Of a DNA stretch of 64,000 nucleotides, positions 1 to 64,000 are shown one piece after another (position 1 is the stretch's first letter; the number at the start of each line of letters is the position of its first letter). The DNA comes from an uncultured Candidatus Saccharibacteria bacterium (GTDB lineage: Bacteria > Patescibacteriota > Minisyncoccia > Phycocordibacterales > DATDWN01). Location of the stretch: contig CAZQVT010000001.1 in the NCBI GenBank assembly GCA_964596875.1, forward strand, positions 107,255-171,254, read 5' to 3'. Made by a program: the position numbers and the translations under genes. The notes under the pieces were generated by a model. It saw nothing but the letters and a program-made list of their open reading frames with translations, was not told the origin of the DNA and made no database searches.

Positions 1-432
<432 letters not shown>

Positions 433-483
433 TTAAAGCCTTTAGGATTTAATTATAAATATATAGCCCGATAAAACAAATAT

Positions 484-3400
484 ATGAAAACAAGAACAAC
501 AACAGATACAAATGATTTTGAAACAATCGCACTGAAACTGGCTTCTCCTGAGAGAATCAAAGAGTGGTCTTTTGGTGAGGTTACAAAACCAGAAACTATC
601 AACTATAGAACACAAAGATCAGAGAAAAACGGTTTGTTTGATGAAAAGATTTTCGGTCCGGACAAAGACTACGAATGTTACTGTGGAAAATACCGAGGTA
701 TTAGATACAAAGGAATTGTTTGTGAAAAATGTGGAGTTGAAATAACACGTTCTATCGTAAGACGAGAAAGAATGGGTCATATTGAACTTGCAACAGTTGT
801 TTCACACATCTGGTTCCTAAAGTCTATGCCAAGTAGAATCGCTCTTGTACTAGGTATTCCTGTAGCAGATATCGAAAAGGTTATCTACTTTGCTGGATAC
901 ATTATTACAAAAGTATCTGAAGAAGACAGAACAAAATACCTAAAGGATTTGGATTCTGAATACAAGTCAAAAGTAAAATCTCTACAAGATGAAAAAACAA
1001 AAGAGAAACTAAAAGAAATGCTTTTGGCAGCAAAAAGAGATATTGATTCTATCCAAGAGGGAAGAGTTTTGGACGAAGTTGAATACTACAACTTTGGAAT
1101 GAAATACGGAACAATGTTTGAGGCAAGTATTGGTGCAGAGGCTATCTACAATATTTTCAAGAAGATTGACCTAAACAAACTACTAGAGCAACTAAACCAA
1201 GAACTAGAAAAAGCTGGAGCGCTTGAAGCACCAAAGGTGAACAAGAGAATCAGTGTTATCAGTTCAATGATAACTTCTAACATTAGACCAGAGTGGATGT
1301 TTATGACATCTATTCCAGTTATTCCACCTGCTTTGCGACCTATGGTTCCACTAGATGGAGGAAGATACGCAACATCAGATGTAAACGATCTATACCGAAG
1401 AGTTATAAACCGAAACAACCGTCTAAAGAAACTAAAAGAGATTAGTGCTCCGGATGTTATTCTTAGAAACGAAAAAAGAATCCTACAGGAGGCAGTGGAT
1501 GCTCTTATCGACAACTCTATTAGACACGGTTCAGCACAGTCAGCACTTAACCAGTCACAAAGACGAGCACTAAAATCTTTGGCAGACAACCTAAAAGGTA
1601 AGAGAGGTATCTTCCGACAGAACCTGCTTGGTAAACGTGTAGACTACTCAGGACGTTCAGTTATCGTTGTGGGTCCAGAGTTGAAACTTAACCAATGTGG
1701 TTTGCCAAAACACATGGCACTAGAACTTTTCAAACCTTTTATTATTTCTGAACTTTTGAAAAGAGAGCTTGCTTACAACATAAAAGGTGCAAGTAAACTT
1801 ATCGAAGACGGTATCGCAGAAGTATGGGCAATCCTAGAAGATGTTATCTCAAACAGATATGTGCTACTAAACCGAGCACCTACTCTACACAGACTAGGTA
1901 TTCAAGCTTTCAAACCTATCCTTATCGAAGGTGACGCTATCCAACTACACCCACTAGTATGTTCTGCTTTCAACGCGGACTTCGACGGAGACCAAATGGC
2001 GGTGCACGTACCACTTTCTGACGAGGCACAACTAGAAGCAAGAGAAATCATGGCTTCTGACAAAAACATTTTGAAGCCTGGTTCAGGAGATCCAACAGTT
2101 TCAGCAAAAATGCTTGATATTATTTTGGGTTGTTACTGGATGACAAAAGAGATTTCCGGTGAAAAAGGTGAGGGCAAGTTCTTCTCATCTCCAAATACTG
2201 CTATCATGGCATACGACCTAGGTGAAGTTTCTTTCAGATCAAAAATCAAAGTTCTTCCAAGTGACAGTGCAAAATACGCACAGTTCGAAGGAAAAATATT
2301 TGAAACAACTGTAGGAAGACTACTATTCAACTCAGTTCTACCATCTGACTATCCATTTATAAATGTAGAAATCAACAAAAAGAAAACTACATCTATTATT
2401 GACGACCTAACAGAGAAATATGGTATTGAAAACGTTCCAACTATTATCGACAAGATAAAAGCGTTCGGATTTAAATATGCAACACACTCTGGAGTTACTT
2501 GGGGTCTAGACGACATTGTTATTCCAGAAGGAAAGAAAGACATTGTTGCAAAGTCAAAAGCAAAGACAGAAGCGATTGTCGAACACTTTAACCAAGGTCT
2601 AATTTCAAAAGAAGAAAGACTACGACAAATAATCGAAGTTTGGAACGGTGCAAAGGCTGATGTTGAAAAACTTATGCCAGATACTCTTCCTAAAAACGGT
2701 TCAGTAGGAGACATGGTTCTTTCTGGAGCTAGAGGTTCTATGGGTAACGTGACTTCAATGGCCGGAATGAAAGGTCTTATCACAAACACACAAGGTGAGA
2801 CTATCGAGTTCCCAATTATCTCATGTTCAAAAGAAGGATTTTCTCCACTTGAGTACTACATTACTACTCACGGTTCTAGAAAAGGTCTAACTGACACAGC
2901 GCTAAACACTGCAAAGTCTGGTTACCTTACTCGAAAGATGTTCGTAGTGGCACAAGACACTATGATTACAGAGGAAGACTGTGGAACAAAAGATGGTGTT
3001 ATTATCGACAAATACGCTATCACTGGTATTGAAACTCCTATCGCAAAACACATAAAGGGAAGATTCCTTTCAGAAGATGTTGTTACAACAGACGGAAAAG
3101 TATTGTTCAAAAAAGATCACTTGCTAACAAAAGCAGAAGCACAAATGATCGAAAGTTCTGGTATTTCAAAAGTTACTGTTCGATCTCCACTTTCATGTAA
3201 AACTCCAAACGGTATCTGTATAAAATGTTACGGAACTGATCTTGGTAAAAACAAAGTTGTAGATCTTGGTGAAGCAGTGGGAACAGTTGCCGGACAAGCT
3301 ATCGGTGAACCTGGAACACAGCTAACTATGAACACAAAACACGCTCACGGTGCTCTATCTGGAGGAGGAGATATTGTTCAAGGTCTTCCAAGAGTTGAGG

Positions 3401-4161
3401 AGTTGTTTGAAAAGAGAAAACCAAAGAACCCAGCAGTTGTTGCATCTGTTTCTGGAACAGTTACAGATATCAAAATCACAGACAAGGAGAAGATCATCAC
3501 TGTTACTCCGCTTCTAGAAGATAGAAAGAAAACAAAAGACACTATCGAGTATTCAACATCTCTAAACCGAACTATGTTGGTAAAAGCAGGTGACGAAATT
3601 AAGAAGGGAGACATAATAACAGACGGTTCAGCAGATATCGACGAGTTGTTCAAATACGCTGGAAAGGATAAAACTGTTGACTATATTATTCACGAGATCA
3701 ACAAACCTTACGAACTACAAGGAGAAAACGTTTCAAGAAAACACATCGAAACTATCGTAAGACAAATGTTCTCTAGAAAGAGAATCAAGACAGCAGGAGA
3801 TACTTACTTTGTTGCGGGCGACATTGTTGAAAACAATTTGCTAGTAGAGGAAAACGCAAAAATGAAGGAGGAAGGAAAAGAACTTGCTACAGCAGAACCA
3901 GTTGTGATGGGTATTACAGATGTTTCACTTTCACGACAAAGTTTCCTTTCTGCAGCTTCATTCCAACACACAACTAGAATCCTTATCTCAAGTGCAATAA
4001 GAGGAAACTCAGACAAACTAGCAGGACTAATGGAAAACGTTATCCTAGGTAGACTAATCCCAGCAGGAACAGGATTTAAGGGAAGTAGTAAACAAGAGAT
4101 GGTGGCGAAGATGCGAGCAGAGAGACCAGTAGTATTCGATGAAAGTACTCGTTACCAATAG
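484..4161 (+). CDS. rpoC: DNA-directed RNA polymerase beta' subunit
   Basis: 1225 aa with Zn-finger [36 protein letters not shown] catalytic motif, trigger loop and C-terminal domains. Synteny after rpoB. Confidence 0.95.
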
Positions 4162-4281
4162 AGTCTTCAAATTTGACGAATTCCTTGTTTCGGTTTTGAA
4201 AATTCTCGTCAATGTACTAGGTGTACACCTCCTCGCATTTCCAAAACCTCAACGGCGGACTTCATTCAAATTCTGAAAACT
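4161..4281 (+). repeat. MITE/REP-like element, family 1, copy R1 (about 121 bp, imperfect TIRs GAGTCTTCAAATTTGA / TCAAATTCTGAAAACTC)
   Basis: Core TTTTGAAAATTCTCGTCA-[palindrome GTGTACAC]-CTCGCATTTCCAAAACCTCAACGGCGGA is shared with 48066-48187 and, in reverse complement, with 13826-13945 and 59207-59319. Starts at the rpoC stop codon. Confidence 0.6.
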
Positions 4282-4303
4282 CTAAAGTTTTTCAGGTTCA
4301 CGT

Positions 4304-6064
4304 TTGATTAAACACACTCTCCTCAAAATGTCCTCAGTAGATCAAATCAAATCAAAAATAGACATTGTTACACTTATTTCAGCCTACATAAAGCTGGAAA
4401 AAGCTGGAACGAACTTTAAAGGTAGGTGTCCTTTTCATAACGAAAAGACACCCTCCTTTTTCGTGTCCCCAGACCGGGGGAACTATTATTGTTTTGGCTG
4501 TCATGCAAAAGGTGACATATTTACTTTTGTACAGGAGTTTGAAGGATTAGACTTTGTCGGGTCACTAAAAGTTTTGGCAGAAAAAGCTGGAGTAGAACTT
4601 GAAAACTATAACACTGGAGAAAAAACAGAAAGAGAAAGATTGTTTTCTGTTTTGGAAAAAGCGGTATTTTTCTACGAGAAGAAACTTTCAGAAAATGTAG
4701 AGGCCCAAAACTATTTGAAAGGCAGAGGATTGCTACCGGAAACTATAAAAAGTTTTAGAATCGGCTACGCTCCACAGGACTGGCGACTATTGCTCGAGTA
4801 TCTAAAAGAAAAAGGAGTTTCAGAAAAAGATATGCTCGCTGTGGGTCTGGTAAAGAAAAAAGACGGAGCACTTTCTGTACTGTCTTCTTACTACGATACT
4901 TTTCGTGGCAGAATAATGTTTCCTATCGCTGACTCATCTGGAAGAGTAGTTGGTTTTTCTGGAAGAATACTAGTACCAGATGAAAAGTCTCCAAAGTATT
5001 TAAACTCTCCAGAAACAGAACTGTTTAACAAATCTGAAATACTTTTTGGATTAGACAAGGCAAAGAAAGATATAAAAATAAAGGACTACTCTGTTTTGGT
5101 AGAAGGTCAGATGGACTTGGTTATGCTTCACCAGGTAGGACTTACAAACACTGTTGCATCTTCTGGAACTGCACTTACTTCAAACCATCTTGTGAAACTT
5201 CAGAGACTTTCTGACAGAATCATGATGTCTTTTGATGCGGACTCTGCAGGTTTCAATGCTTCTGATCGTGCAGCGAAAATTGCGCTTTCTCTCGGAATGG
5301 ATTTGAAATTAGTTTCAATGCCGGAAGGCAAAGACCCTGCGGATTTAGCAAAAGAGGATCCTGAGTTACTTAAAGAGTGTTTTCGAAACTCAAAATCCAT
5401 AGTGGACTTTTACGTTGACACTTTGCTTTCAAAAAACTTAAGCCCAAAAGACCTGACTATAGAAATACGTAAAAAAGTTTTGCCCTACATTGCTCAGATG
5501 AAAGACAAGACTGACCAGGCTCACTTTGTAAAAGTAATCATGAAAAAAACTTTTATAAACGAGGAAGCGCTTTGGGAGGATTTGAAAAAAGTTGGAGTAA
5601 ATGAAAATAACTATAGTCCGGGACAAAGTTCCGCTCCACCAACAAGAAGGGTGGACAGTATCGAGAGAAAAATACTTGGAATAATAATTTGGATAAAGGA
5701 AAAGAAGGATGAAGGAAATATTTTGGAGAAACTGGATGTAGAGGGTAGAGTGAGGAAAATAATCGGCGAAAGACTTTCGGAACTTGAAAAGATTTTTGAA
5801 AAAGACAAAGACCTACTGTTATTTGAAACCGAAAGCCATTATAATAATAAGAATAATTTAGAAAAAGATATCGAAGAACTCCTGGTGTCACTTGAAGAAG
5901 AATATTTGCGAAGAGAATTAACGGTGGCAATGGAAAACTTGCAAAAGGCAGAGCAAAAGAGGGAAAGCGGTGAGATTCTAAAGTTTTTAGAGGAATGTCA
6001 GCGGATAACACAAAGAATAAATACGATCAAAACAATAAAAAGTGCGTTTGAAAATAAAAAATGA
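4304..6064 (+). CDS. dnaG: DNA primase
   Basis: Zn-ribbon [30 protein letters not shown] and [19 protein letters not shown]...SFDADSAG. Alternative start at 4328 (MSSVDQIK). Confidence 0.9.
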
Positions 6065-7350
6065 AAAACAAGAAATTAAAAAAGAATAAATCTAAATCAC
6101 AAAAGTCTACAAAAAAAGTAGCGAAAAAAGTGGTGAAGACTAAAGTAGCATCAAAGAAACAAAAAAAGATTTCTGTGCCAAAGATTCGTGCAAAAAAGAA
6201 AAACAAATCTTCTTTGGCGATGCGGGCTGCAAAGACGACAACAAAGACTGTAAAGCCTCAGAAAAAAGCTGAAAAGCAAAACGACGGTATGGCGAGACTT
6301 CTTCATAAAGGAAAGGAGAGAGGATATATAACCTATGACGAAATTCTAAAAGAGTTTCCAACTATCGAAGACGATATTTTGTTCCTAGAGGAACTTTATG
6401 AAAAGTTTTCTACAGGAGGCATAGATGTTTTGGAAGGAGGAGGACTTCTGGATGCTGGAAACAACGACGACCTGATAGCTAAAAAGTATACATACGGTAG
6501 AGGAGGCGAGTCTTCATATGACTCTATACAAATGTATCTAAAAGAGATCGGCCAGTACCAGCTTATTTCTGGAGGAATGGAAAAAGAGTTGGCGAAAAGA
6601 ATCGAACAAGGTGATGAAGAAGCAAAAACATTACTTGCTCGTGCGAACCTCCGACTTGTGGTTTCGATTGCTAAAAAATATGCAAACAGAAGTGCAGACC
6701 TAACACTTCTTGATCTTATTCAAGAAGGTAACCTTGGTTTGTTTAAGGCGGTAGATAAGTTTGATTGGACAAAGGGTTACAAGTTTTCTACATATGCAAC
6801 ATGGTGGATACGACAGGCGATAACTCGTGCGCTAGCTGATCAGTCTAGAACTATTCGTGTTCCAGTGCACATGGTAGAAACTATCGCAAAATATAAACAA
6901 GTAGTTCGAAGACTTTCACAGGATTTGGGACGAGATCCTTTGCCAGAAGAAATTGCAGTTGAAATGAATCTTTCAGTGGACAAAGTTTACACTATCGAGA
7001 AAATCGACCAGTCTACACTTTCACTTGAAGCACCGATAGGGGACGAGGGTGATGAAAGTAAAAGTAAACTCGGAGACTTTTTGGCGGATGATAAAATACT
7101 TTCTCCAGATCAGGAGTCTTCAAGAAGAATTGTTTCAGACCAAGTTAGAGAAATACTAAATGACTTGCCAGAAAAAGAAAGAAAGATTCTAGAACTTCGT
7201 CACGGACTTGTGGATGGCGTGACACATACACTAGAAGAAGTAGGAAAGGAGTTTGGAGTTACTCGAGAACGTATCAGACAAATCGAAGCAAAGGCACATG
7301 AAAAGATACGACAGCATGATAAGATAAATAGGTTAAGGAATTACTATTAG
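6061..7350 (+). CDS. rpoD: RNA polymerase sigma-70 factor with unusual Lys-rich N-terminal tail
   Basis: Region 2-4 motifs [40 protein letters not shown] and C-terminal [22 protein letters not shown]. First 75 aa are KKxK-rich ([28 protein letters not shown]...). Confidence 0.9.
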
Positions 7351-7501
7351 AATTTTCGTTTTATATTTTTCATCGCTACCAAAAATCGCCCCAGCGGGCG
7401 ATTTTTGCTGGTCCTCAACCCCTCGTCGTCAAGAACGGGGTGCCTTGACGACACCATGCTCGGGGTCTGCGGAGGCTCTGAAAAAAACAAAACGAAAATT
7501 C
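7350..7501 (+). repeat. TIR element family 2, copy A, carrying an intrinsic terminator hairpin (AAAAATCGCCCCAGCGGGCGATTTTT at 7381-7406)
   Basis: Perfect 12-13 bp TIRs AATTTTCGTTTT (7351-7362) / AAAACGAAAATT (7489-7500). Internal stems CGTCGTCAAG..CTTGACGAC and conserved CCATGCT..CTGCGGAG are shared with copies at 32954-33085, 37024-37131 and 43124-43262. Confidence 0.6.
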
Positions 7502-7560
7502 TAATTTGACAAAATGTAATTTTATGTGCCATAATGTTTGTGGAGAGAAAGGGGCGAGAC

Positions 7561-8160
7561 ATGAACTGGTACCAGTCTGTGAGTGTGGTTCTGGCGCTGG
7601 GACTGTATGTCCCACTTGGTGTACAGATCCTTCAGGGTAAGGTCGTGCAGAACTTGGCGACCTTCATTCTGTGGGGGCTGCTCGATACCATCGCCGGCAC
7701 ATCTCTATACGTTCAGGGTGGCAACTACGGGTTGCCGTTCGCGTACGTTGCGGGGTGCACATTCATCATCGCGTGCATCCTGAAGAAGCGAACCTACAAC
7801 TGGACCAGTTTTGAAACGAAAGTATCGTTTCTGGTCCTCCTGTCCATTGTTGCCTGGATGGTCTCCGGACCCTACATGGCGACAATCTTCTCAACTACCG
7901 GCGTGGTGCTCGCGGGAGTTCCCCAGGTGAAAGATTCCTGGAGAAACCCGAAGCAGTCGCCGATGCTTCTTTACATCGGGTACGCATTCGCAAATCTACT
8001 GTCAACTATCGGCGGCAAGTCGTGGACAGTGGAGGAACGACTGTACTCGTTTGCCTGCTTTCTGCTCGTTCTGGTAGTAGTAGGCGCAACGTCGAGAAAG
8101 TACACTCTGGCATATCGTCGTATGGTGGACGATGCTCGCGAGCTGTGGAGTCTCGACTAA
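7561..8160 (+). CDS. GC-rich polytopic membrane protein, possible PQ-loop/SWEET-like transporter (two repeats, second with VPQVKDSWRNPKQ)
   Basis: About 58% GC against about 35% in flanks. RBS AAAGGGG 6 nt before ATG 7561. Hydrophobic helices throughout. Family assignment is from the motif only. Confidence 0.45.
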   Translation: MNWYQSVSVVLALGLYVPLGVQILQGKVVQNLATFILWGLLDTIAGTSLYVQGGNYGLPFAYVAGCTFIIACILKKRTYNWTSFETKVSFLVLLSIVAWMVSGPYMATIFSTTGVVLAGVPQVKDSWRNPKQSPMLLYIGYAFANLLSTIGGKSWTVEERLYSFACFLLVLVVVGATSRKYTLAYRRMVDDARELWSLD

Positions 8161-8176
8161 CAAACTGCCTGTTCTT

Positions 8177-8217
8177 GGCGGAACCCTTTGGGTTCCGCCA
8201 GAGCACGGCTTTTTTTG
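8177..8217 (+). terminator. intrinsic terminator GGCGGAACCCTTTGGGTTCCGCC..GCACGGCTTTTTTT
   Basis: GC stem-loop plus T-run directly after the 8160 stop. The 3' tail GCACGGCTTTTTTG recurs in the 8971-9010 terminator. Confidence 0.6.
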
Positions 8218-8239
8218 TTATAAAATTTTTTGTGTTAGT

Positions 8240-8500
8240 ATCTGGGGGAAGGGAGGTGGTGTTGGTCAAACGATGCAAGTTTTGTCGGAGTCGCAGGATT
8301 GGCATCCTCGGCAAATACTTTCATTGCCATAGGTGCTTCCGACTTCTACAGCATGTGGACCCTGTAGAGCAGGGAAAGGAGAAGACTGCCGTCGAGGATT
8401 TGATGGCAAGGACCCTGGCGCGTGAAGCCGCAGACCGAATAGTTCACAAGAAGTAACTCTCGTGGTGGGGTCGATATAAGACCCCTGTACGAGTTTTTTG
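8240..8500 (+). ncRNA. candidate small RNA / micro-ORF transcript in GC-rich island (possible 17-aa ORF MARTLAREAADRIVHKK at 8403-8456)
   Basis: Extended -10 like TGtTAGTAT near 8243-8251. Hairpins GAGGATtggcATCCTC, GGCAAatactttcATTGCC and CCCTGtagagCAGGG. Terminator GGGGTCgatataaGACCCC..TTTTTTG at about 8466-8497. Confidence 0.25.
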
Positions 8501-8544
8501 TTTGACAATATTTATTTATATGAGAGATTGAGTCGGGGAGGACT

Positions 8545-8961
8545 ATGCTCGGACTTTACTTGCGTGCGGCGTTTTCTGGCCTGTTCTTTGGGCTGTGGCC
8601 ACTTTTCATGAAGCACAGTGGCATTAAGAGTTCTGCGGTCTCGACGATCTTTCTCGAGGCTGTGGTTCTCGCTGTCGTGCTTCTCTACGGAGGGCGTGAG
8701 TTCTCAACAACCGATCTGTCGGGAACAAAGTGGGTGTACTTGTTCCTGGCTGGTGCGAGTGCGGCGACCGGAGTCCTCGCATTCAACAGTGGACTTGCAG
8801 TTTCAACCGAGTCCACTGTGAGTCTGATTGTTGTGACTGCCATTCTGGTACAGGTGGTGGTGACGGCAGTCTACCAAGGAACTATTGGTGGTGGAATCTC
8901 CGTGACCAAGGCGGTAGGGTTCGCCCTCGCGGGCATTTCAGCCTACATCCTTTCGAGGTAA
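8545..8961 (+). CDS. GC-rich small 4-TM membrane protein, EamA/SMR(ArnE/F)-like
   Basis: 138 aa with four hydrophobic helices. RBS GGGGAGG 3 nt before the ATG. High GC. Confidence 0.4.
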   Translation: MLGLYLRAAFSGLFFGLWPLFMKHSGIKSSAVSTIFLEAVVLAVVLLYGGREFSTTDLSGTKWVYLFLAGASAATGVLAFNSGLAVSTESTVSLIVVTAILVQVVVTAVYQGTIGGGISVTKAVGFALAGISAYILSR

Positions 8962-8970
8962 CGCGTCGTG

Positions 8971-9010
8971 TGTGGCGGGACAAGTGTCCCGCCGGCACGG
9001 CTTTTTTGTT
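8971..9010 (+). terminator. intrinsic terminator GGCGGGACAAGTGTCCCGCC GGCACGGCTTTTTTG
   Basis: Stem-loop plus T-run after the 8961 stop. Paralogous to the 8177 terminator. Confidence 0.65.
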
Positions 9011-9038
9011 ATATAAAATAAAGTGGTATCCTATACCT

Positions 9039-11939
9039 ATGTCAGCGGATATTTTTAAAGAAAAATACAAAGCACTAAATAAGGCACAAAAGGAGGCGGT
9101 AGATGCCATAGAGGAGCCAGTTATGGTCGTGGCAGGTCCTGGAACGGGTAAGACAACTATTTTAACGCTTCATATTGCAAACATACTACTTGAGACACAG
9201 ACAAATCCTGGGGGCATTTTAGCCCTTACTTTTACTGACGCCGGGGTAAAGTCCATGAAAAAGAAATTACGACAGATCATTGGTAGTCGTGCTGATGAGG
9301 TCGCTATACATACTTTTCACTCTTTTGCTGGATCAGTTTTTTCACAGTTTCCAGACCATTTCCCAGAACTTTTTAGAACAAAGCAGATTACAGACATAGA
9401 GGCAGAAAGTATGGTTCGTGAAATACTGCGTTCAGAAAAGTTTGGAAAACTCCGACCTTTCGGAGAACCAGACTACTATGTTGGGAAAATATTAAAAGGT
9501 ATAAGTGATTCCAAAAAAGAAAACCAAACTCCAGAAAGTGTTTCGGACTTTGCAAAACAAGAAATAGAAAGACTAAAAAGTGACCCAGCGTCTATCTCTT
9601 CTCGTGGTCCAACAAAAGGAAAACTAAAAGCAGATGTGAACGGGAAAATAGAAAAATGCGAAAGAACGTTTTTGTTTTCTGAAGTTTTTAGAATTTTTGA
9701 AGAAAAGAAAAAAACTCTAAAACTTTTAGACTACGACGATCTACTTCTGAAACTTTTGGAAGCACTGGATAAAGACACTCAACTTTTGCAGGAACTGCAG
9801 GAAAAGTTTCAGTATGTACACATAGATGAACATCAGGATACCAACGAGTCGCAAAACACTATTGTTATGAAACTGGTGGACTTTTTCGACACCCCAAATA
9901 TTTTTATTGTAGGAGATGAAAAGCAGGCGATATATCGTTTCCAAGGCGCGTCTGTAAAAAACTTTCTGACATTCCAAAACAAATGGAAAAAAATGAAAGT
10001 AGTAAAACTCGAAAGCAACTACCGAAGTCATCAGGCCATACTGGATGCTACTTTTAAAATGATAGAAAACAACTACGAAGAAGGAGAACATAAAGACCTT
10101 CGGGTAAAACTAACAGGAAATGGAAAAGAAAGACCGATAGACCTTGTTACAAGTCCAGATGGTTTTACGCAGGATGAATATATTGTAAAAAGAATAAAAG
10201 AAATACAGAAAGAAGACGGGGATGCGACCGTTGCGGTTATTGTTCGCAAAAACAGAGAAGTCGAACACTTTTTGTCTTTATGTGAAAGAAATGACATAGA
10301 AGCCACAGCAGAAAGAGGTGTAAATATTTTTGAATCACCGGTTGGTACTTTGTATTTTGATATTTTGGAGTACCTAAACGACAGAACAAAAACCGAGGCA
10401 CTGGCGAACACCATCGCACGAGGTTTGTGGGGTATAGATTTTCAAAAGTCAGTTGCACTAATAAACAAAATAAGAAGCACTGATGTAGATATAGAAAATG
10501 AGTTGCCTCAAATAAAAACTATACTAAACGAGATAAATACTGGTGGAGTCATAAACTTTCTCATACTTACGGCAGAACTTTCTGGATATGCTGAAGTCGT
10601 AAAACAAAGTCCAGTTTCGGCGGAAGTGTGGAGGGCGATAGTGGACCTTTCAAAAGACATTGCAGAAGGCGGTTCCATACAAGACCCAAAGATTTTGATA
10701 CAAGAACTTTTGAACTACAGAAAAACTGCAGAGAACAAGTCGATAAAAATCGGTAGTGGAAGTATAAATTCTAAAGTTCAAATAATAACCGCGCACTCTT
10801 CCAAGGGTCTAGAGTATGACTATGTTTTAATGCCAAATGTAACAGAGGAGTCGTGGATGAGTCATAGTTTTGGTAACTCTTTTGTGTTTGCATTTCAAAA
10901 AGAAGAGGGTGATGAGGTAAAGGATTCTCGAAGACTTTTCTATGTGGCGATGACTCGTGCAAAACAGCACGTAGAACTTGTGGTCCCAGAAGAAAACTCT
11001 GGTGGAAGGGAACTTACACCGCTACGCTTTTTGTCAGAACTAGACGCTAAACATATAAAAACAACAAACCTAAAAAGAGTTATGGAAAGACCTTTGGAAC
11101 TTTCTTTGGGATATTTTGACAAAGTGAGAGAAAAAGAAGCTCAAGAGTACACAAAAAGAGTTTTGGTACAAAAGGGACTTTCTGTAACAGCATTGAACCA
11201 TTTTCTAGATTGTCCTAGAGGATTTTTCTACAAGAGTATTCTAAAGATTCCAGAAGCACCTAGTGTTTCGTCCGAAAGGGGTATTGCAATGCACAAAGCA
11301 CTTTCACTAGTTTGGAGAGAGGAAAAAAGAAAGGCTTCGGATATAGAAAGAACTATAGTTTCTGTCACGGACGAGTATTTCAAAAAGTCTTTGTTGCCAA
11401 AGTTTGAAAAAGAAATAGTAATGGAGGAAATAAAGTCGTATGCAAAAGTCGTTGCAGTTGAACTGGAAAGTTATTTTGCTTTTGCAGGACAAACCTTTTT
11501 GGAAAAATGGGAAGAAAAAGAACACACTGTAAGGTTTGAAAATGAAGAAGTTACTTTTAACCTGCATGGTCAGCTGGATGCGATACTTGTAGATGACGAC
11601 TACGCTAGGATTTATGACTACAAAACCACCGAGGTAAAAAGCATAGCAAGCATAAAAGGGGAGACAAAAAGTTCGGATGGAAACTATTTTAGACAACTAG
11701 TTTTCTACAAGTTCCTATTACAAGGAAACGCAAACTACAAAGGCAAGGTGATAGAACCAGCACTGATTTTCGTAAAACCAAACGCGGGCGGTAAGTGTCC
11801 AACCGTTGTAATCCCTATAGAAGAAAACGATATAGAAAATATAAAAAATGAAATACAGAGTTTGGTGGAGTCGGTTTGGTCCGGAGAGTTTCTGAAAACT
11901 AGGTGCGACGACAAAAATTGTAAGTATTGCAAGATATAA
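9039..11939 (+). CDS. UvrD/PcrA-family SF1 helicase fused to a C-terminal Cas4/AddB-type PD-(D/E)XK nuclease with Fe-S cysteines
   Basis: Walker A VVAGPGTGKTT and motif II HIDEHQDTN. C-terminal nuclease LDAILVDDDYARIYDYKTTE, with Cys in FLDCPRGFF plus RCDDKNCKYC, a 1+3 Cys pattern like AddB/Cas4. The ORF track start 8730 is rejected because it overlaps the upstream gene and terminator. Confidence 0.8.
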   Translation: MSADIFKEKYKALNKAQKEAVDAIEEPVMVVAGPGTGKTTILTLHIANILLETQTNPGGILALTFTDAGVKSMKKKLRQIIGSRADEVAIHTFHSFAGSVFSQFPDHFPELFRTKQITDIEAESMVREILRSEKFGKLRPFGEPDYYVGKILKGISDSKKENQTPESVSDFAKQEIERLKSDPASISSRGPTKGKLKADVNGKIEKCERTFLFSEVFRIFEEKKKTLKLLDYDDLLLKLLEALDKDTQLLQELQEKFQYVHIDEHQDTNESQNTIVMKLVDFFDTPNIFIVGDEKQAIYRFQGASVKNFLTFQNKWKKMKVVKLESNYRSHQAILDATFKMIENNYEEGEHKDLRVKLTGNGKERPIDLVTSPDGFTQDEYIVKRIKEIQKEDGDATVAVIVRKNREVEHFLSLCERNDIEATAERGVNIFESPVGTLYFDILEYLNDRTKTEALANTIARGLWGIDFQKSVALINKIRSTDVDIENELPQIKTILNEINTGGVINFLILTAELSGYAEVVKQSPVSAEVWRAIVDLSKDIAEGGSIQDPKILIQELLNYRKTAENKSIKIGSGSINSKVQIITAHSSKGLEYDYVLMPNVTEESWMSHSFGNSFVFAFQKEEGDEVKDSRRLFYVAMTRAKQHVELVVPEENSGGRELTPLRFLSELDAKHIKTTNLKRVMERPLELSLGYFDKVREKEAQEYTKRVLVQKGLSVTALNHFLDCPRGFFYKSILKIPEAPSVSSERGIAMHKALSLVWREEKRKASDIERTIVSVTDEYFKKSLLPKFEKEIVMEEIKSYAKVVAVELESYFAFAGQTFLEKWEEKEHTVRFENEEVTFNLHGQLDAILVDDDYARIYDYKTTEVKSIASIKGETKSSDGNYFRQLVFYKFLLQGNANYKGKVIEPALIFVKPNAGGKCPTVVIPIEENDIENIKNEIQSLVESVWSGEFLKTRCDDKNCKYCKI

Positions 11940-11973
11940 AATAAAACCCCTTTCCGGGTTTTATTTTTCAGAA

Positions 11974-12678
11974 TTATTTACTGTATAGCAATGCGTCTAT
12001 GATATTTTTTACACTTTCGTAAGGTTGTGCACCTTGTACTACTGTTTTTGTTCCATCCTTTGAAACAATGATAGAGTTTGGAGTTCCTCTTCCTCCTGCT
12101 TTTACAGCATCATCGTAGTCTGCCTGAACTTTGTCGGCGTATTTGCCACTAGATAGACAAGTGTTAAATGCTTTTACATCCAGACCAATATCTTTTGCGA
12201 TTTTTGGAAGTTCTGACTCTGGTAGAGAGTTGTTTGAGTTTGTTCTAGCGTAAACAGTGTTTAGGTATTCCCAGAACTTTGTTGCGCCACCCAACTCGTT
12301 TGCACATTCTGTTGCTTCTGCTTCTTTACGAGCTTTTGGGTGTAGTTGGTCGATAGGGAAATGTCGATAAACCCAAGCAACTTTTCCATCTTTGCCGTAC
12401 TCGTCCATCATTTGTCGTAGTGTTGTGTGGAATTGTTTACAGAAAGGACACTCGGTATCAGAGTATTCTACAAACATAAGTTCTGCATTTGGATTTCCTA
12501 GGATGTGGTCTGCTTCTGTGATAGGTCGCATTTCTTCACCACCAGAAACCATTTGTGGAACAGTTTTTGCTTTCACTATTTCCTTTGCGTTTTGTAAGTT
12601 TGAATAATAAAAAGCCCCCGCTATTAAACCTCCCGCTATAACTATTGCCAATGGCACCGATAATTTTTCCATATTCAT
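11974..12678 (-). CDS. thiol:disulfide oxidoreductase, DsbA/thioredoxin-like with N-terminal membrane anchor
   Basis: CPFCKQFH active site (CxxC) and N-terminal TM helix. Confidence 0.75.
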   Translation of the reverse strand: MNMEKLSVPLAIVIAGGLIAGAFYYSNLQNAKEIVKAKTVPQMVSGGEEMRPITEADHILGNPNAELMFVEYSDTECPFCKQFHTTLRQMMDEYGKDGKVAWVYRHFPIDQLHPKARKEAEATECANELGGATKFWEYLNTVYARTNSNNSLPESELPKIAKDIGLDVKAFNTCLSSGKYADKVQADYDDAVKAGGRGTPNSIIVSKDGTKTVVQGAQPYESVKNIIDALLYSK

Positions 12679-12882
12679 CCCGTTTGAAATAGGAGATCGT
12701 TATGTATTTGCGACTCCTAATGTTGTAGTTAAACTTAACTGAAAATTTATAAATATTGATCTCCGTATATTTCTTACGGGATTCATATGAAGACATTCTA
12801 CTATGTAAGTCCGTGGTGTGCAATTTATAAAAATGGTGCTAAGATTAAATGGGCAGTTCGTTTGCCTCTCCGAGGAGGGTGC

Positions 12883-12975
12883 GTGGACGACGACACGATG
12901 CATCCCGAGCTGTGGGACCCAGTCTTCCGCACCGAGCGGGGGATCATGGACCCCAAGGCTGTGGAGATGACGTAG
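12883..12975 (+). CDS. GC-rich micro-ORF (30 aa, VDDDTMHPELWDPVFRTERGIMDPKAVEMT)
   Basis: GGAGGG RBS 3 nt upstream of GTG 12883. High-GC island. The 38-aa ORF at 13453 also begins M-x-DDD. Confidence 0.25.
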   Translation: MDDDTMHPELWDPVFRTERGIMDPKAVEMT

Positions 12976-13131
12976 GACCCTCTGGCGGGTCTAGTCTCTC
13001 CCTAACACAGAGAGGAGGGTAGACTATCGGAATGAGTCTCTGAGGGGGCAACCAGTACGTGTGTCGGCCAAAACACCTGGGAAGGGGGAGGACAGCAACT
13101 CTCCCGACCTGGGTTAACAAAGGATTCTCAT

Positions 13132-13194
13132 ATGCCTGGCAGTAAAGGAAGAGCGGTCGACATGGCCGCCAAGAAGACCGCCAAGAAGCGGTAG
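13132..13194 (+). CDS. GC-rich micro-ORF (20 aa, MPGSKGRAVDMAAKKTAKKR), Lys-rich
   Basis: AGGA RBS 7 nt upstream. Followed by hairpin GTCGCGttcGTCGCGAC and terminator GGGGGCACTGTGTGCCCCCTTTTTTT (13212-13250). Confidence 0.3.
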   Translation: MPGSKGRAVDMAAKKTAKKR

Positions 13195-13211
13195 TCGCGT
13201 TCGTCGCGACT

Positions 13212-13250
13212 GGAATATCCAGGGGGCACTGTGTGCCCCCTTTTTTTAAT
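13212..13250 (+). terminator. strong intrinsic terminator GGGGGCACTGTGTGCCCCC TTTTTTT
   Basis: 9-bp GC stem plus T7. Confidence 0.7.
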
Positions 13251-13351
13251 AAAATTTTCTATGCATTTTTCATACAGTTTCAAAAAAGCATTATTTTAAG
13301 CCATATTTTTAGTACACAAAAATGAAAATGGATTTTGCCATAAAAAGTACT

Positions 13352-13380
13352 TGACGTAAATAGTATAGTGTGCTAAGATA
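13352..13380 (+). promoter_or_regulatory. sigma70-like promoter TTGACG-17-TAAGAT
   Basis: TTGACGtaaatagtatagtgtgcTAAGAT, 70 nt upstream of the GC-rich ORF 13453. Confidence 0.5.
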
Positions 13381-13452
13381 TTTGGGAAGCCGTAAGCGTT
13401 GCAATTTAGCGCCCAAGGTTTGCACACCACAACTTCATCGAGAGGACACACC

Positions 13453-13569
13453 ATGATCGACGACGACAAGAGTCCGCCGGCCGCCGCCAACCTGATGGGG
13501 CCCTGCCGCCCCGGATATCTCGGCCTCAGCCACCAGATGCGCAACCACGCCGGCCACGTCGCCGCCTGA
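13453..13569 (+). CDS. GC-rich small ORF (38 aa, MIDDDKSPPAAANLMGPCRPGYLGLSHQMRNHAGHVAA)
   Basis: RBS GAGAGGA about 6 nt upstream and the promoter at 13352. Followed by a structured GC-rich tail and terminator-like GAGGGGGCC..GGCCGCCCTCTTTTCTTTT at about 13765-13800. Confidence 0.35.
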   Translation: MIDDDKSPPAAANLMGPCRPGYLGLSHQMRNHAGHVAA

Positions 13570-13825
13570 CACCGGCCGTCGGCGCCCGCGCTAGCGACTA
13601 GGTTCACGCTGTCGTGACCTAGATGTCGCCCAGCCAAGCGCGTCGCCTGCCCGTGTCGTTTCGCCCGCATCCCGCGGGCAACAGGAGTTCGCCGATGAAC
13701 CGTTCACCGCCCTGAAGTTTCGCCCAGCTAGTCTGGGCACCGTGGATACACAAGAGGGGGCCAGCGTCAGATACGCCGGCCGCCCTCTTTTCTTTTATAC
13801 AAAATTTTTTATTACCACGAATTAA

Positions 13826-13945
13826 GAACTGATAAATTTGAGTTCAGTTCTAGGCGGACGAGAAAAATGCGAGAAGCCTTACTAATAGTAAGGTGACGAG
13901 AATTTTTTGAAGTCCAACAACGAAATGAGCCAAATTTATAAGTTC
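13826..13945 (-). repeat. MITE/REP-like element family 1, copy R3 (inverted orientation), TIRs GAACTGATAAATTT / AAATTTATAAGTTC
   Basis: Reverse complement carries TTCAAAAAATTCTCGTCACCTTACTATTAGTAAGGCTTCTCGCATTT, matching the R1/R2 core. 13 of 14 bp in the TIR pair. Confidence 0.6.
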
Positions 13946-13947
13946 AA

Positions 13948-14529
13948 TTAGAACAGCGACTGAGTTTTGATCTCTTGAATGGGCTCCCAGTGTTTCGTAT
14001 CCAGTTTTATTTCTTTCGTAAACGGACCTTCTTTGAACATTAGTTTTTTATTTTTCATCGCAAACTCGTAAACATCTTTAGTGATTTTCACATCGTCAGT
14101 ACAGTATTTTCGTATTTTATCTATCTCACCACTTCGCCACCAAGCAACTGCTTCCAAACCATTGCCACTTTTTTGTGTGCCAAATGTACCTTGGGCTATC
14201 TGGTCTAGTTTCATTCTTCTACCATAGGCTTGTCGTATCTCTTTTAGCAAGTCCAATGAGTTTATTTGCAAAAGGTCACCTAAACCTGCTTTTTTGTAGT
14301 ACTTGTTTAGTAGGGGGATGTCAAAATGGTCACCATTGAAAGTGATAAGCTGTTCAGCCTTTTTAAATATAGGCCACATCCTTTCAAACTCTTCTTCGAT
14401 AAAAGTCTCGTATTTTTGTGTTTCGTAGTCAAAAACTCCAACAAGTGATATGTCCAGGTCTGCAGGGTCATTACTACCTACATCAGTAAAAATATTTTTA
14501 GTTTCTATATCGAAAACAACTTTTTTCAT
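13948..14529 (-). CDS. DEDD-type 3'-5' exonuclease (DnaQ/RNase H-like fold)
   Basis: Exo I FDIET, Exo II FNGDHFDIP and Exo III YCTDDV motifs. Confidence 0.65.
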   Translation of the reverse strand: MKKVVFDIETKNIFTDVGSNDPADLDISLVGVFDYETQKYETFIEEEFERMWPIFKKAEQLITFNGDHFDIPLLNKYYKKAGLGDLLQINSLDLLKEIRQAYGRRMKLDQIAQGTFGTQKSGNGLEAVAWWRSGEIDKIRKYCTDDVKITKDVYEFAMKNKKLMFKEGPFTKEIKLDTKHWEPIQEIKTQSLF

Positions 14530-14544
14530 AAATTTGGAACAGTA

Positions 14545-15858
14545 TTACCGTAAATTATCTATCAATTCTTCCAGTTTAACTTTCTTCTCTTCTCTTGTTT
14601 CCATATTTTTTAGTGTGTATACACCTGTTTTTACTTCGTCTTCCCCAATACAAATAACAAATGGAACTTTTTGTTTGCTCGCTACTTTTATTTGGTCACC
14701 AAGTTTCTTGTCCGTAAGGTCTACCGCAGTGTTTACTCCCATGTCCCGAGTCTTTTGCGCCAACTCTAGAGCATGGTCTTTGAACTCGTTGCCTACAGTG
14801 CAAACATACAAATGTGTTCGAGGTTTGTAGATAGGAAGCAGGTTGTGTTTCTCTATAAAATCTTTTGCAGTAACATCTCCAGCACCAAAACCAACGGTTG
14901 GGATTTTTTTGCTTCCAAAAATGTCCATAAGTTCGTCGTATCTTCCTCCACCAAAAACAGAACGGTTGTTTTCTGGGTCGGTATCAAATACTTCAAAAAC
15001 AAAACCAGTGTAGTAGTCGAAACCACGCATAAGTGTAGGGTCAAAAGTTACATTTTTCACGCCCAGTTTTAGTAACTCTTCTATAGTTTCAACCATCTCT
15101 TTTGTTAGGTCACTTTCACCTATAAAGTCCAGTAGTTTTTCATGAGACTCTAGTAGGGAAATGAACTCTGAAGTTTTTTCTCCCAAAAGTTCTTCAAATG
15201 CTGTAGCAAAAGCATCTTTGGATATTTTGTCTTTTTTATCTATGATTTTAGAAGCTTTGTATGAAGAATCTTCGTTTAGACCAAACTTTTCAAAAAGTAC
15301 TTTTGTGATTCGGCGATCGTTTACACGAATAATAAAGTCCTGGTCCTTTGCACCAAAGCCAGTCATTATTTTGTAAGCAATATTTACTATTTCAATGTCT
15401 GCCTTGTTTCCATCTACACCAAAAAGGTCGACGTTTAGTTGCCAGTGCTCGCGTAGTCTGCCTCTTTGAGGTTTTTCATATCTAAAAAGGTTGGGAATAG
15501 AGTACCATCGTAGAGGGAAAGAAAGTTCCTGCATTTTTCCAGCAACCATACGACTAACAGTAGGTGTCATTTCAGGTCGCAAGGTTACTTCGCGGTCACC
15601 ACGGTCAGTAAAAGTGTATGTTTGCTCGTTTACTATTTCTTCACCAGACTTTGCCTTGTATAGTTCTGATGGTTCTAATACTGATGCAGAGTATTCTTCG
15701 TAACCAAACTTTTCTACAACATTTTTCCAAACATTGAAAATATAGTTTTGGATAAATAGGTCCTCGGGGTAGAAGTCACGAACCCCTTTGTAACTTTCGG
15801 TACTTATCTTTGATTTATCGCTCATATGGGTTATTGTATCAGAATATGACGAGTTCAC
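14545..15858 (-). CDS. hisS: histidyl-tRNA synthetase
   Basis: Class II motifs GGGRYD and RGFDYYTGFVFEV. An alternative start at 15825 (MSDKSK) would avoid the divergent overlap with truB. Confidence 0.9.
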   Translation of the reverse strand: MNSSYSDTITHMSDKSKISTESYKGVRDFYPEDLFIQNYIFNVWKNVVEKFGYEEYSASVLEPSELYKAKSGEEIVNEQTYTFTDRGDREVTLRPEMTPTVSRMVAGKMQELSFPLRWYSIPNLFRYEKPQRGRLREHWQLNVDLFGVDGNKADIEIVNIAYKIMTGFGAKDQDFIIRVNDRRITKVLFEKFGLNEDSSYKASKIIDKKDKISKDAFATAFEELLGEKTSEFISLLESHEKLLDFIGESDLTKEMVETIEELLKLGVKNVTFDPTLMRGFDYYTGFVFEVFDTDPENNRSVFGGGRYDELMDIFGSKKIPTVGFGAGDVTAKDFIEKHNLLPIYKPRTHLYVCTVGNEFKDHALELAQKTRDMGVNTAVDLTDKKLGDQIKVASKQKVPFVICIGEDEVKTGVYTLKNMETREEKKVKLEELIDNLR

Positions 15859-16616
15859 AAGAAAAAGATTCTACGAAAGATTTGCACCTAGTGTATAAAA
15901 ACTTGGGCGAAACGCCCCTAGAAAGATTGGAAAGGTTTAGAGTGGATCATCCAGAATTTAAAGATTCTAAAATGACATATGCAGGAAGACTGGACCCTAT
16001 GGCAGAAGGTTTGCTTGTGTTACTTACAAATGATGCAGTAAATGCAAAAGAAAATTTTATAAATCTTTCAAAAACATATGAGGTGGAAGTTTTGTGGGGA
16101 GTTGGGACAGATACATTGGATGTTCTAGGTTTGGTTTCTGAAACAAATACTAAAAACCCAACAGAAGACGAGGTAAAGAAGTATGTGCTTGAAAGTATTG
16201 GCAAGTTTTCACAAAAATATCCAGCATACTCTTCTAAACCGGTAGAAGGTAAACCACTTTTTGTGTGGGCAAGAGAAGGTAAGCTAGATGAAATAAAAAT
16301 ACCTAGTCATGAGGTTGAAGTTTTTGATGCCAAATACATTTCAAGAAAAAATATTTTAAAACAGGATTTGCAGAGAGAAATACAGAGAAGAGTCTCATTG
16401 GTTCAGGGAGACTTTAGACAAAAAGAGATTTTGGAAAAATGGGAAGAAATTATGTCAAAGAGTCTCTTTGACATGTTTATGGTAGATAAAATTTTACTTG
16501 AGGTTTCGGGAGGTTTTTATGTTCGGCAGTTTGTGAAAGATATGGCTGAGACACTTGGAACAAGGGCACTAACTTTTCATATAAAACGCACAAAAGTAGG
16601 TGAGTTTGAAATGTAA
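15846..16616 (+). CDS. truB: tRNA pseudouridine(55) synthase
   Basis: AGRLDPMAEGLLVLL catalytic Asp motif. The ORF-track start 15810 was trimmed to ATG 15846. Confidence 0.85.
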   Translation: MTSSQEKDSTKDLHLVYKNLGETPLERLERFRVDHPEFKDSKMTYAGRLDPMAEGLLVLLTNDAVNAKENFINLSKTYEVEVLWGVGTDTLDVLGLVSETNTKNPTEDEVKKYVLESIGKFSQKYPAYSSKPVEGKPLFVWAREGKLDEIKIPSHEVEVFDAKYISRKNILKQDLQREIQRRVSLVQGDFRQKEILEKWEEIMSKSLFDMFMVDKILLEVSGGFYVRQFVKDMAETLGTRALTFHIKRTKVGEFEM

Positions 16617-16733
16617 ATGAAATAAATACACAGTTTTGTTTGTAATAACTATTTACACTATGAATCTCTTGTGATTAGATAATAAGTGGGGTGGTTTTCG
16701 TCGTGAAGGCCACAAAGCGCCAGTGGGGTGAGG

Positions 16734-17066
16734 ATGCCACGAGTTTCGCCTGTTGAAAGTATGGATGTTCGTCAGTGTGCCATCCATCTCGGTTCTCTCT
16801 GTCAGTCGTCCCTTCGTGCTTCGGGGGGTGACAAGCACCAGTATGTCCGTAGGCTTCGGCTGAACGGACTCGACGTGGGAACGTTCGACCTCATCAAGGA
16901 CGGCCGTTCTGACGAGGTGGATCGCCGGATTCTCGTCGTACTGTTCGGGTCGATGGACATCAGTCCGAAGGATCGGCCCGCAGTTCGCGAGATGATCAAG
17001 AAGGTGACCCCCGGGGGGTATCAGCGCGTGAAGGGTTCCCTCGCGCAACAGTCGGCTTCGGCCTAG
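16734..17066 (+). CDS. GC-rich hypothetical protein (about 111 aa)
   Basis: About 62% GC. RBS GGTGAGG abuts the ATG. Candidate promoter TTTACA-18-TAGATA at about 16649-16684. Intrinsic terminator downstream. Confidence 0.4.
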   Translation: MPRVSPVESMDVRQCAIHLGSLCQSSLRASGGDKHQYVRRLRLNGLDVGTFDLIKDGRSDEVDRRILVVLFGSMDISPKDRPAVREMIKKVTPGGYQRVKGSLAQQSASA

Positions 17067-17087
17067 CAAGGGCCACAAGCACACAAG

Positions 17088-17125
17088 GGGCGGGTCGCGT
17101 TCGCGCGACCACGCTCTTTTTCTTG
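17088..17125 (+). terminator. intrinsic terminator GGGTCGCGTTCGCGCGACC..CTCTTTTTCTT
   Basis: Its hairpin resembles GTCGCGTTCGTCGCGAC at 13196-13212. Confidence 0.6.
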
Positions 17126-17150
17126 TCAAAAATACACAAAGGTGGTTATA
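17116..17150 (+). promoter_or_regulatory. sigma70-like promoter TTGTCA-17-TTATAT
   Basis: TTGTCAaaaatacacaaaggtggTTATAT, upstream of ORF 17206. Confidence 0.5.
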
Positions 17151-17205
17151 TATCAAAGGAATTAGAGAGCAAGTCCGACTAACATCTTCCGCTAGGGGTA
17201 GAGAT

Positions 17206-17556
17206 TTGCCAATTTTGAGCCGTAGGGAAAAAATTCAGCGACACGCGAGTATCGTGAAGGGTCGTGTCGCCGAACTCAAGGAAAAGGGGGGCCTCGACAG
17301 AGTCCTGGAAGTACTGGGGGGAAACGAACTCATCACTCGGCTCGGCTCTGATGGAGCACCGTGCGTGAGTACCGTGGATGCTCGTATGGTGTATCTCGAG
17401 CTGGGGCTGGAGGGAGAACTTCTCAACGAGGTCCTCATTCTCCACACGCAATTTCGCCTGAATCGTCCGAACAAACCACCACAGAAGAGGCTTCCGCAGC
17501 CATTCGTGCGTCGTCGGCCAGGCACTATGCCGGTCAGACCCTGTCGTCACAGCTAG
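17206..17556 (+). CDS. GC-rich hypothetical protein (116 aa)
   Basis: High GC. Follows the promoter at 17116. Terminator AGGCTCGAAGG..CTCGAGCCTTTGTTCGTTATTTTTT at about 17583-17640. Confidence 0.4.
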   Translation: MPILSRREKIQRHASIVKGRVAELKEKGGLDRVLEVLGGNELITRLGSDGAPCVSTVDARMVYLELGLEGELLNEVLILHTQFRLNRPNKPPQKRLPQPFVRRRPGTMPVRPCRHS

Positions 17557-17624
17557 CTCCTCTCGTCGTTCTTCGTTTCGAAAAAGGCTCGAAGGTGTTC
17601 GCCACACCCTCGAGCCTTTGTTCG

Positions 17625-19403
17625 TTATTTTTTATAATTTTTCTTTCTAAGTCTTACAGATTTTGGAGTAATCTCAATGTATTCATCGTCTGACATTATT
17701 TCCATGGCTTTCTCAATATCTAGTGGAAGAGTCGCAGCAAGGTATACCTTGTCGTCAGAACCAGAGGCTCGCATATTTGTAAGTTGTTTACCTTTTGTTG
17801 GGTTTACAGTAAGGTCATCTCCCTTTGATACGTTTCCGATAACCATTCCTTCGTAAACTTCAACTCCTGGGTCAATGTAAAGTGTGCCTCTTTGTTGTAG
17901 GTTATCTAGTGCAAAAGCAAGAGCTTTTCCTTTTTCCATAGAAACCATCGAGCCAAATTTTGTTTTCTTTATTTCACCAACGTATTCTCGAAACTCTAGA
18001 AATCTTGAAGAAAGAATTCCTAGACCTTTTGTGTCCACTACGAACTGACCTCTGTAACCAAGTAGTCCTCGTGTTGGGATTTCAAAAATAAGTCTTTGTG
18101 TGCCGTGACCTTGTTTTACATTCATTAGTAGACCTTTTCTTTCTGTAAGTCTTGAGATAATAGAACTAGCAAGTTCATCTGGAACGTCGATAGTAACTTC
18201 TTCAAAAGGTTCTGTCTGAACGCCGTTTATTTCTTTTATGATAACTTGCGGTTGTGATACCTGCATTTCGAAACCTTCTCTTCGCATATTTTCAAGAAGC
18301 ACTGCGATATGAAGTTCTCCACGTCCGTACACAGTAAAGTATTCGTTGTTGTTCCAGTCTACTTTTAGTCCAACGTTTATTTCTAGTTCTTTTTCTAGTC
18401 TGTCGCGGATTTGTCTACCAGTTACAAACTTTCCTTCACGTCCAGCGAAAGGTGAGTCGTTAACCAAAAAGTTTAGAGAGATAGTTGGCTCATCGATGTT
18501 GATAGATGGAAGAGACTCTTGAGAGTCGTTTTCGCAGATAGTGTCTCCAATATAAATATTTGGAAGTCCGGCTATCATCACGATATCTCCAGCGATTGCT
18601 TCCGCTGTTTCGATCCTTTTTGTTCCTTCAAAAGTGAACATTTTCGTAAGTCTGCCACTGAAAGTTTGGCCACTTGGTTGTTTTACGAAAACTGTTTGGC
18701 CACTTTTTACTTTTCCGTCGTAGATTCGGCAAACAGCCTCTCTTCCAAGAAAGTTATCATATGCAAGGTTAAAAGATTGCATTCGTAGAGGTGCTGAAAC
18801 ATCTGCTTTTGCAGGAGGCACAAGTTTTAGAATAGTTTCAAGTAGTGGAGTAAGGTCAGTGCTTTCGTCAGTAAGTTTCATTTTTGCGATACCTTGTCTA
18901 CCGATAGCAAAAACTGTAGTAAAGTCTAGTTGCTCGTCATTTGCACCTAGTTCTAGGAAAAGTTCCAGCACCATTTCGTGTACTTCGTCTGGTCTTGCTG
19001 CTGGTTTGTCGATTTTGTTTATGATAACGATAGGTTTTAGTCCTAGTTCAAGTGACTTTTTCAAAACGAAACGTGTTTGAGGCATTGGACCTTCTTGGGC
19101 ATCTACCAGAAGAAGCACAGTATCGATAGATCGCAATACTCGTTCTACTTCAGAACCGAAGTCAGAGTGTCCAGGTGTATCTACAATGTTAATTTTTGTA
19201 ACCTCTCTTCCAGAATCTTTAGCAGGGTAGTATACAGAAGTATTTTTCGCGTAAATAGTAATACCTCTCTCTTGCTCTAAGGCATTAGAGTCCATAGTCG
19301 CACCTTCTTCTGTAGTCATGCCTGTTTGTTTCATTAAGGCATCTGTCAGAGTTGTTTTTCCGTGGTCCACGTGGGCGATGATTGCTATGTTTCTTATTTC
19401 CAT
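17625..19403 (-). CDS. typA: translational GTPase BipA/TypA
   Basis: G1 [19 protein letters not shown]. The 592-aa length fits BipA. Confidence 0.9.
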
Positions 19404-19686
19404 GATGTTGGTGTGTTGTTCACAGCTCTAGTCTTTTTGTTCGATTTCTTCGTTGCTCGCTTGCGTTTGTTCCTGCAATGTACTACTTGTACATTTTAGT
19501 CACAATCCGCACTCGCGCCTCGAACTTGAACAAAAATCCTCAGAGTTTCTTAATTTTAATTATTATAAATTTATCTGATTTGAAAACCGGCTAACGCCGG
19601 CAATTAGGCTCTAATTAAAGCAAATTTTGGGTGTATAGTCAAATACTGGGGTTGATTTGTGGGTGAAAAATTGAGATTATTAAGAA

Positions 19687-20283
19687 ATGCTTATTTCTCC
19701 GTCGGAGTTACTAGCCATATTGGAACACTATAGGTATTGGATCATTTTTCCAATAGCTATTTTTGAAGGTCCTATTATAATTATTATTTCTGGTTTTTTG
19801 GTAAGTTTAGGTTACCTAAACGGAGTTATCGCCTATGCTGTGGTCGTTACTGCAGATATTATAGGGGATTCGCTCTATTACTCATTGGGAAGGTTTTGGG
19901 GTAAGTCACATTTTATAAAAAAAGTTGGTAAATACATAGGTTATGACGAAAGTAGTGAAAAGTTCATAGAAGAACATTTTAGAAAACACAAAATAAAAAC
20001 TTTTCTTATTGGTAAAGTAAGTCACGGTTTAGGGGGGACAATCCAGGTCGCATCTGGTATTGCCAAAGTTACATACAAAGAGTTTGTTTGGCTTTCTCTT
20101 TTAGGTACAGCACCAAAAGCGCTAGGGCTACTTGTGTTGGGATATTACTTGGGAAGTTATTATGAACAAATAAATGGCTATCTGCATAACATCGCATTAA
20201 TAAGTTTTGGCGTGTTTGTTTTGATTCTCATGTACGTAATTTCCAAAAAAATTAAAAATAATTTTTTGAAAAATAAAGATTAA
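19687..20283 (+). CDS. DedA/VTT-family membrane protein
   Basis: FPIAIFEGPIIIIISGFLV and LGRFWGKSHF DedA signature. Confidence 0.7.
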   Translation: MLISPSELLAILEHYRYWIIFPIAIFEGPIIIIISGFLVSLGYLNGVIAYAVVVTADIIGDSLYYSLGRFWGKSHFIKKVGKYIGYDESSEKFIEEHFRKHKIKTFLIGKVSHGLGGTIQVASGIAKVTYKEFVWLSLLGTAPKALGLLVLGYYLGSYYEQINGYLHNIALISFGVFVLILMYVISKKIKNNFLKNKD

Positions 20284-20318
20284 CTTTTGTTATAAATATT
20301 TGGTATAATATTTACACC

Positions 20319-20576
20319 ATGAATATACCAGAAGTTCTACCAGGTAATTTCCCATTATTTTCTAGTCTTCATTTGCAGATACTTATAAACAAGCCCGTAA
20401 TGTTTGTGATACTCGGAGTTTTCTTTGTTGTTTATTCTATTGTTTCTGCGGTTTTGTTTTACCATTGGCACGCATATGGAATGCGAAGTAGGGGGATAAT
20501 TGTGGCTGAAACAGTTTTCACTCTGGTTTCTCTTTCACTGTTTAGTTTTTCTGTATTATCAATCTTATATTATTAA
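20319..20576 (+). CDS. small membrane protein (85 aa, 2 TM)
   Basis: Hydrophobic ORF immediately upstream of the YdbS-like gene. Confidence 0.35.
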   Translation: MNIPEVLPGNFPLFSSLHLQILINKPVMFVILGVFFVVYSIVSAVLFYHWHAYGMRSRGIIVAETVFTLVSLSLFSFSVLSILYY

Positions 20577-20577
20577 A

Positions 20578-21132
20578 ATGTCTTACGAAAACCTACATCT
20601 AGATCCAGAAGAAAAAGTAATTTTGGAGGTTCGAAAACACTGGATAGTTTTTGCTGGTATTGCTCTGGGACTTTTGTCTTCTGCACTTCTACCACTAGCT
20701 CTTTTTGTGGTAATAAAAATATACGCTCCAAATGTTTTGGTTTTGGATTTGCCGGGTAACGATCCTTCTTTTTATACTTTTCTTTATATTTTGTGGGTAC
20801 TTGTTATGTGGATTCTGTTTTTTATAGATTGGACAAAATATTATCTAGATGTTTGGTATGTAACTGAAAAAAGAATTATTGCTGTAGATCAAAAAAACAT
20901 TTTCCATCGAGAGGTTTCAAATCTTCGTTTTGATAAAATACAGGATGTGACAATAGGTGTTCGAGGTTTTGTTCCAACAATGCTGGACTTTGGAGATGTT
21001 CGGGTGCAAACAGCCAGTGAAGACAATCTAGAGTTCGTTTTGAATGTAGTTAGACATCCGGAAAATGTTAAAAAAGTTATTTTTGAAAGACAAAACAAAA
21101 TAAATGAGAAAGACAGTAATACACAGGTATAG
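20578..21132 (+). CDS. bacterial PH-domain membrane protein (YdbS/YdbT-like, DUF304)
   Basis: MSYENLHLDPEEKVILEVRKHW start and 2 TM followed by a bPH_2-like domain. The track start 20500 was trimmed to ATG 20578. Confidence 0.6.
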   Translation: MSYENLHLDPEEKVILEVRKHWIVFAGIALGLLSSALLPLALFVVIKIYAPNVLVLDLPGNDPSFYTFLYILWVLVMWILFFIDWTKYYLDVWYVTEKRIIAVDQKNIFHREVSNLRFDKIQDVTIGVRGFVPTMLDFGDVRVQTASEDNLEFVLNVVRHPENVKKVIFERQNKINEKDSNTQV

Positions 21133-21197
21133 TTTTTAACTCTTTGGGAGGTGTTATAATTATGTTGTTGATGTAATTATTAATAATTTTATTTTAT

Positions 21198-21416
21198 ATG
21201 AAATCATTACACATGGTTACTTGGATTCTATTAGTAGTTGGAGGTCTAAACTGGGGACTTACAGCATTTGGATACAACTTGGTTGAAATGCTATTAGGAA
21301 CTGATTCTCTAGCAATGCTAGTTTATGTACTAGTAGGTCTATCAGCAGTATATGAGTTGGTAACTCACAAGAAAAACTGCAAAGTATGTTCTGGTGGAGG
21401 AATGGGACAAATGTAA
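21198..21416 (+). CDS. DUF378-family small membrane protein
   Basis: GGLNWGLTAFGYNLVEMLLG motif. 72 aa. Confidence 0.6.
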   Translation: MKSLHMVTWILLVVGGLNWGLTAFGYNLVEMLLGTDSLAMLVYVLVGLSAVYELVTHKKNCKVCSGGGMGQM

Positions 21417-21433
21417 TTCAATAAGTCTCAACA

Positions 21434-21462
21434 AAAAACTGCCGAAAGGCAGTTTTTTTGAA
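21434..21462. terminator. bidirectional hairpin terminator AAAAAACTGCCGAAAGGCAGTTTTTTT
   Basis: Perfect stem flanked by A and T runs between convergent genes. Confidence 0.7.
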
Positions 21463-21470
21463 ACAAAATA

Positions 21471-22361
21471 CTAATCAAAAAAATTAACCAAGTAAGAGTC
21501 AATTACTCTCTGATCTAAGTCATAAAAATGTAACCCATCATTGTGTAGACTTGTTGCCAGGGGAATACTTACAAACCTATAGTGCCAAGGTTCAAAAACG
21601 TAGTAAGTGTTATTTTTTGGGTATGACATAACAAAACCATACTTATGTGCATTATCTGTAAGCCATTTGTAAGCCGGTGTTTTATCAAAACCGACTAATG
21701 CACCATTTAACTCTGGAGTAGTAAGGTCTAGCGTGGTTCCTAGTTGGTGTTCGGAGTATCCCTGGTCAGCAGAAAACTTATTAGCACCACTACCATAGGT
21801 GACTTTATACGAAGACTTTAAACTAGCCTGTGTTCCAAAAGAGCGATAACCAGAGGCAATTAAAATATTTACACCATCGGCTTTTGCTGACTCTAGCATT
21901 GTTTGCAGGTGAGGCCAGACTTGCTCATGGATTTCTATTTTTTTATTCTTTTCGTATATGTATTGTTCGGGTATGGAAACTAGTTTTGGTGGTATGTAGT
22001 TTTCATTTAGGAAATATACTTTTGAATATTTTTTCAAAAGTTCAGAGTCAGTTTTGCTAAGTTTCTCAAGAACTCCAACAGTTCCAGCAAGTGTCTGTAT
22101 TTGGTTTTGAAAAAGGAAAGTGTTTTCTTTTTCTTTTTGTAGATTGTCTGCAACCTGGAGTTTTTCGCTTGTAGTACTAGCGAGTTTGGCTTGGGCTATC
22201 TGTAGAGCCATGCTGTAGTTTTCAATATTGTTTTGTAGACTCAAGTTTTGGTTACGAACTATCCAAAACATGTATAGGTTAAAACCTATAGAAACAAGTA
22301 AAAACAGTGTAGAAGTAAACTTTACGACTGCCTCTCTTGAGAATTTCGAGTTCATTTTCAT
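21471..22361 (-). CDS. peptidase M15 (VanY / D-Ala-D-Ala carboxypeptidase-like), membrane-anchored with coiled coil
   Basis: SEHQLGTTLDL (HxxxxxxD) zinc-binding motif. N-terminal TM helix. Confidence 0.65.
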   Translation of the reverse strand: MKMNSKFSREAVVKFTSTLFLLVSIGFNLYMFWIVRNQNLSLQNNIENYSMALQIAQAKLASTTSEKLQVADNLQKEKENTFLFQNQIQTLAGTVGVLEKLSKTDSELLKKYSKVYFLNENYIPPKLVSIPEQYIYEKNKKIEIHEQVWPHLQTMLESAKADGVNILIASGYRSFGTQASLKSSYKVTYGSGANKFSADQGYSEHQLGTTLDLTTPELNGALVGFDKTPAYKWLTDNAHKYGFVMSYPKNNTYYVFEPWHYRFVSIPLATSLHNDGLHFYDLDQRVIDSYLVNFFD

Positions 22362-22693
22362 CCCTGTATACTATCATACCGGAACTCTTCTATCATTATC
22401 TTGTCATGGCTTTCAAAATATGTTGTTTTTTTGTTTTTCAGTATGATTATTTGGGGAGATTCGTGTTTTATTCCAAAAACTTCTGCAATCTTTTTCGAAA
22501 GCACGGGACTGTCCTGGACCACAACTAGAAATATAATTGCTTCTATTTTGTTTTCATTTTTTGCCCTTTCTAGCATCTCTTTTATTACGTCACTTTGGTA
22601 GCACTTTGATGAGTGTTTGAAAATAATAACAGGGTTTTGTTCTGATTTTTCTAGTATTTCAGAGAGATGGGTCGTTTTTTCGAAGACTATCAT
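22358..22693 (-). CDS. thioredoxin-fold monothiol protein (YtxJ/DUF2847-like)
   Basis: IIFKHSSKCYQS, a single Cys in a Trx-like context. 111 aa. Confidence 0.45.
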   Translation of the reverse strand: MIVFEKTTHLSEILEKSEQNPVIIFKHSSKCYQSDVIKEMLERAKNENKIEAIIFLVVVQDSPVLSKKIAEVFGIKHESPQIIILKNKKTTYFESHDKIMIEEFRYDSIQG

Positions 22694-22778
22694 ATCTGTA
22701 TTTTAGCATAGAAGGATTTGTTTACTGTCCTCATAAGTAGTATTATAAGGTCAATATTTATTAGTTAACACAAAAAAC

Positions 22779-23078
22779 ATGAAAGGATTCATAGAGTTTA
22801 TCAGAGAGCAGGGGGTAGTTGGTCTAGCGGTGGGTTTCATTTTAGGAGGCGCTGTTTCTAAAGTAGTATCTGCTCTTGTTACAGATATTATCAACCCAAT
22901 TTTGGGTGTTATTCTTGGTTCAGCAGAGGGGCTAAAGAGCGCATCATTTGGGATAGGTTCTGCACAAATAATGTACGGAGACCTGCTTTCAGTAGTTATC
23001 GATTTTCTTGTTATTGCTCTTGTGGTTTACTACGGAGTAAAAGGTTTGGGACTAGATAAACTAGACAAGTCAAAATAA
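22779..23078 (+). CDS. mscL: large-conductance mechanosensitive channel
   Basis: MKGFIEFIREQGVVGLAVGFILGGAVSKVVSALVTDIINPILG closely matches the MscL N-terminus. Confidence 0.85.
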   Translation: MKGFIEFIREQGVVGLAVGFILGGAVSKVVSALVTDIINPILGVILGSAEGLKSASFGIGSAQIMYGDLLSVVIDFLVIALVVYYGVKGLGLDKLDKSK

Positions 23079-23100
23079 TATTTATGTATATTTTAAAAAA

Positions 23101-23130
23101 CTCCGCATGGGCGGAGTTTTTTAATTGTGA
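23101..23130 (+). terminator. intrinsic terminator AAAAAACTCCGCATGGGCGGAGTTTTTT
   Basis: Hairpin plus T-run after mscL. Confidence 0.7.
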
Positions 23131-23265
23131 TAAAATACTGCAATGGATCCCGTAAGAGATTATGGGTTAATATTAAAAACATATTTACAAAATAATTAGG
23201 TGGTCGAAATAATTTACTAAACATAATTTAACTACGGAAACTAAAAGTTTCCTATCTCAAACGGG

Positions 23266-23775
23266 ATGGATATTTTTTCACATGGCTTGTATGGAGGGGT
23301 TGCTTTTGGCAGGGAAAATAAAAAAAACTACTGGACTGCCTTTTTCTTTGGAGTTGGACCAGATTTGTTTTCGTTCGGAATATTTTTCCTGTTAAGGATC
23401 TTAAGTTTAGGAAAACTTTTGTCCGGAAGACCAGAGGCTTCATCTATCCCACAATATGTCCACACTCTGTATGACTTTACTCATAGTTTTGTACCTTATT
23501 CTATATTTTTTGCATTGCTTTGGGTTTTTGGTAAAAAAAAGTTTGCCAAACTTACTTTGGGCTGGCCACTACACATACTTTTGGATATGCCACTGCATTC
23601 TCTGCAGTTTTTCCCAACACCTTTTCTGTGGCCGTTTTCTGACTTTAGAATAGACGGAACTCCTTGGGGCAATCCTTATATTTTCTTTCCAAACGTAGTT
23701 TTTATAATAATCCTGTATTCTATTTGGTACTACCAAAACAAAAAGCGAAAAGAAAGTTTGGCTAAACTAGTTTAG
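23266..23775 (+). CDS. membrane-bound metal-dependent hydrolase, YdjM/DUF457-like
   Basis: MDIFSHGLYGG start. Polytopic. LDMPLHSL motif. Confidence 0.55.
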   Translation: MDIFSHGLYGGVAFGRENKKNYWTAFFFGVGPDLFSFGIFFLLRILSLGKLLSGRPEASSIPQYVHTLYDFTHSFVPYSIFFALLWVFGKKKFAKLTLGWPLHILLDMPLHSLQFFPTPFLWPFSDFRIDGTPWGNPYIFFPNVVFIIILYSIWYYQNKKRKESLAKLV

Positions 23776-24595
23776 TGTTTTCTAGTCGTTTGATTCTTTC
23801 TTCCATTGGAGGGTGAGTAGAGAAAAGGGACGTGAGAAGTGAAAGTTTAAATGGATTAACTATAAACATGTGTGCAGTTGCTTGATGTCTAGGACTAGCA
23901 TGTACTGGGTTTTCTTTTGAAATATTTCCAAGTTTTCTAAGCGCGTTTGCCAAACTTTTTGGATCTTTTGAAATATGTGCACCAGTTTCATCTGCCATAT
24001 ATTCTCTGCCTCTAGATATTGCTAGGTGAAGAAGGGAAGCGATGATGGGTGTTAGGAAAACAAAAAGTAAGTTTCCCACACCACTTTTTCTGTCATCTCT
24101 GTCACCAGAATAAAATGCCATTTGAGAAAGATATGAGATAGTGCCTGCAAGCGTTGCTGCAATACTAGAGATAAGAATATCTTTATTTTTTATGTGTGAA
24201 AGTTCATGTGCTAGAACTCCACGCAACTCTTCGTTTGAAAGTAGAGCCAGTATTCCTTCACTTACAGCAACTACTGCATTGTGTTCGTTTCTTCCTGTTG
24301 CAAAAGCGTTTGGTGTCGGCAAGTTTACTTTAAAAAGTTTTGGTTTAGGGAGTCCAGCTGCTTTGGAAAGTTCTTCAACCATTTCGTGAAGTAGAACATT
24401 TTCTTCTCTTGTGATTTCTTTTGCTTTATAAAGAGAAAGGACGATTTTGTCAGAAAACCAGTATGAACTAAAGTTCATAGCAACAGAAAAAAGTAGAGCA
24501 ATAGTTGCGCCATTTCTACCACCAAAATAAAAACCAATAAATACTAGTATTCCGGTAAGTGTTGCCAAAAGTAACGTTGTTTTAAAATGATTCAT
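23762..24595 (-). CDS. htpX: zinc metalloprotease HtpX (M48)
   Basis: HELSHIKNKD HExxH motif. N-terminal TMs. Confidence 0.85.
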   Translation of the reverse strand: MNHFKTTLLLATLTGILVFIGFYFGGRNGATIALLFSVAMNFSSYWFSDKIVLSLYKAKEITREENVLLHEMVEELSKAAGLPKPKLFKVNLPTPNAFATGRNEHNAVVAVSEGILALLSNEELRGVLAHELSHIKNKDILISSIAATLAGTISYLSQMAFYSGDRDDRKSGVGNLLFVFLTPIIASLLHLAISRGREYMADETGAHISKDPKSLANALRKLGNISKENPVHASPRHQATAHMFIVNPFKLSLLTSLFSTHPPMEERIKRLENTKLV

Positions 24596-24612
24596 AGGGT
24601 GGATTATATCAG

Positions 24613-25017
24613 TTATTTTTTACATTTTACACATAGACATCTGCCGTTGCTCAGGTATTCATCAAAGTATTCCTTGCCATAGTCATATGTAAGTTCTTCA
24701 CCGGCTTTTATATTTTTAAGTGCGAAAATAAAAACTCTTCCTTCCGGTCCATCGGCTTCACAGTTTGGTCTGCACGAATGGTTTATATACTTTGCTGTGT
24801 TTTCTTTTGTATTGCCGTTTATGGTTTTGTTTTTACCAACTTCGAAAAGATACTTTGAGTTTATTTTTTCGGCCTCTTCTTCTGTTATCGGAACTCCGGT
24901 GTACTCTATAATGCAAGAACCTTTTTTAATGTCTTCAAGTGCAAAAAGACCTTTTCCTGTTTTTGATTTTTTTACCTTTATTTTAAAATCTCCCGGTGTG
25001 TATTTACTTTTTCTCAT
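24613..25017 (-). CDS. SET-domain protein (putative lysine methyltransferase)
   Basis: NHSCRPNC and ELTYDYG SET motifs, plus C-terminal Cys cluster CLCVKC. Confidence 0.75.
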   Translation of the reverse strand: MRKSKYTPGDFKIKVKKSKTGKGLFALEDIKKGSCIIEYTGVPITEEEAEKINSKYLFEVGKNKTINGNTKENTAKYINHSCRPNCEADGPEGRVFIFALKNIKAGEELTYDYGKEYFDEYLSNGRCLCVKCKK

Positions 25018-25114
25018 AGAGGTCTATTTTATCTTAAATATTTCTTTATACAAATAGCGTAAACCGCTGGAGACGAAGTTCGTTCCAGCGGGGAGAGGTT
25101 TCCCTCATGAGGGT

Positions 25115-25612
25115 TCATTCCATACATCTGCGGTGTATGGTCCGGATTGAAAAGAACCACAATAGTCCAGTCGTTAGTGTTCCCACCAGGACCGAAACCA
25201 TTTTGGGCCAGCCCAGTTTCCACCAAATGTGCACGCCGTCGTGGATGTGTGCATACGCGGGTAGGAAATCGGGCTGAGGCAGGAACCTAAACTTTCCCCA
25301 GACCTGTACTAGGTCCGGTAGTAGCCCAGCAATGAGGCAGAGTGCCAGCAGGACTCGGTAGTCGGGAAGCCTGCGTCCGACTCGATACGTAACCCATGTC
25401 GACAGAGAGATGTCGCCGAGTGCCCACCAGAAGCCAAGCGAAATCGGGCTGGTGTAGTTATCTCCAGCAACGAGCCCAGGTTCGAGATGGGGGATTAGGT
25501 CAAGTGGTAGATGTGCCACAAGGACCAGGATTGGAAGCCAGACTAGTGCCGTTCTGGGTTTGGTCTTAATCCCTAGGGCGATTGCTGGCAGTATGTGCGC
25601 GCTCGGTAGCAT
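25115..25612 (-). CDS. GC-rich polytopic membrane protein, YdjM/DUF457-like (second, foreign-composition paralog)
   Basis: About 60% GC. VAHLPLDLIPH motif. Hairpin CCGCTGGAgacgaagttcgtTCCAGCGG downstream at about 25062-25089. Confidence 0.4.
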   Translation of the reverse strand: MLPSAHILPAIALGIKTKPRTALVWLPILVLVAHLPLDLIPHLEPGLVAGDNYTSPISLGFWWALGDISLSTWVTYRVGRRLPDYRVLLALCLIAGLLPDLVQVWGKFRFLPQPDFLPAYAHIHDGVHIWWKLGWPKMVSVLVGTLTTGLLWFFSIRTIHRRCME

Positions 25613-25617
25613 GTGAC

Positions 25618-25824
25618 CTACTCGATCCTGTGGAGCTCGCGGTCCATGGCGTAGATCGTTTTTTCTTCGTCTGTTTTGACCAGGTGGACTCCACCCGAGC
25701 CGATGCAGTTTTTCGCGACCACCCTGACCCTGCGACCATCGAGGTCCTTATTTCTGCCAAGCCCGGCGACGTTCTGCCGGAAAGTGTAGTAATTACCCTG
25801 GACGATCTCGTCGTTTGTGGCCAT
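25618..25824 (-). CDS. GC-rich small protein (68 aa), possible DUF2945/Tudor-like
   Basis: RBS GGAGGG 3 nt before the ATG. ...GRRVRVVAKNCIGSGGVHLVKTDEEKTIYAMDREL. The family guess is weak. Confidence 0.35.
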   Translation of the reverse strand: MATNDEIVQGNYYTFRQNVAGLGRNKDLDGRRVRVVAKNCIGSGGVHLVKTDEEKTIYAMDRELHRIE

Positions 25825-25899
25825 GCGCCCTCCGAGAGATAGCCTATATTAAAAAGGTTGGAAATTCAAATACACAAAAAGCGCCTATGGCGCTTTTCT

Positions 25900-25974
25900 G
25901 GCTCCGGCGGTAGGGATCGAACCTACGACCAATCGCTTAACAGGCGATTGCTCTACCACTGAGCTACACCGGAA
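25900..25974 (-). tRNA. tRNA-Asn (GTT)
   Basis: Reverse complement TCCGGTGTAGCTCAGTGGTAGAGCAATCGCCTGTTAAGCGATTGGTCGTAGGTTCGATCCCTACCGCCGGAGCCA folds as a cloverleaf with anticodon GTT and CCA encoded. Confidence 0.9.
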
Positions 25975-26089
25975 TAATAAGATAATATCAAAAATAACAC
26001 AGAATGCAATAAAAAATTTTACAAAGCGAAAGGCGAGGACGGGGTCCTCGCCTGGTCGCAACGGGTCTGTTTCAGTCCGTGCGACGTGA

Positions 26090-26596
26090 TTACTTCCTTT
26101 CCCACGGCTGGCGCTCTGCCAGCCTGTTGATCACCTCGATCAAGTTCCTCCGGTTGGCGCGCTCGTTCAGCAGTCCGAGTCGGTGGATCTGCTGATACTG
26201 CCAGATGACCTCCTCGACGGGAGCGCGGTACTCCTGCTTCACGACGTAGAGGCCGAGGTCTTCCGGAATGGTCTTGTCACCTTCGATCACGCTGTGCCCG
26301 TTCAGGACGTACTTGTGGTCCAGGTCGGGGTTCGCAGCGAACCAGCGGTACTCGGTCAGTTGTTCCTCCGAGACGTTCGGGAAGTTGCGCCTGGCCGACA
26401 TGAGTTCGGCCAAGATGAGCGCGTAGTCCCTGTTGTCGAGCTTGACCTCGTCGAGAACGAGCATCGGGTACGGCTCCGTGTGGGTGCTGTTGTTCCGAAT
26501 CGTGATGATTCGGTCTCGGGTAGCCTGAGCTTCCGAGCAGCCCGACACGACGACGATAAGGAAGAGAGCGGTTGCGACACGGGTGAAAGTGTCCAT
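26090..26596 (-). CDS. GC-rich lipoprotein (signal peptide MDTFTRVATALFLIVVVSGC, lipobox VSGC), unknown function
   Basis: About 58% GC. RBS AGGAGG 3 nt before ATG 26596. The ORF track allows an upstream start at 26638. Confidence 0.5.
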   Translation of the reverse strand: MDTFTRVATALFLIVVVSGCSEAQATRDRIITIRNNSTHTEPYPMLVLDEVKLDNRDYALILAELMSARRNFPNVSEEQLTEYRWFAANPDLDHKYVLNGHSVIEGDKTIPEDLGLYVVKQEYRAPVEEVIWQYQQIHRLGLLNERANRRNLIEVINRLAERQPWERK

Positions 26597-26733
26597 ATGC
26601 CTCCTAGGCAGTGGGTTGTCCATATATAATAGTATCATAAATAAGTAATATTGTCAAATATAAATATGTATTGTGCCGTAGTAAACTATGTTAAAATTAT
26701 TCCATTAATATTAATCATTTTTAATTCAAACAT

Positions 26734-27150
26734 ATGGCAAACAAACTTAATCCCTATCTAAACTTTGATGGAAAAACTAAAGAAGCAATGGAGTTTTATA
26801 AAAACGCACTAGGTGGGGAACTTCACATGACGACTTTCAAAGAAGGTAACATGTCACACAAATCTAGTGATGATGTTAAAATCATGCACGCAGAACTTAA
26901 AACAGAAAGTGGTATGACGATAATGTCTTCAGATGTTCCAGAGGGCTGGTCAAATGTTGTTGGAGATAATGTGTCACTTTCCTTAAGTGGTGATGGTGCA
27001 GAAGAACTGCAAGGATATTGGGAGAAGCTTTCGGAGGGCGGAAATATAGGACAGCCGCTAGTTGAGGCACCCTGGGGAGATAAATTTGGCATGTTCACAG
27101 ATAAGTTTGGAATAAGATGGATGGTAAATATAGCAGGTAAGAAGGCATAA
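26734..27150 (+). CDS. PhnB/VOC-family (glyoxalase-like) protein
   Basis: MANKLNPYLNFDGKTKEAMEFYKNALGG...GIRWMVN, typical PhnB-like. Confidence 0.65.
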   Translation: MANKLNPYLNFDGKTKEAMEFYKNALGGELHMTTFKEGNMSHKSSDDVKIMHAELKTESGMTIMSSDVPEGWSNVVGDNVSLSLSGDGAEELQGYWEKLSEGGNIGQPLVEAPWGDKFGMFTDKFGIRWMVNIAGKKA

Positions 27151-27218
27151 GGAAAAACCACCCAAGAAAATAATTGGGTGGTTTTTCTTTATTAGTTTTA
27201 GGTGTATTATATAGGTAT

Positions 27219-27590
27219 ATGAATATCAAAACACACGCAGTAAATTTTGATTTAACAGATGCAATAAGCGAGTATGTCGAGAAGAAAGTTTCATCACTTG
27301 GTAAGTTTATTCCAAATAGTGAAAATCTTTTGTGTGAGGTTGAAATAGGAAGAACGACGAAGCATCATAACTCAGGAGATATTTTTAAGGCAGAAATTAA
27401 TATTCTTGTTCCAGGTGGAAGTCAGGTGTATGCAAAAGCAGAAGAACCGGAATTGTATACTGCTATAGATATTGTTCGTGATGAAGCAGAAAGGGTAATA
27501 GTTAACCAGAAAAATAAAAAGGACACATTGTTTAGAAGAGGAGCATCTCAAGTCAAAAATTTACTAAAGAGAGTTAGTTGGAAGAAATAA
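27219..27590 (+). CDS. hpf: ribosome hibernation promoting factor / RaiA
   Basis: MNIKTHAVNFDLTDAISEYVEKKVSSLGKF start. The track start 27174 was trimmed. Confidence 0.75.
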   Translation: MNIKTHAVNFDLTDAISEYVEKKVSSLGKFIPNSENLLCEVEIGRTTKHHNSGDIFKAEINILVPGGSQVYAKAEEPELYTAIDIVRDEAERVIVNQKNKKDTLFRRGASQVKNLLKRVSWKK

Positions 27591-27757
27591 TGAAGGTTGG
27601 GAATCTACAACAGAAGGCCAACTGGTTTTTAGTTGGTTTTGTATTCGGATGTATTTTTATAATTACTCTACTTCTTTTTGCAAAAGTTAAGGCTGAGCAA
27701 AGAGCCCAAGATTACAGTTATCTTACAGGAGACTATTCTCACTATCTAGAATAATTC

Positions 27758-28621
27758 TTATTTTTTACCTCTTAGATAGTCTTCATACGCCATTTCCTTC
27801 CTTCCTTCCGGTATTATTCTTTCTAGAATAAGTTTTCCATCTTCTATCTTTGCTTTTTTAACTACAATTCTTTTTTCATTATCAAAAAAGTAAGCACTGG
27901 GCCATACAGAAAAAGCCCTAATCTTTCTAAGATTTTTTTCTGAGGAGTCCTCTAGTTTAATTTCCCCATCTGATTTTTCTATTTTTTTACAAAAAGTAGC
28001 ATTGGCGTGGTCCTGTTCCACTGTTTTTATTTTTCCTTGTATCCATTCTGGTATTACTTCTGCCAACATTTCGCCACCAACCTTACCGCAATGTTTTTCC
28101 AAATCCTCAAAGTATGGAGGCCATTCTATGCTCACTTTTTTTTGAGCAAGTATTGGTCCATGGTCTACTTCATTGTCTAGTTGGATTATTGTCACACCAG
28201 TTTCATTCTCCTCTAAAATAGAAAACTGTAGTGGTGATGGACCGCGGAGTTTCGGCAGAAGTGAAGGGTGAACGTTTAAGGTTTTAAACTTGGGCAAATC
28301 CAGAATATTTTGTGGGATTATTTTCCCATAGGACGCTACGATAAAAAGATCGAACCCATTTTCAGAGTATGAAAGAATCTTTTCTAGAACATCCGGAGTT
28401 TTAAGAGACTTTAGTTGTAAGTATTTTATATTTTCTTTTTCCGCCCAAACTTTTGCCTCTGGGGGAGTGAGCAATAGTTTTCTGCCCTTTGGTTTGTCTT
28501 CGGTAGTTACGATTAGTTTCGGTAGTAGTCCCTGGTTTTTGAGTTCATCTAAAACATAGACAGAAAAAGCAGAACTGCCAAAAAAAACAAATTCAATGTT
28601 ATTTTTTAGATTTTCGCTCAT
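27758..28621 (-). CDS. fmt: methionyl-tRNA formyltransferase
   Basis: N-terminal FFGSSAFSV and SLLPKLRGPSPLQ. Operon with def. Confidence 0.85.
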   Translation of the reverse strand: MSENLKNNIEFVFFGSSAFSVYVLDELKNQGLLPKLIVTTEDKPKGRKLLLTPPEAKVWAEKENIKYLQLKSLKTPDVLEKILSYSENGFDLFIVASYGKIIPQNILDLPKFKTLNVHPSLLPKLRGPSPLQFSILEENETGVTIIQLDNEVDHGPILAQKKVSIEWPPYFEDLEKHCGKVGGEMLAEVIPEWIQGKIKTVEQDHANATFCKKIEKSDGEIKLEDSSEKNLRKIRAFSVWPSAYFFDNEKRIVVKKAKIEDGKLILERIIPEGRKEMAYEDYLRGKK

Positions 28622-29183
28622 ACTTTTTTACATCCTCTGGTAATATTTCTTCAACATTTTCTGCTTTGTCTATAAAGAGTATTCCGTCTAGGTGGTCTAT
28701 CTCGTGTTGAAATATCTGAGCAACTAAACTTGTACCACCTCGTTCAAACTTTTGACCAGTTTCATCATAGGCGATCACTGTTGCTTTTTTTGCTCGACTA
28801 ACTTTTCCATACAAGTATCTGACCGACAAACAACCTTCTTCTACTTTTTTTCTTTCTTTTGAGATTTTTTTGATAACTGGGTTAATGAAAACAGTATCGG
28901 GGTATTTTATTTTTGGAGCATCTTCGTGTACAACTTCTTCGCCATCTTTGTTTCTTTTTGCTTCAGCTAGGATTTCTTCAACTCTTCCAGACATAACAAA
29001 AATCCGCAAGTTGTATCCTATCTGAGGTGCGGCTATGGCAACGCCATCATCCTGAGAGTCTAGAGCCTCTTTCATCTCAGAAATTATCTTATTTATTTTG
29101 GGTGTATTTATCTCAGAAATTGGAACCTCCTTTGCTATTTCTCGGAGTACAGGTTCTTCTTTTTGTAGTATTTTCTTCATCAT
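28599..29183 (-). CDS. def: peptide deformylase
   Basis: GIAAPQIG, EGCLSV and QHEIDHLDG motifs. Confidence 0.9.
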   Translation of the reverse strand: MMKKILQKEEPVLREIAKEVPISEINTPKINKIISEMKEALDSQDDGVAIAAPQIGYNLRIFVMSGRVEEILAEAKRNKDGEEVVHEDAPKIKYPDTVFINPVIKKISKERKKVEEGCLSVRYLYGKVSRAKKATVIAYDETGQKFERGGTSLVAQIFQHEIDHLDGILFIDKAENVEEILPEDVKKYERKSKK

Positions 29184-29199
29184 AACTTTACATAAAATA

Positions 29200-31101
29200 T
29201 CACAAAAGGCTTGATGGGTCTATTCGAACACTAAACTGTGGTGGGAGATTTTTAATTTTCAAAAGTAGTTCAGGTTCTGGCCATTTTTCTTTCGGAAGGT
29301 ATAAAAGTCCATTAACGGTATGTTTGTTTTTTGTCCCTGGAGTAAATGCATCAAAAATCTGAAGAACGTATGGCAAAAACATTTCCTTTACAGACTCCAT
29401 TTCTTTTCTCACTTTACTTTTTTCACCAACCAAGGATAGTTTTATGTATGTGTTAAATGGGGGAAAGTCCATCGATTTTCTCTCTTCTATTTCATCGCGA
29501 TAAAAGTCTAAAAGGTTTCCTCTGGTAGCATATTCAAATATTTTTGCTCTATGTTGTCTTGTTTGGATCAGAAATTCTTTTTGCGCTGTAGAGCGCATTT
29601 CAAGTAGTATGTGAAAAACTTTCTCATTTATCTGGTAGTCCGGTATTGAAAAATACGAATCTAGGGAAACTACCGCTACATTTTCTATTTTTTGGTTTAG
29701 ATATGACAGGGCCATTTCTGTACCAATACATATAGAACCCGGTTTGTTGTAAAAAGTGTCTCGAACTTTCTCTGCCTTTTTGTGGGTGGTTATATGGTCT
29801 TTGTCAAAAATAAAAATATTGGATTCTGGGTATAAACTCTGTATTTCCTCGGCGACTTTGTCTATACCTATTCCCATAGGGTTTAGTCGCCAACCAGAGC
29901 AGTGAGCACATTTCACCAAAGCATCAAACCTTTCGCCACAGTGGTTACATACAAACAAGTTTTTTGGTTTTCCATCGGAATCTTTTTTGCTGTAGAGGAT
30001 TACTGGTTGGTTACAGTTTCCGCAACTGACTATTGTTCCACAGTCACTACATACTGTTTGGGGGTAAAGTCCTTTTCTTGAACAAAACAAAAACAAATGT
30101 TCGTTGTTTTCTATATTTTCAGAAATTATTTTCTTTATTTTTTCTCCTAAAATAGTAAACTCCATTTTTTTCATATCCTGAGGAGTTTTCATGTCGACTA
30201 TTTCACAGGTTGCAGTAGTCAGTGACCGGAACTTAAAAGGCGATAGACTGGCGTAACGACCTCTTTTTTCTTCCCACAAAGTTTCTACTCGCAGGAAAAT
30301 ATCACCCAGGACTAGTCGAACTTTCATTTCTTTGGCGAGAGTTTCTGCAGCAGACCTTATGTCTAGAAAAGGTCTGGTTTGCATTTTGTAACCCCTAGAA
30401 CTTTCTTTTTCAATTATTATTGTTCCTATGTCATGTCGAGGTATAGAAAGAAATGAACCTGTGCCGACAATAAGCACAGGATGAGTTTCTTCATTTATTC
30501 TTTTCCAAGTCTCTACTAGTTCTTTTTCTGCGATACCAGAATGCAAAGTAAAAGTATATTTTTCTATGCCTTTTTCCAAAAGAATTTTTGCACTCATCAA
30601 ATCTTCGATAGTTGGTACACAGAAAAATACAGAATGGTTTTTTGCAAACTCCTCCCTGACCAAACTTTTGTATGTAGCAAATCTTTCTTCGCTATCAGAC
30701 TGTATCAAGTTTATTTCGTGAAAGGTATCTTTTGGTTTAGGTTTTGGTGTATAGGTAAGTTTGTCGTTTTTTTCCAAAATATTTTTAGGGAGTAGGGAAA
30801 AAAGTACCGCACCGACACTGCTTGCATTGTGGTCAGCAATTTTTTTTACTCCATTTACAAACTCTGGAGCCAAAAAAGATTTTGAACCAGCCTCTTCTAT
30901 TTTCTTCATACTGTATGAAAGAGACTTTATTTCGGACTTCATCTCTTCCACATTTTTTTCTTCTAGTACAAGTCCGTGGACAATTTTTTTACGTAAGGAG
31001 ATTTTTACAATAGAACCAACGCCGACATCATTTTTGGTAAAGTAGGTGAGGGTATCTTTCGGTATACCTTTGCTTATGGGGACTACGGTTAACAGTTTCA
31101 T
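29200..31101 (-). CDS. priA: primosomal protein N' (PriA)-like, with Cys-rich zinc ribbon but no recognisable Walker A/B
   Basis: CSDCG..CGNC..CNHCG..CAHCSG zinc-binding module. Position after def-fmt. Read by eye, there is no GKT/GKS or DEEH motif. Confidence 0.6.
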   Translation of the reverse strand: MKLLTVVPISKGIPKDTLTYFTKNDVGVGSIVKISLRKKIVHGLVLEEKNVEEMKSEIKSLSYSMKKIEEAGSKSFLAPEFVNGVKKIADHNASSVGAVLFSLLPKNILEKNDKLTYTPKPKPKDTFHEINLIQSDSEERFATYKSLVREEFAKNHSVFFCVPTIEDLMSAKILLEKGIEKYTFTLHSGIAEKELVETWKRINEETHPVLIVGTGSFLSIPRHDIGTIIIEKESSRGYKMQTRPFLDIRSAAETLAKEMKVRLVLGDIFLRVETLWEEKRGRYASLSPFKFRSLTTATCEIVDMKTPQDMKKMEFTILGEKIKKIISENIENNEHLFLFCSRKGLYPQTVCSDCGTIVSCGNCNQPVILYSKKDSDGKPKNLFVCNHCGERFDALVKCAHCSGWRLNPMGIGIDKVAEEIQSLYPESNIFIFDKDHITTHKKAEKVRDTFYNKPGSICIGTEMALSYLNQKIENVAVVSLDSYFSIPDYQINEKVFHILLEMRSTAQKEFLIQTRQHRAKIFEYATRGNLLDFYRDEIEERKSMDFPPFNTYIKLSLVGEKSKVRKEMESVKEMFLPYVLQIFDAFTPGTKNKHTVNGLLYLPKEKWPEPELLLKIKNLPPQFSVRIDPSSLL

Positions 31102-31140
31102 TGCCGTATTATAGCAGAGTGGGGAAATGGGTACTTTGGG

Positions 31141-31892
31141 CTATATTACTACCTGCATTAGAGCGTTTCCGTCCTGTACATATATATAGTCAGGGTTGTT
31201 GCCTACGAAATACGGGTTCTGGCCTTTGTATATTGGCATAAAGTTTTGTCCACCATCTTTGTTTAGTTCTACGACATAGACTCCAATAGTTGTAGAGAAA
31301 ATAATCGCGTCAGTTCTGTTTTTGTAAAAGTTTATATTTTTTACAGGTGTCACAACATTTATTACTTCATTTTCTGTGTTTTCATTTTTTGCAAAAATAG
31401 TACCGTCGTTTACCCATATCAAAATTTTGCCGTCAGTACTTTTTAAAGGTTTGTCTTCTGTTGGTGCAGTATTGTTTCTGATCTGGTTTACAATACTCCA
31501 GTATTCTGGGTCCTGTGTTCCAATAATATTTCCAGAAGGGTTTTGAGAAACTAGAAGAGGCTCAATCTTTACCTTGCTGTTACTTTTTATATCCAAATCT
31601 TTTTTCCATGGATAGTAACTATCTCTAGAAACTATAATAGTGTGTTTCTTTGGTGACAATTTTACTTTTAAAGTCTCATTGTCTTTTTTTGTTGTTAGCT
31701 TTTGTGACTTATCTATGAAAACTGATGTGTTTATAAGTGGTAGTGTTACGGAAACTTCACCAACTTTTCCTATTTTGAAACCGTTTGTGATTCTAAAACC
31801 AAGTGCGTAAAAAATAATCAAAAGTAAAACAACCAAAACAGAAACACCCCAGTAAATTTGTGATTTTTTTATATTTTTTACATTATCATTCA
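31141..31892 (-). CDS. hypothetical membrane-anchored protein (N-terminal TM, extracytoplasmic beta-rich domain)
   Basis: Start chosen at MNDNVKNIKKSQIYWGVSVLVVLL. The track start 32046 would overlap mreB. Confidence 0.4.
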
Positions 31893-31921
31893 TATCGGCT
31901 ATTATACTGAATATATTAAAT

Positions 31922-32935
31922 ATGTCATTTTTCTCTAAAAAAATCGGTATCGACCTTGGAACCGCCAACACTTTGGTGTTTGTTCCGGGTAGGGGGATAG
32001 TCCTAAATGAGCCATCTGTTGTCGCTGTTTCTGAAGAAGACAACAAAATCGTAGCAATTGGTATAGAGGCAAAAGAAATGATAGGCCGTACTCCTGATAA
32101 TATTATTGCCTATAGACCAATGAAGGATGGAGTTATAGCGGACTACCGCGTGACTGAAGCCATGCTTCGATACTATATAGACAAAGCCTTGGGTAAATGG
32201 AGTTTTTGGAAACCAGAGGTTCTAGTTTCCGTTCCAGCAGGAGTTACATCTACTGAAAGACGTGCTGTGATAGAGGCCGCGATACGTGCCGGAGCAAAAA
32301 ATGCATACGTTATAAAGGAACCTATTTTGGCTGCAATTGGTGCGGGTATTCCTATTCATGAAGCAAAAGGCCATATGATAGTGGATATCGGGGGAGGTAC
32401 AACCGATGTTGCTGTTATCTCGCTTGGCGGTATTGTCGCATCAACTTCTGTAAAATGTGCCGGAAATAAAATTGACTATGCAATTGCGGACTATATCAAA
32501 AAAACTTTTAACCTCGGTATAGGAGACAAAACGGCAGAAGATATAAAAATAAAAATCGGTTCTGCAATACCACTAGACGAGGAACTCGCGATAACTATAA
32601 AGGGACGTGACTTTGTTACAGGACTTCCACGAAGTGTAGAAATAAAAACAAATGAAATAGTAAAAGCATTGAGTAAGGATTTGCGCGAGATGATAAAAGC
32701 AATAAAGGATGTGTTGCAAGAAACTCCACCAGAACTTTCTTCGGATATTATAGATCAAGGGATTATTATGACAGGAGGAACTTCACAACTACGAAACTTT
32801 CCTGAACTTGTTTTGAGGCGTACTGGTGTGAAGGCTGTTTTGGCAAAAGATGCGTTGTACTGCGTTGTAAAAGGTACAGGAATTGCACTAGAACACCTTG
32901 ATAACTACAAAAAATCTGTGATTTCCAAGAGATAG
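31922..32935 (+). CDS. mreB: rod shape-determining protein MreB (paralog 1)
   Basis: IGIDLGTANTLVFVPGRGIVLNEPSVVAV and DIGGGTTDVAVISLGG actin-fold motifs. Confidence 0.9.
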   Translation: MSFFSKKIGIDLGTANTLVFVPGRGIVLNEPSVVAVSEEDNKIVAIGIEAKEMIGRTPDNIIAYRPMKDGVIADYRVTEAMLRYYIDKALGKWSFWKPEVLVSVPAGVTSTERRAVIEAAIRAGAKNAYVIKEPILAAIGAGIPIHEAKGHMIVDIGGGTTDVAVISLGGIVASTSVKCAGNKIDYAIADYIKKTFNLGIGDKTAEDIKIKIGSAIPLDEELAITIKGRDFVTGLPRSVEIKTNEIVKALSKDLREMIKAIKDVLQETPPELSSDIIDQGIIMTGGTSQLRNFPELVLRRTGVKAVLAKDALYCVVKGTGIALEHLDNYKKSVISKR

Positions 32936-32953
32936 AAAATTTTCTTTTTCCCC

Positions 32954-33085
32954 ACAATCTTTTCAGAGCGAGCTTTAAAAATTCCAGCGAATTTTTAAAG
33001 CCTGGTCCTCGGCCTCCATCCGTCAAGAAGGGGCGCCTTGACGGAGCCATGCTGGAGGCACTGCGGAGTCTCAGAAAAGATTGTG
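32954..33085 (+). repeat. TIR element family 2, copy B
   Basis: TIRs CACAATCTTTTCAGAG / CTCAGAAAAGATTGTG. Hairpin TTAAAAATTCCAGCGAATTTTTAA. Stems CCGTCAAG..CTTGACGG and GCCTCC..GGAGGC. CCATGCT..CTGCGGAGTC. Confidence 0.6.
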
Positions 33086-33123
33086 AGTCAACGAAAATTT
33101 AGGTATTTGATATAATAGTAGAT

Positions 33124-33795
33124 ATGCACTCATTTTTAGAAATGTACAAAAACTCGGATAGTCTGCACCACGCATACTATTTTGTTGAACACAAACTTGA
33201 GGAGGGGGTAAAAAAACTTAAAGATTTTCTAGAGGAAAAGTTGGGTGTGAAAACTGTAGGTAACCCAGATTTTTCTCATAGAAAGTATGAGAACTTTTCT
33301 ATAGATGATGCAAGACTTTTGAATCAGGGGGAAATGCTTAGGAATTTTTCTGGCGGTAAAAAGATTTTTATTATTGAGACTGACTTTATAACCGAGGAAG
33401 CTCAGAACGCGTTACTTAAAGTTTTTGAAGAGCCAACAGAGGGAACTCATTTTTTCATAATTTCACCACAAGAAGTTTTACTTCCAACTTTGCGCTCAAG
33501 AATGCATGTATTTGCAAATTCTGAGTCTGAAACACTCATGTCAAAGAGTCTCTTTGACATGAGTTTGAAAGATAGGCTCGAAGTGGTAAAAGAGATTACC
33601 GAAGGAATAAAAGATGATGAAAAAACAAAACAGGATGCGATTTCTTTTTTAAACAGTATTGAAAAAGAACTGTATGAAGATGGAGTTTTGAAGAATGCTG
33701 AAAAACTGAAGGTTTGTGAAATGACGAGAGAAGCATTGTACGACCGTGGTGCTCCAGTAAAGATTATTTTGGAGAATCTAGTCATCTCTATTTAG
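33124..33795 (+). CDS. holB: DNA polymerase III delta' subunit-like (short)
   Basis: Sensor and box motifs ...FIIETDFITEEAQNALLKVFEEP..HFFIIS..LPTLRSRMHVF. Confidence 0.65.
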   Translation: MHSFLEMYKNSDSLHHAYYFVEHKLEEGVKKLKDFLEEKLGVKTVGNPDFSHRKYENFSIDDARLLNQGEMLRNFSGGKKIFIIETDFITEEAQNALLKVFEEPTEGTHFFIISPQEVLLPTLRSRMHVFANSESETLMSKSLFDMSLKDRLEVVKEITEGIKDDEKTKQDAISFLNSIEKELYEDGVLKNAEKLKVCEMTREALYDRGAPVKIILENLVISI

Positions 33796-33825
33796 TTTTA
33801 ATATTTTTTGTTATAATCCCGAAAT

Positions 33826-34377
33826 ATGGCATATAATTTTAATCAATTTAAAGAAGGTGTAAAAGGTGTAGAAGAGTGGCTAAAAAAGGAGTTATCTACT
33901 GTTCGTACTGGTAGGGCAAACCTTTCCATACTAGATGGTGTAAATGTAGAAGCCTACGGGACATTTATGCCGATAAACCAAGTGGCAAACCTTTCAATGG
34001 AAGACGTGCGTGTTGTTCGTATCGCACCTTGGGATGCATCCGTTGCAAAAGAGGTGGAGAAGGCAATTGTTGCTTCTGACTTGGGACTTTCTGTTACGGT
34101 AGATGACAAGGGACTTCGAGTCATTTTCCCAGAACTTACTGGCGAAAGAAGATTGGCACTAGTAAAACTAACTAAACAAAAACTAGAGGATGCAAAAATA
34201 ACTTTGCGCGGTGAAAGAGAGAAAACTTTGAAAGATATTGATGCAAAAGAAAAAGCAGGGGAAATGAGTGAGGATGAAAAGTTTAGACTAAAAAATGAAC
34301 TTCAAAAAATGATAGACGAGTGCACAAGAAACCTCGAGTCTATGTTTGAAAAGAAAGAGAAGGAGATAAGTGAATAA
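33826..34377 (+). CDS. frr: ribosome recycling factor
   Basis: VRTGRANLSILDGVNVEAYG and 183-aa length. Confidence 0.9.
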   Translation: MAYNFNQFKEGVKGVEEWLKKELSTVRTGRANLSILDGVNVEAYGTFMPINQVANLSMEDVRVVRIAPWDASVAKEVEKAIVASDLGLSVTVDDKGLRVIFPELTGERRLALVKLTKQKLEDAKITLRGEREKTLKDIDAKEKAGEMSEDEKFRLKNELQKMIDECTRNLESMFEKKEKEISE

Positions 34378-34379
34378 TA

Positions 34380-35474
34380 ATGACTGTAATAATTTTTTTA
34401 ATCATACTGGCGATACTTGTATTTGTTCATGAACTAGGGCATTTTTTGGTGGCAAAAAAGTCAGGTATTCGTGTGGACGAGTTTGCTATTGGTTTTCCTC
34501 CTAAACTTTTTGCAAAAAAGTGGGGGAGCACTTTATATACACTAAACGTTATTCCTTTCGGAGGTTTCGTAAAAATTTTTGGTGAAGATGCTCATAGTGG
34601 GGAAATAAGTGAGGAAAACAAAAGTGTAAGTTTTGTTTACAAACCACGATATATCCAGGCTGCTGTTTTGGTAGCAGGAGTAACTTTCAATATTATTTTT
34701 GCCTGGTTACTTATTGCGGTTACTTTGTTTATGGGGAGCGTGAGTCCTTTGCCACATGACACTATGGGCGAGTTTAATGACGCAAAACTCCTTGTGACAG
34801 AAGTTTTGGTGGACTCTCCTGCAAGTAAAGCGGGTATTTTGCCAGGGGACACTATTGTTTCTATTTCAAACGGAAAACAGACTGCGACAGAAAAGATTTT
34901 TCCAGAAGTTGCCCAAAAAATAATTTCAGAAAGTAAATCGGATATAACAATAAAACTAGAATCAGAGAAAAAAGAGGTTAGGGAACTTAGTGTGACACCT
35001 ACAGAAAACCTTATTGCTGGGAAAAAAGTTGTTGGTGTTTCTATGGAGTGGGTTGGCACAGTAAAATATTCTGCATGGGCATCTCTCACACAAGGAGCAA
35101 AATCTACTTGGTACTTGCTTCGGGAAACTGCAGTGGGACTAGCAAAGTTTTTGTGGCAAACAGTTACATTTCATTCTGACTTTTCACAGGTTACTGGTCC
35201 TGTTGGTATTGCAAAGGTTGTAAAGGAGGCGAACGACCTTGGTTTCAAATACCTACTAACTATTATGGCGATTATTTCTATAAACTTGGCAGTAATAAAC
35301 CTTGTTCCATTTCCCGCTCTTGATGGAGGTAGACTACTTTTTGTTTTTATTGAGGCGGTGATTAGGCGACCACTAAACCCGAGCGTTGTTAAATGGTCAA
35401 ACCTAATCGGTTTTGCACTACTTATGATTTTGATGGTTGCAGTGACTTCGCATGACATCCTGAAACTGTTTTAG
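34380..35474 (+). CDS. rseP: RIP metalloprotease RseP (site-2 protease) with PDZ domain
   Basis: HELGHFLVAKKSG HExxH in TM1. C-terminal LDGG. Confidence 0.85.
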   Translation: MTVIIFLIILAILVFVHELGHFLVAKKSGIRVDEFAIGFPPKLFAKKWGSTLYTLNVIPFGGFVKIFGEDAHSGEISEENKSVSFVYKPRYIQAAVLVAGVTFNIIFAWLLIAVTLFMGSVSPLPHDTMGEFNDAKLLVTEVLVDSPASKAGILPGDTIVSISNGKQTATEKIFPEVAQKIISESKSDITIKLESEKKEVRELSVTPTENLIAGKKVVGVSMEWVGTVKYSAWASLTQGAKSTWYLLRETAVGLAKFLWQTVTFHSDFSQVTGPVGIAKVVKEANDLGFKYLLTIMAIISINLAVINLVPFPALDGGRLLFVFIEAVIRRPLNPSVVKWSNLIGFALLMILMVAVTSHDILKLF

Positions 35475-35505
35475 ACTTTTTTCTTAAACCATGTTATAAA
35501 TACCT

Positions 35506-35721
35506 CTGGACGCGGAAGTGAACCACTCGTTTCAGCCGCACGAGTGTCACGCCCACTTTTGCGGTTAGAAGGGGTTTAGCCGGCCTCTTCGGCCCTCGCG
35601 AGCTGTTCTTTCCGCGTCTACTTGTAATGTTGGACTGCTTTCTGCGCCGCACGCCACCCCACGCAGTCAGATACGACGCCGCCACCTTCGGCCACCCCTC
35701 ACCAGGGTGGCCCTTTTTTTT
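35506..35721 (+). ncRNA. GC-rich structured leader or small RNA between rseP and proS, with its own promoter and intrinsic terminator
   Basis: Promoter TTAGAC-17-TTATAA (35471-35499). Long-range stem GACGCGGAA (35520-35528) / TTCCGCGTC (35607-35615). Internal hairpins. Terminator GGCCACCCctcaccaGGGTGGCC plus T8 (35690-35721), 34 nt before the proS ATG. Confidence 0.45.
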
Positions 35722-35755
35722 GCTCAAAATATTTTTTTGCTGTAGTATTGTCTTT

Positions 35756-37000
35756 ATGAAACAAACACAACTTTTTACAAAAACACGCAAGGAGGCACCA
35801 GCAGATGAGGCTTCAAAAAACGCCCAACTTTTAATACGCGGAGGTTATGTCCACAAAGAACTCGCTGGCGTTTACTCGTATTTACCTTTAGGTCTTAGAA
35901 CACTAAATAAGATTGTTGCAGTAATTCGTGATGAAATGAACAAGATAGGTGGTCAGGAGTTGCTTATGTCTGCACTTCAAGATAAAGAACTTTGGTCACG
36001 AACAGACAGATGGGACGATGCAAAAGTAGACAACTGGTTTAAAACAGAACTTAAAAGTGGTGGAGAAACTGGTCTTGGTATTACACATGAAGAACCACTA
36101 ACTCGTATCATGAGTGAGCATGTTTCGTCTTATAGAGATTTACCGAAACTTGCTTATCAGTTTCAAAACAAGTTTAGAAATGAACTTAGAGCAAAGTCGG
36201 GTATTATGCGAGGAAAGGAGTTTATGATGAAAGACATGTATTCTTTCTCTAGAGATTATGATGCTCACAATATGGATTATGACAAAATACGTGGTGCTTA
36301 TATTAAAATCTTTGAACGCCTAGGTCTTGGTGATAAAACATATGTAACATACGCAGATGGGGGAATCTTTGCAGATTTTTCTGAGGAATTTCAAACTCTA
36401 ACAGAATCAGGTGAAGATATTGTATATGTACACGAGGGTAAAAAAATTGCTGTAAACAAAGAGGTATATACGGACGAAAGTCTTGCAAAACTCGGTGTGT
36501 CAAAGGATGAGTTGGTTGAAAGAAAGGCTGTAGAAGTCGGTAATATTTTTCATCTTGGTACAAGATTTTCTGATGCGATCGGTTTGAAATACAAAGACGA
36601 GGACGGTAGTGAAAAATCTGTTGTGATGGGTAGTTATGGAATCGGTCCAACTAGAGTTATGGGTACAATCGTCGAAGTTTTATCGGATGAAAAAGGAATA
36701 GTTTGGCCAAAAGAAGTCGCACCGTTTGCTATACACCTTGTTCGCCTAGGTGTAAATGATGCAACAGTAAAATATGCTGATGACTTGTATGAAAAACTAA
36801 AACAAAATGGCGTAGAAGTTCTTTACGACGATAGAGACTTGCGACCAGGAGAAAAGTTTGCCGACTCTGACCTTATTGGTATACCTGTTCGTTTTGTTGT
36901 AAGTGACAAAACTGTCGCCGAAGACAAAGTTGAAGTAAAAATGCGAACAGAATCAGATTCAAAACTTGTGAGTGTAGATGAGGCCTTGAAATTAATTTAA
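35756..37000 (+). CDS. proS: prolyl-tRNA synthetase
   Basis: MKQTQLFTKTRKEAPADEASKNAQLLIRGGYVHK start and class II motifs. The track start 35627 is rejected because it reads through the terminator. Confidence 0.85.
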   Translation: MKQTQLFTKTRKEAPADEASKNAQLLIRGGYVHKELAGVYSYLPLGLRTLNKIVAVIRDEMNKIGGQELLMSALQDKELWSRTDRWDDAKVDNWFKTELKSGGETGLGITHEEPLTRIMSEHVSSYRDLPKLAYQFQNKFRNELRAKSGIMRGKEFMMKDMYSFSRDYDAHNMDYDKIRGAYIKIFERLGLGDKTYVTYADGGIFADFSEEFQTLTESGEDIVYVHEGKKIAVNKEVYTDESLAKLGVSKDELVERKAVEVGNIFHLGTRFSDAIGLKYKDEDGSEKSVVMGSYGIGPTRVMGTIVEVLSDEKGIVWPKEVAPFAIHLVRLGVNDATVKYADDLYEKLKQNGVEVLYDDRDLRPGEKFADSDLIGIPVRFVVSDKTVAEDKVEVKMRTESDSKLVSVDEALKLI

Positions 37001-37023
37001 AAAAATTTCTTTCTCCTCATAAT

Positions 37024-37131
37024 TTTTTATCGCAACCTTAAAAACTCCAGCGAGTTTTTAAGGCCAGTCCTCGGCCAAAGTCGTCAAGATGGAGTGCCTT
37101 GACGACACCATGCTTTTGGCCTGCGGGGGCG
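37024..37131 (+). repeat. TIR element family 2, copy C
   Basis: Hairpin TTAAAAACTCCAGCGAGTTTTTAA. Stems GTCGTCAAG..CTTGACGAC and GGCCAAA..TTTGGCC, the latter covarying with GCCTCC/GGAGGC in copy B. CCATGCT..CTGCGGGGGCGCT. Confidence 0.6.
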
Positions 37132-37166
37132 CTAAAAAACCATGAGTCGACGAGATTTTTTTAATT

Positions 37167-38246
37167 GTGTTAGTATGTCTAAAAATGATTAAAAACCTGG
37201 AACAATTTAAACGATACATTTCCAATGATATTGGGATAGACTTGGGTACGGCAAACACCCTCGTTTATTTGTCTGGTAAGGGTATTGTTCTAAACGAACC
37301 GTCTGTTGTGGCTATAAACCAGAAAACTGGTCAGGTTGTGGCGGTGGGTAGGGATGCGAAACAAATGCTGGGTAGAACTCCGCAACATATTGTGGCTGTG
37401 CGACCTTTGGTAGATGGTGTGATTTCTGACTTTGAGGTAACAGAAGAAATGATTACATATCTTTTAAACAAGGCGCAGAAAGGTAACACAAAACTTTTGG
37501 GTCCTCGCGTTGTTGTGGGTGTACCATCTGGCATAACAAACGTAGAAATACGCGCGGTACGTGACGCGACAAAAAACGCCGGAGCGTCAGAAGTGCATAT
37601 TGTAGAAGAACCAATGGCCGCTGCTATAGGTATGCGACTTCCTGTTATGGACCCAAGTGGAACCATGATTATAGATATAGGTGGAGGAACTACAGATATT
37701 GCTGTGATTTCTCTAGGTGGAGTTGTTCGAAGTAAAAATTTGAAGATTGCTGGGGATAAACTAAACAACGATATTATTTCGTACATGCGAAGCGAGTTTA
37801 AAATCCTTGTTGGTGAAAAAACTGCAGAAGAAATAAAAATAGCGATTGGCGCAATAATGCCAGGGGATGAACCACTAGAGGCAAGTGTAAAGGGTCGTGA
37901 CCTTATTACGGGACTTCCTCGTGAGGTTATAATAACTGACTCTGATATTCGTGAAGCGATTTCGCAGTCGATAAATACTTTGGTAGATGCGGTAAAAGAA
38001 GTTTTGGAAACAACACCACCAGAAGTTTTGTCAGACATTATGCAAAAGGGCATTTTCCTCGCTGGTGGCGGAGCACTTATAGTTGGTCTGGCTGAAATAA
38101 TCTCGGAATACACAAAAATACCAGTACACATTGCTCCAGATCCTCTGACTGCAGTTTGTCGTGGTACTGGTATAATTTTGGAAAACCTAGAAACATACAA
38201 AGATGTACTAATAACAAACAAAGATGAACTTCCTCCTAAAAAGTAA
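37167..38246 (+). CDS. mreB: rod shape-determining protein MreB (paralog 2), first gene of mreBCD-mrdA
   Basis: IGIDLGTANTLVYLSGKGIVLNEPSVVAI. Alternative start 37185. Confidence 0.9.
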   Translation: MLVCLKMIKNLEQFKRYISNDIGIDLGTANTLVYLSGKGIVLNEPSVVAINQKTGQVVAVGRDAKQMLGRTPQHIVAVRPLVDGVISDFEVTEEMITYLLNKAQKGNTKLLGPRVVVGVPSGITNVEIRAVRDATKNAGASEVHIVEEPMAAAIGMRLPVMDPSGTMIIDIGGGTTDIAVISLGGVVRSKNLKIAGDKLNNDIISYMRSEFKILVGEKTAEEIKIAIGAIMPGDEPLEASVKGRDLITGLPREVIITDSDIREAISQSINTLVDAVKEVLETTPPEVLSDIMQKGIFLAGGGALIVGLAEIISEYTKIPVHIAPDPLTAVCRGTGIILENLETYKDVLITNKDELPPKK

Positions 38247-39012
38247 ACCAAAAAGAAACTTCGATCCTAAAATAGTTACTGTAGTTGTAGTTTTTTTGGT
38301 ACTTATGCTCGCGTCTTTTTTGTTCCCATCTTTCCTACGAAATTCTTCACAACTTTTTATGCGACCATTTTGGGCTTTTAAGGAAAAAACGTATGGGACT
38401 TTTTCTTTTGCGTGGGACTTCATATCGTTTAAAAGTTCTCTAATAAAGGAAAATGAACTTTTGAAAGACGAAGTTGGACGACTTCGCTTAACAAAAATCG
38501 ACTACGATACTTTGTTCAAAGAAAATGAAGAACTAAAAGCGATGGTCGCGATGAAAAAAAGTTCTATGCGCGCTATCGCAAATATTTTGTCGAAACCACC
38601 ACAGTCGCCATTCGACACACTGGTTCTCTCTAGTGGAAAAGACGCTGGTCTAGAAGTGGGCAACAAGGTTTACATTTCAGACAGTATTATTATAGGTACA
38701 GTTTCAGATGTATTAAACGAAACTTCTGTTGCCAGACTTTATTCTGCGCCTGGAGAAAAAAGTGAAGTGGTTTTGTCACGAACTGGACAGTCTTTTGTGA
38801 TAGAGGGTAGTGGTGGAGAAAACTTTACTTTGGAAGTACCAAAGGATACAGATATTTTATGGGGTGACTCGCTGGTTTTACAGGGCAGTAGTGATTTTGT
38901 TTTGGCTACTGTGTATTTTGTGGACAGTAGTTCTCAGAGTTCATTTAAAACGGTTCATATGCGGGTCCCAGTCAGTTTGTATCAGGTCAAAAGAGTCTTC
39001 ATAGGCAACTAG
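38224..39012 (+). CDS. mreC: rod shape-determining protein MreC
   Basis: N-terminal TM, coiled coil and C-terminal beta domain. Position after mreB. Confidence 0.7.
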   Translation: MNFLLKSKPKRNFDPKIVTVVVVFLVLMLASFLFPSFLRNSSQLFMRPFWAFKEKTYGTFSFAWDFISFKSSLIKENELLKDEVGRLRLTKIDYDTLFKENEELKAMVAMKKSSMRAIANILSKPPQSPFDTLVLSSGKDAGLEVGNKVYISDSIIIGTVSDVLNETSVARLYSAPGEKSEVVLSRTGQSFVIEGSGGENFTLEVPKDTDILWGDSLVLQGSSDFVLATVYFVDSSSQSSFKTVHMRVPVSLYQVKRVFIGN

Positions 39013-39036
39013 TCTTGTATTTGTTAGAATACGGTT

Positions 39037-39291
39037 ATGAATACAACAACAGTCAGATTGCTTTTGTTTGTAACAGTTTTTCTTTCTATTATATTTTTGC
39101 CATGGTGGCTTTCGCTTTTAGTTATGGTTGCTTTAGCATTTTATTTCCCGCTGTATATCGAAATAATCTTTTTCGGTTTCATTTTCGACAGTTTGTTTTT
39201 GTCTTCATATAAGTTCCCATACGCATCACTTATTGCTACCGCGGTTATCCTTGTGCTCATACTAAGTATTAGAAGGCATATTAGAAAATAA
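39037..39291 (+). CDS. mreD: small membrane protein, possible MreD
   Basis: 84 aa, hydrophobic, sits between mreC and the PBP2 gene. Confidence 0.35.
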   Translation: MNTTTVRLLLFVTVFLSIIFLPWWLSLLVMVALAFYFPLYIEIIFFGFIFDSLFLSSYKFPYASLIATAVILVLILSIRRHIRK

Positions 39292-39305
39292 TACTTTATG
39301 GACGT

Positions 39306-41018
39306 ATGTTTTCTAATCTCAAAAAACTTTTAAGAAAGAATACTCTCAGCGTACAAAAATCTATTGACCCAGATGAGATTTTTATTGACTCTCAAAATTT
39401 ACCAAACTTTGATAAACATCAGTTTGAAGGACGTATAGAAAAACCAATTTCTTTTAAGGTTTTTAGTTTTTTAGGGTTATTTCTTCTTTTAGTTTCAGGT
39501 ATATTTATATATCGACTTTGGAACCTACAGATAAACCAAGGTGAAAAGTTTAGACTGAGAAGTGACAACAACAACCTGCATAACATCGTAATTTTTGCTG
39601 ACAGAGGAGTGATTTTTGACAGAAACAAAGTTCCAATAGTTTGGAACAAGGTAAATGAGGCCAACAATGATTTTTCATTGCGAGAGTATGCTACATCTAC
39701 TGGTCTTTCGACTACACTAGGTTATGTAAAATATCCGACAAAAGACTCATCTGGTTTTTATTATCAAGATAAGTTTGACCCAAAAGATGGAATGGAAAAA
39801 ATCTATAACGAAGAAATATCTGGTATCGATGGTATTAGGACAATCGAAACCGATGTAAAAGGTAACGTAGTTTCAGAAAGTGTTGTGCAGTCGCCAAAAG
39901 ATGGAAATAACTTAGACCTTTCTATAGATATAAGACTTCAGAGAAAACTTTATAGTTCAATGCTTGAAATTGCTGACAGAGCCGGTTACAGAGGAGGTGC
40001 CGGAGTAATAATGAATATTGGTACGGGAGAAATAATAGCAAGTAGTAACTTTCCAGAATACGACTCTCAAACACTTTCTTTGGGAAAGGATACAGAAAAA
40101 ATAAAAGGCTGGCTAAATAGTAGTAACCACCCATTTCTAAATAGAGTTATAGACGGTCTGTACACTCCGGGTTCTATCATGAAGGTTTTTGTGGCTATGG
40201 GGGTTTTGGATAAAAAAGTTATTGACCCAAGAACTCAGATATTGAGTACTGGTTCGATACAAGTTCCGAACCCATTTTTCCCAGACAAACCTTCTACATT
40301 TATGGACTGGAAAGCGCACGGCCTGGTTGATCTAAGAAGGGCTTTGGCGGTTTCATCAAACGTGTATTTTTATGAAGTTGGTGGTGGGTACAAAGGCCAA
40401 AAAGGTATTGGTATAGAAAATATAGAAAAGTATTCTAGACTATTTGGTTTTGGAAGTACTACAGGAATATATTTCCCAGGTGAAAACTCGGGAACTATCC
40501 CTAGTCCTTCATGGAAACTCAAAACTTTTAATGGTGAAGCTTGGAGAGTAGGAGATACATATAACACTGCTATTGGTCAGTATGGATACCAGGTATCTCC
40601 GATACAAGTTGTGCGTGCATATGGTGGCATAGCAAGTGAAGGAACTCTTGTTACTCCGACATTTATGAAAATAGATAATCCAAACAGTGTAAAGAAAGAA
40701 AAAGTGGCGCAGGAGTTTGACCCGAATTACTACAAAATAATAAAAGAAGGAATGCGAATGTGTGTTACGGAGGGAACTTGTCAGGCAATGAACTTTCCAT
40801 TTATAGAAGTCGCGGGAAAAACTGGTACAGCGCAGATTGGAGTAAATAAAGACGAGGTAAACTCCTGGGTAGTTGGTTTTTGGCCATACAAAAACCCTAA
40901 ATATGCTTTTGCGATAGTAATGGAACGAGCTTCAAAAACAAACCAGTTCGGGTCCGTTTTGGTGATGCAGTCTTTTCTGGACTGGGTTCACCTGTATGCA
41001 AGTGAGTACTTGGAATAG
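39306..41018 (+). CDS. mrdA: penicillin-binding protein 2 (peptidoglycan transpeptidase)
   Basis: N-terminal TM, SxxK (GSIMK) and KTGTA motifs. Confidence 0.8.
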   Translation: MFSNLKKLLRKNTLSVQKSIDPDEIFIDSQNLPNFDKHQFEGRIEKPISFKVFSFLGLFLLLVSGIFIYRLWNLQINQGEKFRLRSDNNNLHNIVIFADRGVIFDRNKVPIVWNKVNEANNDFSLREYATSTGLSTTLGYVKYPTKDSSGFYYQDKFDPKDGMEKIYNEEISGIDGIRTIETDVKGNVVSESVVQSPKDGNNLDLSIDIRLQRKLYSSMLEIADRAGYRGGAGVIMNIGTGEIIASSNFPEYDSQTLSLGKDTEKIKGWLNSSNHPFLNRVIDGLYTPGSIMKVFVAMGVLDKKVIDPRTQILSTGSIQVPNPFFPDKPSTFMDWKAHGLVDLRRALAVSSNVYFYEVGGGYKGQKGIGIENIEKYSRLFGFGSTTGIYFPGENSGTIPSPSWKLKTFNGEAWRVGDTYNTAIGQYGYQVSPIQVVRAYGGIASEGTLVTPTFMKIDNPNSVKKEKVAQEFDPNYYKIIKEGMRMCVTEGTCQAMNFPFIEVAGKTGTAQIGVNKDEVNSWVVGFWPYKNPKYAFAIVMERASKTNQFGSVLVMQSFLDWVHLYASEYLE

Positions 41019-41125
41019 TTTCGTATTTTGCCTAAATTCTGAAATTTTGGGGTAAAAAGGTTAGGTTGACCGGAGGGTGTTTTTTTGCTATATTTTCACT
41101 TACTTATTTTTAATTTTCACAATAA

Positions 41126-41584
41126 ATGAAAGAAAAAGAATATCTGACAAAAGAAAAATTCGACGAATTTACAGCCGAACTAGCCGAACTAAAAGGCAAG
41201 AGAAGAAAAGAGGTTGCTGAGTCTTTGGAGTATGCAAAATCTCTAGGGGATTTGGCTGAAAATGCAGAATACCATGAGGCAAGAGATGCTCAGGCTACTA
41301 TTGAAGACAGAATTGCAAGACTAGAGGAGTTGCTAAAACATGCACACATTGTTTCTGGAAACAGTACTGATGCAGTTTCTGTTGGTTCAAAAATAACTGT
41401 AGAAAAGGATGGTAAAAAGTTTGAGTACAGTATCGTCGGTTCAGAAGAGGCAGATGTTATTTCAAACAAGATCTCTATGAAGTCTCCGTTCGGACAAGCG
41501 ATCCTTGGAAAGAAAAAAGGTGACAGTTTTACTTTTAAAGCGCCTTCAGGTGAGATTACATACAAGATTGTTTCTATTCAATAA
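41126..41584 (+). CDS. greA: transcription elongation factor GreA
   Basis: GDLAENAEYHEARDAQA coiled-coil tip and C-terminal FKBP-like domain. Confidence 0.9.
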   Translation: MKEKEYLTKEKFDEFTAELAELKGKRRKEVAESLEYAKSLGDLAENAEYHEARDAQATIEDRIARLEELLKHAHIVSGNSTDAVSVGSKITVEKDGKKFEYSIVGSEEADVISNKISMKSPFGQAILGKKKGDSFTFKAPSGEITYKIVSIQ

Positions 41585-41645
41585 GGAATCAAAAAGGACC
41601 CTTCAGGGTCTTTTTTGATTTAGGAAATAGTGCTATATTTACTAT

Positions 41646-43109
41646 ATGGCAGGACTAGACGAAATACGTGAAGGCAGACTTCACAAACTAAATATATTAA
41701 AAGAAAGAGGCATTAACCCTTTTCCAGCACAAGTACCTAGGGATTTTACTATTAAGTTTCTAAAGGATAATTTTGACGCTCAAAGTACAGCCGGCGCAGA
41801 TATTTCTGTGGCGGGTAGAGTAATGGCTTTGCGTGGGCAAGGAGCAATACTTTTTGCTGTTCTTTTTGATGGAACAGAAAAGGTTCAGGCTATTGTGAAA
41901 AAAGATACTTTGGGTGAAGACGCTTTTGGACTTTTTAGAGACGCTGTAGATGTTGGGGATTTTATTTCAGTAACAGGTGCCGCCATTCTTTCTAAAACAG
42001 GGGAGCAGAGTATAGACACAAAAGTTTGGACAATGGCAACTAAAACATTGTTGCCAATGCCGGAAAAATGGCATGGTCTACAAGATATAGACGAAAGATA
42101 TCGAAAGCGATACTTGGATTTCCTTATGAACGACGAGTTGCGAGACCTCATGGTAAAGAAAGCAAAGTTTTGGGATGCTACTAGAACTTTTATGAAGCAA
42201 AATGACTTTCTCGAAGTTGAAACACCTACTATTGAAACAACAACCGGTGGTGCAGAAGCAAACCCATTTAAAACTCATCATGACGACTATGACATGGATG
42301 TTTATTTCCGTATTTCAGTAGGAGAGTTGTGGCAAAAGAGACTTATGTCTGCAGGTTTCCCTAGAACTTTTGAAGTCGGAAGAGTTTACAGAAACGAGGG
42401 TTCTAGTCCAGACCATACCCAAGAGTTTACCAACATGGAGTTTTACGCTTCATTTATGACATATGAAGAGGGCATAAACTTTACGGAGGAACTTATAAAA
42501 TACGTAGCCCAAGAGTCTTTTGGTAAAACAGAGTTTTCAACTAGAGGACATACATTTAATCTTGCTGGAACATGGGACAGAAAGTCATACGTTGAAATAG
42601 TAAAAGAAAAAACTGGTGTAGATGTTATTTCTGCTACAAGTGACGAAATGAAAGATAAACTAGATGAACTAAAAGTAAAATACGAAGGAGATAATAAGGA
42701 AAGACTTACAGATACACTTTGGAAATACTGCCGAAAACAAATCTCTGGTCCTGTATGGATAACAAATGTTCCAAAAATCGTTTCTCCTTTGGCGAAAGCA
42801 AATGTTGAAAACAACGATCTGACACTACGTGTGCAACTAGTTTTGGCAGGCGCCGAAGTCACAAACGGTTTTGCCGAACTAAACGACCCAATAGATCAGA
42901 AAGAAAGATTTGATCTGCAGAAAAAACTTCTAGAAGGTGGAGACAAGGAAGCAATGATGTCAGATGACGAGTTTGTAGAAATGCTAGAACACGGCATGCC
43001 TCCGACTTTTGGTTTTGGAATGGGAGGGGATAGAATTTTCTCATTTTTTGCGGATAAACCGCTACGAGAACTTCAGATGTTTCCTTTAATGAGACCGAAG
43101 GTCGAATAA
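41646..43109 (+). CDS. lysS: lysyl-tRNA synthetase (class II)
   Basis: OB-fold N-domain, FLEVETP, RNEG and GGDR class II motifs. Confidence 0.9.
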   Translation: MAGLDEIREGRLHKLNILKERGINPFPAQVPRDFTIKFLKDNFDAQSTAGADISVAGRVMALRGQGAILFAVLFDGTEKVQAIVKKDTLGEDAFGLFRDAVDVGDFISVTGAAILSKTGEQSIDTKVWTMATKTLLPMPEKWHGLQDIDERYRKRYLDFLMNDELRDLMVKKAKFWDATRTFMKQNDFLEVETPTIETTTGGAEANPFKTHHDDYDMDVYFRISVGELWQKRLMSAGFPRTFEVGRVYRNEGSSPDHTQEFTNMEFYASFMTYEEGINFTEELIKYVAQESFGKTEFSTRGHTFNLAGTWDRKSYVEIVKEKTGVDVISATSDEMKDKLDELKVKYEGDNKERLTDTLWKYCRKQISGPVWITNVPKIVSPLAKANVENNDLTLRVQLVLAGAEVTNGFAELNDPIDQKERFDLQKKLLEGGDKEAMMSDDEFVEMLEHGMPPTFGFGMGGDRIFSFFADKPLRELQMFPLMRPKVE

Positions 43110-43123
43110 ATCTCTTACTCACA

Positions 43124-43262
43124 TATCTTTTCTCCAGACCGCTCGCTTTTCCTGCGAAAAACTCACTTTGTCCTCAGTCGCAATTTGTCAATGAACCGAG
43201 ATTACTCGGACTTTGACAAAACCATGCTTGCTCCCTGCGGAGTCTTGCGAAAAGATCTGTCC
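43124..43262 (+). repeat. TIR element family 2, copy D (divergent)
   Basis: GTCCTCAGTCGCAATTTGTCAATG..CTTTGACAAAACCATGCTTGCTCCCTGCGGAGTC. The inner stem TTTGTCAA/TTGACAAA covaries with GTCGTCAAG/CTTGACGAC in the other copies. Confidence 0.5.
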
Positions 43263-43317
43263 GGCGATATTTATTTATAATATTTACAAAATAATTTTAG
43301 TGTGGTATCGTCAGAGG

Positions 43318-43600
43318 TGGAAAGGGGTGGCCTACGGAAAGCCCAGCCTCGGCTGGGTCTACCGGTGTCCTCCTCCTAAGGGTCATCCCTTTCCGTTTAT
43401 CGGGGTGCAGGGACTGCCTGGTGGGTTCCCAAAGAATGCCTCAGGGATGTTGTGTTCCTAGGGGCTCATTTGGTCCTTGCACCTCGATATCGAGGCACGG
43501 GAGTAGTCGCGTCGGGTTGGTTTCACAAAGTCGCGTATAACTACCAACCCGATTGGCTCCCGTGCCTCGAAAACTCAATGCACCCTCGGTGCATTTTTTC
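43318..43600 (+). ncRNA. GC-rich structured RNA (about 280 nt) of unknown class, with own promoter and terminator
   Basis: Promoter TTTACA-17-TATCGT (43283-43311). Stems GGCACGGGAG/CTCCCGTGCC, GGGTTGGT/ACCAACCC and CCAGCctcgGCTGG, plus alternative GGAAAGGG/CCCTTTCC pairings. Terminator ATGCACCCTCGGTGCAT plus T6 (43578-43599). No credible ORF. Confidence 0.45.
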
Positions 43601-43625
43601 ATATAATTTTTCAAGAATTCAAATT

Positions 43626-43654
43626 TGACAGTGACAATAAATAGTGTTATTATA
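43626..43654 (+). promoter_or_regulatory. sigma70-like promoter TTGACA-17-TATTAT for the amidase gene
   Basis: TTGACAgtgacaataaatagtgtTATTAT, then RBS AAGGAGG 4 nt before ATG 43695. Confidence 0.55.
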
Positions 43655-43694
43655 AACAAAGACTGACTTACATCCTGTAGGTCAAGGAGGCTCC

Positions 43695-44453
43695 ATGAGA
43701 TTGCTGATGCTTGTTCTTTTGGTCGCGTTGGCAGTCTTGCCTACCGAGACCAAAGAACAGAGAAAGTCACGACCCGCCTTGAGTGGTTGGGTTGTGGTTC
43801 TGGATCCAGGCCACGGTGGCGTTGATCCCGGTTCGTCCGGGACATTCAATGGCAAACGTGTGGTCGAGGATGAATACGTCTACGACGTAGCTCTTCGTGC
43901 CAAAAGGATTATCCGCTCAATGGGCGGACTATCCTTCCTGACGATCCAGGACAAAGTCGGCGAAAGATCATTGCCGGCACAATCAGTGTTTCCGGACGTT
44001 CGTTCGGAAACCTACACAGGAACATCTGTGGCTGTCCGTGCTGGTTCCGATGGTCTTAATCGTCGGCTTGCTTATGGCAACAGTATTAGCCGTAAGTATC
44101 CAAAGCATAGACAGGCTTGGATATCCATTCACTTCGATGTCCTCGGCAAAAACCGAGTCATCGAGGGGGTTCGGATCATCAAGGCAGAGTCGAGCAACAG
44201 GCTGGCGGATGCTCTCGAAGCGTCCTTTGCAAAGTACGACCGTTTGCGCGACTACGCGCCGGTTGTACAAAGCGGAGACCCGCAGTTTGGGATGCGCAAC
44301 CTGTTCATCCTGAATGGCAACAACAGGATTCGTGAAAAGGTGCTTGTTGAGTTGGGAAACTTCAACAACACAACAGACGTGTGGAGGGTTCGTAACTCCG
44401 TCACGCGTGAAGCGTACGCAAGAGCGATCGCAGAAGCCTTGCTACGCTGGTAA
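43695..44453 (+). CDS. N-acetylmuramoyl-L-alanine amidase (Amidase_3 family), secreted, GC-rich
   Basis: Signal peptide. VVLDPGHGGVDPG, ISIHFD and VLVELGNFNN (LVExGFxSN-like) motifs. About 58% GC. Confidence 0.75.
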   Translation: MRLLMLVLLVALAVLPTETKEQRKSRPALSGWVVVLDPGHGGVDPGSSGTFNGKRVVEDEYVYDVALRAKRIIRSMGGLSFLTIQDKVGERSLPAQSVFPDVRSETYTGTSVAVRAGSDGLNRRLAYGNSISRKYPKHRQAWISIHFDVLGKNRVIEGVRIIKAESSNRLADALEASFAKYDRLRDYAPVVQSGDPQFGMRNLFILNGNNRIREKVLVELGNFNNTTDVWRVRNSVTREAYARAIAEALLRW

Positions 44454-44461
44454 GGCGGGGA

Positions 44462-44541
44462 AATCCCGCACAGGTCGTCCGAAGGACGGCCTTTCTCGTT
44501 TATAAATTTTTACCAACTTGGACATCCGATGTCCAAGTTGG
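44462..44541. terminator. hairpin cluster: GCGGGGAAATCCCGC, GGTCGTCCgaaGGACGGCC plus TTTCTCGTTT, and a perfect 29-bp palindrome CCAACTTGGACATCCGATGTCCAAGTTGG (44513-44541)
   Basis: Seen directly. Lies between the amidase and mraZ. Confidence 0.55.
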
Positions 44542-44599
44542 ACTTTACATGAAACTCAAAATGGGTTTTATTTTTTTATCCACAGGATTTTTGGGACAA

Positions 44600-44660
44600 A
44601 GTGGTATGCGGGTGGGAAGGAGTGGTATATAATAACTATCAAGTGGGAAGAAGTGGGATA
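44600..44660 (+). promoter_or_regulatory. mraZ promoter region with GTGGG direct repeats (MraZ-box-like operator)
   Basis: -10 TATAAT at 44628-44633. GTGGG at 44612, 44643 and 44653, the last two 10 nt apart within AGTGGGAAG repeats. MraZ is known to bind GTGGG direct repeats. Confidence 0.5.
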
Positions 44661-44680
44661 TCGAATAATTTTTTACAATC

Positions 44681-45115
44681 ATGCTTATAGGTGAATACAC
44701 ACATAGTATAGATGATAAAAATCGACTCTCTCTTCCTGCAAAATTTCGAAGTGAACTTGGCAAAAAAATAATCATCACAGCGGGTTTGGATAACTGTCTC
44801 TGGGTTTTCAAATCAAGCGAGTGGTCAAAGATTGAAGAAAAACTAAATCAGTTTTCAATCGGCCAAGCAGACTCACGAAGTTTCAGTCGTTTTATGTTTT
44901 CATCGGCTGTTGAAGCAGAGATAGATTCAATAGGCCGTGTGCTTATCCCAGATTTTTTGAGGGATAGAGCAAACTTGAAAAACAAAGTAGTCGTCACAGG
45001 TGTTTCTAGCAGAGTTGAAATCTGGAATGAAAAAACTTGGACAGACTACAAGAAGGTTGTAGAAAAACAAGCAGATACTCTTGCCGAAAAACTTGGCCAA
45101 GTAGGCGTGCTGTAA
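44681..45115 (+). CDS. mraZ: transcriptional regulator MraZ
   Basis: MLIGEYTHSIDDKNRLSLPAKFR and duplicated DxxxR motif. Confidence 0.9.
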   Translation: MLIGEYTHSIDDKNRLSLPAKFRSELGKKIIITAGLDNCLWVFKSSEWSKIEEKLNQFSIGQADSRSFSRFMFSSAVEAEIDSIGRVLIPDFLRDRANLKNKVVVTGVSSRVEIWNEKTWTDYKKVVEKQADTLAEKLGQVGVL

Positions 45116-45119
45116 AACT

Positions 45120-46016
45120 ATGATCCATAAAACAGTTCTTTTACATGAAAGTATAGATGGTTTAGATATCAAAAAAGGTGATATCTATGTAGATGGAACT
45201 CTTGGAGGAGGAGGACACTTTGAAGAAGTTGCAAAAAGGTTTGGCAATGACGTTGTCATGATCGGCATTGACCTTGATCCTGATGCAATAACAAGAACAA
45301 AAGAAAGACTTTCTAAATATTCTTTAAAGAATGTTCACTACGTACAAGATAGTTTCAAAAATATAGGTACAATCCTAGAAAATCTAAATATTTCTAAAGT
45401 AGACAAGATTTTGCTAGACATAGGACTTTCTTCAAACCAGTTTGAAGAGTCAGGTAGAGGTTTTTCTTTTCAGAAAAACGAACCACTACTTATGACCTTT
45501 AAAAAAGACATAACTGAAGAAGACTTAACAGCAAAAGAGATTGTAAACACTTGGGAGTTGGAAAATCTTTCTGCAATCCTCCGAGGTTACGGCGAAGAAG
45601 AGTTTGCTTGGAAAATAGCCAAAGCAATAGTTGCCAGACGAGAAGAAAAGCCGATAGAAACAACCTTTGACCTTGTAGAGATAATAAAAATAGCTACACC
45701 AAAGTGGTACCACACACGCAGAATCCATCCAGCAACAAAAACTTTTCAGGCACTACGTATCACAGTAAACAACGAGATCGAAAACTTGAAGCAGGCTCTC
45801 CGAGATGGTTTCGAGAGGCTAAACTCAAAAGGCAGAATGGCAGTCATTTCATTTCATAGTCTGGAAGATAGAGAGGTTAAAAATTTTTTTAGGGATAAAG
45901 ACGATTTAGGGCAGGGGACAAGGATAAACAAAAAACCAATCCTGCCGACTAAAGAAGAGATACAGGAAAACCCACGCAGTCGCAGTAGTAAACTAAGAAT
46001 TTTTGAAAAAATATGA
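45120..46016 (+). CDS. rsmH: 16S rRNA (cytosine1402-N4)-methyltransferase
   Basis: VDGTLGGGGH SAM motif. Synteny after mraZ. Confidence 0.9.
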   Translation: MIHKTVLLHESIDGLDIKKGDIYVDGTLGGGGHFEEVAKRFGNDVVMIGIDLDPDAITRTKERLSKYSLKNVHYVQDSFKNIGTILENLNISKVDKILLDIGLSSNQFEESGRGFSFQKNEPLLMTFKKDITEEDLTAKEIVNTWELENLSAILRGYGEEEFAWKIAKAIVARREEKPIETTFDLVEIIKIATPKWYHTRRIHPATKTFQALRITVNNEIENLKQALRDGFERLNSKGRMAVISFHSLEDREVKNFFRDKDDLGQGTRINKKPILPTKEEIQENPRSRSSKLRIFEKI

Positions 46017-46327
46017 TAAAAGAAAAAATATTACAACTGAATAGAGAGAAAACAATCTTCTGGTCACTTTTGACTATTTTTATATTTGCTATAGGTATGT
46101 ATATGTACCTTATTAACACTACAGTACGAAACGTAGTTGCTTCACAAAACCTTGAAACAAGGATTACTCAACTAAACCTTGCGATAAGTAGTAAAGAGTT
46201 TCAATACATAAAAAGTCGCAACGCAGTAAATCTCTCTATGGCCTACTCTATGGGCTTTAAAGATGCATCTGCAAAGACATACATAACAGAGAAATCCACA
46301 AAAGGTGTCTCATTTTTGTCTAACTAG
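46013..46327 (+). CDS. ftsL: cell division protein FtsL-like (single TM)
   Basis: 104 aa, one TM. Sits between rsmH and the ftsI-like PBP. Confidence 0.5.
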   Translation: MIKEKILQLNREKTIFWSLLTIFIFAIGMYMYLINTTVRNVVASQNLETRITQLNLAISSKEFQYIKSRNAVNLSMAYSMGFKDASAKTYITEKSTKGVSFLSN

Positions 46328-46378
46328 TTTACCTCTTCTGCTATAATGCAGAGTAAGTTTGCGTAAATATATTTCTAT

Positions 46379-48067
46379 ATGACCAGAATCCGTTTTTTAT
46401 CTATATGCGTTTTTCTTTTTGCCCTACTTCTTATTGGTAGGCTTTATTTTTTGCAGGTTATAGAAAGTGACAAATACATAAGCAAGGCCGACAGACAGTA
46501 TCAGTCTGCTTCTAAAAATGTTTTTGATAGAGGTTCTATTTTCTTTACAAACAAAGACGGCAGTCTGGTTTCGGCAGCAACACTTAACTCGGGTTTTATT
46601 GTTGCGGTTAACCCAGAAGTTTTGAAGGACCCAGAGGGAGTATATGCAACAGTAAATTCTCTTTTACCACTAGATCATGATGAGTTTATTGCAAAAGCCA
46701 CAGCCAAAGGCCACTACAAAGAAATCGCCGTTCATGTAGACACAGAAACAGGTAAAAAAATAGGAGACTTAAAAATCCCAGGCTTGAGCATATACAAAGA
46801 TAGATGGAGGTTTTATCCAGGTGGTAACACTGCGTCTCATATCATAGGCATTTTGGGCTACAAGGGCGATGAATACGCTGGACGTTATGGTCTAGAAAGA
46901 CAGTACAACTCTGCACTAGAAAGAAAAGACGGCGCTTATGTAAACTTTTTCGCACAAATATTTTCTGACATAAAGTCGGTGACTCATAAAGATGAAAGTA
47001 TAGAAGCAGATATTGTTACAACCATAGAGCCCACTGTTCAGTCTACTTTGCAAAATGTTATTGCTAGCACTTCAGAAAAATGGAGTGCCGACAGTATCGG
47101 GGCTATTGTTATGAACCCAATGACGGGGGAAATATACGCTATGGACGTGTATCCTACTTTTGATGCAAACAAATCCAGCGAAGAAAAAAATGTTGCAGTT
47201 TTCAGTAACCCGCTAGTGGAAAATGTTTACGAAATGGGTTCGGTTATAAAAACACTTACACTTTCTGCTGGGATAGATGCTGGAGTTGTAAATGCCAACA
47301 CAACCTACTACGACAAGGGTTACACAATGATAAGTGGTAAAAAAGTTAGCAACTTCGACGGAAAAGAAAGAGGTGTGGTAACAATGCAAGACATGCTTTC
47401 TCAGTCTCTAAACGTCGGTGCCGCTCTGGTAGAGCAAAAACTGGGCGCTGAACAGTTTAGAAAATATATGTTTGCGTACGGTTTGGGGAACAAAACTGGT
47501 ATAGAGCTTCCAAATGAAGCCAAAAACCTTTCGGGAAGTCTAAATAGTAAAGTAGACATTGACCTTGCATCGGCATCTTTTGGACAAAGTTTGGCACTTA
47601 CTCCTATTTCAACTATTTCTGCAATCTCTGTTATCGCAAACGGTGGAACGATAGTAAAACCTCATGTAGTAAAAAGTATAAAATACAAAATGGGGGTTAC
47701 TAAAAATACAGAAATACCACTAGGGCAAAGAGTTTTGAAAAGAGAAACTTCCGAAGAAGTGGCGCGTATGATGACATACAGTTTTGATAATGTTTTGGTA
47801 AATGGAACAATGAAACTTCCACGATACAGTGTGGCGGTCAAAACTGGTACAGCACAAATAGCGCGACCAGGTGGGGGAGGTTACTACGAAGACAGAATCC
47901 TACACTCGTTTGTCGGATTTTTCCCGTCGTATAGTCCAAAGTTTATAATATTTTTGTATATGGTAAATCCAAAAGGAGCGAGGTATGGGTCAGAGACTTT
48001 GACTGCGCCTTTTGGGGAGATGGTTAAGTTTCTCATTAACTACTACGAGGTCCCTCCGGATAGATAA
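46379..48067 (+). CDS. ftsI: penicillin-binding protein (FtsI/PBP3-like transpeptidase)
   Basis: N-terminal TM, SxxK (GSVIKT), SxN and KTGTA motifs. Confidence 0.8.
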   Translation: MTRIRFLSICVFLFALLLIGRLYFLQVIESDKYISKADRQYQSASKNVFDRGSIFFTNKDGSLVSAATLNSGFIVAVNPEVLKDPEGVYATVNSLLPLDHDEFIAKATAKGHYKEIAVHVDTETGKKIGDLKIPGLSIYKDRWRFYPGGNTASHIIGILGYKGDEYAGRYGLERQYNSALERKDGAYVNFFAQIFSDIKSVTHKDESIEADIVTTIEPTVQSTLQNVIASTSEKWSADSIGAIVMNPMTGEIYAMDVYPTFDANKSSEEKNVAVFSNPLVENVYEMGSVIKTLTLSAGIDAGVVNANTTYYDKGYTMISGKKVSNFDGKERGVVTMQDMLSQSLNVGAALVEQKLGAEQFRKYMFAYGLGNKTGIELPNEAKNLSGSLNSKVDIDLASASFGQSLALTPISTISAISVIANGGTIVKPHVVKSIKYKMGVTKNTEIPLGQRVLKRETSEEVARMMTYSFDNVLVNGTMKLPRYSVAVKTGTAQIARPGGGGYYEDRILHSFVGFFPSYSPKFIIFLYMVNPKGARYGSETLTAPFGEMVKFLINYYEVPPDR

Positions 48068-48187
48068 ACTTCCAAATTCTCCCGAACTCCTTGTTTCGTG
48101 TTTTGAAATGCTCGTCACCTTACTACTTGTAAGGCTTCTCGTATTTCCAAACCCTCAACGTCGGATTTCATCCAGATTTGGAAGTTT
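48066..48187 (+). repeat. MITE/REP-like element family 1, copy R2 (perfect 12-bp TIRs AAACTTCCAAAT / ATTTGGAAGTTT)
   Basis: Overlaps the ftsI stop by 2 nt. Core TTTTGAAATGCTCGTCACCTTACTACTTGTAAGGCTTCTCGTATTTCCAAACCCTCAACGTCGGA. Confidence 0.65.
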
Positions 48188-48218
48188 ATTCATTCAATTT
48201 CATTTTATAGTTACTTAT

Positions 48219-48719
48219 TTAAAATTGAGGGATTACTACAATAGAACATTTGCTTTCAAATTCAGATATCTTTACTGAATTATCTACTCCGTCCACTAGG
48301 GACCACTCTTTTTGTGATGCTTCTAATCTTTCTATTGTGTTTAAAATTATTAAATCTAGTTCGAGCACAATATCATTTGCAGTGCGATCTTGTTGAAGAA
48401 AACTCAAGCAATCTAATGTATCATATTTATCTTGCAAATTTTTTGGCGTGAGTGAATTATTCTCGACAGATTTCATAAAATTTTGTTGAGCGATAGCGTA
48501 CCGTTTATAGGCGGATTCAAGTTGAGAATTTTTTGAAAATCTTTCACTGATCCATTCTTGTACATCGTCACGAATTCCGTCAGAATCCAAATCGATTCCA
48601 GATAGTGTGTGCTGAATGTTTTTGGTAGTCTTTGTATTATCGTATTTTATATATGAATATGACAATATAATATGAATTACTATTATGAAACATGCTAAAA
48701 ATTTTTTATTTAATTTCAT
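48219..48719 (-). CDS. hypothetical secreted/membrane-anchored protein
   Basis: N-terminal TM or signal sequence. AT-rich host-like composition. Confidence 0.4.
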   Translation of the reverse strand: MKLNKKFLACFIIVIHIILSYSYIKYDNTKTTKNIQHTLSGIDLDSDGIRDDVQEWISERFSKNSQLESAYKRYAIAQQNFMKSVENNSLTPKNLQDKYDTLDCLSFLQQDRTANDIVLELDLIILNTIERLEASQKEWSLVDGVDNSVKISEFESKCSIVVIPQF

Positions 48720-48778
48720 ATCTAAATTATAGCAATATATACGAGATTTTGCGTAGAATTCAAATACAACTAAGTTCG

Positions 48779-49438
48779 CTAAGGTTTTAGAACAATTCTG
48801 TCCTTAGCTTCTTTGGTTATGGTGCTTCTTATTTGTGCCAGTGCATCTACTTCAAGTATTTCTCGGATATGGTTTATAGACGACTCTCTTATTCCACTCT
48901 CTCTGTTTCCCAGAAGAGAAGCTAGGTTTTCATCAATAATTTTTGCATATTTTTCTATATCAGCATGTTCAGTAGAGTTTTCCTTTTTATAGTGACTATT
49001 TCCAACCTCTATCAAAACTCTTTCGTACTCTATTAGTTCATCTTCAAGTTTTTCTGTTAGCCATGCACTGTATTTTCTTCGTATTCTAACTAGAGGTAAA
49101 ACAAGAAGTCCTGTTTCTTTACTGGTGCCATTCTGAGTCAGTTCATCAAAAGTGTTTTCTATTGCTTCAATGTATTCCTCACAAAACTGTACGTGTTTGT
49201 CGTAAGCAACAGCTGCCATATGTGCTCCAGTTCCTGTCGCAAAGTTATTCAAGCTTATTTGTCGTATTGTTCCATAAAAGTGTTCTATCTTTTCTGTGAA
49301 AATATCCATTAGGAAAGAAAATAGTGCAAGTATTCCAGGCAGGGCAACTAGTGTTTTAATGAACGTGCTGGCAGGCAGGTTTATAGATAGGAGGAAAGAC
49401 ACACAAAGAAGCAGTATCTGTAGGCGGTGTTTTTTCAT
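48779..49438 (-). CDS. hypothetical membrane protein
   Basis: Two N-terminal TMs. 219 aa. Confidence 0.4.
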   Translation of the reverse strand: MKKHRLQILLLCVSFLLSINLPASTFIKTLVALPGILALFSFLMDIFTEKIEHFYGTIRQISLNNFATGTGAHMAAVAYDKHVQFCEEYIEAIENTFDELTQNGTSKETGLLVLPLVRIRRKYSAWLTEKLEDELIEYERVLIEVGNSHYKKENSTEHADIEKYAKIIDENLASLLGNRESGIRESSINHIREILEVDALAQIRSTITKEAKDRIVLKP

Positions 49439-49487
49439 AAGAACTTAAGGGTAGGACATTGTGAGGGGGGTGTCAACAGAACTATAC

Positions 49488-49516
49488 TTGACTTACTTGT
49501 ATAAATGTGATATACT
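49488..49516 (+). promoter_or_regulatory. near-consensus sigma70 promoter TTGACT-17-TATACT
   Basis: TTGACTtacttgtataaatgtgaTATACT. About 100-nt structured 5' UTR (ATGAGtaGGTGG..CCACCTCAT) before ORF 49620. Confidence 0.55.
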
Positions 49517-49619
49517 CTATACAGTAATTCCTATTCGTTATGAGTAGGTGGCTCGCAAGAGCAACGAGGCAGTATTTCCCACCTCATCAAAGGGAAATGT
49601 TCGTCACAAGGAGGCCGTT

Positions 49620-49991
49620 ATGGCCACCACGCAGAGTCATGGAATCACTTCGGGAACTCTGGAGTTGCAGAGACGTCGGATTGTCGCGGGCCCATCCCGC
49701 GAATGTCTGTTCGACTCTCTTCGGCTCGGGACCTTCCGTAACAGGATGGCCATTGCCTTCACGGTCGCGCCATCGCACCTGACTGGCAGAAACCTGGCAG
49801 ATGGTCGGCGGTTCGTTCCCGGCAACCTGATGTTCCACGCCACGGTTGTCATGATCCGTCCGGAAGACGGAAGTGGCTATAACTGGCTGTTCGAACTCAG
49901 CGACGAAAATCGGACGCTCGGTTCAGACAAGTTGCGTGGGTACATGAACACGAACCTTCGCACGGGCTGGGTCGAGCCGATCTTCGACTAG
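49620..49991 (+). CDS. GC-rich hypothetical protein (123 aa)
   Basis: RBS AAGGAGG 5 nt before the ATG. About 60% GC. Terminator CAGGCGCACttccttcgggatGTGCGCCTG plus T9 at 50007-50046. Confidence 0.45.
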   Translation: MATTQSHGITSGTLELQRRRIVAGPSRECLFDSLRLGTFRNRMAIAFTVAPSHLTGRNLADGRRFVPGNLMFHATVVMIRPEDGSGYNWLFELSDENRTLGSDKLRGYMNTNLRTGWVEPIFD

Positions 49992-50126
49992 ACCGCCTCC
50001 GCTTCACAGGCGCACTTCCTTCGGGATGTGCGCCTGGTTTTTTTGTAGGGGAATTATTTTGAGATGCCGTGGGATAGAGAGTTCAAGTTTTTTTACTTAG
50101 TTAATTTACTGTGCTAGCATTTGTAA

Positions 50127-50666
50127 ATGCAAGAGGCAACTCCTTTTTCAGACACTATTTCATTATTAGCACTTATTATTTCTTTCGGAGCTTTGGCATG
50201 GAACATAGTTAGAGATTTTGTTTTAGACCGAGTAAAGATAGAGTTTTTCATATCAATGGGGCACATGAGGCAGATTAAAGGTAGTCCCACTGCATTATTT
50301 GCTGAACATGGTGTATTTAGTGATGAAATAGAAAATTCAAAATTGATGTTAACTATGATAAACAATAGTAGAAGGCATTTATATCTTCAAAAAGTTCAGG
50401 GAAAATTCAAGACAGTAATTGAAAATAATAAAGTTTATTTTTCTGTTGCTGTTGCTGGTTTGCCTAAAAAACTCGAATCTTATGAAATGTTTTCTGCAGT
50501 ATCAGATATGGTTCCGAGTGATATTCTATTGGAAAATTTAATTAAAAATAATATTGATTCAATTTGGGTGGAGGACACTTCTAATCACAAATGGTATATA
50601 ACCAAGACCAATCTTGAAAAATTAAGAGAAACGGCTTTTCAGATAAAAAAAGGTGAGCCACAATAA
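50127..50666 (+). CDS. hypothetical protein with N-terminal TM
   Basis: AT-rich. 179 aa. Confidence 0.35.
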   Translation: MQEATPFSDTISLLALIISFGALAWNIVRDFVLDRVKIEFFISMGHMRQIKGSPTALFAEHGVFSDEIENSKLMLTMINNSRRHLYLQKVQGKFKTVIENNKVYFSVAVAGLPKKLESYEMFSAVSDMVPSDILLENLIKNNIDSIWVEDTSNHKWYITKTNLEKLRETAFQIKKGEPQ

Positions 50667-50753
50667 TTTGCTTTTCGTCAAAAGCAAATTTTCCAGCCCC
50701 GGACTCAGCCGTTTTTCTTGCTAGAAAAACATGCTTCCGTCTTCACAAAAGCG

Positions 50754-50784
50754 AAAAAAGACTAGAGCAGTCTAGTCTTTTTTG
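50754..50784. terminator. bidirectional hairpin AAAAAAGACTAGAGCAGTCTAGTCTTTTTT
   Basis: Perfect stem with flanking A and T runs. Confidence 0.65.
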
Positions 50785-50798
50785 CACGCGGGCTTTTG

Positions 50799-50870
50799 TG
50801 ACCCTATGGGGAGTCGAACCCCAATTGCAGCCTTGAGAAGGCCGCGTCCTAACCATTAGACGATAGGGCC
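50799..50870 (-). tRNA. tRNA-Glu (CTC)
   Basis: Reverse complement GGCCCTATCGTCTAATGGTTAGGACGCGGCCTTCTCAAGGCTGCAATTGGGGTTCGACTCCCCATAGGGTCA folds as a cloverleaf. Anticodon loop TTCTCAA. CCA not encoded. Confidence 0.8.
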
Positions 50871-51067
50871 AATGTAAATTCTAAAAATCTTGAGAAAACT
50901 TCGTCCTAGTCACGTATCAAAGTCTGCTGACTTTGTACGCGACCCCACCTCACGCCGACGCGTTCCGGTCGTTCGTTTGGGTCCCAGCCCAAACTTCACC
51001 GCCATACGATAAGGCCATGAGGAACAAGGTGATAATAACATTTATAGAGAAACTTTCAAACGTTGTT

Positions 51068-51097
51068 TTGACAGTGATGAAAAATGTGTGCTATAGT
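51068..51097 (+). promoter_or_regulatory. sigma70 promoter TTGACA-18-TATAGT
   Basis: Upstream of a structured leader (CAACCTACC..GGTAGGTTG) and ORF 51161. Confidence 0.5.
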
Positions 51098-51160
51098 TTT
51101 GAGTGGACAACCTACCGCATGTGCAGTCGCACAAGGCTTCGGGTAGGTTGCGAGGGGATT

Positions 51161-51286
51161 ATGCTCGAGAGTTTCAGACTCGTTTTTGAGGGCGTGGTTC
51201 AGTATCTTCCACCCCCTCAGGTTCTCATCGGATGTCTCATCGCGGGTGAAATGGTTCGTGACCTGCATGACCATTTCGTACGGTAA
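51161..51286 (+). CDS. GC-rich micro-ORF (41 aa, MLESFRLVFEGVVQYLPPPQVLIGCLIAGEMVRDLHDHFVR)
   Basis: RBS GAGGGG 3 nt before the ATG. Terminator CCCCGTG..CACGGGGTTTTT at 51311-51353. Confidence 0.35.
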   Translation: MLESFRLVFEGVVQYLPPPQVLIGCLIAGEMVRDLHDHFVR

Positions 51287-51359
51287 CCTCCGCACGAACA
51301 ACAACATCGGCCCCGTGGGTGTGTGCAATGCGCGCACGCTCACGGGGTTTTTCGTATAC

Positions 51360-51388
51360 TTGACAGAATAGGGTTATATGGTGTATAA
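51360..51388 (+). promoter_or_regulatory. consensus sigma70 promoter TTGACA-17-TATAAT
   Basis: TTGACAgaatagggttatatggtgTATAAT. Followed by a 5' UTR with hairpins CAGTGGTAA..TTACCACTG and CTTGCatatcGCAAG. Confidence 0.6.
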
Positions 51389-51451
51389 TAATGGCAGGAC
51401 AGTGGTAAACTCTTGCATATCGCAAGGTGTTACCACTGCCGGGAGAACACC

Positions 51452-51559
51452 ATGTTCACACCCTTCGAACTCACGTTGACCCTCACGATCTTCGTCGGTC
51501 TCGGCGTCGTCCAGGCGCTCGCCAGGCGCGACCTCGTTCTGTCCATCCGGAAGCGCTAG
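51452..51559 (+). CDS. 35-aa hydrophobic peptide (MFTPFELTLTLTIFVGLGVVQALARRDLVLSIRKR), type I toxin-like
   Basis: Single TM helix plus basic C-terminus. Structured 5' UTR, RBS GGGAG, and terminator GAGCCTCTACGC..GCGTAGAGGCTC plus T-run at 51580-51620. Confidence 0.4.
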   Translation: MFTPFELTLTLTIFVGLGVVQALARRDLVLSIRKR

Positions 51560-51665
51560 ACGCACCTCCGGCCCACATCGAGCCTCTACGCACAACATCG
51601 CGTAGAGGCTCATCTTTTTTATATGATATTTAAAAAAAACAAATAAAATGATATATTAGGAAAAT

Positions 51666-52013
51666 ATGATAACAGCAATAAAATCTTTTAAATACGCGGT
51701 ACGCGGACTAACGAACACATGGAAGGAAGAAAGAAATTTTAAGATAGAGGTTTTTGTGGGGTTTGTAGTGCTTTTCTACGCTTTCTATTTTAGTTTTACT
51801 TTTGCTGAAATAGTTTTCTGTCTTATCGCAGTAACAATGGTGCTAGTTGCAGAAATCATCAACACTATCGTGGAGGATTTGTGTAACAAGGTACAACCAA
51901 ACCAGGACCCAGCAATAGAAAAAATAAAAGACATGTCAGCGGCTTTTGTACTACTTACTGTGCTTTCATCTGTTTTTATCGGAGTTATGGTTCTGATAAA
52001 CCACTTTACATAG
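51666..52013 (+). CDS. dgkA: diacylglycerol kinase (prokaryotic DgkA family)
   Basis: MITAIKSFKYAVRGLTNTWKEERNFKIE and 3 TM. 115 aa. Confidence 0.8.
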   Translation: MITAIKSFKYAVRGLTNTWKEERNFKIEVFVGFVVLFYAFYFSFTFAEIVFCLIAVTMVLVAEIINTIVEDLCNKVQPNQDPAIEKIKDMSAAFVLLTVLSSVFIGVMVLINHFT

Positions 52014-52014
52014 A

Positions 52015-52713
52015 ATGAAGTATCTAGATGTATCCAAGGAAGTTAAAAAGCTTTCAAGTAAAGAAAGAGCTACTCGTTCGCAGTCATTTTTTAAAACAGG
52101 AAAAGGAGAGTACGGTTTCGGAGATATTTTTATAGGTCTTACAGTGCCAGAAATGAAACTTGTTGCCAAAAAGTATAAAGAAATAGACTTTGTTGAGGTA
52201 CAAAAACTTTTAGACTCTAAAATTCACGAAGAAAGGTTTATTGGGCTAACCATTTTGGATTTGAAGTTTGAAAAGGCAAATGAAATACTACGGAAGAAAA
52301 TAGTGAGCATGTACCTAAAAAATACAAAAAATGTAAACAACTGGGATTTGGTAGATACATCTGCGTCATATATTTTAGGAAGGTATCTTTTGGATAAAAA
52401 AAGAGATGTTTTGTATAAATTCTCAAAATCAAAAAATCTATGGGAGAGAAGAATAGCAATAGTTGCAACCTACGAGTTTATTAGAAACAAACAATATTCC
52501 GATACTCTAAGTATTTCAAAAGTTTTACTGGGGGACAAGAAAGATTTGATCCACAAGGCAGTTGGCTGGATGCTACGCGAGGTCGGCAAGAAAGATGAGG
52601 CTATCTTAAAAAAGTTTTTAATTGAAAACATAAAAGAACTCCCACGAACCACACTAAGGTATGCCATTGAAAGATTTGCAGAACCTGAAAGAAAAAAGTT
52701 TCTAAGCATGTAG
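52015..52713 (+). CDS. DNA alkylation repair protein (AlkD-like HEAT-repeat glycosylase)
   Basis: About 230 aa, all-helical, with WDLVD and W..RE motifs typical of the family. Confidence 0.6.
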   Translation: MKYLDVSKEVKKLSSKERATRSQSFFKTGKGEYGFGDIFIGLTVPEMKLVAKKYKEIDFVEVQKLLDSKIHEERFIGLTILDLKFEKANEILRKKIVSMYLKNTKNVNNWDLVDTSASYILGRYLLDKKRDVLYKFSKSKNLWERRIAIVATYEFIRNKQYSDTLSISKVLLGDKKDLIHKAVGWMLREVGKKDEAILKKFLIENIKELPRTTLRYAIERFAEPERKKFLSM

Positions 52714-52757
52714 ATATTTTTCTATCCAAAAGAAAATTCATTTAGTACAATATAAGG

Positions 52758-55493
52758 ATGGAAAATCCTACTAACCAGCGCTTTGCTACACCAGAAGCTG
52801 AAATTGCTTACTTGCGAGAGCAGATTTCTAACAAAGAAAAAATTCTTCGCGAAACAAACCCAAACTTAAACAGTGAAGAAGTTGTAAAAGAAGAAATAGA
52901 AAAATACAAAAATGCTTTGTCGCACGAAGTTTTGGACGAAACCTTGCAACTTTCAAAAGTAGACATGGAGTCTATTGTTTTAAACCTAGAACCAGAGACT
53001 CATGATAACAAAATAGAGGAACTTTTAAGTATTTTAAATACAAAAGGCATCAAAAACGCGATGTCTGTTTTGGCAGAAATGAAAGACCCGCACTTAGAAG
53101 ACGATTTTCATAGGTTTTTAGTGCAATATATAAAACATGGCTATGAGGCAAAAGGTGTAAGTATTTCTGTAGATGAGTTTCGTGGACTAGATATGACTTT
53201 GTTTGAGGTTGTTTTGCCAGAAGAAGCAGGGGAACATAATAAAAAGCCACTAAAGGAACTTGTTTCTAGTATGGAACAGTTTTTGGCCGGAATGCTGTCA
53301 GTTGTAAATGAAAACGGCACAAGAGACTACTCTAAAAACTATATTGTACTTGAAATAGCAAACCCAAACGGTAGTGACCAGTTTGTTTTCTATGTTGCAG
53401 TGCCAAACTCGTATAGACAACTTTTTGAAAAACAGATCATTTCTGTATTTCACAATGCAGTTCTAAACGAGGCAGTGTGTGACTACAATATTTTCAATAC
53501 TGACGGTGTTTCTGTCGGTTCTGTTCTAGAGGCAACCGTAAATCCCATCTACCAGTTTAAAACCTACGAGAGTTTTGACCACGACCCAATGAACGTTATC
53601 TTAAACTCTTTTTCTAAAATCCAAAAAGAAGGTGAGGGCGCGGGTATCCAAATAGTTTTTGCTCCAAAAGACGACTATTTCCTGAAAAATTATAAATACG
53701 CTATAGAACAAATAGAAAATGGTGAAAAAGTAAAAGACGCTATATATCTTCCAGAAACAATTGCCGGAAGTTTTGGTAAAGGTCTAAAGTCTTTGTTCAA
53801 AGCGTCTCCAAAAGAAGAAGAAAAAAAACCAGTAGATACAGAAGCGATAGATAAGATTAAAAAGAAAATGAGTAGTGTGATAGTGGCTACAAACATTCGT
53901 CTTATCGCTTCTGCAAAAACCAGACTAGAAGCTGAAAAGATTTTGCAAACACTAGAGTCTAGTTTCAACCAGTTTTCTGACCCTAGTGCAAACGGCTTGA
54001 AAGCAAAAAGACTAGACAAAGCAAGTTTGGAAAAAATGTTTAGAAACTATTCTTTTCGAAGTTATAACCACAACGAACTTTTACCTCTAAACCTTCATGA
54101 GGTTACTTCGCTGTACCACTTCCAAAACAATGGACTTTCACCTACGCCACAACTAAAACAAACACAGGCTGTTTCTGCTCCTGCTCCTGCAGAAATGACT
54201 GCAGGCGGAACACTTTTGGGAACGAACACATATAGAAACACTGACACCGCAATATATATAAAAGACAACGACCGTTTGAGACATACATATACTATTGGTC
54301 AGACAGGTACAGGTAAAACAACCTTGCTTGTAAATATGATCATGCAGGACATAAACCAGGGAAATGGTTGCTGTTTTATCGACCCACACGGAAGTGATGT
54401 ACAAAATATTCTTTCAAATATTCCAAAAGATAGAATAAAAGACGTGATTTATTTTGATCCAAGTTATACAGAAAGACCGATGGCACTAAACATGCTGGAG
54501 TATGATAGAAGTCATCCTGAACAAAAAACTTTTGTGGTAAACGAGTTGTTTAGTATCTTCCAAAAACTATATGGAGGCGTGCCAGAGTCTTTGGGGCCAA
54601 TGTTCGAGCAATACTTTAGAAACGCAACAATGCTTGTGATAGAAGACCCAGACACAGGATGCACTTTGCTTGATGTTTCCAGAGTTATGACAAACAAAGC
54701 CTTTCGAGATATGAAAGTAGCCAACTGTAAAAACCCAGTAGTTGTTCAGTTCTGGAAAGAAATAGCTGAAAAAGCAGGCGGTGAAGCAAGTTTGGCAAAC
54801 ATTGTTCCATATATTACTTCAAAGTTTGATGTATTTTTGGCAAACGATATTATGCGACCTATAGTAGCGCAAGAAAAATCTTCTTTTGATTTCCGAAAGA
54901 TAATGGATGAAAAGAAAATACTTCTTGTAAACCTTTCAAAGGGAAGATTGGGGGACATAAACGCCAACCTTATCGGTCTTATACTTGTAGGTAAAATACT
55001 TATGGCTGCACTTTCTCGTGTGGACAAACTTGGCACAGAAGACTTGCCTCCTTTCTATCTATATATAGACGAGTTTCAAAATATTACGACAAACTCTATT
55101 TCAACTATTCTTTCTGAGGCAAGAAAATATAAACTTTCTTTAAATATTGCGCACCAGTTTATCGCCCAACTTCAACAGGAAATAAAAGATGCTGTGTTTG
55201 GAAATGTTGGTTCAATGTTTGTGTATCGTGTGGGTGCAGAAGATGCGGAGTTTCTAGAAAAACAGTTCTCGCCTGTGTTTACTGCAAAAGATATTATGAA
55301 TATCGACAACTATAATTTTTATACAAAAATGTTGGTAGATGGAAAAACAGTAAAAGCGTTCAATGTAAAAGCAAACCCAGCACCAAAAGGAAACCCTGGT
55401 GTAGTAGAAAACTTAAAACAACTTTCATATCTTACATACGGAGGGGATAGAGCAAAAATAGAAGAAGAGATACTGGCGAAATATAAAAAATAA
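52758..55493 (+). CDS. large P-loop ATPase, TraG/TraD/VirD4-like type IV secretion coupling-protein family (DUF87-like), orphan
   Basis: Walker A IGQTGTGKTT, DPHGS, Walker B LYIDEFQN. 911 aa with a long N-terminal soluble domain. No other T4SS genes in the window. Confidence 0.55.
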   Translation: MENPTNQRFATPEAEIAYLREQISNKEKILRETNPNLNSEEVVKEEIEKYKNALSHEVLDETLQLSKVDMESIVLNLEPETHDNKIEELLSILNTKGIKNAMSVLAEMKDPHLEDDFHRFLVQYIKHGYEAKGVSISVDEFRGLDMTLFEVVLPEEAGEHNKKPLKELVSSMEQFLAGMLSVVNENGTRDYSKNYIVLEIANPNGSDQFVFYVAVPNSYRQLFEKQIISVFHNAVLNEAVCDYNIFNTDGVSVGSVLEATVNPIYQFKTYESFDHDPMNVILNSFSKIQKEGEGAGIQIVFAPKDDYFLKNYKYAIEQIENGEKVKDAIYLPETIAGSFGKGLKSLFKASPKEEEKKPVDTEAIDKIKKKMSSVIVATNIRLIASAKTRLEAEKILQTLESSFNQFSDPSANGLKAKRLDKASLEKMFRNYSFRSYNHNELLPLNLHEVTSLYHFQNNGLSPTPQLKQTQAVSAPAPAEMTAGGTLLGTNTYRNTDTAIYIKDNDRLRHTYTIGQTGTGKTTLLVNMIMQDINQGNGCCFIDPHGSDVQNILSNIPKDRIKDVIYFDPSYTERPMALNMLEYDRSHPEQKTFVVNELFSIFQKLYGGVPESLGPMFEQYFRNATMLVIEDPDTGCTLLDVSRVMTNKAFRDMKVANCKNPVVVQFWKEIAEKAGGEASLANIVPYITSKFDVFLANDIMRPIVAQEKSSFDFRKIMDEKKILLVNLSKGRLGDINANLIGLILVGKILMAALSRVDKLGTEDLPPFYLYIDEFQNITTNSISTILSEARKYKLSLNIAHQFIAQLQQEIKDAVFGNVGSMFVYRVGAEDAEFLEKQFSPVFTAKDIMNIDNYNFYTKMLVDGKTVKAFNVKANPAPKGNPGVVENLKQLSYLTYGGDRAKIEEEILAKYKK

Positions 55494-55543
55494 ATTATGG
55501 GCCGATCGTGGCGTTCGACCAGCCCATAAACCGCAGGTTTGCA

Positions 55544-55750
55544 TTAGGCACCTCGAGCTTTCTTCAGAAGTTCGAGTCGGAGTCCTCTCGCGATTTCTCT
55601 CACATCCATCCTGATCCTTTCGTTCTCCTCGGTGTCGAGGGAGTTTCTGCGGAACGCTTCCTCGAAGATTTCACCGAGCAGGTTTGGGTTCGCTCCGCGT
55701 CTTATGAACTCTCTGTTCACTTCGCGAGCGATTTTTTCGGCGAGACTCAT
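55544..55750 (-). CDS. GC-rich small helical protein (68 aa)
   Basis: RBS AAGGAGG 5 nt before ATG 55750. About 60% GC. Second gene of a two-gene minus-strand cassette. Confidence 0.4.
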   Translation of the reverse strand: MSLAEKIAREVNREFIRRGANPNLLGEIFEEAFRRNSLDTEENERIRMDVREIARGLRLELLKKARGA

Positions 55751-55842
55751 AGGCACCTCCTTTCCGACATTATTATCGCACAATTTTTTGCATTGAAATA
55801 GGGGCGCGCCTTTCGACGTGCCCCCAGTTCGGCGAGGAGGAA

Positions 55843-55959
55843 CTAGTCCTTGTCGCCGTTCGGTAGCCCCCGGTAGTCGAGTCGGGGATCGGTCTTGCGA
55901 CCTTTCCACTTCACTGCAAACGAGGACTTCTTCACCTTACCTTCATTTTTCTTGGCCAT
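55843..55959 (-). CDS. GC-rich Lys-rich micro-protein (38 aa, MAKKNEGKVKKSSFAVKWKGRKTDPRLDYRGLPNGDKD)
   Basis: RBS AAAGGAGG 8 nt upstream. The segment ...KGRKTDPRLDYRGL has faint bL33-like character. Confidence 0.35.
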   Translation of the reverse strand: MAKKNEGKVKKSSFAVKWKGRKTDPRLDYRGLPNGDKD

Positions 55960-55983
55960 GATGTTGGCCTCCTTTCATTTATT

Positions 55984-56013
55984 ATTATACTACAATAACA
56001 CCTGAAGTGTCAA
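55984..56013 (-). promoter_or_regulatory. consensus sigma70 promoter TTGACA-18-TATAAT on the minus strand
   Basis: Minus strand reads TTGACActtcaggtgttattgtagTATAAT, driving the 38-aa and 68-aa ORFs. Confidence 0.55.
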
Positions 56014-56016
56014 GTG

Positions 56017-56529
56017 TTATGCGATTAGTTGGTCTACAACACGCTTAACAATGTCTCCGTCCGCTTTTCCTTTCAAATCCTTCATAAGTGTTCCCATAAA
56101 CATCCCTGCTTTAGATTTATCTATACTTCCTGCCTCTGCTAGTTTTATTTTTGCGAAAGCCCTCACGTCTTCCTCGGACATCATCTGTGGTAGGTATGCT
56201 TCAAGTACTTTTAGTTCAGCCTGTTCACTTTCAGCTAGTTCTGGTCGGCCACCTTTTGTAAACTGGTCAATAGAATCTTTTCTTTGTTTTACTGCTCGTC
56301 TGATAACATTTAGCACCTCTTCATCAGAAAGTGCATCCTGAGGCATTCTCTTTAGTGCCACAAGTTCGTTTGTAAAACCTGCTACTAGGCCTTTTACTAC
56401 GCCTAGTTTAACTTGGTCTTTTGCTAACATTGCTTCTTTAATTTGCCCTTTGATTGTTTCTTGTAGTGTCATATAAGTAAAGATTACCACAGGCCAGATA
56501 TTTTTGGTAGAATACTGTGATGGAACCAA
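56017..56529 (-). CDS. GatB/YqeY-domain protein
   Basis: LQETIKGQIKEAMLAKDQVKLGVVKGL, a YqeY signature. Confidence 0.75.
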   Translation of the reverse strand: MVPSQYSTKNIWPVVIFTYMTLQETIKGQIKEAMLAKDQVKLGVVKGLVAGFTNELVALKRMPQDALSDEEVLNVIRRAVKQRKDSIDQFTKGGRPELAESEQAELKVLEAYLPQMMSEEDVRAFAKIKLAEAGSIDKSKAGMFMGTLMKDLKGKADGDIVKRVVDQLIA

Positions 56530-57563
56530 TTACTATTATTTTGATATTAGTTGCACTTGGAGTTGGCTTTGCTATCGCGTATTTTTTACGACCAAAACAG
56601 GCAACAGACGAAACAGGACTGAAACTCATCCTACAGCAGATGAACGAACTTTCTCGTGTGGTGGATTCTAAAATAGGTGAGTCTACTCGCCAGATGAACG
56701 ACTCTGTCAGGCACCAACTAGGTGAGTCAGCAAACCTTATCCGCGAAGTGACTATTGGTCTTACTAAACTAGACGAAACCAACCGGCAAGTAGTTTCTTT
56801 TGCGGACCAGTTGCAAAACCTCCAGGACATACTTAAAAACCCGAAACAAAGAGGAATACTTGGTGAATACTATCTTGAAACACTTCTTAAAAATGTTCTG
56901 GCTCCAAACCAGTACCAGATGCAATATGGTTTCAAAAATGGAGAAATAGTAGACGCTGCTGTTTTTGTAAAAGACAAAGTTATCCCAGTGGACTCAAAGT
57001 TTTCACTAGAAAACTACAACAGAATGATAGAAACCACAGATACTACAGAGCGAAGTCGTCTTGAAAAACTTTTTGTAAACGACTTGAAACTTCGTATAAC
57101 AGAAACTGCAAAATATATTCGTCCGGAGGAAGGAACAATGGATTTTGCTTTCATGTTTATTCCACATGAGGCCATTTACTATGATCTCCTTATCAACAAA
57201 ATTGGCGCCCTTCAAGAAGATACAGAAAACTTAATCCAGCGTGCAGCTGGAAAATACAAAGTAATTATTGTTTCTCCAACTTCATTTTTAGCATATTTGC
57301 AGACAGTTTTGCAGGGGCTAAAAGCGCTACAAATAGAGGAAACTACAAAAGATATTATAAAAAGAGTGGGTGAAATAGGTACACATTTGAAAAAGTACGA
57401 GGAGTATCATAATAAACTCGGTACATCTCTTGCTACTGTGGTAAACCACTACAATGGCTCAAGTAAGGAGTTTAAAAAGATAGACAAGGACGTGATGCGT
57501 ATAACAGGGGAGTCCAATAGTTTTGAACCTCAACTCATAGACAAACCCGAGGAGGAGGAATAG
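56517..57563 (+). CDS. rmuC: DNA recombination protein RmuC
   Basis: N-terminal TM, coiled coil and DFAFMFIPHEAIYYDL nuclease-like motif. Confidence 0.8.
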   Translation: MMEPITIILILVALGVGFAIAYFLRPKQATDETGLKLILQQMNELSRVVDSKIGESTRQMNDSVRHQLGESANLIREVTIGLTKLDETNRQVVSFADQLQNLQDILKNPKQRGILGEYYLETLLKNVLAPNQYQMQYGFKNGEIVDAAVFVKDKVIPVDSKFSLENYNRMIETTDTTERSRLEKLFVNDLKLRITETAKYIRPEEGTMDFAFMFIPHEAIYYDLLINKIGALQEDTENLIQRAAGKYKVIIVSPTSFLAYLQTVLQGLKALQIEETTKDIIKRVGEIGTHLKKYEEYHNKLGTSLATVVNHYNGSSKEFKKIDKDVMRITGESNSFEPQLIDKPEEEE

Positions 57564-57611
57564 ACCAATAGGCTTGCATTTTAGGGGCTTTTTAGGTACT
57601 ATACTAGGGCT

Positions 57612-57929
57612 ATGGAATTCGCGATAATCAACACTGGTGGAAAGCAATACAAAGTCTCTAAGGGAGACACTCTTAAAATTGAGAAAATCAAAGGTGATTT
57701 CAAGGTAGGAGACAAGATCGTTTTCGATAAAGTTATGCTGGTAGAAAGTGGTAAGGACACTACTATTGGTACTCCATATATTGCAAAGGCATCTGTTGAA
57801 GCAACTCTAAAAGAAATCGGTAAAAACAAAACTGTAGAAGTTGTAAAATACAAGCAAAAGAGTAGATACTACAAACGAAACGGACACAGACAACCATACT
57901 TTAAGGTTGAAATTGCAGGAATAAAATAA
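57612..57929 (+). CDS. rplU: 50S ribosomal protein L21
   Basis: MEFAIINTGGKQYKVSKGDTLKIEKI. 105 aa. Confidence 0.9.
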   Translation: MEFAIINTGGKQYKVSKGDTLKIEKIKGDFKVGDKIVFDKVMLVESGKDTTIGTPYIAKASVEATLKEIGKNKTVEVVKYKQKSRYYKRNGHRQPYFKVEIAGIK

Positions 57930-57936
57930 ATAATAA

Positions 57937-57965
57937 AATGACCTCCGAAAGGAGGTTGTTTTTGT
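57937..57965. terminator. bidirectional terminator AAAATGACCTCCGAAAGGAGGTTGTTTTTG
   Basis: Perfect hairpin with A-run 5' and T-run 3'. Confidence 0.75.
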
Positions 57966-58540
57966 ATAAGGAAAAGGGCTAGGATCGAATGGTCACGTGG
58001 GGTGTGCGTAGAGACCAAGGATACCTAGCCCTTCTGCCGACTTGGGTCGGCTTCAGTTGAAACAGTATAAAGAGCGAGACCGGTAAGACCGATCTGGAGG
58101 GAAAACACGTTCCTCCACGTTGATGCGTGTATTTCACGCACCCCCGAAATCGAGCCTCCACATACTGGCCGCCAACCTATCGCCCTCACTAGGGTCGGGT
58201 TGGACATCATCCAGTCTCGCGTATTAACCAACATTTGTAATGCAGGCAAATACTCGAGACCGGCTTCTGTATGGAACTATAGCACAAATAAAAAATATTT
58301 CAACCATTAGAAAACGGTCGCCAGGCGACCGTCGTAGGTGGTTCCGTAGGAGTGTCGCAGTGTACAAACCGAAAGACAGTTCGGTTTGAATCCTTTTCTG
58401 TGCCACCAGAATGGTATATATCCTCGACGCAACATTCAAACCGTTACAGACTGGGTCGGGAGTCCCCAAGTGTGGAATCGGTGAAGGGCATCTAGAGAAT
58501 CTACACACGGCAGACCTAACTGAACCATTTCACATACTAT
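57966..58540. ncRNA. GC-rich structured region without credible ORF, candidate ncRNA(s); class and strand unresolved
   Basis: About 57% GC between rplU and recR. Stems GGGCTAGG..CCTAGCCC, GGAGGgaaaacacgttCCTCC, TGCGTGtatttcaCGCA, GTCGCCagGCGAC and AAACCGAAagacagTTCGGTTT. Internal minus-strand promoter-like TTGAAA-16-TATAGT (about 58270-58305). Confidence 0.35.
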
Positions 58541-58544
58541 ATTA

Positions 58545-59156
58545 TTAGTTTCTGTTTTTCAAGGCGTTTTTTATAGTGTCGCTGTCAGAGTATTCCAGTT
58601 CGGTTCCGGTAGAAAGTCCTCTGCCAAGAGTTGAGATTTTAATATTATTTTTAGTTGTAACATCTTTTAGAAATTCAGTTAGGTAGTTTACAGTGTTTTC
58701 TCCTTCAGGGTTGTAGTTTAATGCTAAAATAATTTCATTTAGTCCTGTTGAGACTTTTGTTTGTATGGTTTGAAGTAAATCTTTTTGTCTTATTCTATTT
58801 TCAGGATTTTTTTCAAGTATTGGGACAGTGCCACCTAGTATAAAATAATAGCCGTTATAAAACTTTGTTTTTTCTATATTTTCATAATCCACATCATGGG
58901 AAACTATCATAAGTTGTTTTGGGTCCCGGTTAGTGTCTCTACAAACTGGACAAAGAGTATTTGTGCTGTTTGGAAAAAACCTAAAACAACTTGTGCACGA
59001 ATGTACTGTGGATCGAACCTCTTTTATTAACCCAGCAAGGTCGGTTGCATACCCCGGGTTTTTGTTCAGTAAAAAGTACACAAAACGTTTTGCTTGTCGT
59101 GGTCCGATTCCAGGAAACTCCTTAAAGAGTTCTATGAGTCGTTCAGTGTTGTTCAT
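58545..59156 (-). CDS. recR: recombination protein RecR
   Basis: Zn finger CTSCFRF..CPVCRD and Toprim domain. 203 aa. Confidence 0.9.
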   Translation of the reverse strand: MNNTERLIELFKEFPGIGPRQAKRFVYFLLNKNPGYATDLAGLIKEVRSTVHSCTSCFRFFPNSTNTLCPVCRDTNRDPKQLMIVSHDVDYENIEKTKFYNGYYFILGGTVPILEKNPENRIRQKDLLQTIQTKVSTGLNEIILALNYNPEGENTVNYLTEFLKDVTTKNNIKISTLGRGLSTGTELEYSDSDTIKNALKNRN

Positions 59157-59206
59157 ATAACCATATTATCAAATTTTTAAAACTCTTTCTCCTTGAGTTC
59201 TGGATT

Positions 59207-59319
59207 TCAAACTTTCAGATTTGTGATAAGGTCGCGTATAAAATTTCGAAATACGAGAAGCCTTACAAGTAGTAAGGCGACGAGAATTTTGAAATTTTAG
59301 ACGATGAGATTAGCCAAAT
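59207..59319 (-). repeat. MITE/REP-like element family 1, copy R4 (inverted orientation)
   Basis: TACGAGAAGCCTTACAAGTAGTAAGGCGACGAGAATTTTGAAA is the reverse complement of the R2 core. Ends AAACTTTCAGATTTG / CCAAATGTGGAAGTTTT. Confidence 0.6.
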
Positions 59320-59328
59320 GTGGAAGTT

Positions 59329-60702
59329 TTAGAATTCTGAGAATTCTTTGTCAGCACCCCCGTACTGACTCTTATCCAAACTCTGGAAAGTAGCTTTCTT
59401 TTCGTTAAAGAATAGATCAACTTTTCCAACCTCACCGTTTCTGTGTTTTTCGATAAGTATTTCTGCGATGTTGGTTTTTTCCGACTCGTCTTTGTATTTG
59501 TCTTCACGGTGAATAAACATAACCACGTCCGCATCCTGTTCAATAGATCCAGAGTCACGAAGGTCAGAAAGTCTTGGTCTTCCACCTCTTTTTTCAACTT
59601 CACGAGAAAGCTGTGAAAGCGCTATGACGGGCACATCCATTTCACGAGCAAGATTTTTTAGCCCTCGAGATATTTCTGTTATTTGTTGCACCACGTTGTC
59701 TGACTTTGTGTTTGTTGGAGCAATAAGTTGCAGGTAGTCCACCACGATAAGTCCTAAGTTGTGCTCGTTTTTTAGTCTGCGAGCCATACTTCGCATTTTC
59801 AGTAGATTGTTCCCTGGTTGGTCGTCTATGTGTATTGGTGCTTTGTTTAGTTTATCTAGGGACTCTCGTATCGCTTCAAAGTCATTTTGTCTTGAAAGTT
59901 TGCCAGTACGAAGTTTCCATGCATCCACATTTGCTTGTGCTGCTAGCATTCTATCTACTAGTTGTTGTGAACTCATTTCAAGAGAAAATATTCCCACAGT
60001 AATGTTGTGGTTTACAGCGGCTTGTCTAGCGATATCTAAGGCCAGGGAAGTCTTACCCATTGAAGGCCGTGCAGCAAGGATAATGAGGTCTGACTTTTGG
60101 AAACCAGCAAGCTTGTGGTCAATGTCAGCAAAACCACTTGGGATTCCTCGCATTTCATTTTCTCCTGAGTGAAGTTTGTCGAGTCTTTCCCAGGCCTCTT
60201 CAAGTTCATCTTTGATGTGTACAAACTTGTGAGCAGTGTTAAAGTTTGTAACTTCAAAAAGTTTTTTCTCGGCGTTGTCTAGCATTTCTTCTAGCTCTTT
60301 GTTTTCATCGTATCCGATTTGTGAGATATGGTCAGATGCTTCTATAAGTCTTCGCATCATGTATTTTTTCTGAACAATCTCCGCGTAGTATGTTGCATTG
60401 GCAGAAGAGGGGACTATATTCACTATTTCGGTAAGGTATGTGTTTCCACCAACTTGGTCGAGCCAACCTTTTTCTTTTAGTTTGCTTGAAACAGAAAGTA
60501 GATCGATAGGAGATTTCTTTTGGAAAAGTTCCATCATTGTTTCAAAAATAACTCGGTGCTTTTCAGAGTAAAAACATTCTGACTTTATAGTGTCCATAAT
60601 ATCAAACAGAACTTCTGGTCGAAGTAGTATGGAACCGAGGAGTGCCATTTCTGACTCTAGGTTCTGTGGGGGAATTCTCATGCCTTTAGCGTTTGTTGCC
60701 AT
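59329..60702 (-). CDS. dnaB: replicative DNA helicase DnaB
   Basis: Walker A ARPSMGKTS. RecA-like C-terminal domain. N-terminal DnaB domain. Confidence 0.9.
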   Translation of the reverse strand: MATNAKGMRIPPQNLESEMALLGSILLRPEVLFDIMDTIKSECFYSEKHRVIFETMMELFQKKSPIDLLSVSSKLKEKGWLDQVGGNTYLTEIVNIVPSSANATYYAEIVQKKYMMRRLIEASDHISQIGYDENKELEEMLDNAEKKLFEVTNFNTAHKFVHIKDELEEAWERLDKLHSGENEMRGIPSGFADIDHKLAGFQKSDLIILAARPSMGKTSLALDIARQAAVNHNITVGIFSLEMSSQQLVDRMLAAQANVDAWKLRTGKLSRQNDFEAIRESLDKLNKAPIHIDDQPGNNLLKMRSMARRLKNEHNLGLIVVDYLQLIAPTNTKSDNVVQQITEISRGLKNLAREMDVPVIALSQLSREVEKRGGRPRLSDLRDSGSIEQDADVVMFIHREDKYKDESEKTNIAEILIEKHRNGEVGKVDLFFNEKKATFQSLDKSQYGGADKEFSEF

Positions 60703-60825
60703 GGGTACATTCTAGCATGTTGTTACCACGCTAAGTCCACACAAAAGTCTCATAACTATGTGTAGAATTTGTGGATATCAAAAAACCTCCACTTGGGAGG
60801 TTTTCTGCTTTAGTGTTTTAAAATA

Positions 60826-61968
60826 TTATGGAGTTGTTGTAAATGATTGAACAGTGCCAAATGCTGTACCAGCAGCGTTACTTGCTAAGGCACAGTAGTA
60901 ATAAGTTGTAGATGAGCTTAGTGAAGTTACAAAGTTTGAGTAGGCAACAGAAGTAGAACCATTTCCCAATGAAACTCCGCCTACAAGTGGGGCTCTAGTT
61001 CCAAAAGTATCGTCACAAACTACTGGATCAGTTGTGCTGTATCTGAACCAACCAGTAGATGTAGATTTGTTTGGGTTGGCGTTACCTTTCAGAAGTGCTG
61101 TTGAAGAGGTAGACGCTATTGCAGTGTCAGTGCTTACTGTTGGTGCAGCTAGAGATGTTGTTGATGATGCAATGTTAGAGTAAGAAGATTGACCACCAAA
61201 ATTATACGCTCGTATTCTGTACCAGTATTTTGTATTTGGACTTAGTCCTGTATCGTTATACGCAATTGAATTTGTAGATGTTGTCGCTATTTGTGAAAAT
61301 GGTCCAGACACAGATGTTCCTCTTTCAACAAAATATCCATCTTCAATAGTATTTACATCACTCCATGCAAGGTTAATTTGCGATGAGGAAACTGTAGAGG
61401 CAGTTAGGTATGTTGATGAAGTTGAAATTGTAAGTGATGTGTAGGTTATTACAGTTCCAATTCTACTCAGTCTTGCACCTCTTGTTCCCGCAGAATACAC
61501 TGCGCCGGACTCTAGTGTAGATGTAGAAGTTTTAAGAATATTCAAACTTGAAAAAGTAGATGCAGAAAGTCCGGCTGGTGTTGTGCCTGTTAGAGCATAT
61601 CCTCCAGCGTCACTACTATTTGTTCCATTCATTCTATAAAATACATTCATTGTTGAACTTCCACCACCTGCAGAATTTCTAGATGCGCATGGAGTTATAG
61701 CGATGTCTGTAATTACGGAACCGTTTGGCACTGTGGCCAAACTTATTCCATATGAGTCTCGGTTTCCAACAGTATTTGTAGAGTTATAATCCGTAGTTCC
61801 GTTACAAGTCGCCTCGTCTACAAGAGCAAAATGTGACGCGCCACTGTTTGGTGTCCATGATGTGTAGTTTCCATCAGAAACTGGCACAAGTGATGATGTT
61901 GTTAGCGCACTAGCTACACCCGCTATTGCAAGTAGAGAAAGTATTCCAAAATAATATTTTCTATTCAT
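60826..61968 (-). CDS. secreted Ser/Thr-rich surface protein with fibronectin type III domain
   Basis: Signal peptide. S/T-rich low-complexity regions. FN3-like QINLAWSDV..YWYRIRAYN. Confidence 0.55.
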   Translation of the reverse strand: MNRKYYFGILSLLAIAGVASALTTSSLVPVSDGNYTSWTPNSGASHFALVDEATCNGTTDYNSTNTVGNRDSYGISLATVPNGSVITDIAITPCASRNSAGGGSSTMNVFYRMNGTNSSDAGGYALTGTTPAGLSASTFSSLNILKTSTSTLESGAVYSAGTRGARLSRIGTVITYTSLTISTSSTYLTASTVSSSQINLAWSDVNTIEDGYFVERGTSVSGPFSQIATTSTNSIAYNDTGLSPNTKYWYRIRAYNFGGQSSYSNIASSTTSLAAPTVSTDTAIASTSSTALLKGNANPNKSTSTGWFRYSTTDPVVCDDTFGTRAPLVGGVSLGNGSTSVAYSNFVTSLSSSTTYYYCALASNAAGTAFGTVQSFTTTP

Positions 61969-62104
61969 TGATTAAAATTTAATTATAATTTGTTAACTGT
62001 ATAATTATAACAAAATAAATTTGATTGTTTGTGAAGTTGGGGATACGAACAAGGCCACACATGCGTGTGGCCTGTACTACGTTTCGCCCACGTAGTTGGG
62101 GTTG

Positions 62105-62293
62105 TTACTCGGCCCTGTTTCTGGCCTCGATGAGCGCGCGTCCTCTTTCAGCCCGCGCCTTGTGGCTGGGGTCTGATCTGTTGCACTCGCACACTCCGTC
62201 GGCGCAGTCCATGTCGTGGGCTGCTTCCATGTCTCCAGCGAGTTTACGGACGAGGGTCTTGTCGGTCGACAGTGGTCGCAGCTGCGGGTCCAT
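62105..62293 (-). CDS. GC-rich small protein (62 aa) with DCADGVCEC Cys motif
   Basis: Minus-strand consensus promoter TTGACT-17-TACAAT (62314-62342). RBS GGAGGC 6 nt before the ATG. Downstream hairpin GGCCACACgcatGTGTGGCC. Confidence 0.45.
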   Translation of the reverse strand: MDPQLRPLSTDKTLVRKLAGDMEAAHDMDCADGVCECNRSDPSHKARAERGRALIEARNRAE

Positions 62294-62370
62294 AGCAAAG
62301 CCTCCAATAGAGAATTGTATCAAGCAACAGTTATTTAGTCAAGTCAAGTATAAATAATATTGTGGAAACA

Positions 62371-63726
62371 CTAGGCTATTTCAGTGCCGTCTTTTGTGTC
62401 TTTTACTTCAAAACCTAGGTTCTCAATTTGTTTTCGTAGTTCATCACTTTTTGCAAAGTCCTTGTTGTTGCGAGCCTCATCCCTTTCTTGTACAAGTTTC
62501 AAAACCTCCTCGGGGATTACTACAGTGACGACTCTGTCTAGCTCTAGTCCTAAAACTGCGTCCATGTTTAGTATGGTTTCTTTTTTATCCGCTGGTGAAA
62601 TCGTTTCAGAGTTTAGTACTTCTGAAATAAGTGCCAGGGCTTTTGCAGTGTCCAAATCATCATTTACATATTTAAGAAAGTCAGTCGGAACCTCGCTTCC
62701 ATTGTCAGGAAGTTTAGAAAGTTTTTGACGGATTCTGTTTAGTGCTGTTTGTGCTCCAGCCAGTGTCTCCCAACTAAAAGAAAGAGGGGAAGAATATCTA
62801 GCACCTAGGAAAACATAACGTAGTGCTAGTGGGTCAATATTTTTTTCTTTTAGTGTTTGCAGGGTAATAAAGTTGTCTCCTGACTTTGCCATTTTGTCTT
62901 CACCTATTTTTAGGTGTGCATTGTGTAGCCAGTATTTTGCATATGGGTTACCAGCGCAGACTGACTGAGCTATTTCATTGTTGTGATGCACTGGTATGTG
63001 GTCTATTCCTCCTGTGTGTACATCAAACTCAGGACCTAGATATTTTACTGACATTGCAGAACACTCTATGTGCCAACCAGGGAAACCTTTCCCAAAAGGT
63101 GCATCATAGCCCAGTTCGTTGTTAAATTTCCATACAGCAAAGTCCTGAGAGTTTCTTTTTTCAGGGTTTAGACCTATTCTAGATTCTGTATCATCTGAAA
63201 TTTTTACATTTCCAAGTTTGCCGTAGTCAGGGAACTTTTTAATATCAAAATATATTCCATCAGAAGTTTTGTATGTAAAACCACCTTTCTCTAGTTTTTC
63301 CACAAGTTCAATATCTTCCTGTATGTGGTCAGATGCAAAAGGGAAGTGTTCCGGCATTTCTATGTTTAAAGACTTCAAATCATCTTTAAACTTTTCAAAA
63401 TAAAAGTCAGCGACCTCGCGCATCGCAGAAAGGGTTAGAGGTTTGCCTTCACGTTTCAGGGCTTTTGTCATTTTGTCCTCACCGTCGTCAGAGTCAGACG
63501 AAAGATGTCCAATGTCAGTGACATTTATAACTTGGTTTACATTTAAACCATTGTATTCAAAAACTCGACGCAAGGTGTCAGCAAAAACATATGCTCTTAA
63601 GTTTCCAATGTGTGCGTAGTCGTATACAGTTGGTCCACAGTTATACATAGAAACAGAACCTTCTTTCAAAGGTTTGAACTCTTCTTTTTGCCCCGAAAGG
63701 GTATTATGCAAGTAGATTTCGCTCAT
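62371..63726 (-). CDS. cysS: cysteinyl-tRNA synthetase
   Basis: HIGN and KMAKSG (KMSKS) class I motifs. Zn-binding Cys residues. Confidence 0.9.
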   Translation of the reverse strand: MSEIYLHNTLSGQKEEFKPLKEGSVSMYNCGPTVYDYAHIGNLRAYVFADTLRRVFEYNGLNVNQVINVTDIGHLSSDSDDGEDKMTKALKREGKPLTLSAMREVADFYFEKFKDDLKSLNIEMPEHFPFASDHIQEDIELVEKLEKGGFTYKTSDGIYFDIKKFPDYGKLGNVKISDDTESRIGLNPEKRNSQDFAVWKFNNELGYDAPFGKGFPGWHIECSAMSVKYLGPEFDVHTGGIDHIPVHHNNEIAQSVCAGNPYAKYWLHNAHLKIGEDKMAKSGDNFITLQTLKEKNIDPLALRYVFLGARYSSPLSFSWETLAGAQTALNRIRQKLSKLPDNGSEVPTDFLKYVNDDLDTAKALALISEVLNSETISPADKKETILNMDAVLGLELDRVVTVVIPEEVLKLVQERDEARNNKDFAKSDELRKQIENLGFEVKDTKDGTEIA

Positions 63727-63731
63727 TTATT

Positions 63732-64000
63732 TTATAACCACTTTTTATGCTTTGCGTAGACCAAGGCTACTGTTGCTGATGTTAGCATAAGCACCGCAAC
63801 TATCAAAAAGCCGTTCGGGTTGTCTATAAAAGGTAGTCCTTCTACACGCATAGCAAAAACCCAGGCAATAAGGTTAAGTGGAAGAATTACGAAACCCATC
63901 ACAGTTAGTTGTTTTACTATCTCGTTTTGTTTTGATGTTAGTAGGGAGTTGTTTGTGTTTCTAAGTTCTCGCAACATTTCTAGGTTAAATCTTATATTGC
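63732..64000 (-). CDS. CorA-like Mg2+/Co2+ transporter, C-terminal TM portion (N-terminus beyond window end)
   Basis: Two C-terminal TM helices with an MRVEG loop in the GMN position, and a basic C-terminal tail. Gene continues past 64000. Confidence 0.45.
   Translation of the reverse strand, partial: NIRFNLEMLRELRNTNNSLLTSKQNEIVKQLTVMGFVILPLNLIAWVFAMRVEGLPFIDNPNGFLIVAVLMLTSATVALVYAKHKKWL

What the first reader, a model, noticed from the sequence alone, without database searches (positions are those of the whole stretch)
12860..13800. Paired GC-rich blocks encoding micro-ORFs that both begin M-x-DDD, plus a 20-aa Lys-rich peptide, with extensive hairpins
ORF 12883-12975 ((M)DDDTMHPELWDPVF...) and ORF 13453-13569 (MIDDDKSPPAAANLMGPCRPGY...) share an unusual acidic DDD N-terminus. 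Each is followed by long GC-rich hairpin-laden tails (AGTCT..AGACT; CTAGGT..ACCTAG; GCCCGCatccGCGGGC) and strong terminators. Between them MPGSKGRAVDMAAKKTAKKR carries its own RBS. They could be leader peptides, attenuators, RiPP-like precursors or sRNAs with dual function.
Basis: seen in the sequence. Interest (0 to 1): 0.55.

Follow-up and report, generated by a model that had tools for sequence, protein, structure and literature searches.

The report
Small RNAs carrying ribosome-stalling mini-ORFs
Two GC-rich blocks in an AT-rich candidate-phyla-radiation bacterial genome are separate small transcripts carrying tiny reading frames. One frame, six codons reading Met-Asn-Arg-Ser-Pro-Pro, is kept across related genomes and matches a motif known to stall ribosomes, which points to an undescribed translation-sensing RNA rather than ordinary genes.

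Summary
The window is a Patescibacteria (Paceibacteria-like) chromosome with 39.6% GC. Positions 12851-13247 and 13385-13796 are two independent units of 60-65% GC on the + strand. Each has a TGCTAAGAT extended -10 promoter and an intrinsic terminator. They lie in a variable hot spot between dsbA and a convergent exonuclease-hisS operon.

Block 2 has positional counterparts in about 20 related genomes. Its recurrent coding feature is an unreported mini-ORF at 13695-13715, MNRSPP*, with a strong Shine-Dalgarno sequence. Related loci encode M-x(1-3)-R-[S/G/A]-P-P with differing Arg, Ser and Pro codons (11 found against 0.04 in shuffles). RSPP, RGPP and RAPP are published ribosome-arrest motifs.

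Block 1's 30-codon ORF is kept in the two closest relatives, with an in-frame indel and synonymous changes. The Lys-rich ORF is unique to this window.

Neither block matches Rfam, Pfam, NCBIfam, phage or plasmid collections. There is no downstream same-strand gene and no RiPP enzyme nearby. Best reading: fast-evolving, leader-peptide-like small RNAs whose tiny ORFs engage or stall ribosomes. What that stalling controls is unknown.

The parts
12837..12845 (+). Block-1 extended -10 promoter element TGCTAAGAT. The inferred transcription start is about G12851-12852.
   Evidence: It is one of only two exact copies in the window. Equivalent TGnTAnnAT elements precede the block-1 homologues in L004 and L083.
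12851..13247 (+). Block-1 transcription unit, about 397 nt and 59.7% GC.
   Evidence: Composition is. Fold z = -3.7. Homologues occur only in L004 and L083, plus a 3' remnant in L088. The consensus structure has 8 pairs that keep pairing after changes on both sides.
12872..12975 (+). Shine-Dalgarno GAGGAGGG (12872-12879) and the 30-codon ORF 12883-12975, reading (M)DDDTMHPELWDPVFRTERGIMDPKAVEMT.
   Evidence: The ORF is conserved in L004 (MIDDDTFFPEIWDPVLKDPGIMGPKVVETT) and L083 (MGRRLSQLEQWDPIVRCRRGIMDPKVVETN). All three share the same TAG stop position, and the only indel is 3 nt. In every pairwise comparison most changes fall at codon position 3, and there are more synonymous codon changes than in the other two frames. 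GC3 is 90%, against 29-36% in the flanking genes.
12975..13024 (+). Post-stop hairpin GGACCC..GGGTC (12975-12991) and a pyrimidine/GGAGG hairpin (12989-13024) that ends in the conserved GAGGAGGGTAGAC.
   Evidence: RNAalifold pairs 147-164 include a U-A to C-G compensatory change. Pairs 174-192 hold in all three sequences. The 5' leader UUUGCCU pairs with GGGUAGA in all three.
13040..13210 (+). Window-specific insertion carrying the Lys-rich ORF 13132-13194 (MPGSKGRAVDMAAKKTAKKR) and the hairpin 13194-13210.
   Evidence: This stretch aligns only to gaps in L004 and L083 (columns about 243-385). BLASTN and tBLASTN find no counterpart in 160 loci.
13221..13247 (+). Block-1 intrinsic terminator AGGGGGCACTGTGTGCCCCC followed by T7.
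   Evidence: Found by the terminator scan. It is about 90% conserved in L004, L083 and L088.
13291..13310 (+). Remnant of the 3' end of uppP (TTATTTTAAGCCATATTTTT).
   Evidence: In L005, L007, L008, L010, L011 and L013 this motif is the last codons plus stop of an intact uppP gene directly upstream of the cassette. uppP itself is absent from the window.
13351..13379 (+). Block-2 promoter: TTGACG, a 17-nt spacer, and the extended -10 TGCTAAGAT. The inferred transcription start is about 13385.
   Evidence: Found by the promoter scan. The same TTGAC[AG]-N17-TGnTAnnnT arrangement precedes the cassette in about 18 related loci.
13385..13796 (+). Block-2 transcription unit, about 412 nt and 65% GC.
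   Evidence: An independent Logan contig (L001) is 100% identical over the whole unit. Sequence homologues are L083, L004 and L088. Positional and architectural homologues occur in L005, L007, L008, L010, L011, L013, L082, L084, L096, L103, L106 and L108.
13453..13569 (+). ORF1 of 38 codons (MIDDDKSPP...HVAA), with Shine-Dalgarno GAGAGGAC at 13440-13447.
   Evidence: A Shine-Dalgarno-led sORF of 17-55 codons occupies this position in every cassette, but its sequence is very variable. One subfamily keeps M-x-x-[FM]-R-S-D-[QH] with Ser encoded by TCC, TCG or AGC. Several ORF1s carry HGPP, WSPP or KSPP at codons 4-10.
13598..13679 (+). Central hairpins: CTAGGT..ACCTAG (13598-13622) and GCCCGCATCCCGCGGGC (13663-13679).
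   Evidence: The consensus fold of four sequences shows compensatory changes in the first hairpin. The second hairpin is invariant.
13682..13715 (+). Shine-Dalgarno CAGGAG (13682-13687) and the six-codon mini-ORF 13695-13715: ATG AAC CGT TCA CCG CCC TGA, reading MNRSPP*.
   Evidence: Counterparts: L083 MIRSPP* and MNTRSPPM*; L004 MNARSPPT..; L010 MERSPPK*; L088 ..GRSPP*; L082 and L102 MDRGPP..; L084 MDRGPPQ*; L096 MTRAPP*. Arg is encoded by CGT, CGA or AGA, Ser by TCA, TCG or TCT, and Pro by CCG or CCC. Eleven such ORFs occur on this strand of the hot spot, against 0.04 in shuffles and 0 on the other strand.
13722..13738 (+). Hairpin GCCCAGCTAGTCTGGGC between the mini-ORF and the terminator.
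   Evidence: It is conserved in L083 as GCCCAGCTCGTCTGGGC and absent from L004 and L088.
13754..13796 (+). Block-2 intrinsic terminator: a GC-rich stem followed by TTTTCTTTT.
   Evidence: The stem appears in the predicted fold. A terminator lies 36-85 nt after the Pro-Pro codons in all counterparts.

Best explanation
The region holds two autonomous, terminator-bounded small RNAs of about 400 nt each. They belong to a fast-evolving, lineage-specific set of cassettes in a hot spot between the 3' end of the exonuclease-hisS operon and uppP/dsbA in Paceibacteria-like Patescibacteria.

They are leader-peptide-like RNAs bearing small ORFs, not ordinary protein genes and not purely non-coding RNAs.

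**Shown**
- Promoters and terminators are conserved.
- Block 2's recurrent coding element is a six-codon mini-ORF with a strong Shine-Dalgarno sequence, M-x-R-S-P-P. It sits between a hairpin and the terminator and is conserved at the amino-acid level.
- Block 1 carries a 30-codon ORF conserved in frame, embedded in conserved RNA secondary structure.

**Inferred**
- R-[S/G/A]-P-P is a RAPP-like motif. A ribosome that initiates on the mini-ORF therefore stalls, or drops off, at Pro-Pro with a nascent chain of only about 5 residues.
- A ribosome held there still covers the start region, so one ribosome is held per RNA.
- That occupancy remodels or stabilises the 3' part of the RNA. The RNA would then act as a cis-acting sensor of translation status, for example EF-P or ABCF activity, or prolyl-tRNA supply.
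- The M-x-DDD starts and the xSPP or HGPP motifs in the upstream ORFs are further hard-to-translate elements of the same logic.
- The GC-richness reflects selection for RNA structure and stability. One counterpart, L096, is AT-rich yet keeps the mini-ORF.

The downstream output is unknown.
For: - **Independent units.** The exact TGCTAAGAT -10 occurs only at the two blocks. There is a TTGACG-17 promoter and terminators. The same promoter and terminator architecture is found in about 18 syntenic loci.
- **Mini-ORF.** In six-frame translation of 1.28 Mb, 12 of the 13 Shine-Dalgarno-led short ORFs carrying [RH][SGA]PP lie in this hot spot. The thirteenth is antisense inside hisS. There are 11 observed against a mean of 0.04 in 300 local shuffles, and 0 on the reverse strand. 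All codon variation at Arg and Pro-Pro is synonymous. The second residue is only S, G or A.
- **Literature.** RAPP and RGPP give robust arrest that EF-P does not relieve. RSPP is arrest-permissive and was recovered in random screens. These tetrapeptides are among the most depleted in bacterial proteomes, including Patescibacteria (PMC12992588). Within this window they occur in no real gene.
- **Block-1 ORF.** It has the same stop position in all three sequences, a 3-nt indel, an excess of third-position and synonymous changes, and a conserved SD plus GTG/ATG start. The competing frame has no start codon downstream of the inferred transcription start.
- **RNA structure.** Fold z-scores are -3.7 and -2.1. 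Compensatory pairs are present.
- **Early acidic runs.** These pause or destabilise ribosomes (PMC11282234).
Against: - No expression or translation data exist.
- Published work states that a RAPP-like core alone is insufficient for arrest and needs an adjacent N-terminal segment (PMC12992588). Here only 1-3 residues precede the core.
- Consecutive Pro residues can cause peptidyl-tRNA drop-off (PMC8934632), so drop-off rather than stable arrest is possible for so short a chain.
- No same-strand gene follows, so there is no obvious regulated target.
- Several positional counterparts lack any RAPP-like motif: L008, L086, L095, L103, L013 and L003.
- The cassette is absent from some relatives, for example L009, where the gap is only 65 nt. 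It is therefore dispensable.
- Block-1 evidence rests on three sequences, and the codon-position signal is modest.
- The loci are homologous, so the counts are not independent events.
Confidence: 0.55

Rival explanations
1. These are conditional terminators. Ribosome behaviour on the mini-ORF or ORF1 decides whether transcription reads through the terminator into the downstream AT-rich hairpin element and, as antisense RNA, into the convergent exonuclease-hisS operon. This would be leader-peptide attenuation with an antisense output.
For: The mini-ORF always lies 36-85 nt upstream of an intrinsic terminator. In every locus the unit points at the 3' end of exo-hisS. A conserved long hairpin that folds better on the same strand follows the terminator in many loci.
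Against: A ribosome on a six-codon ORF ends at least 20 nt short of the terminator stem, and I found no convincing conserved antiterminator pairing. ORF1 His content, about 4%, is not clearly above the composition expectation by my own count. Several loci (L005, L007, L008, L088, L082) lack the downstream hairpin.
Confidence: 0.15
2. These are purely non-coding structured sRNAs. The small ORFs are incidental open frames of the kind GC-rich sequence readily produces.
For: The blocks are GC-rich and strongly folded. Hairpins are conserved with some compensatory changes. ORF1 sequences are barely conserved. GC-rich DNA has few stop codons, and two overlapping frames are open in block 1.
Against: The R-x-P-P mini-ORF keeps its peptide through switches between the CGN and AGA Arg codon families and through third-position changes, always behind a strong Shine-Dalgarno sequence. 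There are 11 such ORFs against 0.04 in shuffles. The Ser in ORF1's RSDQ motif switches between TCN and AGC codons. The indels are in frame.
Confidence: 0.13
3. The ORFs encode functional micro-proteins, for example secreted or regulatory peptides or RiPP-like precursors. The RNA features serve only expression.
For: The block-1 peptide has a conserved C-terminal half, W-D-P...G-I-M-D/G-P-K-V/A-V-E. Other GC-rich islands in the window carry real small-protein genes.
Against: The peptides match no family, and the protein-database search with the 62-aa extended block-1 frame found no homologue. They have no signal peptide or hydrophobic segment. No modifying enzyme or transporter is nearby. ORF1 peptides differ almost completely between relatives. 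A six-residue MNRSPP product is an unlikely effector.
Confidence: 0.12
4. The blocks are debris of foreign GC-rich DNA, or pseudogene remnants inserted at a recombination hot spot, with no function.
For: The hot spot is highly variable: the gap ranges from 65 nt to 2.8 kb, and cassettes are gained and lost. uppP has been lost here, leaving a remnant. The block-1 peptide weakly resembles the C-terminal DTFFPE motif of DHFR.
Against: Native-type promoters, Shine-Dalgarno sequences and terminators are conserved. The cassette is retained at the same position across relatives whose HisRS identity to this window falls to about 57-65%. Phage and plasmid collections give no match. The DHFR resemblance covers 9-17 residues at E > 0.1.
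Confidence: 0.05

Closest known systems
RAPP-type ribosome arrest peptides (ApdA, ApdP, ApcA; SecM RAGP)
   Same: The core tetrapeptide is R-[A/G/S]-P-P. The second position is restricted to exactly the small residues that experiments tolerate (PMC12992588). The motif lies at or near the C-terminus of a short ORF with its own Shine-Dalgarno sequence. The motif is otherwise avoided in the proteome.
   Different: Known members are roughly 100-200-residue secretory or membrane proteins. Their N-terminal segment supports arrest, and their stall unmasks a downstream gene (sec, yidC, copper or TonB-related). Here the ORF is 6-15 codons with 1-3 residues before the core, has no localisation signal, has no downstream gene, and is followed by a terminator.
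MgtL-type leaders with intrinsic ribosome destabilisation, and EttA-dependent early acidic motifs
   Same: Acidic runs (M-x-DDD, M-A-E/D-D-D), partly interspersed with Pro, lie within the first codons of a short ORF. This is the context shown to pause or destabilise ribosomes (PMC11282234 and the Chadani 2017 work cited there).
   Different: MgtL controls mgtA downstream, and no such gene exists here. The DDD start is not kept in orthologous cassettes of L083 and L088.
Short regulatory leader peptides and minigenes (ErmCL/ErmBL, TnaC, lambda bar minigenes); from general knowledge
   Same: Very short ORFs whose nascent chain or termination context holds the ribosome, with consequences for RNA structure or stability.
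   Different: Those leaders sit in the 5' leader of a regulated gene, or act through Pth limitation. Here the ORF sits near the 3' end of a stand-alone RNA.
Dual-function sRNAs (SgrS/SgrT, RNAIII/hld, SR1/SR1P); from general knowledge
   Same: A stand-alone promoter-to-terminator transcript of a few hundred nucleotides that combines conserved structure with a translated small ORF.
   Different: No base-pairing target or seed region has been identified. Sequence turnover is far faster. The conserved ORF encodes a stalling motif rather than an effector peptide.

Membership tests
RAPP-like ribosome arrest peptides | C-terminal core R-A/G(/S)-P-P (or RAPG/RAGP) | tested here: met
   The window encodes RSPP at 13701-13712. 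RSPP, RGPP or RAPP occurs in 10 further cassettes, with only synonymous variation at the R, P and P codons.
RAPP-like ribosome arrest peptides | An adjacent N-terminal segment in the exit tunnel that supports arrest; the core alone is reported insufficient (PMC12992588) | tested here: not met
   Only 1-3 residues precede the core (M-N, M-I, M-N-T, M-D, M-T). L088 has 10.
RAPP-like ribosome arrest peptides | Encoded upstream of, and controlling, a downstream gene on the same transcript | tested here: not met
   A terminator follows within 36-85 nt. The next gene is the convergent exonuclease.
RAPP-like ribosome arrest peptides | Demonstrated elongation arrest at the Pro-Pro codons | not testable with these tools
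   Requires toeprinting, a PURE translation system or ribosome profiling.
Leader-peptide transcription attenuators | Short ORF followed by alternative antiterminator and terminator structures | tested here: inconclusive
   The ORF plus terminator are present. No conserved alternative pairing was recognised in 11 modules.
Leader-peptide transcription attenuators | Structural genes downstream on the same strand | tested here: not met
   No + strand gene lies before truB at 15810, and reaching it would mean reading antisense through exo and hisS.
IRD / EttA-type early-acidic leader peptides (MgtL-like) | Run of acidic residues within the first 20-30 codons | tested here: met
   (M)DDDT at 12883 and MIDDDK at 13453. 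Also L004 MIDDDT, and the extra middle cassettes (between the block-1 and block-2 homologues) of L004 and L083, which start MAEDDQ and MADDDQ.
IRD / EttA-type early-acidic leader peptides (MgtL-like) | Motif conserved in orthologues and coupled to a downstream gene | tested here: not met
   L083 block 1 starts MGRRLSQ. Block-2 ORF1 in L004, L083 and L088 starts MPNFRSDQ or MHRFRSDQ. There is no downstream gene.
RiPP precursor peptides | Adjacent modifying enzyme, protease or transporter genes, and a leader/core organisation | tested here: not met
   The neighbours are a DsbA-like thioredoxin, an RNase H-like exonuclease, HisRS, TruB and an AddA-like helicase. The peptides match no family.
Any curated RNA family (Rfam 15), including tmRNA | Covariance-model match; for tmRNA, a tRNA-like domain plus a tag ORF | tested here: not met
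   No Rfam hit at gathering thresholds, and only chance-level hits at E <= 10 over 12650-13950. Eight related loci gave none either. ARAGORN finds no tmRNA.
Dual-function sRNAs | Autonomous transcript with a conserved small ORF | tested here: met
   Promoter, terminator and sORF are conserved.
Dual-function sRNAs | Base-pairing regulatory target | not tested
   No target search was done. A BLASTN comparison (word size 7, E <= 0.01) found no similarity to the other GC-rich islands of the window.

The most novel reading that the evidence does not exclude
These cassettes define a new class of stand-alone 'ribosome-trap' RNAs in candidate-phyla-radiation bacteria. Their selected function would be to capture a single ribosome on a minimal RAPP-type ORF of six codons, the shortest natural arrest ORF of this class. 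Auxiliary early-acidic or xGPP ORFs would contribute. The RNA would use ribosome occupancy as a read-out of translation capacity to set its own fate, or to gate antisense read-through into the exo-hisS operon.
Probability: 0.25. Interest if true: 0.8.

Novelty: new variant of a known kind. Interest (0 to 1): 0.6.

Why it matters
RAPP-like arrest sequences are so far known only inside annotated proteins of about 100-200 residues that monitor protein export or regulate a downstream gene. A six-codon R-S/G/A-P-P ORF conserved at the peptide level, inside an autonomous RNA with no downstream gene, would do three things.

- It would test directly whether the core motif can act with almost no N-terminal context.
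- It would add a regulatory RNA type to reduced, poorly understood Patescibacteria genomes, where almost no small RNAs are described.
- It would show that GC-rich islands in AT-rich genomes of these bacteria flag unannotated transcription units that gene callers miss. The independent contig L001 carried no gene call over block 2.

If the mini-ORF does not stall ribosomes, the finding reduces to a lineage-specific small ORF/sRNA hot spot of modest interest.

Tried and rejected
- **Rfam.** Gathering thresholds on the whole window, E <= 10 on 12650-13950, and E <= 1 on eight related loci gave only chance-level hits.
- **tmRNA.** I considered this because ORF1 ends ...HVAA. ARAGORN found none, there is no tRNA-like domain, and the ORF has its own SD and ATG.
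- **Homology between the two blocks.** They are not alignable beyond the -10 element and GACGACGACA.
- **Protein-database search.** The 62-aa extended frame found nothing.
- **Pfam and NCBIfam on eight peptides.** No matches.
- **Phage and plasmid BLASTN.** No match.
- **DHFR lead.** tBLASTN hits reading 'DADTFFPEI' in Saccharibacteria loci are the C-terminal part of a 164-aa ORF that I judged to be DHFR from its sequence. The match covers 9-17 residues at E > 0.1, so I treated it as coincidence.
- **Alternative frame in block 1** (MGSSFASPRR...GDHGPQ...). It is open in all three sequences, but its only start lies upstream of the inferred transcription start, and it carries fewer synonymous changes.
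- **His-codon attenuator for the neighbouring hisS.** By my own count, ORF1 His content is about 4%, against about 3% expected from composition. Not convincing.
- **nhmmer profiles of both blocks against the window and 161 loci.** No further copies.
- **Other RAPP-like short ORFs elsewhere in the window.** None in a plausible context.
- **Antiterminator pairing between the mini-ORF and the terminator.** No conserved pairing seen.
Full report
**Context.** The window is a bacterial chromosome segment with 39.6% GC. It carries rpoC, dnaG, rpoD, an AddA-like helicase, a DsbA-like protein, an RNase H-like exonuclease, hisS, truB and bipA. The closest public relatives are Patescibacteria metagenome-assembled genomes labelled Parcubacteria, Paceibacterota or 'Saccharibacteria', with HisRS identity of 62-86% in genome contigs. 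Metagenome contigs reach 89% HisRS identity to this window and 90% exonuclease identity. The finding lies in the 1,269-nt gap between dsbA (11974-12678, - strand) and the exonuclease gene (13948-14529, - strand).

**Observation.** The two blocks are 60% and 65% GC, against 37-40% for the flanking genes. Each is preceded by an exact TGCTAAGAT extended -10 element. These are the only two exact copies in 64 kb. Block 2 also has a TTGACG -35 box at 17-nt spacing. Each block ends in a hairpin plus T-run on the + strand. Predicted folding is stronger than in dinucleotide shuffles, with z = -3.7 and -2.1. The exact decamer GACGACGACA occurs only twice in the window, directly after the two start codons. 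Apart from the -10 element and this decamer, the two blocks do not align. Rfam finds nothing here or in eight related loci, and ARAGORN finds no tmRNA.

**Comparative frame.**
- The order truB / hisS-exo / gap / dsbA-helicase is conserved in dozens of loci.
- The gap itself is a hot spot. It is 65 nt in L009, about 255 nt in L015, L016 and L019, and 0.3-2.8 kb elsewhere.
- In many relatives the gap holds uppP followed, on the same strand, by one small unit next to the exonuclease stop. That unit has its own TTGAC[AG]-N17-TGnTAnnnT promoter and its own terminator, and it is usually 60-77% GC.
- The window has lost uppP but keeps its last codons at 13291-13310, just upstream of the block-2 promoter. 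Block 2 is therefore the positional orthologue of that unit.
- The three nearest relatives (L083, L004, L088) align to block 2 at the sequence level. L083 and L004 also carry block 1, plus a third cassette between the two blocks.
- An independent Logan assembly (L001) is identical over block 2 but carries no gene call there.

**Block 2.**
- ORF1 (13453-13569) is matched everywhere by a Shine-Dalgarno-led ORF of 17-55 codons, but the peptides differ almost completely.
- One subfamily (L004, L083, L088, L010, L103) shares M-x-x-[FM]-R-S-D-[QH]. Arg is encoded by CGC, CGT or CGG and Ser by TCC, TCG or AGC, which argues for translation. The length difference among close relatives is an 18-nt in-frame indel.
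- The best-conserved element was not in the finding. It is a hairpin (GCCCGCATCCCGCGGGC, 13663-13679), then CAGGAG, then ATG AAC CGT TCA CCG CCC TGA (13695-13715, MNRSPP*), then a terminator.
- Equivalent mini-ORFs are MIRSPP* and MNTRSPPM* (L083), MNARSPPT.. (L004), MERSPPK* (L010), ..GRSPP* (L088), MDRGPP.. (L082, L102, L084) and MTRAPP* (L096).
- The ORF1s of L005 and L011 carry HGPP at codons 4-9.
- Arg is CGT, CGA or AGA. Ser is TCA, TCG or TCT. Pro is CCG or CCC. The second motif residue is only S, G or A.
- In six-frame translations of 1.28 Mb (the window plus 160 loci), 13 Shine-Dalgarno-led short ORFs carry [RH][SGA]PP within 12 codons of the start. Twelve of them lie in this hot spot on this strand. 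The thirteenth is antisense inside hisS.
- Within about 40 kb of hot-spot sequence there are 11, against a mean of 0.04 (maximum 1) in 300 locally shuffled sets, and none on the opposite strand. The loci are homologous, so this shows retention rather than independent origin.
- L096 is an AT-rich minimal version: promoter, a leader of about 75 nt, GAGGAGGAG-N5-ATG ACA AGA GCT CCG CCG TAA, then a terminator. GC-richness is therefore not the essential property.

**Meaning of the motif.** Fujiwara et al. (EMBO J 2025, PMC12992588) report four relevant points.
- RAPP and RGPP give robust translation arrest that EF-P does not relieve.
- RSPP is an arrest-permissive variant, also recovered in earlier random screens, as was HGPP.
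- These tetrapeptides are among the most depleted in bacterial proteomes, with Patescibacteria included in their analysis.
- The core alone is insufficient and needs an adjacent N-terminal segment.

In this window no real gene contains such a tetrapeptide in frame. The residues allowed at motif position 2 here therefore coincide with the experimentally tolerated ones. The context differs, however: a 6-codon ORF with no signal sequence and no downstream gene. With so short a chain, peptidyl-tRNA drop-off at consecutive Pro is an alternative outcome (PMC8934632).

**Block 1.**
- The 30-codon ORF is present in L004 and L083 with the same TAG stop position, one 3-nt indel, and a conserved SD plus GTG/ATG start.
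- In all three pairwise comparisons the annotated frame has the most third-position changes (10, 14 and 17). It also has the most synonymous codon differences in two comparisons and ties frame 2 in the third (3-5 against 1-3). The signal is modest.
- A second frame is open in all three sequences. Its only start codon lies 2-4 nt after the -10 element, upstream of the likely transcription start.
- The ORF is embedded in conserved structure. The 5' leader pairs with the conserved GGAGGGUAGA. A hairpin directly after the stop shows a compensatory U-A to C-G change. A pyrimidine/GGAGG hairpin follows.
- The Lys-rich ORF (13132-13194) lies in a stretch of about 150 nt that is absent from both orthologues and from all other loci. 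It is not conserved.

**The DDD starts.** M-x-DDD or M-A-[E/D]-D-D opens five cassette ORFs in three genomes: window block 1, window block-2 ORF1, L004 block 1, and the middle cassettes of L004 and L083. L004 block 1 and window block 2 share the 16-mer ATGATCGACGACGACA, which suggests module exchange. Orthologous cassettes also exist without it (L083 block 1; block 2 of L004, L083 and L088). Early acidic runs are documented to pause or destabilise ribosomes while the exit tunnel is still empty, as with MgtL and the EttA targets (PMC11282234). The feature therefore fits the same 'hard-to-translate leader' theme, but it is not required.

**Interpretation.**
- *Shown:* these are autonomous units, some RNA structure is conserved, and R-[S/G/A]-P-P is retained at the peptide level.
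- *Inferred:* ribosomes initiate on these ORFs and stall or abort, and that occupancy controls the RNA.
- *Unknown:* the output. No same-strand gene follows. Downstream lie a long AT-rich hairpin element and the convergent exo-hisS operon.

Rivals are ranked in the Rival explanations section: conditional read-through with an antisense output, purely non-coding sRNA, functional micro-proteins, and foreign debris.

- A RiPP reading is rejected for lack of any enzyme context and of any family match.
- A foreign origin is disfavoured by the native promoters, by long positional retention, and by the absence of phage or plasmid matches.

**Verdict.** This is a real, previously undescribed, lineage-specific set of small RNAs bearing small ORFs. 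Its closest mechanistic analogue is the RAPP-like arrest peptide, but it fails two defining features of that family: it has almost no N-terminal context and no downstream regulated gene. I rate it a new variant of a known kind, with interest 0.6.

Noticed in passing
window 13826-13945: An AT-rich, long imperfect hairpin of about 120 nt lies between the block-2 terminator and the exonuclease stop. It is 86-89% identical in L004. Comparable long hairpins occupy the same place in about 12 loci, and extra copies lie elsewhere (L007 2351-2394 and 8393-8485; L009 2637-2744). The predicted fold energy is always lower on the window + strand. Rfam gives no hit. It may be a dispersed palindromic repeat or an unknown sRNA.
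   Followed up: partly
window 35493-35747 (+): A GC-rich structured leader of about 210 nt ends in the terminator GGCCACCC..GGGTGGCCC-T8, directly upstream of a class II aminoacyl-tRNA synthetase gene (35756-37000; tRNA-synt_2b plus HGTP_anticodon). It looks like a T-box-type or other attenuator, but Rfam does not recognise it.
   Followed up: partly
window ~7425-7485, ~32975-33075, ~37035-37130 (+): A three-copy GC-rich element of about 100 nt (77-84% identity) contains the hairpin GTCGTCAAG..CTTGACGAC. The copies sit upstream of unrelated genes: an ORF at 7534, a DNA polymerase III delta'-like gene at 33124, and mreB at 37167. Rfam gives no hit.
   Followed up: partly
window 16685-17628, 25160-26628, 43289-44508, 49590-50073, 50888-51627, 55493-55951, 62027-62319: About a dozen further islands of 52-58% GC lie in this 39.6% GC genome. 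Several are GC-rich genes with their own promoter, SD and terminator: a lipoprotein (26090-26638, -), a membrane protein (25115-25612, -), a 100-aa ORF (16764-17066, +), a 62-aa ORF (62108-62293, -) and an Amidase_3 gene (43695-44453, +). All but the amidase have no Pfam match. The 16.7-kb island is about 79% conserved in L083 but mostly absent from L004.
   Followed up: partly
window 57991-58238 (-): A GC-rich island of about 250 nt that looks like a structured RNA. It has no convincing ORF and no Rfam or ARAGORN match.
   Followed up: no
window 13291-13310 and whole window: uppP (undecaprenyl-diphosphatase) sits between dsbA and the cassette in most relatives. It is absent from this 64-kb window. 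Only its last codons and stop codon remain, upstream of the block-2 promoter.
   Followed up: yes
L004 7240-7680 (-) and L083 4750-5170 (-): A third cassette lies between the block-1 and block-2 homologues. It encodes a 62-69-aa, highly acidic, low-complexity ORF (MAEDDQSQTTDQPAAEE...). An RSPP mini-ORF and a terminator of its own follow. The window has no counterpart.
   Followed up: partly

What the first reader, a model, noticed from the sequence alone, without database searches (positions are those of the whole stretch)
35471..35760. GC-rich promoter-leader-terminator module 34 nt upstream of proS: candidate attenuator or sRNA
Promoter TTAGAC-17-TTATAA. A ~210-nt GC-rich transcript with a 9-bp long-range stem (GACGCGGAA/TTCCGCGTC) and several hairpins. 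Three tandem GCCACC(CC) segments compete for one GGGTGGCC terminator arm, then T8, then the proS ATG. It looks like a transcription-attenuation leader for an aminoacyl-tRNA synthetase. The GGGTGG resembles a T-box core, but the arrangement is not the canonical antiterminator.
Basis: inference. Interest (0 to 1): 0.55.

Follow-up and report, generated by a model that had tools for sequence, protein, structure and literature searches.

The report
Stand-alone structured small RNA gene
The GC-rich stretch in front of the prolyl-tRNA synthetase gene is most likely a separate small-RNA gene of a previously undescribed, lineage-restricted family in an uncultivated "candidate phyla radiation" bacterium, and not a switch that controls the synthetase gene, which has its own promoter right after the RNA's terminator.

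Summary
The sequence features are real. There is an extended -10 promoter, a 214-nt transcript at 60% GC in a 40% GC genome (35508-35721), a long-range 5' stem, a hairpin+T8 terminator, and the proS ATG 34 nt later.

The attenuator/T-box reading fails for six reasons:
1. No T-box or other Rfam match, even at E<=10.
2. A promoter (TTGCTC-17-TAGTAT, 7 nt, ATG) lies between terminator and start codon. The same layout occurs in 76/165 proS loci, so proS is essentially leaderless.
3. rseP-proS spacers under 100 nt occur in 44 relatives, including one at 78% ProRS identity.
4. In several relatives, other promoter-terminator units lie between the element and proS.
5. The GCCACC competition for the terminator arm occurs in the window only.
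6. There is no conserved ORF.

Thirteen syntenic homologues (ProRS identity >=78%) have almost unalignable bodies but share one architecture:
- the transcript starts GGA;
- a covarying 5'-terminal stem closes a three-way junction;
- a U-rich linker (YUUGUAC) follows;
- an exposed CCCCACA motif follows;
- a terminator ends the transcript.

A covariance model built from six members finds seven of the eight other copies then held, and only one copy in the window.

Verdict: a new clade-specific structured sRNA family, function unproven. My inference is that it acts in trans through the exposed C-rich motif.

The parts
34380..35474 (+). Upstream gene: rseP-like site-2 protease (Peptidase_M50), 364 aa. 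Its stop codon overlaps the -35 region of the RNA promoter.
   Evidence: Pfam PF02163 on the orthologues. rseP lies directly upstream of proS in 139/172 loci.
35471..35499 (+). Promoter of the small RNA: weak -35 (TTAGAC/TAGACT, 35471-77) and extended -10 TGT-TATAAA (35491-99). The predicted start is G35507/35508.
   Evidence: Sequence. (T)GTGCTATAAAT followed 6-7 nt later by GGA is conserved in 12 relatives. Not called by the strict consensus scan.
35508..35721 (+). Small RNA transcript, 214 nt, 60% GC.
   Evidence: MFE z = -3.9. CM R1 scores 163 bits, and this is the only hit in the window. No conserved ORF.
35508..35523 (+). P1 5' strand (GGACGCGGAAG.GAAC). Pairs with 35605-35619.
   Evidence: Covariation across 13 members. 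Recovered by RNAalifold on a plain MAFFT alignment.
35524..35604 (+). Interior of the three-way junction. P2 hairpin is 35531-46/35554-70. The junction is GGUUAGAAGG. P3 is 35571-74/35594-97 with a UUCG-type hairpin at 35579-83/35589-93.
   Evidence: MFE. The junction motif GGU(U)AGRGG recurs in most members (sequences).
35605..35619 (+). P1 3' strand (GUUCUUUCCGCGUCU).
35620..35633 (+). Single-stranded U-rich linker with CUUGUAA (35621-27). The family consensus is YUUGUAC directly after P1.
   Evidence: 'After P1' sequences of 13 members.
35657..35663 (+). Conserved C-rich motif CCCCACG (family consensus CCCCACA). It sits in the loop of hairpin 35628-38/35663-73.
   Evidence: In the 11 members with CCCCACA/G that exact motif occurs once; the looser pattern [CU]CCCA[CA][AG] also matches 1-2 further sites in L002 and L161. 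Mean P(unpaired) is 0.53-0.99.
35690..35721 (+). Intrinsic terminator: GGCCACCC-loop-GGGUGGCC (35690-35712), then T8 (35714-21).
   Evidence: The terminator is conserved with compensatory changes.
35720..35748 (+). proS promoter: -35 TTGCTC (35720-25, sharing two T with the terminator T-run), 17-nt spacer, -10 TAGTAT (35743-48), then 7 nt to the ATG.
   Evidence: Conserved by blastn in relatives whose RNA bodies are not alignable. TTGNNN-16..18-TANNNT ending 6-10 nt (rarely up to 13) before the start codon occurs in 76/165 loci, against 3.8 expected.
35756..37000 (+). proS (class II prolyl-tRNA synthetase, 414 aa), predicted leaderless or near-leaderless.

Best explanation
The island is an independent small-RNA gene of a Paceibacteria-type (CPR/Patescibacteria) bacterium, placed between rseP and proS.

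Transcription starts from its own extended -10 promoter at G35507/8 and stops at the hairpin+U8 terminator (35690-35721), giving a 214-nt RNA.

The RNA has two parts:
1. A 5' domain whose very first nucleotides (GGA...) pair about 100 nt downstream (P1) and close a three-way junction.
2. A 3' part consisting of a U-rich single strand (YUUGUAC), an exposed conserved C-rich motif (CCCCACA) and the terminator.

proS is transcribed separately, from a promoter that begins inside the terminator's T-run and ends 7 nt before the ATG. The RNA is therefore not a proS leader. Its terminator also shields the proS promoter from transcription coming from frr-rseP and from the RNA's own promoter.

Shown here: the anatomy, the family, the covariation, the separate proS promoter and the absence of a conserved antiterminator.

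Inferred (about 35% for the specific mechanism): the RNA acts in trans. The closed 5' domain would serve as a stabilising or protein-binding scaffold. The accessible UUGUAC...CCCCACA segment would be the recognition surface, either for base pairing to G-rich (UGUGGGG-like) RNA or for a protein.
For: Family: 13 syntenic homologues share one architecture although their bodies are not alignable by blastn or MAFFT.

Covariation in P1: 82.7% of cells are paired against 64.2% in shuffles. There are 36 double-sided changes against 14. The covariation score is 0.585 against 0.259, with 0/500 shuffles reaching it, and the slid controls are far lower. RNAalifold recovers P1 and the terminator from an unfitted alignment.

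Covariance model: a model built from 6 members detects 7 of the 8 non-training copies then held (L003, L001, L163, L164, L165, L002, L081; E from 1e-6 to 0.02). L161, which I assigned by eye, was not detected. The model finds a single copy in the 64-kb window.

Conserved short motifs sit at fixed relative positions, and the C motif is predicted unpaired.

No conserved ORF. No Rfam family.

Separate proS promoter conserved in 76/165 loci against 3.8 expected.

In L094, L004, L167, L002 and L162, other terminated units lie between the RNA and proS.

No conserved terminator-competing pairing in 12 of 13 members.
Against: There are no expression data, so the promoter, the start site and termination are all predictions.

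The strict promoter scan did not call the RNA promoter.

All members sit in the same syntenic slot in closely related genomes. Adjacency to rseP and proS therefore cannot be separated from shared ancestry, and a cis role cannot be formally excluded.

The P1 3' strands used for one search were taken from each sequence's own MFE fold, which favours pairing.

No convincing UGUGGGG-type target site lies near a start codon in the 64-kb window.

The family is young and narrow, so a weakly selected or neutral transcript is possible.
Confidence: 0.72

Rival explanations
1. Transcription-attenuation leader of proS (T-box-like or another antiterminator). The upstream promoter would drive proS, and the GCCACC segments would compete with the terminator to set read-through.
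For: An aaRS gene follows 34 nt after the terminator. In the window, GCCACCC (35653-59) can pair with the terminator 3' arm about as well as the real 5' arm does (-15.4 against -15.9 kcal/mol). The conserved CCCA contains Pro codons in an exposed loop.
Against: No T-box hit at E<=10 in the window or in 11 relatives. A conserved proS promoter lies downstream of the terminator with 6-10 nt to the ATG. The alternative pairing is absent in the other 12 members. The element is absent from L005 and from 43 further loci with spacers under 100 nt. Other transcription units are intercalated in 5 relatives. No conserved leader peptide.
Confidence: 0.04
2. Ligand- or tRNA-sensing 'riboswitch sRNA'. The P1-closed three-way junction would be an aptamer that decides whether the transcript ends at the terminator or reads on. 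This resembles the EutX/Rli55 or SreA type of riboswitch-containing sRNA.
For: A P1-closed junction with conserved junction nucleotides, followed by a linker and a terminator, is the standard riboswitch layout.
Against: The interior of the junction differs widely in size (about 60-150 nt) and in the number of helices between close relatives, which is unlike an aptamer. There is no conserved P1/terminator alternative pairing. No Rfam riboswitch match.
Confidence: 0.07
3. Structured 3' UTR and terminator of the frr-rseP operon, with no function of its own. The promoter-like sequence would be incidental, and the GC-rich structure would only stabilise the upstream mRNA and stop read-through into proS.
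For: There is no other terminator between rseP and the element. The element always directly follows the rseP stop. Relatives without it have no terminator between rseP and proS.
Against: The extended -10 box and its fixed 6-7 nt distance to the first paired G of P1 are conserved while the body diverges. The conserved single-stranded motifs are not needed for termination or stability.
Confidence: 0.12
4. A known housekeeping RNA (6S, SRP, RNase P fragment, Y RNA) too divergent for Rfam models.
For: Single copy, strong promoter, conserved synteny, and a structure conserved more than the sequence, as is typical of 6S RNA.
Against: The 5' end pairs with the middle of the RNA, not with the 3' end, so there is no rod with a central bubble. 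No SRP domain-IV or RNase P conserved motifs, and no sub-threshold Rfam hits shared by members. The family is missing in relatives below about 78% ProRS identity.
Confidence: 0.04
5. A small protein gene or a decayed GC-rich foreign gene fragment.
For: Other GC-rich islands in the window do carry plausible small ORFs, for example 51452-51559 and 62105-62293(-).
Against: No ORF is shared in position, frame or sequence among 8 members. The substitutions preserve base pairs, not codons.
Confidence: 0.01

Closest known systems
T-box riboswitch (Rfam RF00230), the tRNA-sensing leader of aminoacyl-tRNA synthetase genes
   Same: It lies in front of an aaRS gene and ends in an intrinsic terminator. 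The window copy has GGGUGG next to the terminator and an exposed CCC/CCA (Pro codon)+A.
   Different: No model match. No Stem I features. GGGUGG is in the terminator 3' arm and is not conserved. There is no antiterminator. A promoter separates it from proS, and other genes can be intercalated. It is not a member and does not appear to work like one.
Gram-positive trans-acting sRNAs with exposed C-rich seeds (RsaE/RoxS; the UCCC-motif sRNAs of Staphylococcus). Comparison from my own knowledge of that literature.
   Same: A stand-alone gene with its own promoter and an intrinsic terminator. An unpaired C-rich motif sits just upstream of the terminator, and no Hfq-type module is obvious.
   Different: No sequence or model similarity (Rfam negative). 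It has a much larger P1-closed 5' domain and one C motif rather than two or three. No targets have been identified. This is a resemblance in design only.
sRNA genes that sit at the 3' end of an mRNA and share its terminator (type I 3'-UTR sRNAs such as DapZ or MicL). Comparison from my own knowledge.
   Same: The promoter overlaps the end of the upstream ORF, and the terminator serves both the upstream operon and the sRNA.
   Different: The RNA lies wholly downstream of the stop codon. No regulator or target is known.
Riboswitch-containing sRNAs (EutX/Rli55, SreA/SreB). Comparison from my own knowledge.
   Same: A P1-closed junction domain followed by a terminator, in a transcript that encodes nothing.
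   Different: No known aptamer class. The junction interior is not conserved, and there is no alternative pairing with the terminator.

Membership tests
T-box riboswitch | Match to the family covariance model (RF00230) | tested here: not met
   No T-box hit at E<=10 in window 35350-35850. None in 11 relatives' loci at E<=10.
T-box riboswitch | Conserved 14-nt T-box sequence forming an antiterminator bulge (UGGN) that overlaps the terminator 5' arm | tested here: not met
   Only GGGUGG is present, in the terminator 3' arm of the window copy. Other members have GAGCGGCC, GAGACGGCC, GGCGGCCC and so on.
T-box riboswitch | Mutually exclusive antiterminator/terminator pairing conserved across homologues | tested here: not met
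   The alternative duplex is comparable to the terminator only in the window (-15.4 against -15.9). In the other 12 members it is no better than shuffled sequence.
T-box riboswitch | Lies in the 5' leader of the regulated gene, with no promoter in between | tested here: not met
   TTGCTC-17-TAGTAT lies between terminator and ATG. This layout occurs in 76/165 loci against 3.8 in shuffles. Other units are intercalated in L094, L004, L167, L002 and L162.
T-box riboswitch | Specifier loop presenting the cognate codon followed by a purine, within Stem I (K-turn, S-turn, distal platform) | tested here: inconclusive
   A conserved, exposed CCCA (Pro codon + A) exists. It lies 3' of the junction domain in a simple loop or single strand, and no Stem I motifs were recognised.
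Leader-peptide attenuator | Conserved short ORF enriched in the regulatory codon, overlapping alternative hairpins | tested here: not met
   No ORF conserved in frame, position or sequence among 8 members.
Intrinsic (rho-independent) terminator | GC-rich hairpin immediately followed by a U tract | tested here: met
   8-bp stem (7 GC) plus T8. The stem is conserved with compensatory changes in 6 members.
Independent structured sRNA family (new) | Homologues share a secondary structure supported by compensatory changes | tested here: met
   P1: 9 of 12 pairs have double-sided changes, 0/500 shuffles reach the score, and slid controls are lower. RNAalifold recovers P1. A CM built from 6 members finds 7 of the 8 other copies then held; L161 is missed.
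Independent structured sRNA family (new) | Own promoter and terminator; non-coding | tested here: met
   Conserved extended -10 at a fixed distance from the first P1 nucleotide. Terminator. No conserved ORF.
Independent structured sRNA family (new) | The RNA is expressed as a discrete species | not testable with these tools
   No transcriptome data are available for this uncultivated lineage.
C-rich-seed trans-acting sRNAs (RsaE/RoxS type) | Unpaired C-rich motif complementary to G-rich sites at target ribosome-binding sites | tested here: inconclusive
   The motif is exposed. No UGUGGG(G) site at a convincing start codon was found in the 64-kb window. The rest of the genome was not available. 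No Rfam RsaE match.
6S RNA | 5' and 3' ends pair into a long rod with a central bubble | tested here: not met
   In all 13 members the 5' end pairs with the middle of the RNA, and the 3' third lies outside the stem. No Rfam 6S hit.

The most novel reading that the evidence does not exclude
The rseP-proS spacer of this Paceibacteria clade may be a nest in which highly structured, GC-rich, fast-evolving RNA genes are kept and exchanged. At least three unrelated families occur there, up to four units in tandem, and each starts with a 5'-terminal closing stem. The window carries about ten such islands in 64 kb. A minimal CPR genome might therefore invest an unusual share of its DNA in unknown structured RNAs.

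Within that picture, the exposed and invariant CCCA(C)A of this RNA is complementary to U33-G36/37 of a tRNAPro anticodon loop. The RNA could then be a trans-acting tRNAPro-binding or sensing RNA kept next to proS.
Probability: 0.1. Interest if true: 0.65.

Novelty: new member of a known kind. Interest (0 to 1): 0.36.

Why it matters
Four full-text searches of the held paper library turned up nothing on regulatory RNAs in Patescibacteria/CPR. This would be a concrete, comparatively supported sRNA family in that group. It has a clear architecture and conserved exposed motifs that can be tested in metatranscriptomes or in the few cultivable co-cultures.

It also corrects an annotation trap. GC-rich islands in front of leaderless genes get read as leaders or as N-terminal extensions: here the ORF is called at 457 aa against a real length of 414 aa.

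The wider observation, that many highly structured GC-rich islands sit in one 64-kb window, may matter more than this single locus.

Tried and rejected
- Rfam at gathering and at permissive E-values, on the window and on 11 relatives: only two tRNAs and chance hits.
- blastn of the island against 80 loci found only the terminator/proS-promoter part.
- Plain MAFFT of 8 members misaligned the bodies. I therefore used a 6-member subset (A2) and a P1 mini-construct (A4).
- The CM-fitted alignment A3 contained partial and minus-strand hits and was not used for pair counts.
- A home-made descriptor search (terminator + C motif + long-range stem) gave one extra window candidate on the minus strand (57941-58147). 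It has the C motif, but the CM does not recognise it.
- Target search for UGUGGG(G)/GUACAA near start codons found nothing convincing. A crude duplexfold screen was uninformative and was discarded.
- Viral-contig scan with a P1+C-motif pattern: 19 matches. The best-scoring one (L174), when read, was AT-rich inside and clearly unrelated. The other CM hits were weak (<=22 bits), often on both strands, and I take them as chance.
- Families 2 and 3, which share the spacer in relatives, have no blastn homologue in the window.
- Pfam on seven ORFs in other GC-rich islands: no hits.
- Literature searches on Patescibacteria sRNAs and leaderless mRNAs: nothing relevant.
- A tRNAPro gene was looked for in the window. 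The only tRNAs are tRNA-Asn and tRNA-Glu.
Full report
OBSERVATION

The region reads as described. The rseP-like ORF ends at 35474. An extended -10 box, TGT-TATAAA (35491-99), follows a weak -35 (TTAGAC, 35471-76). Downstream is a 60%-GC segment in a 39.6%-GC window.

The exact 9-bp repeat GACGCGGAA/TTCCGCGTC is found at 35509-17/35610-18. The hairpin GGCCACCC/GGGTGGCC (35690-35712) with T8 is the only terminator-like site in 35200-36000. GCCACC(CC) occurs at 35653, 35681 and 35691.

The proS ATG is at 35756, 34 nt after the T-run. The ORF tool's earlier start (35627, 457 aa) is an in-frame extension through the terminator. Homologues are 414-415 aa and align from residue 1.

The plus strand folds to -86.3 kcal/mol with z = -3.9 and 0/200 shuffles as stable. 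The minus strand gives z = -2.2.

WHAT IT IS NOT

- Rfam finds only two tRNAs in the whole window. In a dedicated 500-nt search at E<=10 there is no T-box, riboswitch, 6S, SRP or other plausible family. The same holds for 11 related loci.
- The ProRS relatives place the window in CPR/Patescibacteria (Paceibacteria/Kaiserbacteria-like MAGs).
- rseP lies directly upstream of proS in 139 of 172 loci. In 44 of these the spacer is under 100 nt, with no room for a 200-nt leader. One such locus is L005, at 78% ProRS identity, with a 77-nt spacer.
- The 34 nt between terminator and ATG are not inert. TTGCTC (35720-25), 17 nt, TAGTAT (35743-48), 7 nt, ATG. This block is what blastn conserves in relatives, while the RNA body is not conserved.
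- Across all loci, TTGNNN-16..18-TANNNT ending 6-10 nt (three cases at 11-13) before the proS start codon occurs in 76 of 165 cases. Shuffles give a mean of 3.8 and a maximum of 10. The 76 include high-GC relatives without any island (L009, L011, L013).
- proS is therefore transcribed from its own promoter as a leaderless or nearly leaderless mRNA. A 5'-leader attenuator cannot act on that transcript.

WHAT IT IS

All relatives with ProRS identity of about 80% or more, and L004 at 78%, carry a GC-rich promoter-to-terminator unit right after the rseP stop. The bodies are not alignable by blastn or plain MAFFT.

The 13 non-redundant members are: window, L082, L162, L094, L004, L167, L001, L163, L164, L003, L081, L002 and L161. 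They share the following architecture.

1. A conserved (T)GTGCTATAAAT box. The transcript starts 6-7 nt later with GGA.
2. Those first nucleotides form a 10-16 bp long-range stem, P1, whose sequence differs between members: GGACGCGGAAG, GGAACACAUAAG, GGAGGCGAGAGG, GAAACGGUAG, GGAAACAGGGGG. Each has a matching 3' strand.
3. P1 closes a junction with two or more hairpins and a recurring GGU(U)AGRGG junction.
4. Directly after P1 comes a U-rich single strand with YUUGUAC.
5. Next is a CCCCACA motif (variants CCCCACG, CUCCCACA, CCCCCAAA). In the 11 members that carry CCCCACA/G it is the only copy. The looser search pattern also matches one or two further sites in L002 and L161.
6. A terminator ends the unit.

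Evidence for the shared structure:
- P1 covariation is strong. 82.7% of cells are paired against 64.2% in shuffles. There are 36 double-sided changes against 14. The score is 0.585 against 0.259, with 0/500 shuffles reaching it, and all slid registers are far lower.
- Caveat: the 3' strands for that count were taken from each sequence's own MFE fold.
- Independently, RNAalifold recovers P1 and the terminator on an unfitted MAFFT alignment of six members.
- A covariance model built from those six detects seven of the eight non-training copies then held, at E from 1e-6 to 0.02. L161, a close relative of L002, falls below threshold. The model finds exactly one copy in the window and none elsewhere in about 1 Mb of loci.
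- No ORF is conserved.
- The C motif is predicted mostly unpaired, with mean P(unpaired) of 0.53-0.99.

At 76-79% ProRS identity the slot holds other P1-closed elements or nothing, and the model does not match them.

WHY IT IS NOT A CIS-REGULATOR OF proS

Besides the separate promoter, five relatives have further promoter-terminator units between this RNA and proS. L094 has three more, L004 and L167 have a roughly 250-nt 'family 3' element, and L002 and L162 have a 'family 2' element.

The terminator 3' arm can pair with 35653-59 at -15.4 kcal/mol, against -15.9 for the terminator itself. In the 12 other members the best alternative pairing is no better than shuffled sequence.

MECHANISM

Shown: the anatomy, the family, the covariation, the independent transcription signals, and the insulation of the proS promoter by the terminator (their sequences share two T residues).

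Inferred: the RNA works in trans. Sequestering the 5' end in P1 and ending in a terminator hairpin are the usual features of a stable sRNA. The only strongly conserved, accessible sequence is UUGUAC...CCCCACA, so that is the likely recognition surface for a G-rich RNA or a protein. I put about 35% on seed-type base pairing. No target site was evident in the 64 kb available.

A speculative alternative is that CCCA(C)A pairs with the anticodon loop of tRNAPro. There is no other T-box-like feature, and m1G37 would limit such pairing (the latter point is from my own knowledge).

COMPARISON AND NOVELTY

In design it resembles stand-alone Gram-positive sRNAs with exposed C-rich seeds. In genomic placement it resembles sRNAs that share the terminator of the upstream operon. 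It is not a member of any Rfam 15 family.

It is a new member (a new family) of a known kind. It is narrow in distribution and its function is unproven. Interest is moderate to low for the locus itself.

The more notable point is the context. The window holds many GC-rich islands with promoters and terminators. Some are extremely structured: 43312-43600 has z = -9.3 and 57941-58275(-) has z = -6.2. Four full-text searches of the held library found nothing on Patescibacteria sRNAs.

Noticed in passing
window 7360-7500, 32950-33085, 37020-37150, 43125-43265 (weaker: 50665-50765), all + strand: A roughly 115-nt intergenic repeat family. Each copy lies just after a gene's stop codon, and one lies directly after proS. 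Anatomy: an A/T-rich hairpin with a CCAGCG loop, then GGTCCTCRGCC, a variable arm, the GTCAAGA...CCTTGAC hairpin, conserved CCATGCT, the complementary variable arm, and CTGCGGRG. The variable arms covary (CCCCTCG/CTCGGGG, GCCTCCA/TGGAGGC, GGCCAAAG/TTTTGGCC). No Rfam match.
   Followed up: partly
window 43312-43600 (+): A 289-nt GC-rich intergenic unit with a promoter-like box and a terminator. It folds into a 5' P1-closed domain plus two long near-perfect hairpins. MFE is -153 kcal/mol and z = -9.3. No Rfam match. It is a much stronger structured-RNA candidate than the finding itself.
   Followed up: partly
window 57941-58275 (-) and 58310-58545 (-): Two tandem GC-rich promoter-to-terminator units on the minus strand. 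The first (about 335 nt) has z = -6.2 and a CACCCCACG motif before its terminator. The family model R1 does not recognise it. No Rfam match.
   Followed up: partly
window 12850-13247 (+) and 13390-13797 (+): Two adjacent GC-rich units of about 400 nt each (up to 78% GC), both behind a TGCTAAGAT-type extended -10 box and ending in terminators. Their z-scores are -3.2 and -2.0. Each also contains a short ORF with an SD-like sequence, for example MPGSKGRAVDMAAKKTAKKR. Whether they are coding or non-coding is undecided.
   Followed up: partly
window 51452-51559 (+); 62105-62293 (-); 16728-17066 (+): GC-rich small ORFs in an AT-rich genome. One is a 35-aa hydrophobic peptide (MFTPFELTLTLTIFVGLGVVQALARRDLVLSIRKR) behind a hairpin and GGGAGAA, which looks like a type I toxin. 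One is a 62-aa ORF with a GGAGG SD and a terminator. One is a 112-aa ORF with no Pfam hit. The composition suggests foreign or mobile origin.
   Followed up: partly
window 35720-35758; upstream of proS in L001-L168: proS appears to be leaderless or nearly so. A sigma-70-type promoter ends 6-10 nt before the start codon in 76/165 loci across low- and high-GC relatives. No SD is visible before the window ATG.
   Followed up: yes
window 35627-37000; database proteins P0013 (479 aa), P0033 (456 aa), P0044 (457 aa): The longest-ORF rule extends proS by 43 codons through the RNA's 3' half and its terminator. Several public ProRS entries of this clade are 40-65 aa longer than the 414-415 aa norm. They may carry the same kind of N-terminal over-extension, but I did not inspect them.
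   Followed up: partly
L094 979-2001; L004 2436-3001; L167 2162-2693; L002 2455-3001; L162 2065-2501; L076 2577-3001; L168 2056-2501: In relatives, the rseP-proS spacer holds tandem arrays of up to four promoter-terminator ncRNA-like units from at least three unrelated families. 'Family 2' starts GGYRGGYGRG..GCUGACUU. 'Family 3' is about 250 nt and 77-86% identical between L094, L167 and L004. No Rfam match.
   Followed up: partly
L006 2784-3001 and L190 1803-2001: At 76-78% ProRS identity the same slot holds a shorter element. It has a P1-closed domain of about 75 nt with GGWCCUAGA and GUCGAAMAA, then a hairpin and a terminator. The architecture is similar but it lacks the CCCCACA motif and is not detected by model R1. 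It is either a divergent relative or a replacement.
   Followed up: partly

What the first reader, a model, noticed from the sequence alone, without database searches (positions are those of the whole stretch)
43283..43600. Independent GC-rich structured RNA gene (about 280 nt) upstream of a foreign-composition cell-wall amidase
It has its own promoter (TTTACA-17-TATCGT), no ORF with an RBS, multiple nested long-range stems (a 10-bp GGCACGGGAG/CTCCCGTGCC enclosing GGGTTGGT/ACCAACCC), two mutually exclusive GGAAAGGG/CCCTTTCC pairings and a clean intrinsic terminator. The amidase has a separate strong promoter 30 nt further on. I could not match it to RNase P, tmRNA, SRP or 6S consensus by eye. 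A c-di-AMP (ydaO-type) riboswitch is known upstream of cell-wall hydrolases in Actinobacteria, but the separate amidase promoter argues for a free-standing sRNA.
Basis: partly seen in the sequence, partly recalled or inferred. Interest (0 to 1): 0.6.

Follow-up and report, generated by a model that had tools for sequence, protein, structure and literature searches.

The report
Strain-variable tandem-hairpin small RNA gene
A roughly 285-nt non-coding RNA made of three long hairpins, with its own promoter and terminator, lies in a strain-variable gap between lysS and the cell-division operon of an uncultivated Parcubacteria (CPR) bacterium; it matches no known RNA family, does not regulate the neighbouring amidase, and its function is unknown.

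Summary
Window 43283-43601 carries a promoter-like site, three consecutive long hairpins (H1 43319-43394, H2 43398-43489, H3 43490-43570) and an intrinsic terminator. The amidase has a separate, stronger promoter.

Rfam gives nothing credible: no ydaO, RNase P, tmRNA, SRP or 6S match.

Sister strains encoding an identical MraZ protein show that the lysS-mraZ gap is a cassette hotspot. It holds different combinations of this RNA, a TonB_C gene, the amidase and a 150-nt segment.

H2 and H3 are paralogous hairpin modules. Other strains carry one module (L008, L099) or two (L101) at the same place, behind the same extended -10 promoter and with no amidase. The module stems are kept through compensatory changes (7 of 22 pairs; 96.7% of cells paired). 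G.U pairs occur on the + strand only, and no ORF is conserved.

No further copy turned up in the 64-kb window, in the mraZ regions of 80 related species, or in the metagenome and viral scans.

Verdict: a real, lineage-restricted, free-standing (or lysS-3'UTR-sharing) structured sRNA of a new family. It is not an amidase leader. Its mechanism is inferred only; a modular protein-binding or decoy RNA is the most likely. Interest is moderate.

Caveat: the amidase coding sequence is just as strongly structured (z about -11.5), so fold energy alone does not show that this is an RNA gene.

The parts
43283..43311 (+). Promoter-like site TTTACA-17-TATCGT with TGG (extended -10) just upstream of the -10. 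The predicted start is near 43318.
   Evidence: The same geometry (TTTACT/TTTACA, 17-nt spacer, TGn, TAGTTT) sits in front of the homologous RNAs in L008, L099 and L101.
43318..43601 (+). Predicted non-coding transcript of about 285 nt: H1, H2, H3 and the terminator.
   Evidence: No conserved ORF. No Rfam match.
43319..43394 (+). Hairpin H1. It has a 15-bp outer stem with G.U pairs, an inner GCCCAGC/GCUGGGU hairpin, and an exposed CCUCCUCC (anti-Shine-Dalgarno-like) stretch at 43368-43375. It is unique to this strain.
   Evidence: Not recognised by the module model R2 (0.2 bits). No homologue found.
43398..43489 (+). Hairpin H2, an 'A-type' module homologous to L101 2014-2099.
   Evidence: Model R2: 59.9 bits, E 7e-11. 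Alignments A3 and A4. 11 G.U pairs; dG -49.5 on the + strand against -32.7 on the - strand.
43490..43572 (+). Hairpin H3, a 'B-type' module homologous to L008 3765-3841, L099 5007-5083 and L101/L015 module B. The paired stem spans 43490-43570.
   Evidence: Models R1 and R2: 78 bits, E about 1e-15. Compensatory changes in the outer stem.
43577..43601 (+). Intrinsic terminator: an 8-bp stem, a 3-nt loop and a T6 run.
   Evidence: A terminator hairpin is at the equivalent position in L008, L099 and L101.
43256..44542 (.). Block present in this strain but absent from the L013/L016 haplotype. It holds the RNA cassette plus the amidase cassette.
   Evidence: blastn breakpoints against L013 and L016.
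43108..43255 (.). Separate 150-nt segment downstream of lysS. It is shared at 92.6% with L013/L016 and absent from L008, L099 and L101. It is closed by a 19-nt inverted repeat and is not part of the RNA.
43625..43653 (+). Separate amidase promoter TTGACA-17-TATTAT (context; not part of the RNA).
   Evidence: Homology with L001/L009/L014 starts exactly here.
43695..44453 (+). Amidase_3 gene with a signal peptide: an independent cassette (context).
   Evidence: Pfam E 7e-17. CPR-only homologues. Different neighbours in other genomes.

Best explanation
Window 43318-43601 (+) is a genuine, lineage-restricted non-coding RNA gene.

Shown:
- It is bounded by an extended -10 promoter and an intrinsic terminator.
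- It consists of consecutive long hairpins. Two of them (H2, H3) belong to one paralogous module family: a UCGAGG/CCUCGA base, a roughly 16-bp outer stem, a pyrimidine-rich 5' internal loop (CUGUYUCU), a UGGGUU/ACCCA inner stem and a 3' UU bulge.
- Sister strains carry 1, 2 or 3 such hairpins at the same spot between lysS and mraZ.
- The structure is kept by compensatory and G.U changes on the + strand.
- It is genetically independent of the amidase.

Inferred:
- It is transcribed from its own promoter. Because no terminator follows lysS, it probably also forms the 3' end of lysS read-through transcripts, as in 3'UTR-type sRNAs that have an internal promoter.
- Each module is one binding site for a protein, with the conserved asymmetric internal loop flanked by sequence-conserved stems. 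The RNA would then act as a stable, copy-number-variable decoy or scaffold rather than as a cis regulator.

My confidence that it is a real structured ncRNA independent of the amidase is about 0.75. My confidence in the protein-decoy mechanism specifically is about 0.25.
For: - Promoter, terminator and second promoter are present.
- Fold z is -8.4, with the + strand 29 kcal/mol more stable than the - strand.
- Every module is more stable on the + strand, and 36 of 195 pairs are G.U.
- Homologous modules exist in L008, L099, L101 and L015, at E 1e-14 to 1e-17.
- On the model alignment, 96.7% of cells are paired, and 7 of 22 pairs show changes on both sides. None of 500 shuffles reached the observed values. 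Sliding the partner columns drops pairing to 27-50%.
- L008 and L099 differ only in loops.
- The promoter geometry is conserved.
- The RNA and the amidase are each present or absent independently across haplotypes.
- No ORF is conserved, and length differences between modules are not multiples of three.
- There is no Rfam family match and no tRNA or tmRNA.
- An independent assembly is identical.
Against: - There are no expression data.
- The family is tiny: four haplotypes and seven module sequences, several of them paralogues or near-duplicates. The covariation counts are therefore not independent events, and the alignment was fitted to the model.
- Some sister strains lack the RNA altogether (L013/L016, L001/L009/L010), so it is dispensable.
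- H1 has no comparative support.
- A high fold z-score is not diagnostic here. The adjacent amidase CDS scores z -11.5.
- No partner protein or conserved loop motif of a known RNA-binding protein was identified, so the mechanism rests on analogy.
Confidence: 0.6

Rival explanations
1. It is the structured 3' UTR and terminator region of lysS: an exonuclease-blocking, transcription-insulating hairpin array between lysS and the tightly regulated dcw (mraZ) operon, with no function as a separate sRNA.
For: - No terminator was found between the lysS stop (43109) and 43577.
- In L008, L099 and L101 the element starts about 45 nt after the lysS stop.
- A second terminator-like hairpin follows in every haplotype, just ahead of the mraZ promoter.
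- Other species carry different GC-rich, hairpin-rich stretches in the same gap.
- Established knowledge: REP-type 3' hairpins stabilise upstream mRNA.
Against: - An extended -10 promoter is conserved directly in front of the first hairpin in four diverged haplotypes.
- Sequence is conserved inside the stems and the internal loop, beyond what a generic exonuclease block needs.
- In the window it lies 170 nt from lysS, behind another segment.
- Strains lacking it do without.
Confidence: 0.2
2. It is a base-pairing sRNA. The exposed CCUCCUCC stretch of H1 (43368-43375) pairs with Shine-Dalgarno regions or purine-rich mRNA sites and represses translation, for example of the amidase RBS AAGGAGG or of rsmH.
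For: - In the MFE fold, CCUCCUCC lies in a largely unpaired apical region of H1.
- There is a 13-nt perfect complement to rsmH at 45206-45218.
- C/U-rich seeds are a known sRNA mechanism in Gram-positive bacteria (established knowledge).
Against: - H1 is absent from all homologues, so this cannot be the family's function.
- The 13-nt match has E 0.22 within the window alone.
- Any CCUCC stretch matches any SD sequence.
Confidence: 0.08
3. It is a cis-regulatory leader or riboswitch of the amidase, ydaO/c-di-AMP-like or attenuator type.
For: - It lies directly upstream of a cell-wall hydrolase on the same strand.
- It ends in a terminator.
- The terminator stem shares GGUGCA/UGCACC with the H2 stem, which could allow alternative pairing.
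Against: - There is no ydaO-yuaA hit even at E<=10.
- The amidase keeps its own 11/12 promoter downstream of the terminator, conserved in strains without the RNA.
- The RNA occurs without the amidase, directly before mraZ (L008, L099, L101). The amidase occurs without the RNA in at least 9 other loci.
Confidence: 0.03
4. It is selfish palindromic DNA (MITE, REP/BIME or integron attC-like) that marks the cassette boundaries of the hotspot, rather than an RNA.
For: - Hairpin units occur in tandem, their copy number varies between strains, and the locus is a cassette hotspot.
- There is a perfect junction palindrome CCTCGATATCGAGG.
Against: - No other copy was found in 64 kb, in about 100 related loci (0.7 Mb), or in the metagenome and viral pattern scans.
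- Every non-Watson-Crick pair in the predicted MFE stems is G.U on the + strand, and only 5 of 150 cells in the module alignment are unpaired.
- No transposase, integrase or RAYT is present in the window.
- There are no GTTRRRY/RYYYAAC core sites (reading).
- It has a promoter and a terminator.
Confidence: 0.05
5. It is a small-protein gene or a decayed remnant of a GC-rich coding cassette.
For: - A 45-codon GTG frame follows GAGG at 43327-43461.
- Neighbouring GC-rich cassettes encode small ORFs, and their mRNAs can be highly structured.
Against: - The frame is not kept in L101, L099 or L008.
- No start-codon-led ORF is shared.
- Substitutions are compensatory in stems or fall in loops.
- There is no similarity to the TonB_C gene that occupies the slot in L001.
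Confidence: 0.04

Closest known systems
Multi-hairpin protein-sequestering sRNAs (CsrB/RsmZ type; more loosely 6S RNA)
   Same: An independent promoter and intrinsic terminator. It is built from repeated stem-loop units whose number varies between relatives. It has no coding capacity and is dispensable in some strains.
   Different: There are no GGA loop motifs and no CsrA context. The units are 75-95 nt long with 16-bp stems rather than short hairpins. No Rfam match. No partner protein is known.
3'UTR-derived sRNAs with an internal promoter that share the mRNA terminator (e.g. MicL, DapZ in enterobacteria)
   Same: It sits immediately 3' of a housekeeping gene (lysS) with no intervening terminator. 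It has its own promoter near the stop codon and shares the terminator.
   Different: Those sRNAs act through a short single-stranded seed and Hfq. This RNA is almost fully double-stranded and modular, and no seed is conserved.
REP/BIME and other intergenic palindromic repeat clusters
   Same: Tandem imperfect palindromes downstream of a gene, with copy-number variation between strains and a possible mRNA-stabilising effect.
   Different: REPs are 35-40 nt, present in tens to hundreds of copies and linked to RAYT transposases. Here there is a single locus, 75-95-nt units, strand-specific G.U pairs, and a promoter.
Type III toxin-antitoxin antitoxin RNAs (ToxI/CptI)
   Same: The layout promoter, tandem RNA repeats, terminator, downstream gene.
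   Different: ToxI repeats are 34-45 nt and near-identical, and are followed by an endoribonuclease toxin. Here the units are long and divergent, and the downstream gene varies (amidase or mraZ).
ydaO-yuaA (c-di-AMP) riboswitch upstream of cell-wall hydrolases
   Same: A GC-rich structured RNA on the same strand, upstream of a peptidoglycan hydrolase gene.
   Different: No covariance-model match. A complete terminator plus a separate promoter lie in between. The RNA and the amidase assort independently.
Phage 'morons' (self-contained promoter-gene-terminator inserts of deviant composition)
   Same: The RNA, the amidase and TonB_C are each self-contained, GC-rich transcription units inserted between genes that are adjacent in related strains.
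   Different: This is a core chromosomal locus of a CPR bacterium, not a prophage, and one of the units is non-coding.

Membership tests
ydaO-yuaA c-di-AMP riboswitch (RF00379) | Match to the family covariance model (pseudo-two-fold aptamer) | tested here: not met
   No hit at gathering score over the whole window. No hit at E<=10 with permissive filters on 43100-43750.
ydaO-yuaA c-di-AMP riboswitch (RF00379) | Acts in cis: the aptamer and expression platform form the 5' leader of the regulated gene | tested here: not met
   A terminator and then a separate 11/12 promoter precede the amidase. The RNA is found without the amidase and the amidase without the RNA.
Housekeeping RNAs (RNase P, tmRNA, SRP RNA, 6S RNA) | Match to Rfam models, or ARAGORN for tmRNA | tested here: not met
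   The only SRP-clan hit is an 18-bit partial Plant_SRP match (gathering score 105), and there are no others. ARAGORN finds nothing. The RNA is absent from sister strains, which is incompatible with an essential RNA.
REP/BIME or MITE repeat elements | Many dispersed copies per genome | tested here: not met
   Models R1 and R2 find no other copy in the 64-kb window (filters off) or in 0.7 Mb of related loci. The whole genome was not available.
REP/BIME or MITE repeat elements | Associated transposase (RAYT/IS) or target-site duplications | tested here: not met
   No transposase domain in the window's ORFs. TA flanks H2 on both sides, but H3 and its homologues lack any duplication.
Integron attC sites | R''/R' core sites (RYYYAAC...GTTRRRY) and a nearby intI integrase | tested here: not met
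   The module ends are TCGAGG...CCTCGA. No tyrosine recombinase in the window.
Type III TA antitoxin RNA | Near-identical short tandem repeats followed by a ToxN/AbiQ-type endoribonuclease gene | tested here: not met
   The units are 75-95 nt, and the six-module alignment has 64% mean column identity. The downstream genes are Amidase_3 or MraZ.
CsrB/RsmZ-type sponge RNAs | Repeated GGA motifs in hairpin loops | tested here: not met
   The loops and internal loops of the modules (CUGUYUCU, GNCGCAA, UU) carry no recurrent GGA.
Generic bacterial sRNA gene (independent non-coding transcription unit) | Own promoter, intrinsic terminator, no conserved ORF, and structure conserved by covariation | tested here: met
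   Sequence-based only.
Generic bacterial sRNA gene (independent non-coding transcription unit) | A discrete transcript is detected | not testable with these tools
   No transcriptome data are accessible. The organism is uncultivated.

The most novel reading that the evidence does not exclude
The lysS-mraZ gap of these Parcubacteria may be a combinatorial array of self-contained, GC-rich, hyper-structured transcription units that strains exchange freely. The units seen so far are the tandem-hairpin RNA, the amidase, TonB_C and other non-coding units. On this reading the tandem-hairpin RNA is a new class of modular RNA in which module number tunes the titration of a protein or nuclease, for example in host interaction or phage defence. 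The extreme secondary structure shared by the ncRNA and the amidase mRNA would then be a selected property of this accessory gene pool, not a sign of foreign origin.
Probability: 0.12. Interest if true: 0.7.

Novelty: new member of a known kind. Interest (0 to 1): 0.4.

Why it matters
Almost nothing is known about regulatory RNAs in the Candidate Phyla Radiation. These bacteria have tiny genomes with few protein regulators and cannot be grown alone.

This locus offers a sequence-defined, covariation-supported sRNA family with an unusual property: 1-3 tandem hairpin modules that vary between near-identical strains. It sits next to the cell-division operon, in a hotspot that also swaps cell-envelope genes.

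Two practical points follow. In such genomes, GC-rich, strongly folding islands are not automatically ncRNAs, because a coding gene here folds just as well. And a 'leader of the next gene' reading can be tested quickly by comparing sister-strain haplotypes.

The narrow distribution and unknown function limit its immediate importance.

Tried and rejected
- **Rfam.** Gathering-score scan of the whole window, plus E<=10 scans of 43100-43750 and of two other GC-rich islands. Only chance-level hits (miRNA precursors, partial Plant_SRP at 18 bits).
- **Phage collection.** blastn found only a 23-nt AT-rich chance match. The viral contig pattern scan found 0 hits, and the amidase in viral contigs gave one 33% partial hit.
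- **Amidase homologue contexts.** I looked for the RNA upstream of amidase homologues (L001-L007). It is absent and those gaps are short.
- **TonB_C remnant.** I tested whether the slot is a decayed copy of the TonB_C gene found there in L001. There is no similarity.
- **Metagenome pattern scan.** It retrieved only the contig already known as L008.
- **Related species.** Models R1 and R2 over 80 species-level mraZ loci gave no hits beyond the sister strains.
- **H1 as a third module.** Not supported (0.2 bits).
- **Target prediction.** RNAduplex against 116 5' regions gave uninterpretable long-loop duplexes. The best antisense match is 13 nt at E 0.22.
- **Sliding 160-nt z-score scan of the window.** Too noisy with 12 shuffles to rank islands. 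The first attempt timed out.
- **Literature.** Two searches found nothing on CPR sRNAs of this kind.
- **Exact-sequence look-ups.** The window's amidase and GreA are not on record. The last LysRS look-up (L106) ended 34 nt after lysS.

Full report
**What is in the sequence**

The window is AT-rich (39.6% GC). Its core genes are rpoB/C, dnaG, rpoD, hisS, truB, def/fmt, priA, mreBCD, proS, lysS, mraZ-rsmH-PBP, dnaB and cysS. It contains no transposase, integrase or reverse transcriptase. The closest relatives are Parcubacteria/Paceibacteria MAGs (Zambryskibacteria, Taylorbacteria, 'Minisyncoccia').

Between the lysS stop (43109) and the amidase start (43695) the scans find three signals:
- a promoter-like site TTTACA-17-TATCGT (43283-43311) with a TG extended -10;
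- an intrinsic terminator (43577-43595 plus T6);
- a second, stronger promoter TTGACA-17-TATTAT (43625-43653).

The stretch in between is 55-59% GC. It folds into three consecutive long hairpins followed by the terminator: H1 43319-43394, H2 43398-43489 and H3 43490-43570. The fold energy is -153.3 kcal/mol against -104.6 +/- 5.8 for shuffles (z -8.4). The reverse strand reaches only -124.2.

An independent Logan assembly (L098) is 100% identical over 41137-43919. The exception is the 'two mutually exclusive' GGAAAGGG pairings: there is only one CCCTTTCC.

**Known families**

- Rfam 15 finds only two tRNAs in the whole window at gathering score.
- With permissive filters on 43100-43750, nothing is better than chance-level miRNA-precursor hits and an 18-bit partial Plant_SRP match. 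There is no ydaO, RNase P, tmRNA, 6S or bacterial SRP.
- ARAGORN finds nothing.

**Is it tied to the amidase?**

The amidase is a small CPR-only family. Its homologues sit in unrelated neighbourhoods with 78-200-nt upstream gaps and no similarity to the RNA.

The MraZ protein of the window is identical on 17 contigs of sister strains. Together with the LysRS look-ups, these contigs show that the lysS-mraZ gap is a cassette hotspot:

| Haplotype | Content between lysS and mraZ |
|---|---|
| L013, L016 | a 150-nt segment, equivalent to window 43108-43255, plus about 105 nt of unrelated sequence |
| L001, L009 | TonB_C gene, then amidase |
| L010 | TonB_C gene only |
| L012, L014 | amidase directly before mraZ (contigs cut off upstream) |
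| L008, L099 | one hairpin plus terminator |
| L101 (same strain as L015, L102, L103) | two hairpins plus terminator |
| window | 150-nt segment, three hairpins plus terminator, amidase |

Homology between the window and L001 resumes exactly at the amidase -35 box. Relative to L013, the window-specific block is 43256-44542. The RNA and the amidase therefore assort independently, each with its own promoter and terminator. This rules out a leader or riboswitch reading.

**A module family**

H3 is homologous to the single hairpin of L008 and L099 and to the second hairpin of L101/L015. H2 is homologous to the first hairpin of L101. The models score them as follows:
- R1, built from H3-type sequences: 78-96 bits;
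- R2, built from six modules: 60-86 bits, E 1e-11 to 1e-17.

All modules share the same plan:
- a UCGAGG/CCUCGA base;
- an outer stem of about 16 bp;
- a pyrimidine-rich 5' internal loop;
- a UGGGUU/ACCCA inner stem;
- a 3' UU bulge.

On the model-based alignment:
- 96.7% of cells form standard pairs;
- 7 of 22 pairs show changes on both sides;
- none of 500 shuffles reaches the observed values;
- sliding the partner columns drops pairing to 27-50%.

Every module is 2-18 kcal/mol more stable on the + strand, and 36 of 195 pairs are G.U. Strand-specific wobble pairs of this kind are expected of an RNA read from the + strand rather than of a symmetric DNA palindrome. L008 and L099 differ only in loop positions.

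No start-codon-led ORF is shared between the versions. The window's 45-codon GTG frame is not kept.

The promoter geometry recurs in front of the first hairpin in all four haplotypes, although the surrounding sequence differs. That geometry is TTTAC[A/T], a 17-nt spacer ending in TGn, then TAnnnT.

H1 has the same general shape, but the module model does not recognise it and no homologue was found.

**Distribution**

No further copy of the module was found in:
- the 64-kb window, searched with filters off;
- about 100 loci (0.7 Mb), including the mraZ +/-4 kb regions of 80 species-level relatives;
- a metagenome pattern scan, which returned only the L008 contig;
- viral contigs.

Several other species do carry different GC-rich, hairpin-rich, apparently non-coding stretches in the same gap. 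In at least L020 and L025 these follow a TTGACA promoter and end in a terminator. The family is therefore real but very narrow, confined to one locus, and dispensable.

**How it probably works**

Shown: the anatomy, the conservation of structure, and the independence from the amidase.

Inferred:
1. It is transcribed from its own promoter. No terminator follows lysS, so the element probably also ends lysS read-through transcripts, as in 3'UTR-type sRNAs with an internal promoter.
2. Sequence is conserved inside the stems and in the asymmetric internal loop, and module number varies. This suggests that each module is a binding site for a protein. The RNA would then be a stable decoy or scaffold with copy-number-dependent capacity.

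I rate 'real ncRNA, not an amidase leader' at about 0.75 and the decoy mechanism at about 0.25.

The main rival (0.2) is a purely structural role as a lysS 3' end stabiliser or insulator in front of the dcw operon. Other rivals:
- A base-pairing role through the CCUCCUCC stretch of H1 is possible for this strain only.
- Repeat-element, attC-like and coding readings each failed their tests (see the membership table).

**An important caveat found on the way**

The amidase coding sequence is itself extraordinarily structured on its sense strand.

| Sequence | Sense-strand z |
|---|---|
| Window amidase (-339 vs -256 kcal/mol) | -11.5 |
| L001 amidase | -8.3 |
| L005 amidase | -7.4 |
| L002 amidase | -4.8 |
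| L006 amidase | -2.6 |
| Core genes and TonB_C | about +1 to -2 |

The window's amidase fold, evaluated on the L001 sequence, gives -226.7 kcal/mol. The same substitutions placed at random within codon-position classes give -182.7 +/- 13. The real substitutions are thus less disruptive than random ones.

Two consequences follow. Fold energy alone cannot identify ncRNAs in these GC-rich islands; the case for the RNA rests on covariation, strand asymmetry, promoter conservation and the lack of an ORF. And the amidase's 'foreign composition' may reflect selection for mRNA structure. The family is 52-59% GC in CPR genomes of about 41% GC.

**Novelty and score**

This is a new, lineage-restricted family within a known kind (bacterial structured sRNA genes). 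Its unusual features are the tandem-module architecture and the strain-level copy-number variation. Interest is 0.4: it is real and uncatalogued, in a group where regulatory RNAs are essentially unexplored. However, it is narrow in distribution, dispensable, and has no demonstrated function.

Noticed in passing
window 43695-44453 (also L001 1708-2466, L005 3001-3762, L002 3001-3747): The amidase coding sequence is hyper-structured on its sense strand. z is -11.5 here and -8.3, -7.4 and -4.8 in homologues, while neighbouring core genes are near 0. Real substitutions between the window and L001 disrupt the fold less than randomly placed equivalents. The family is GC-rich (52-59%) in CPR genomes of about 41% GC, which points to selection on mRNA structure.
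   Followed up: partly
window 7526-9050, 12801-13825, 16676-17625, 25051-26625, 35451-35750, 49526-50100, 50826-51650, 55501-55975, 57951-58475, 62026-62350: About 15 GC-rich islands (50-72% GC) are scattered through a 39.6% GC core chromosome. In the islands read in full, strong TTGACA/TATAAT-type promoters and intrinsic terminators flank the units. The longer ORFs have almost no Pfam match, apart from one weak EamA hit. This looks like a pool of moron-like accessory cassettes.
   Followed up: partly
window 35505-35725 (+), 51100-51362 (+), 57962-58300 (-), 58305-58535: These further GC-rich stretches have no long ORF and, at least for 35505-35725 and 51100-51362, a recognisable promoter and terminator. 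Fold z is -4.4, -5.4, -8.0 and -3.5. Where tested (35440-35770 and 57920-58570) there is no Rfam match even at E<=1. They may be additional unknown sRNAs.
   Followed up: partly
window 51453-51557 (+), 55750-55957 (-), 62110-62296 (-): Small GC-rich ORFs, each with a GGAGG RBS and its own promoter and terminator. One is a 34-aa hydrophobic peptide (MFTPFELTLTLTIFVGLGVVQALARRDLVLSIRKR) that resembles a type I toxin or small membrane protein.
   Followed up: no
window 43110-44680 compared with L001, L008-L016, L099, L101: The lysS-mraZ gap is a combinatorial hotspot. Strains encoding an identical MraZ protein carry different subsets of four units in a fixed order: the 150-nt segment, TonB_C, the hairpin RNA and the amidase. 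lysS itself differs by 9-15% at the protein level between these strains.
   Followed up: yes
window 44513-44541; L002 about 2906-2962; L006 about 2911-2969: A perfect 14-bp-arm palindrome CCAACTTGGACATC/GATGTCCAAGTTGG lies downstream of the amidase and is kept in L001, L012 and L014. Amidase homologues in L002 and L006 have instead a long inverted repeat with CTTGG...GTCCAAG upstream of the gene. It may be an operator or recombination site of the amidase cassette.
   Followed up: no
window 43108-43255: A 150-nt segment after lysS is closed by a 19-nt inverted repeat (43121-43139 / 43242-43260). It is 92.6% identical in L013/L016, which is more conserved than the adjacent lysS 3' end, and it is absent from other haplotypes. 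It may be another small structured element.
   Followed up: no
window 43577-43595 vs 43402-43408/43478-43484; L101 terminator vs module A: The terminator stem shares the 6-mers GGUGCA/UGCACC with the H2 outer stem. In L101 the terminator shares GGUGCG with module A. This could be chance, a partial duplication, or a potential alternative pairing.
   Followed up: no
window 43365-43377 vs 45206-45218: There is 13-nt perfect complementarity between the exposed GUGUCCUCCUCCU of H1 and the rsmH coding region (GGGGHFEE motif codons). E is 0.22 within the window, so it may be chance.
   Followed up: no
window 44600-44665: A run of GTGGGAAG/AGTGGTA boxes with about 10-nt spacing surrounds the mraZ promoter and is conserved in all haplotypes. 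It fits the known MraZ operator repeats.
   Followed up: no
L020 3300-3640, L025 3230-3560: Related species have, in the same lysS-mraZ gap, different 350-450-nt GC-rich stretches behind TTGACA promoters, with very long G.U-containing hairpins and terminators. These are analogous to, but not homologous with, the RNA studied here.
   Followed up: partly
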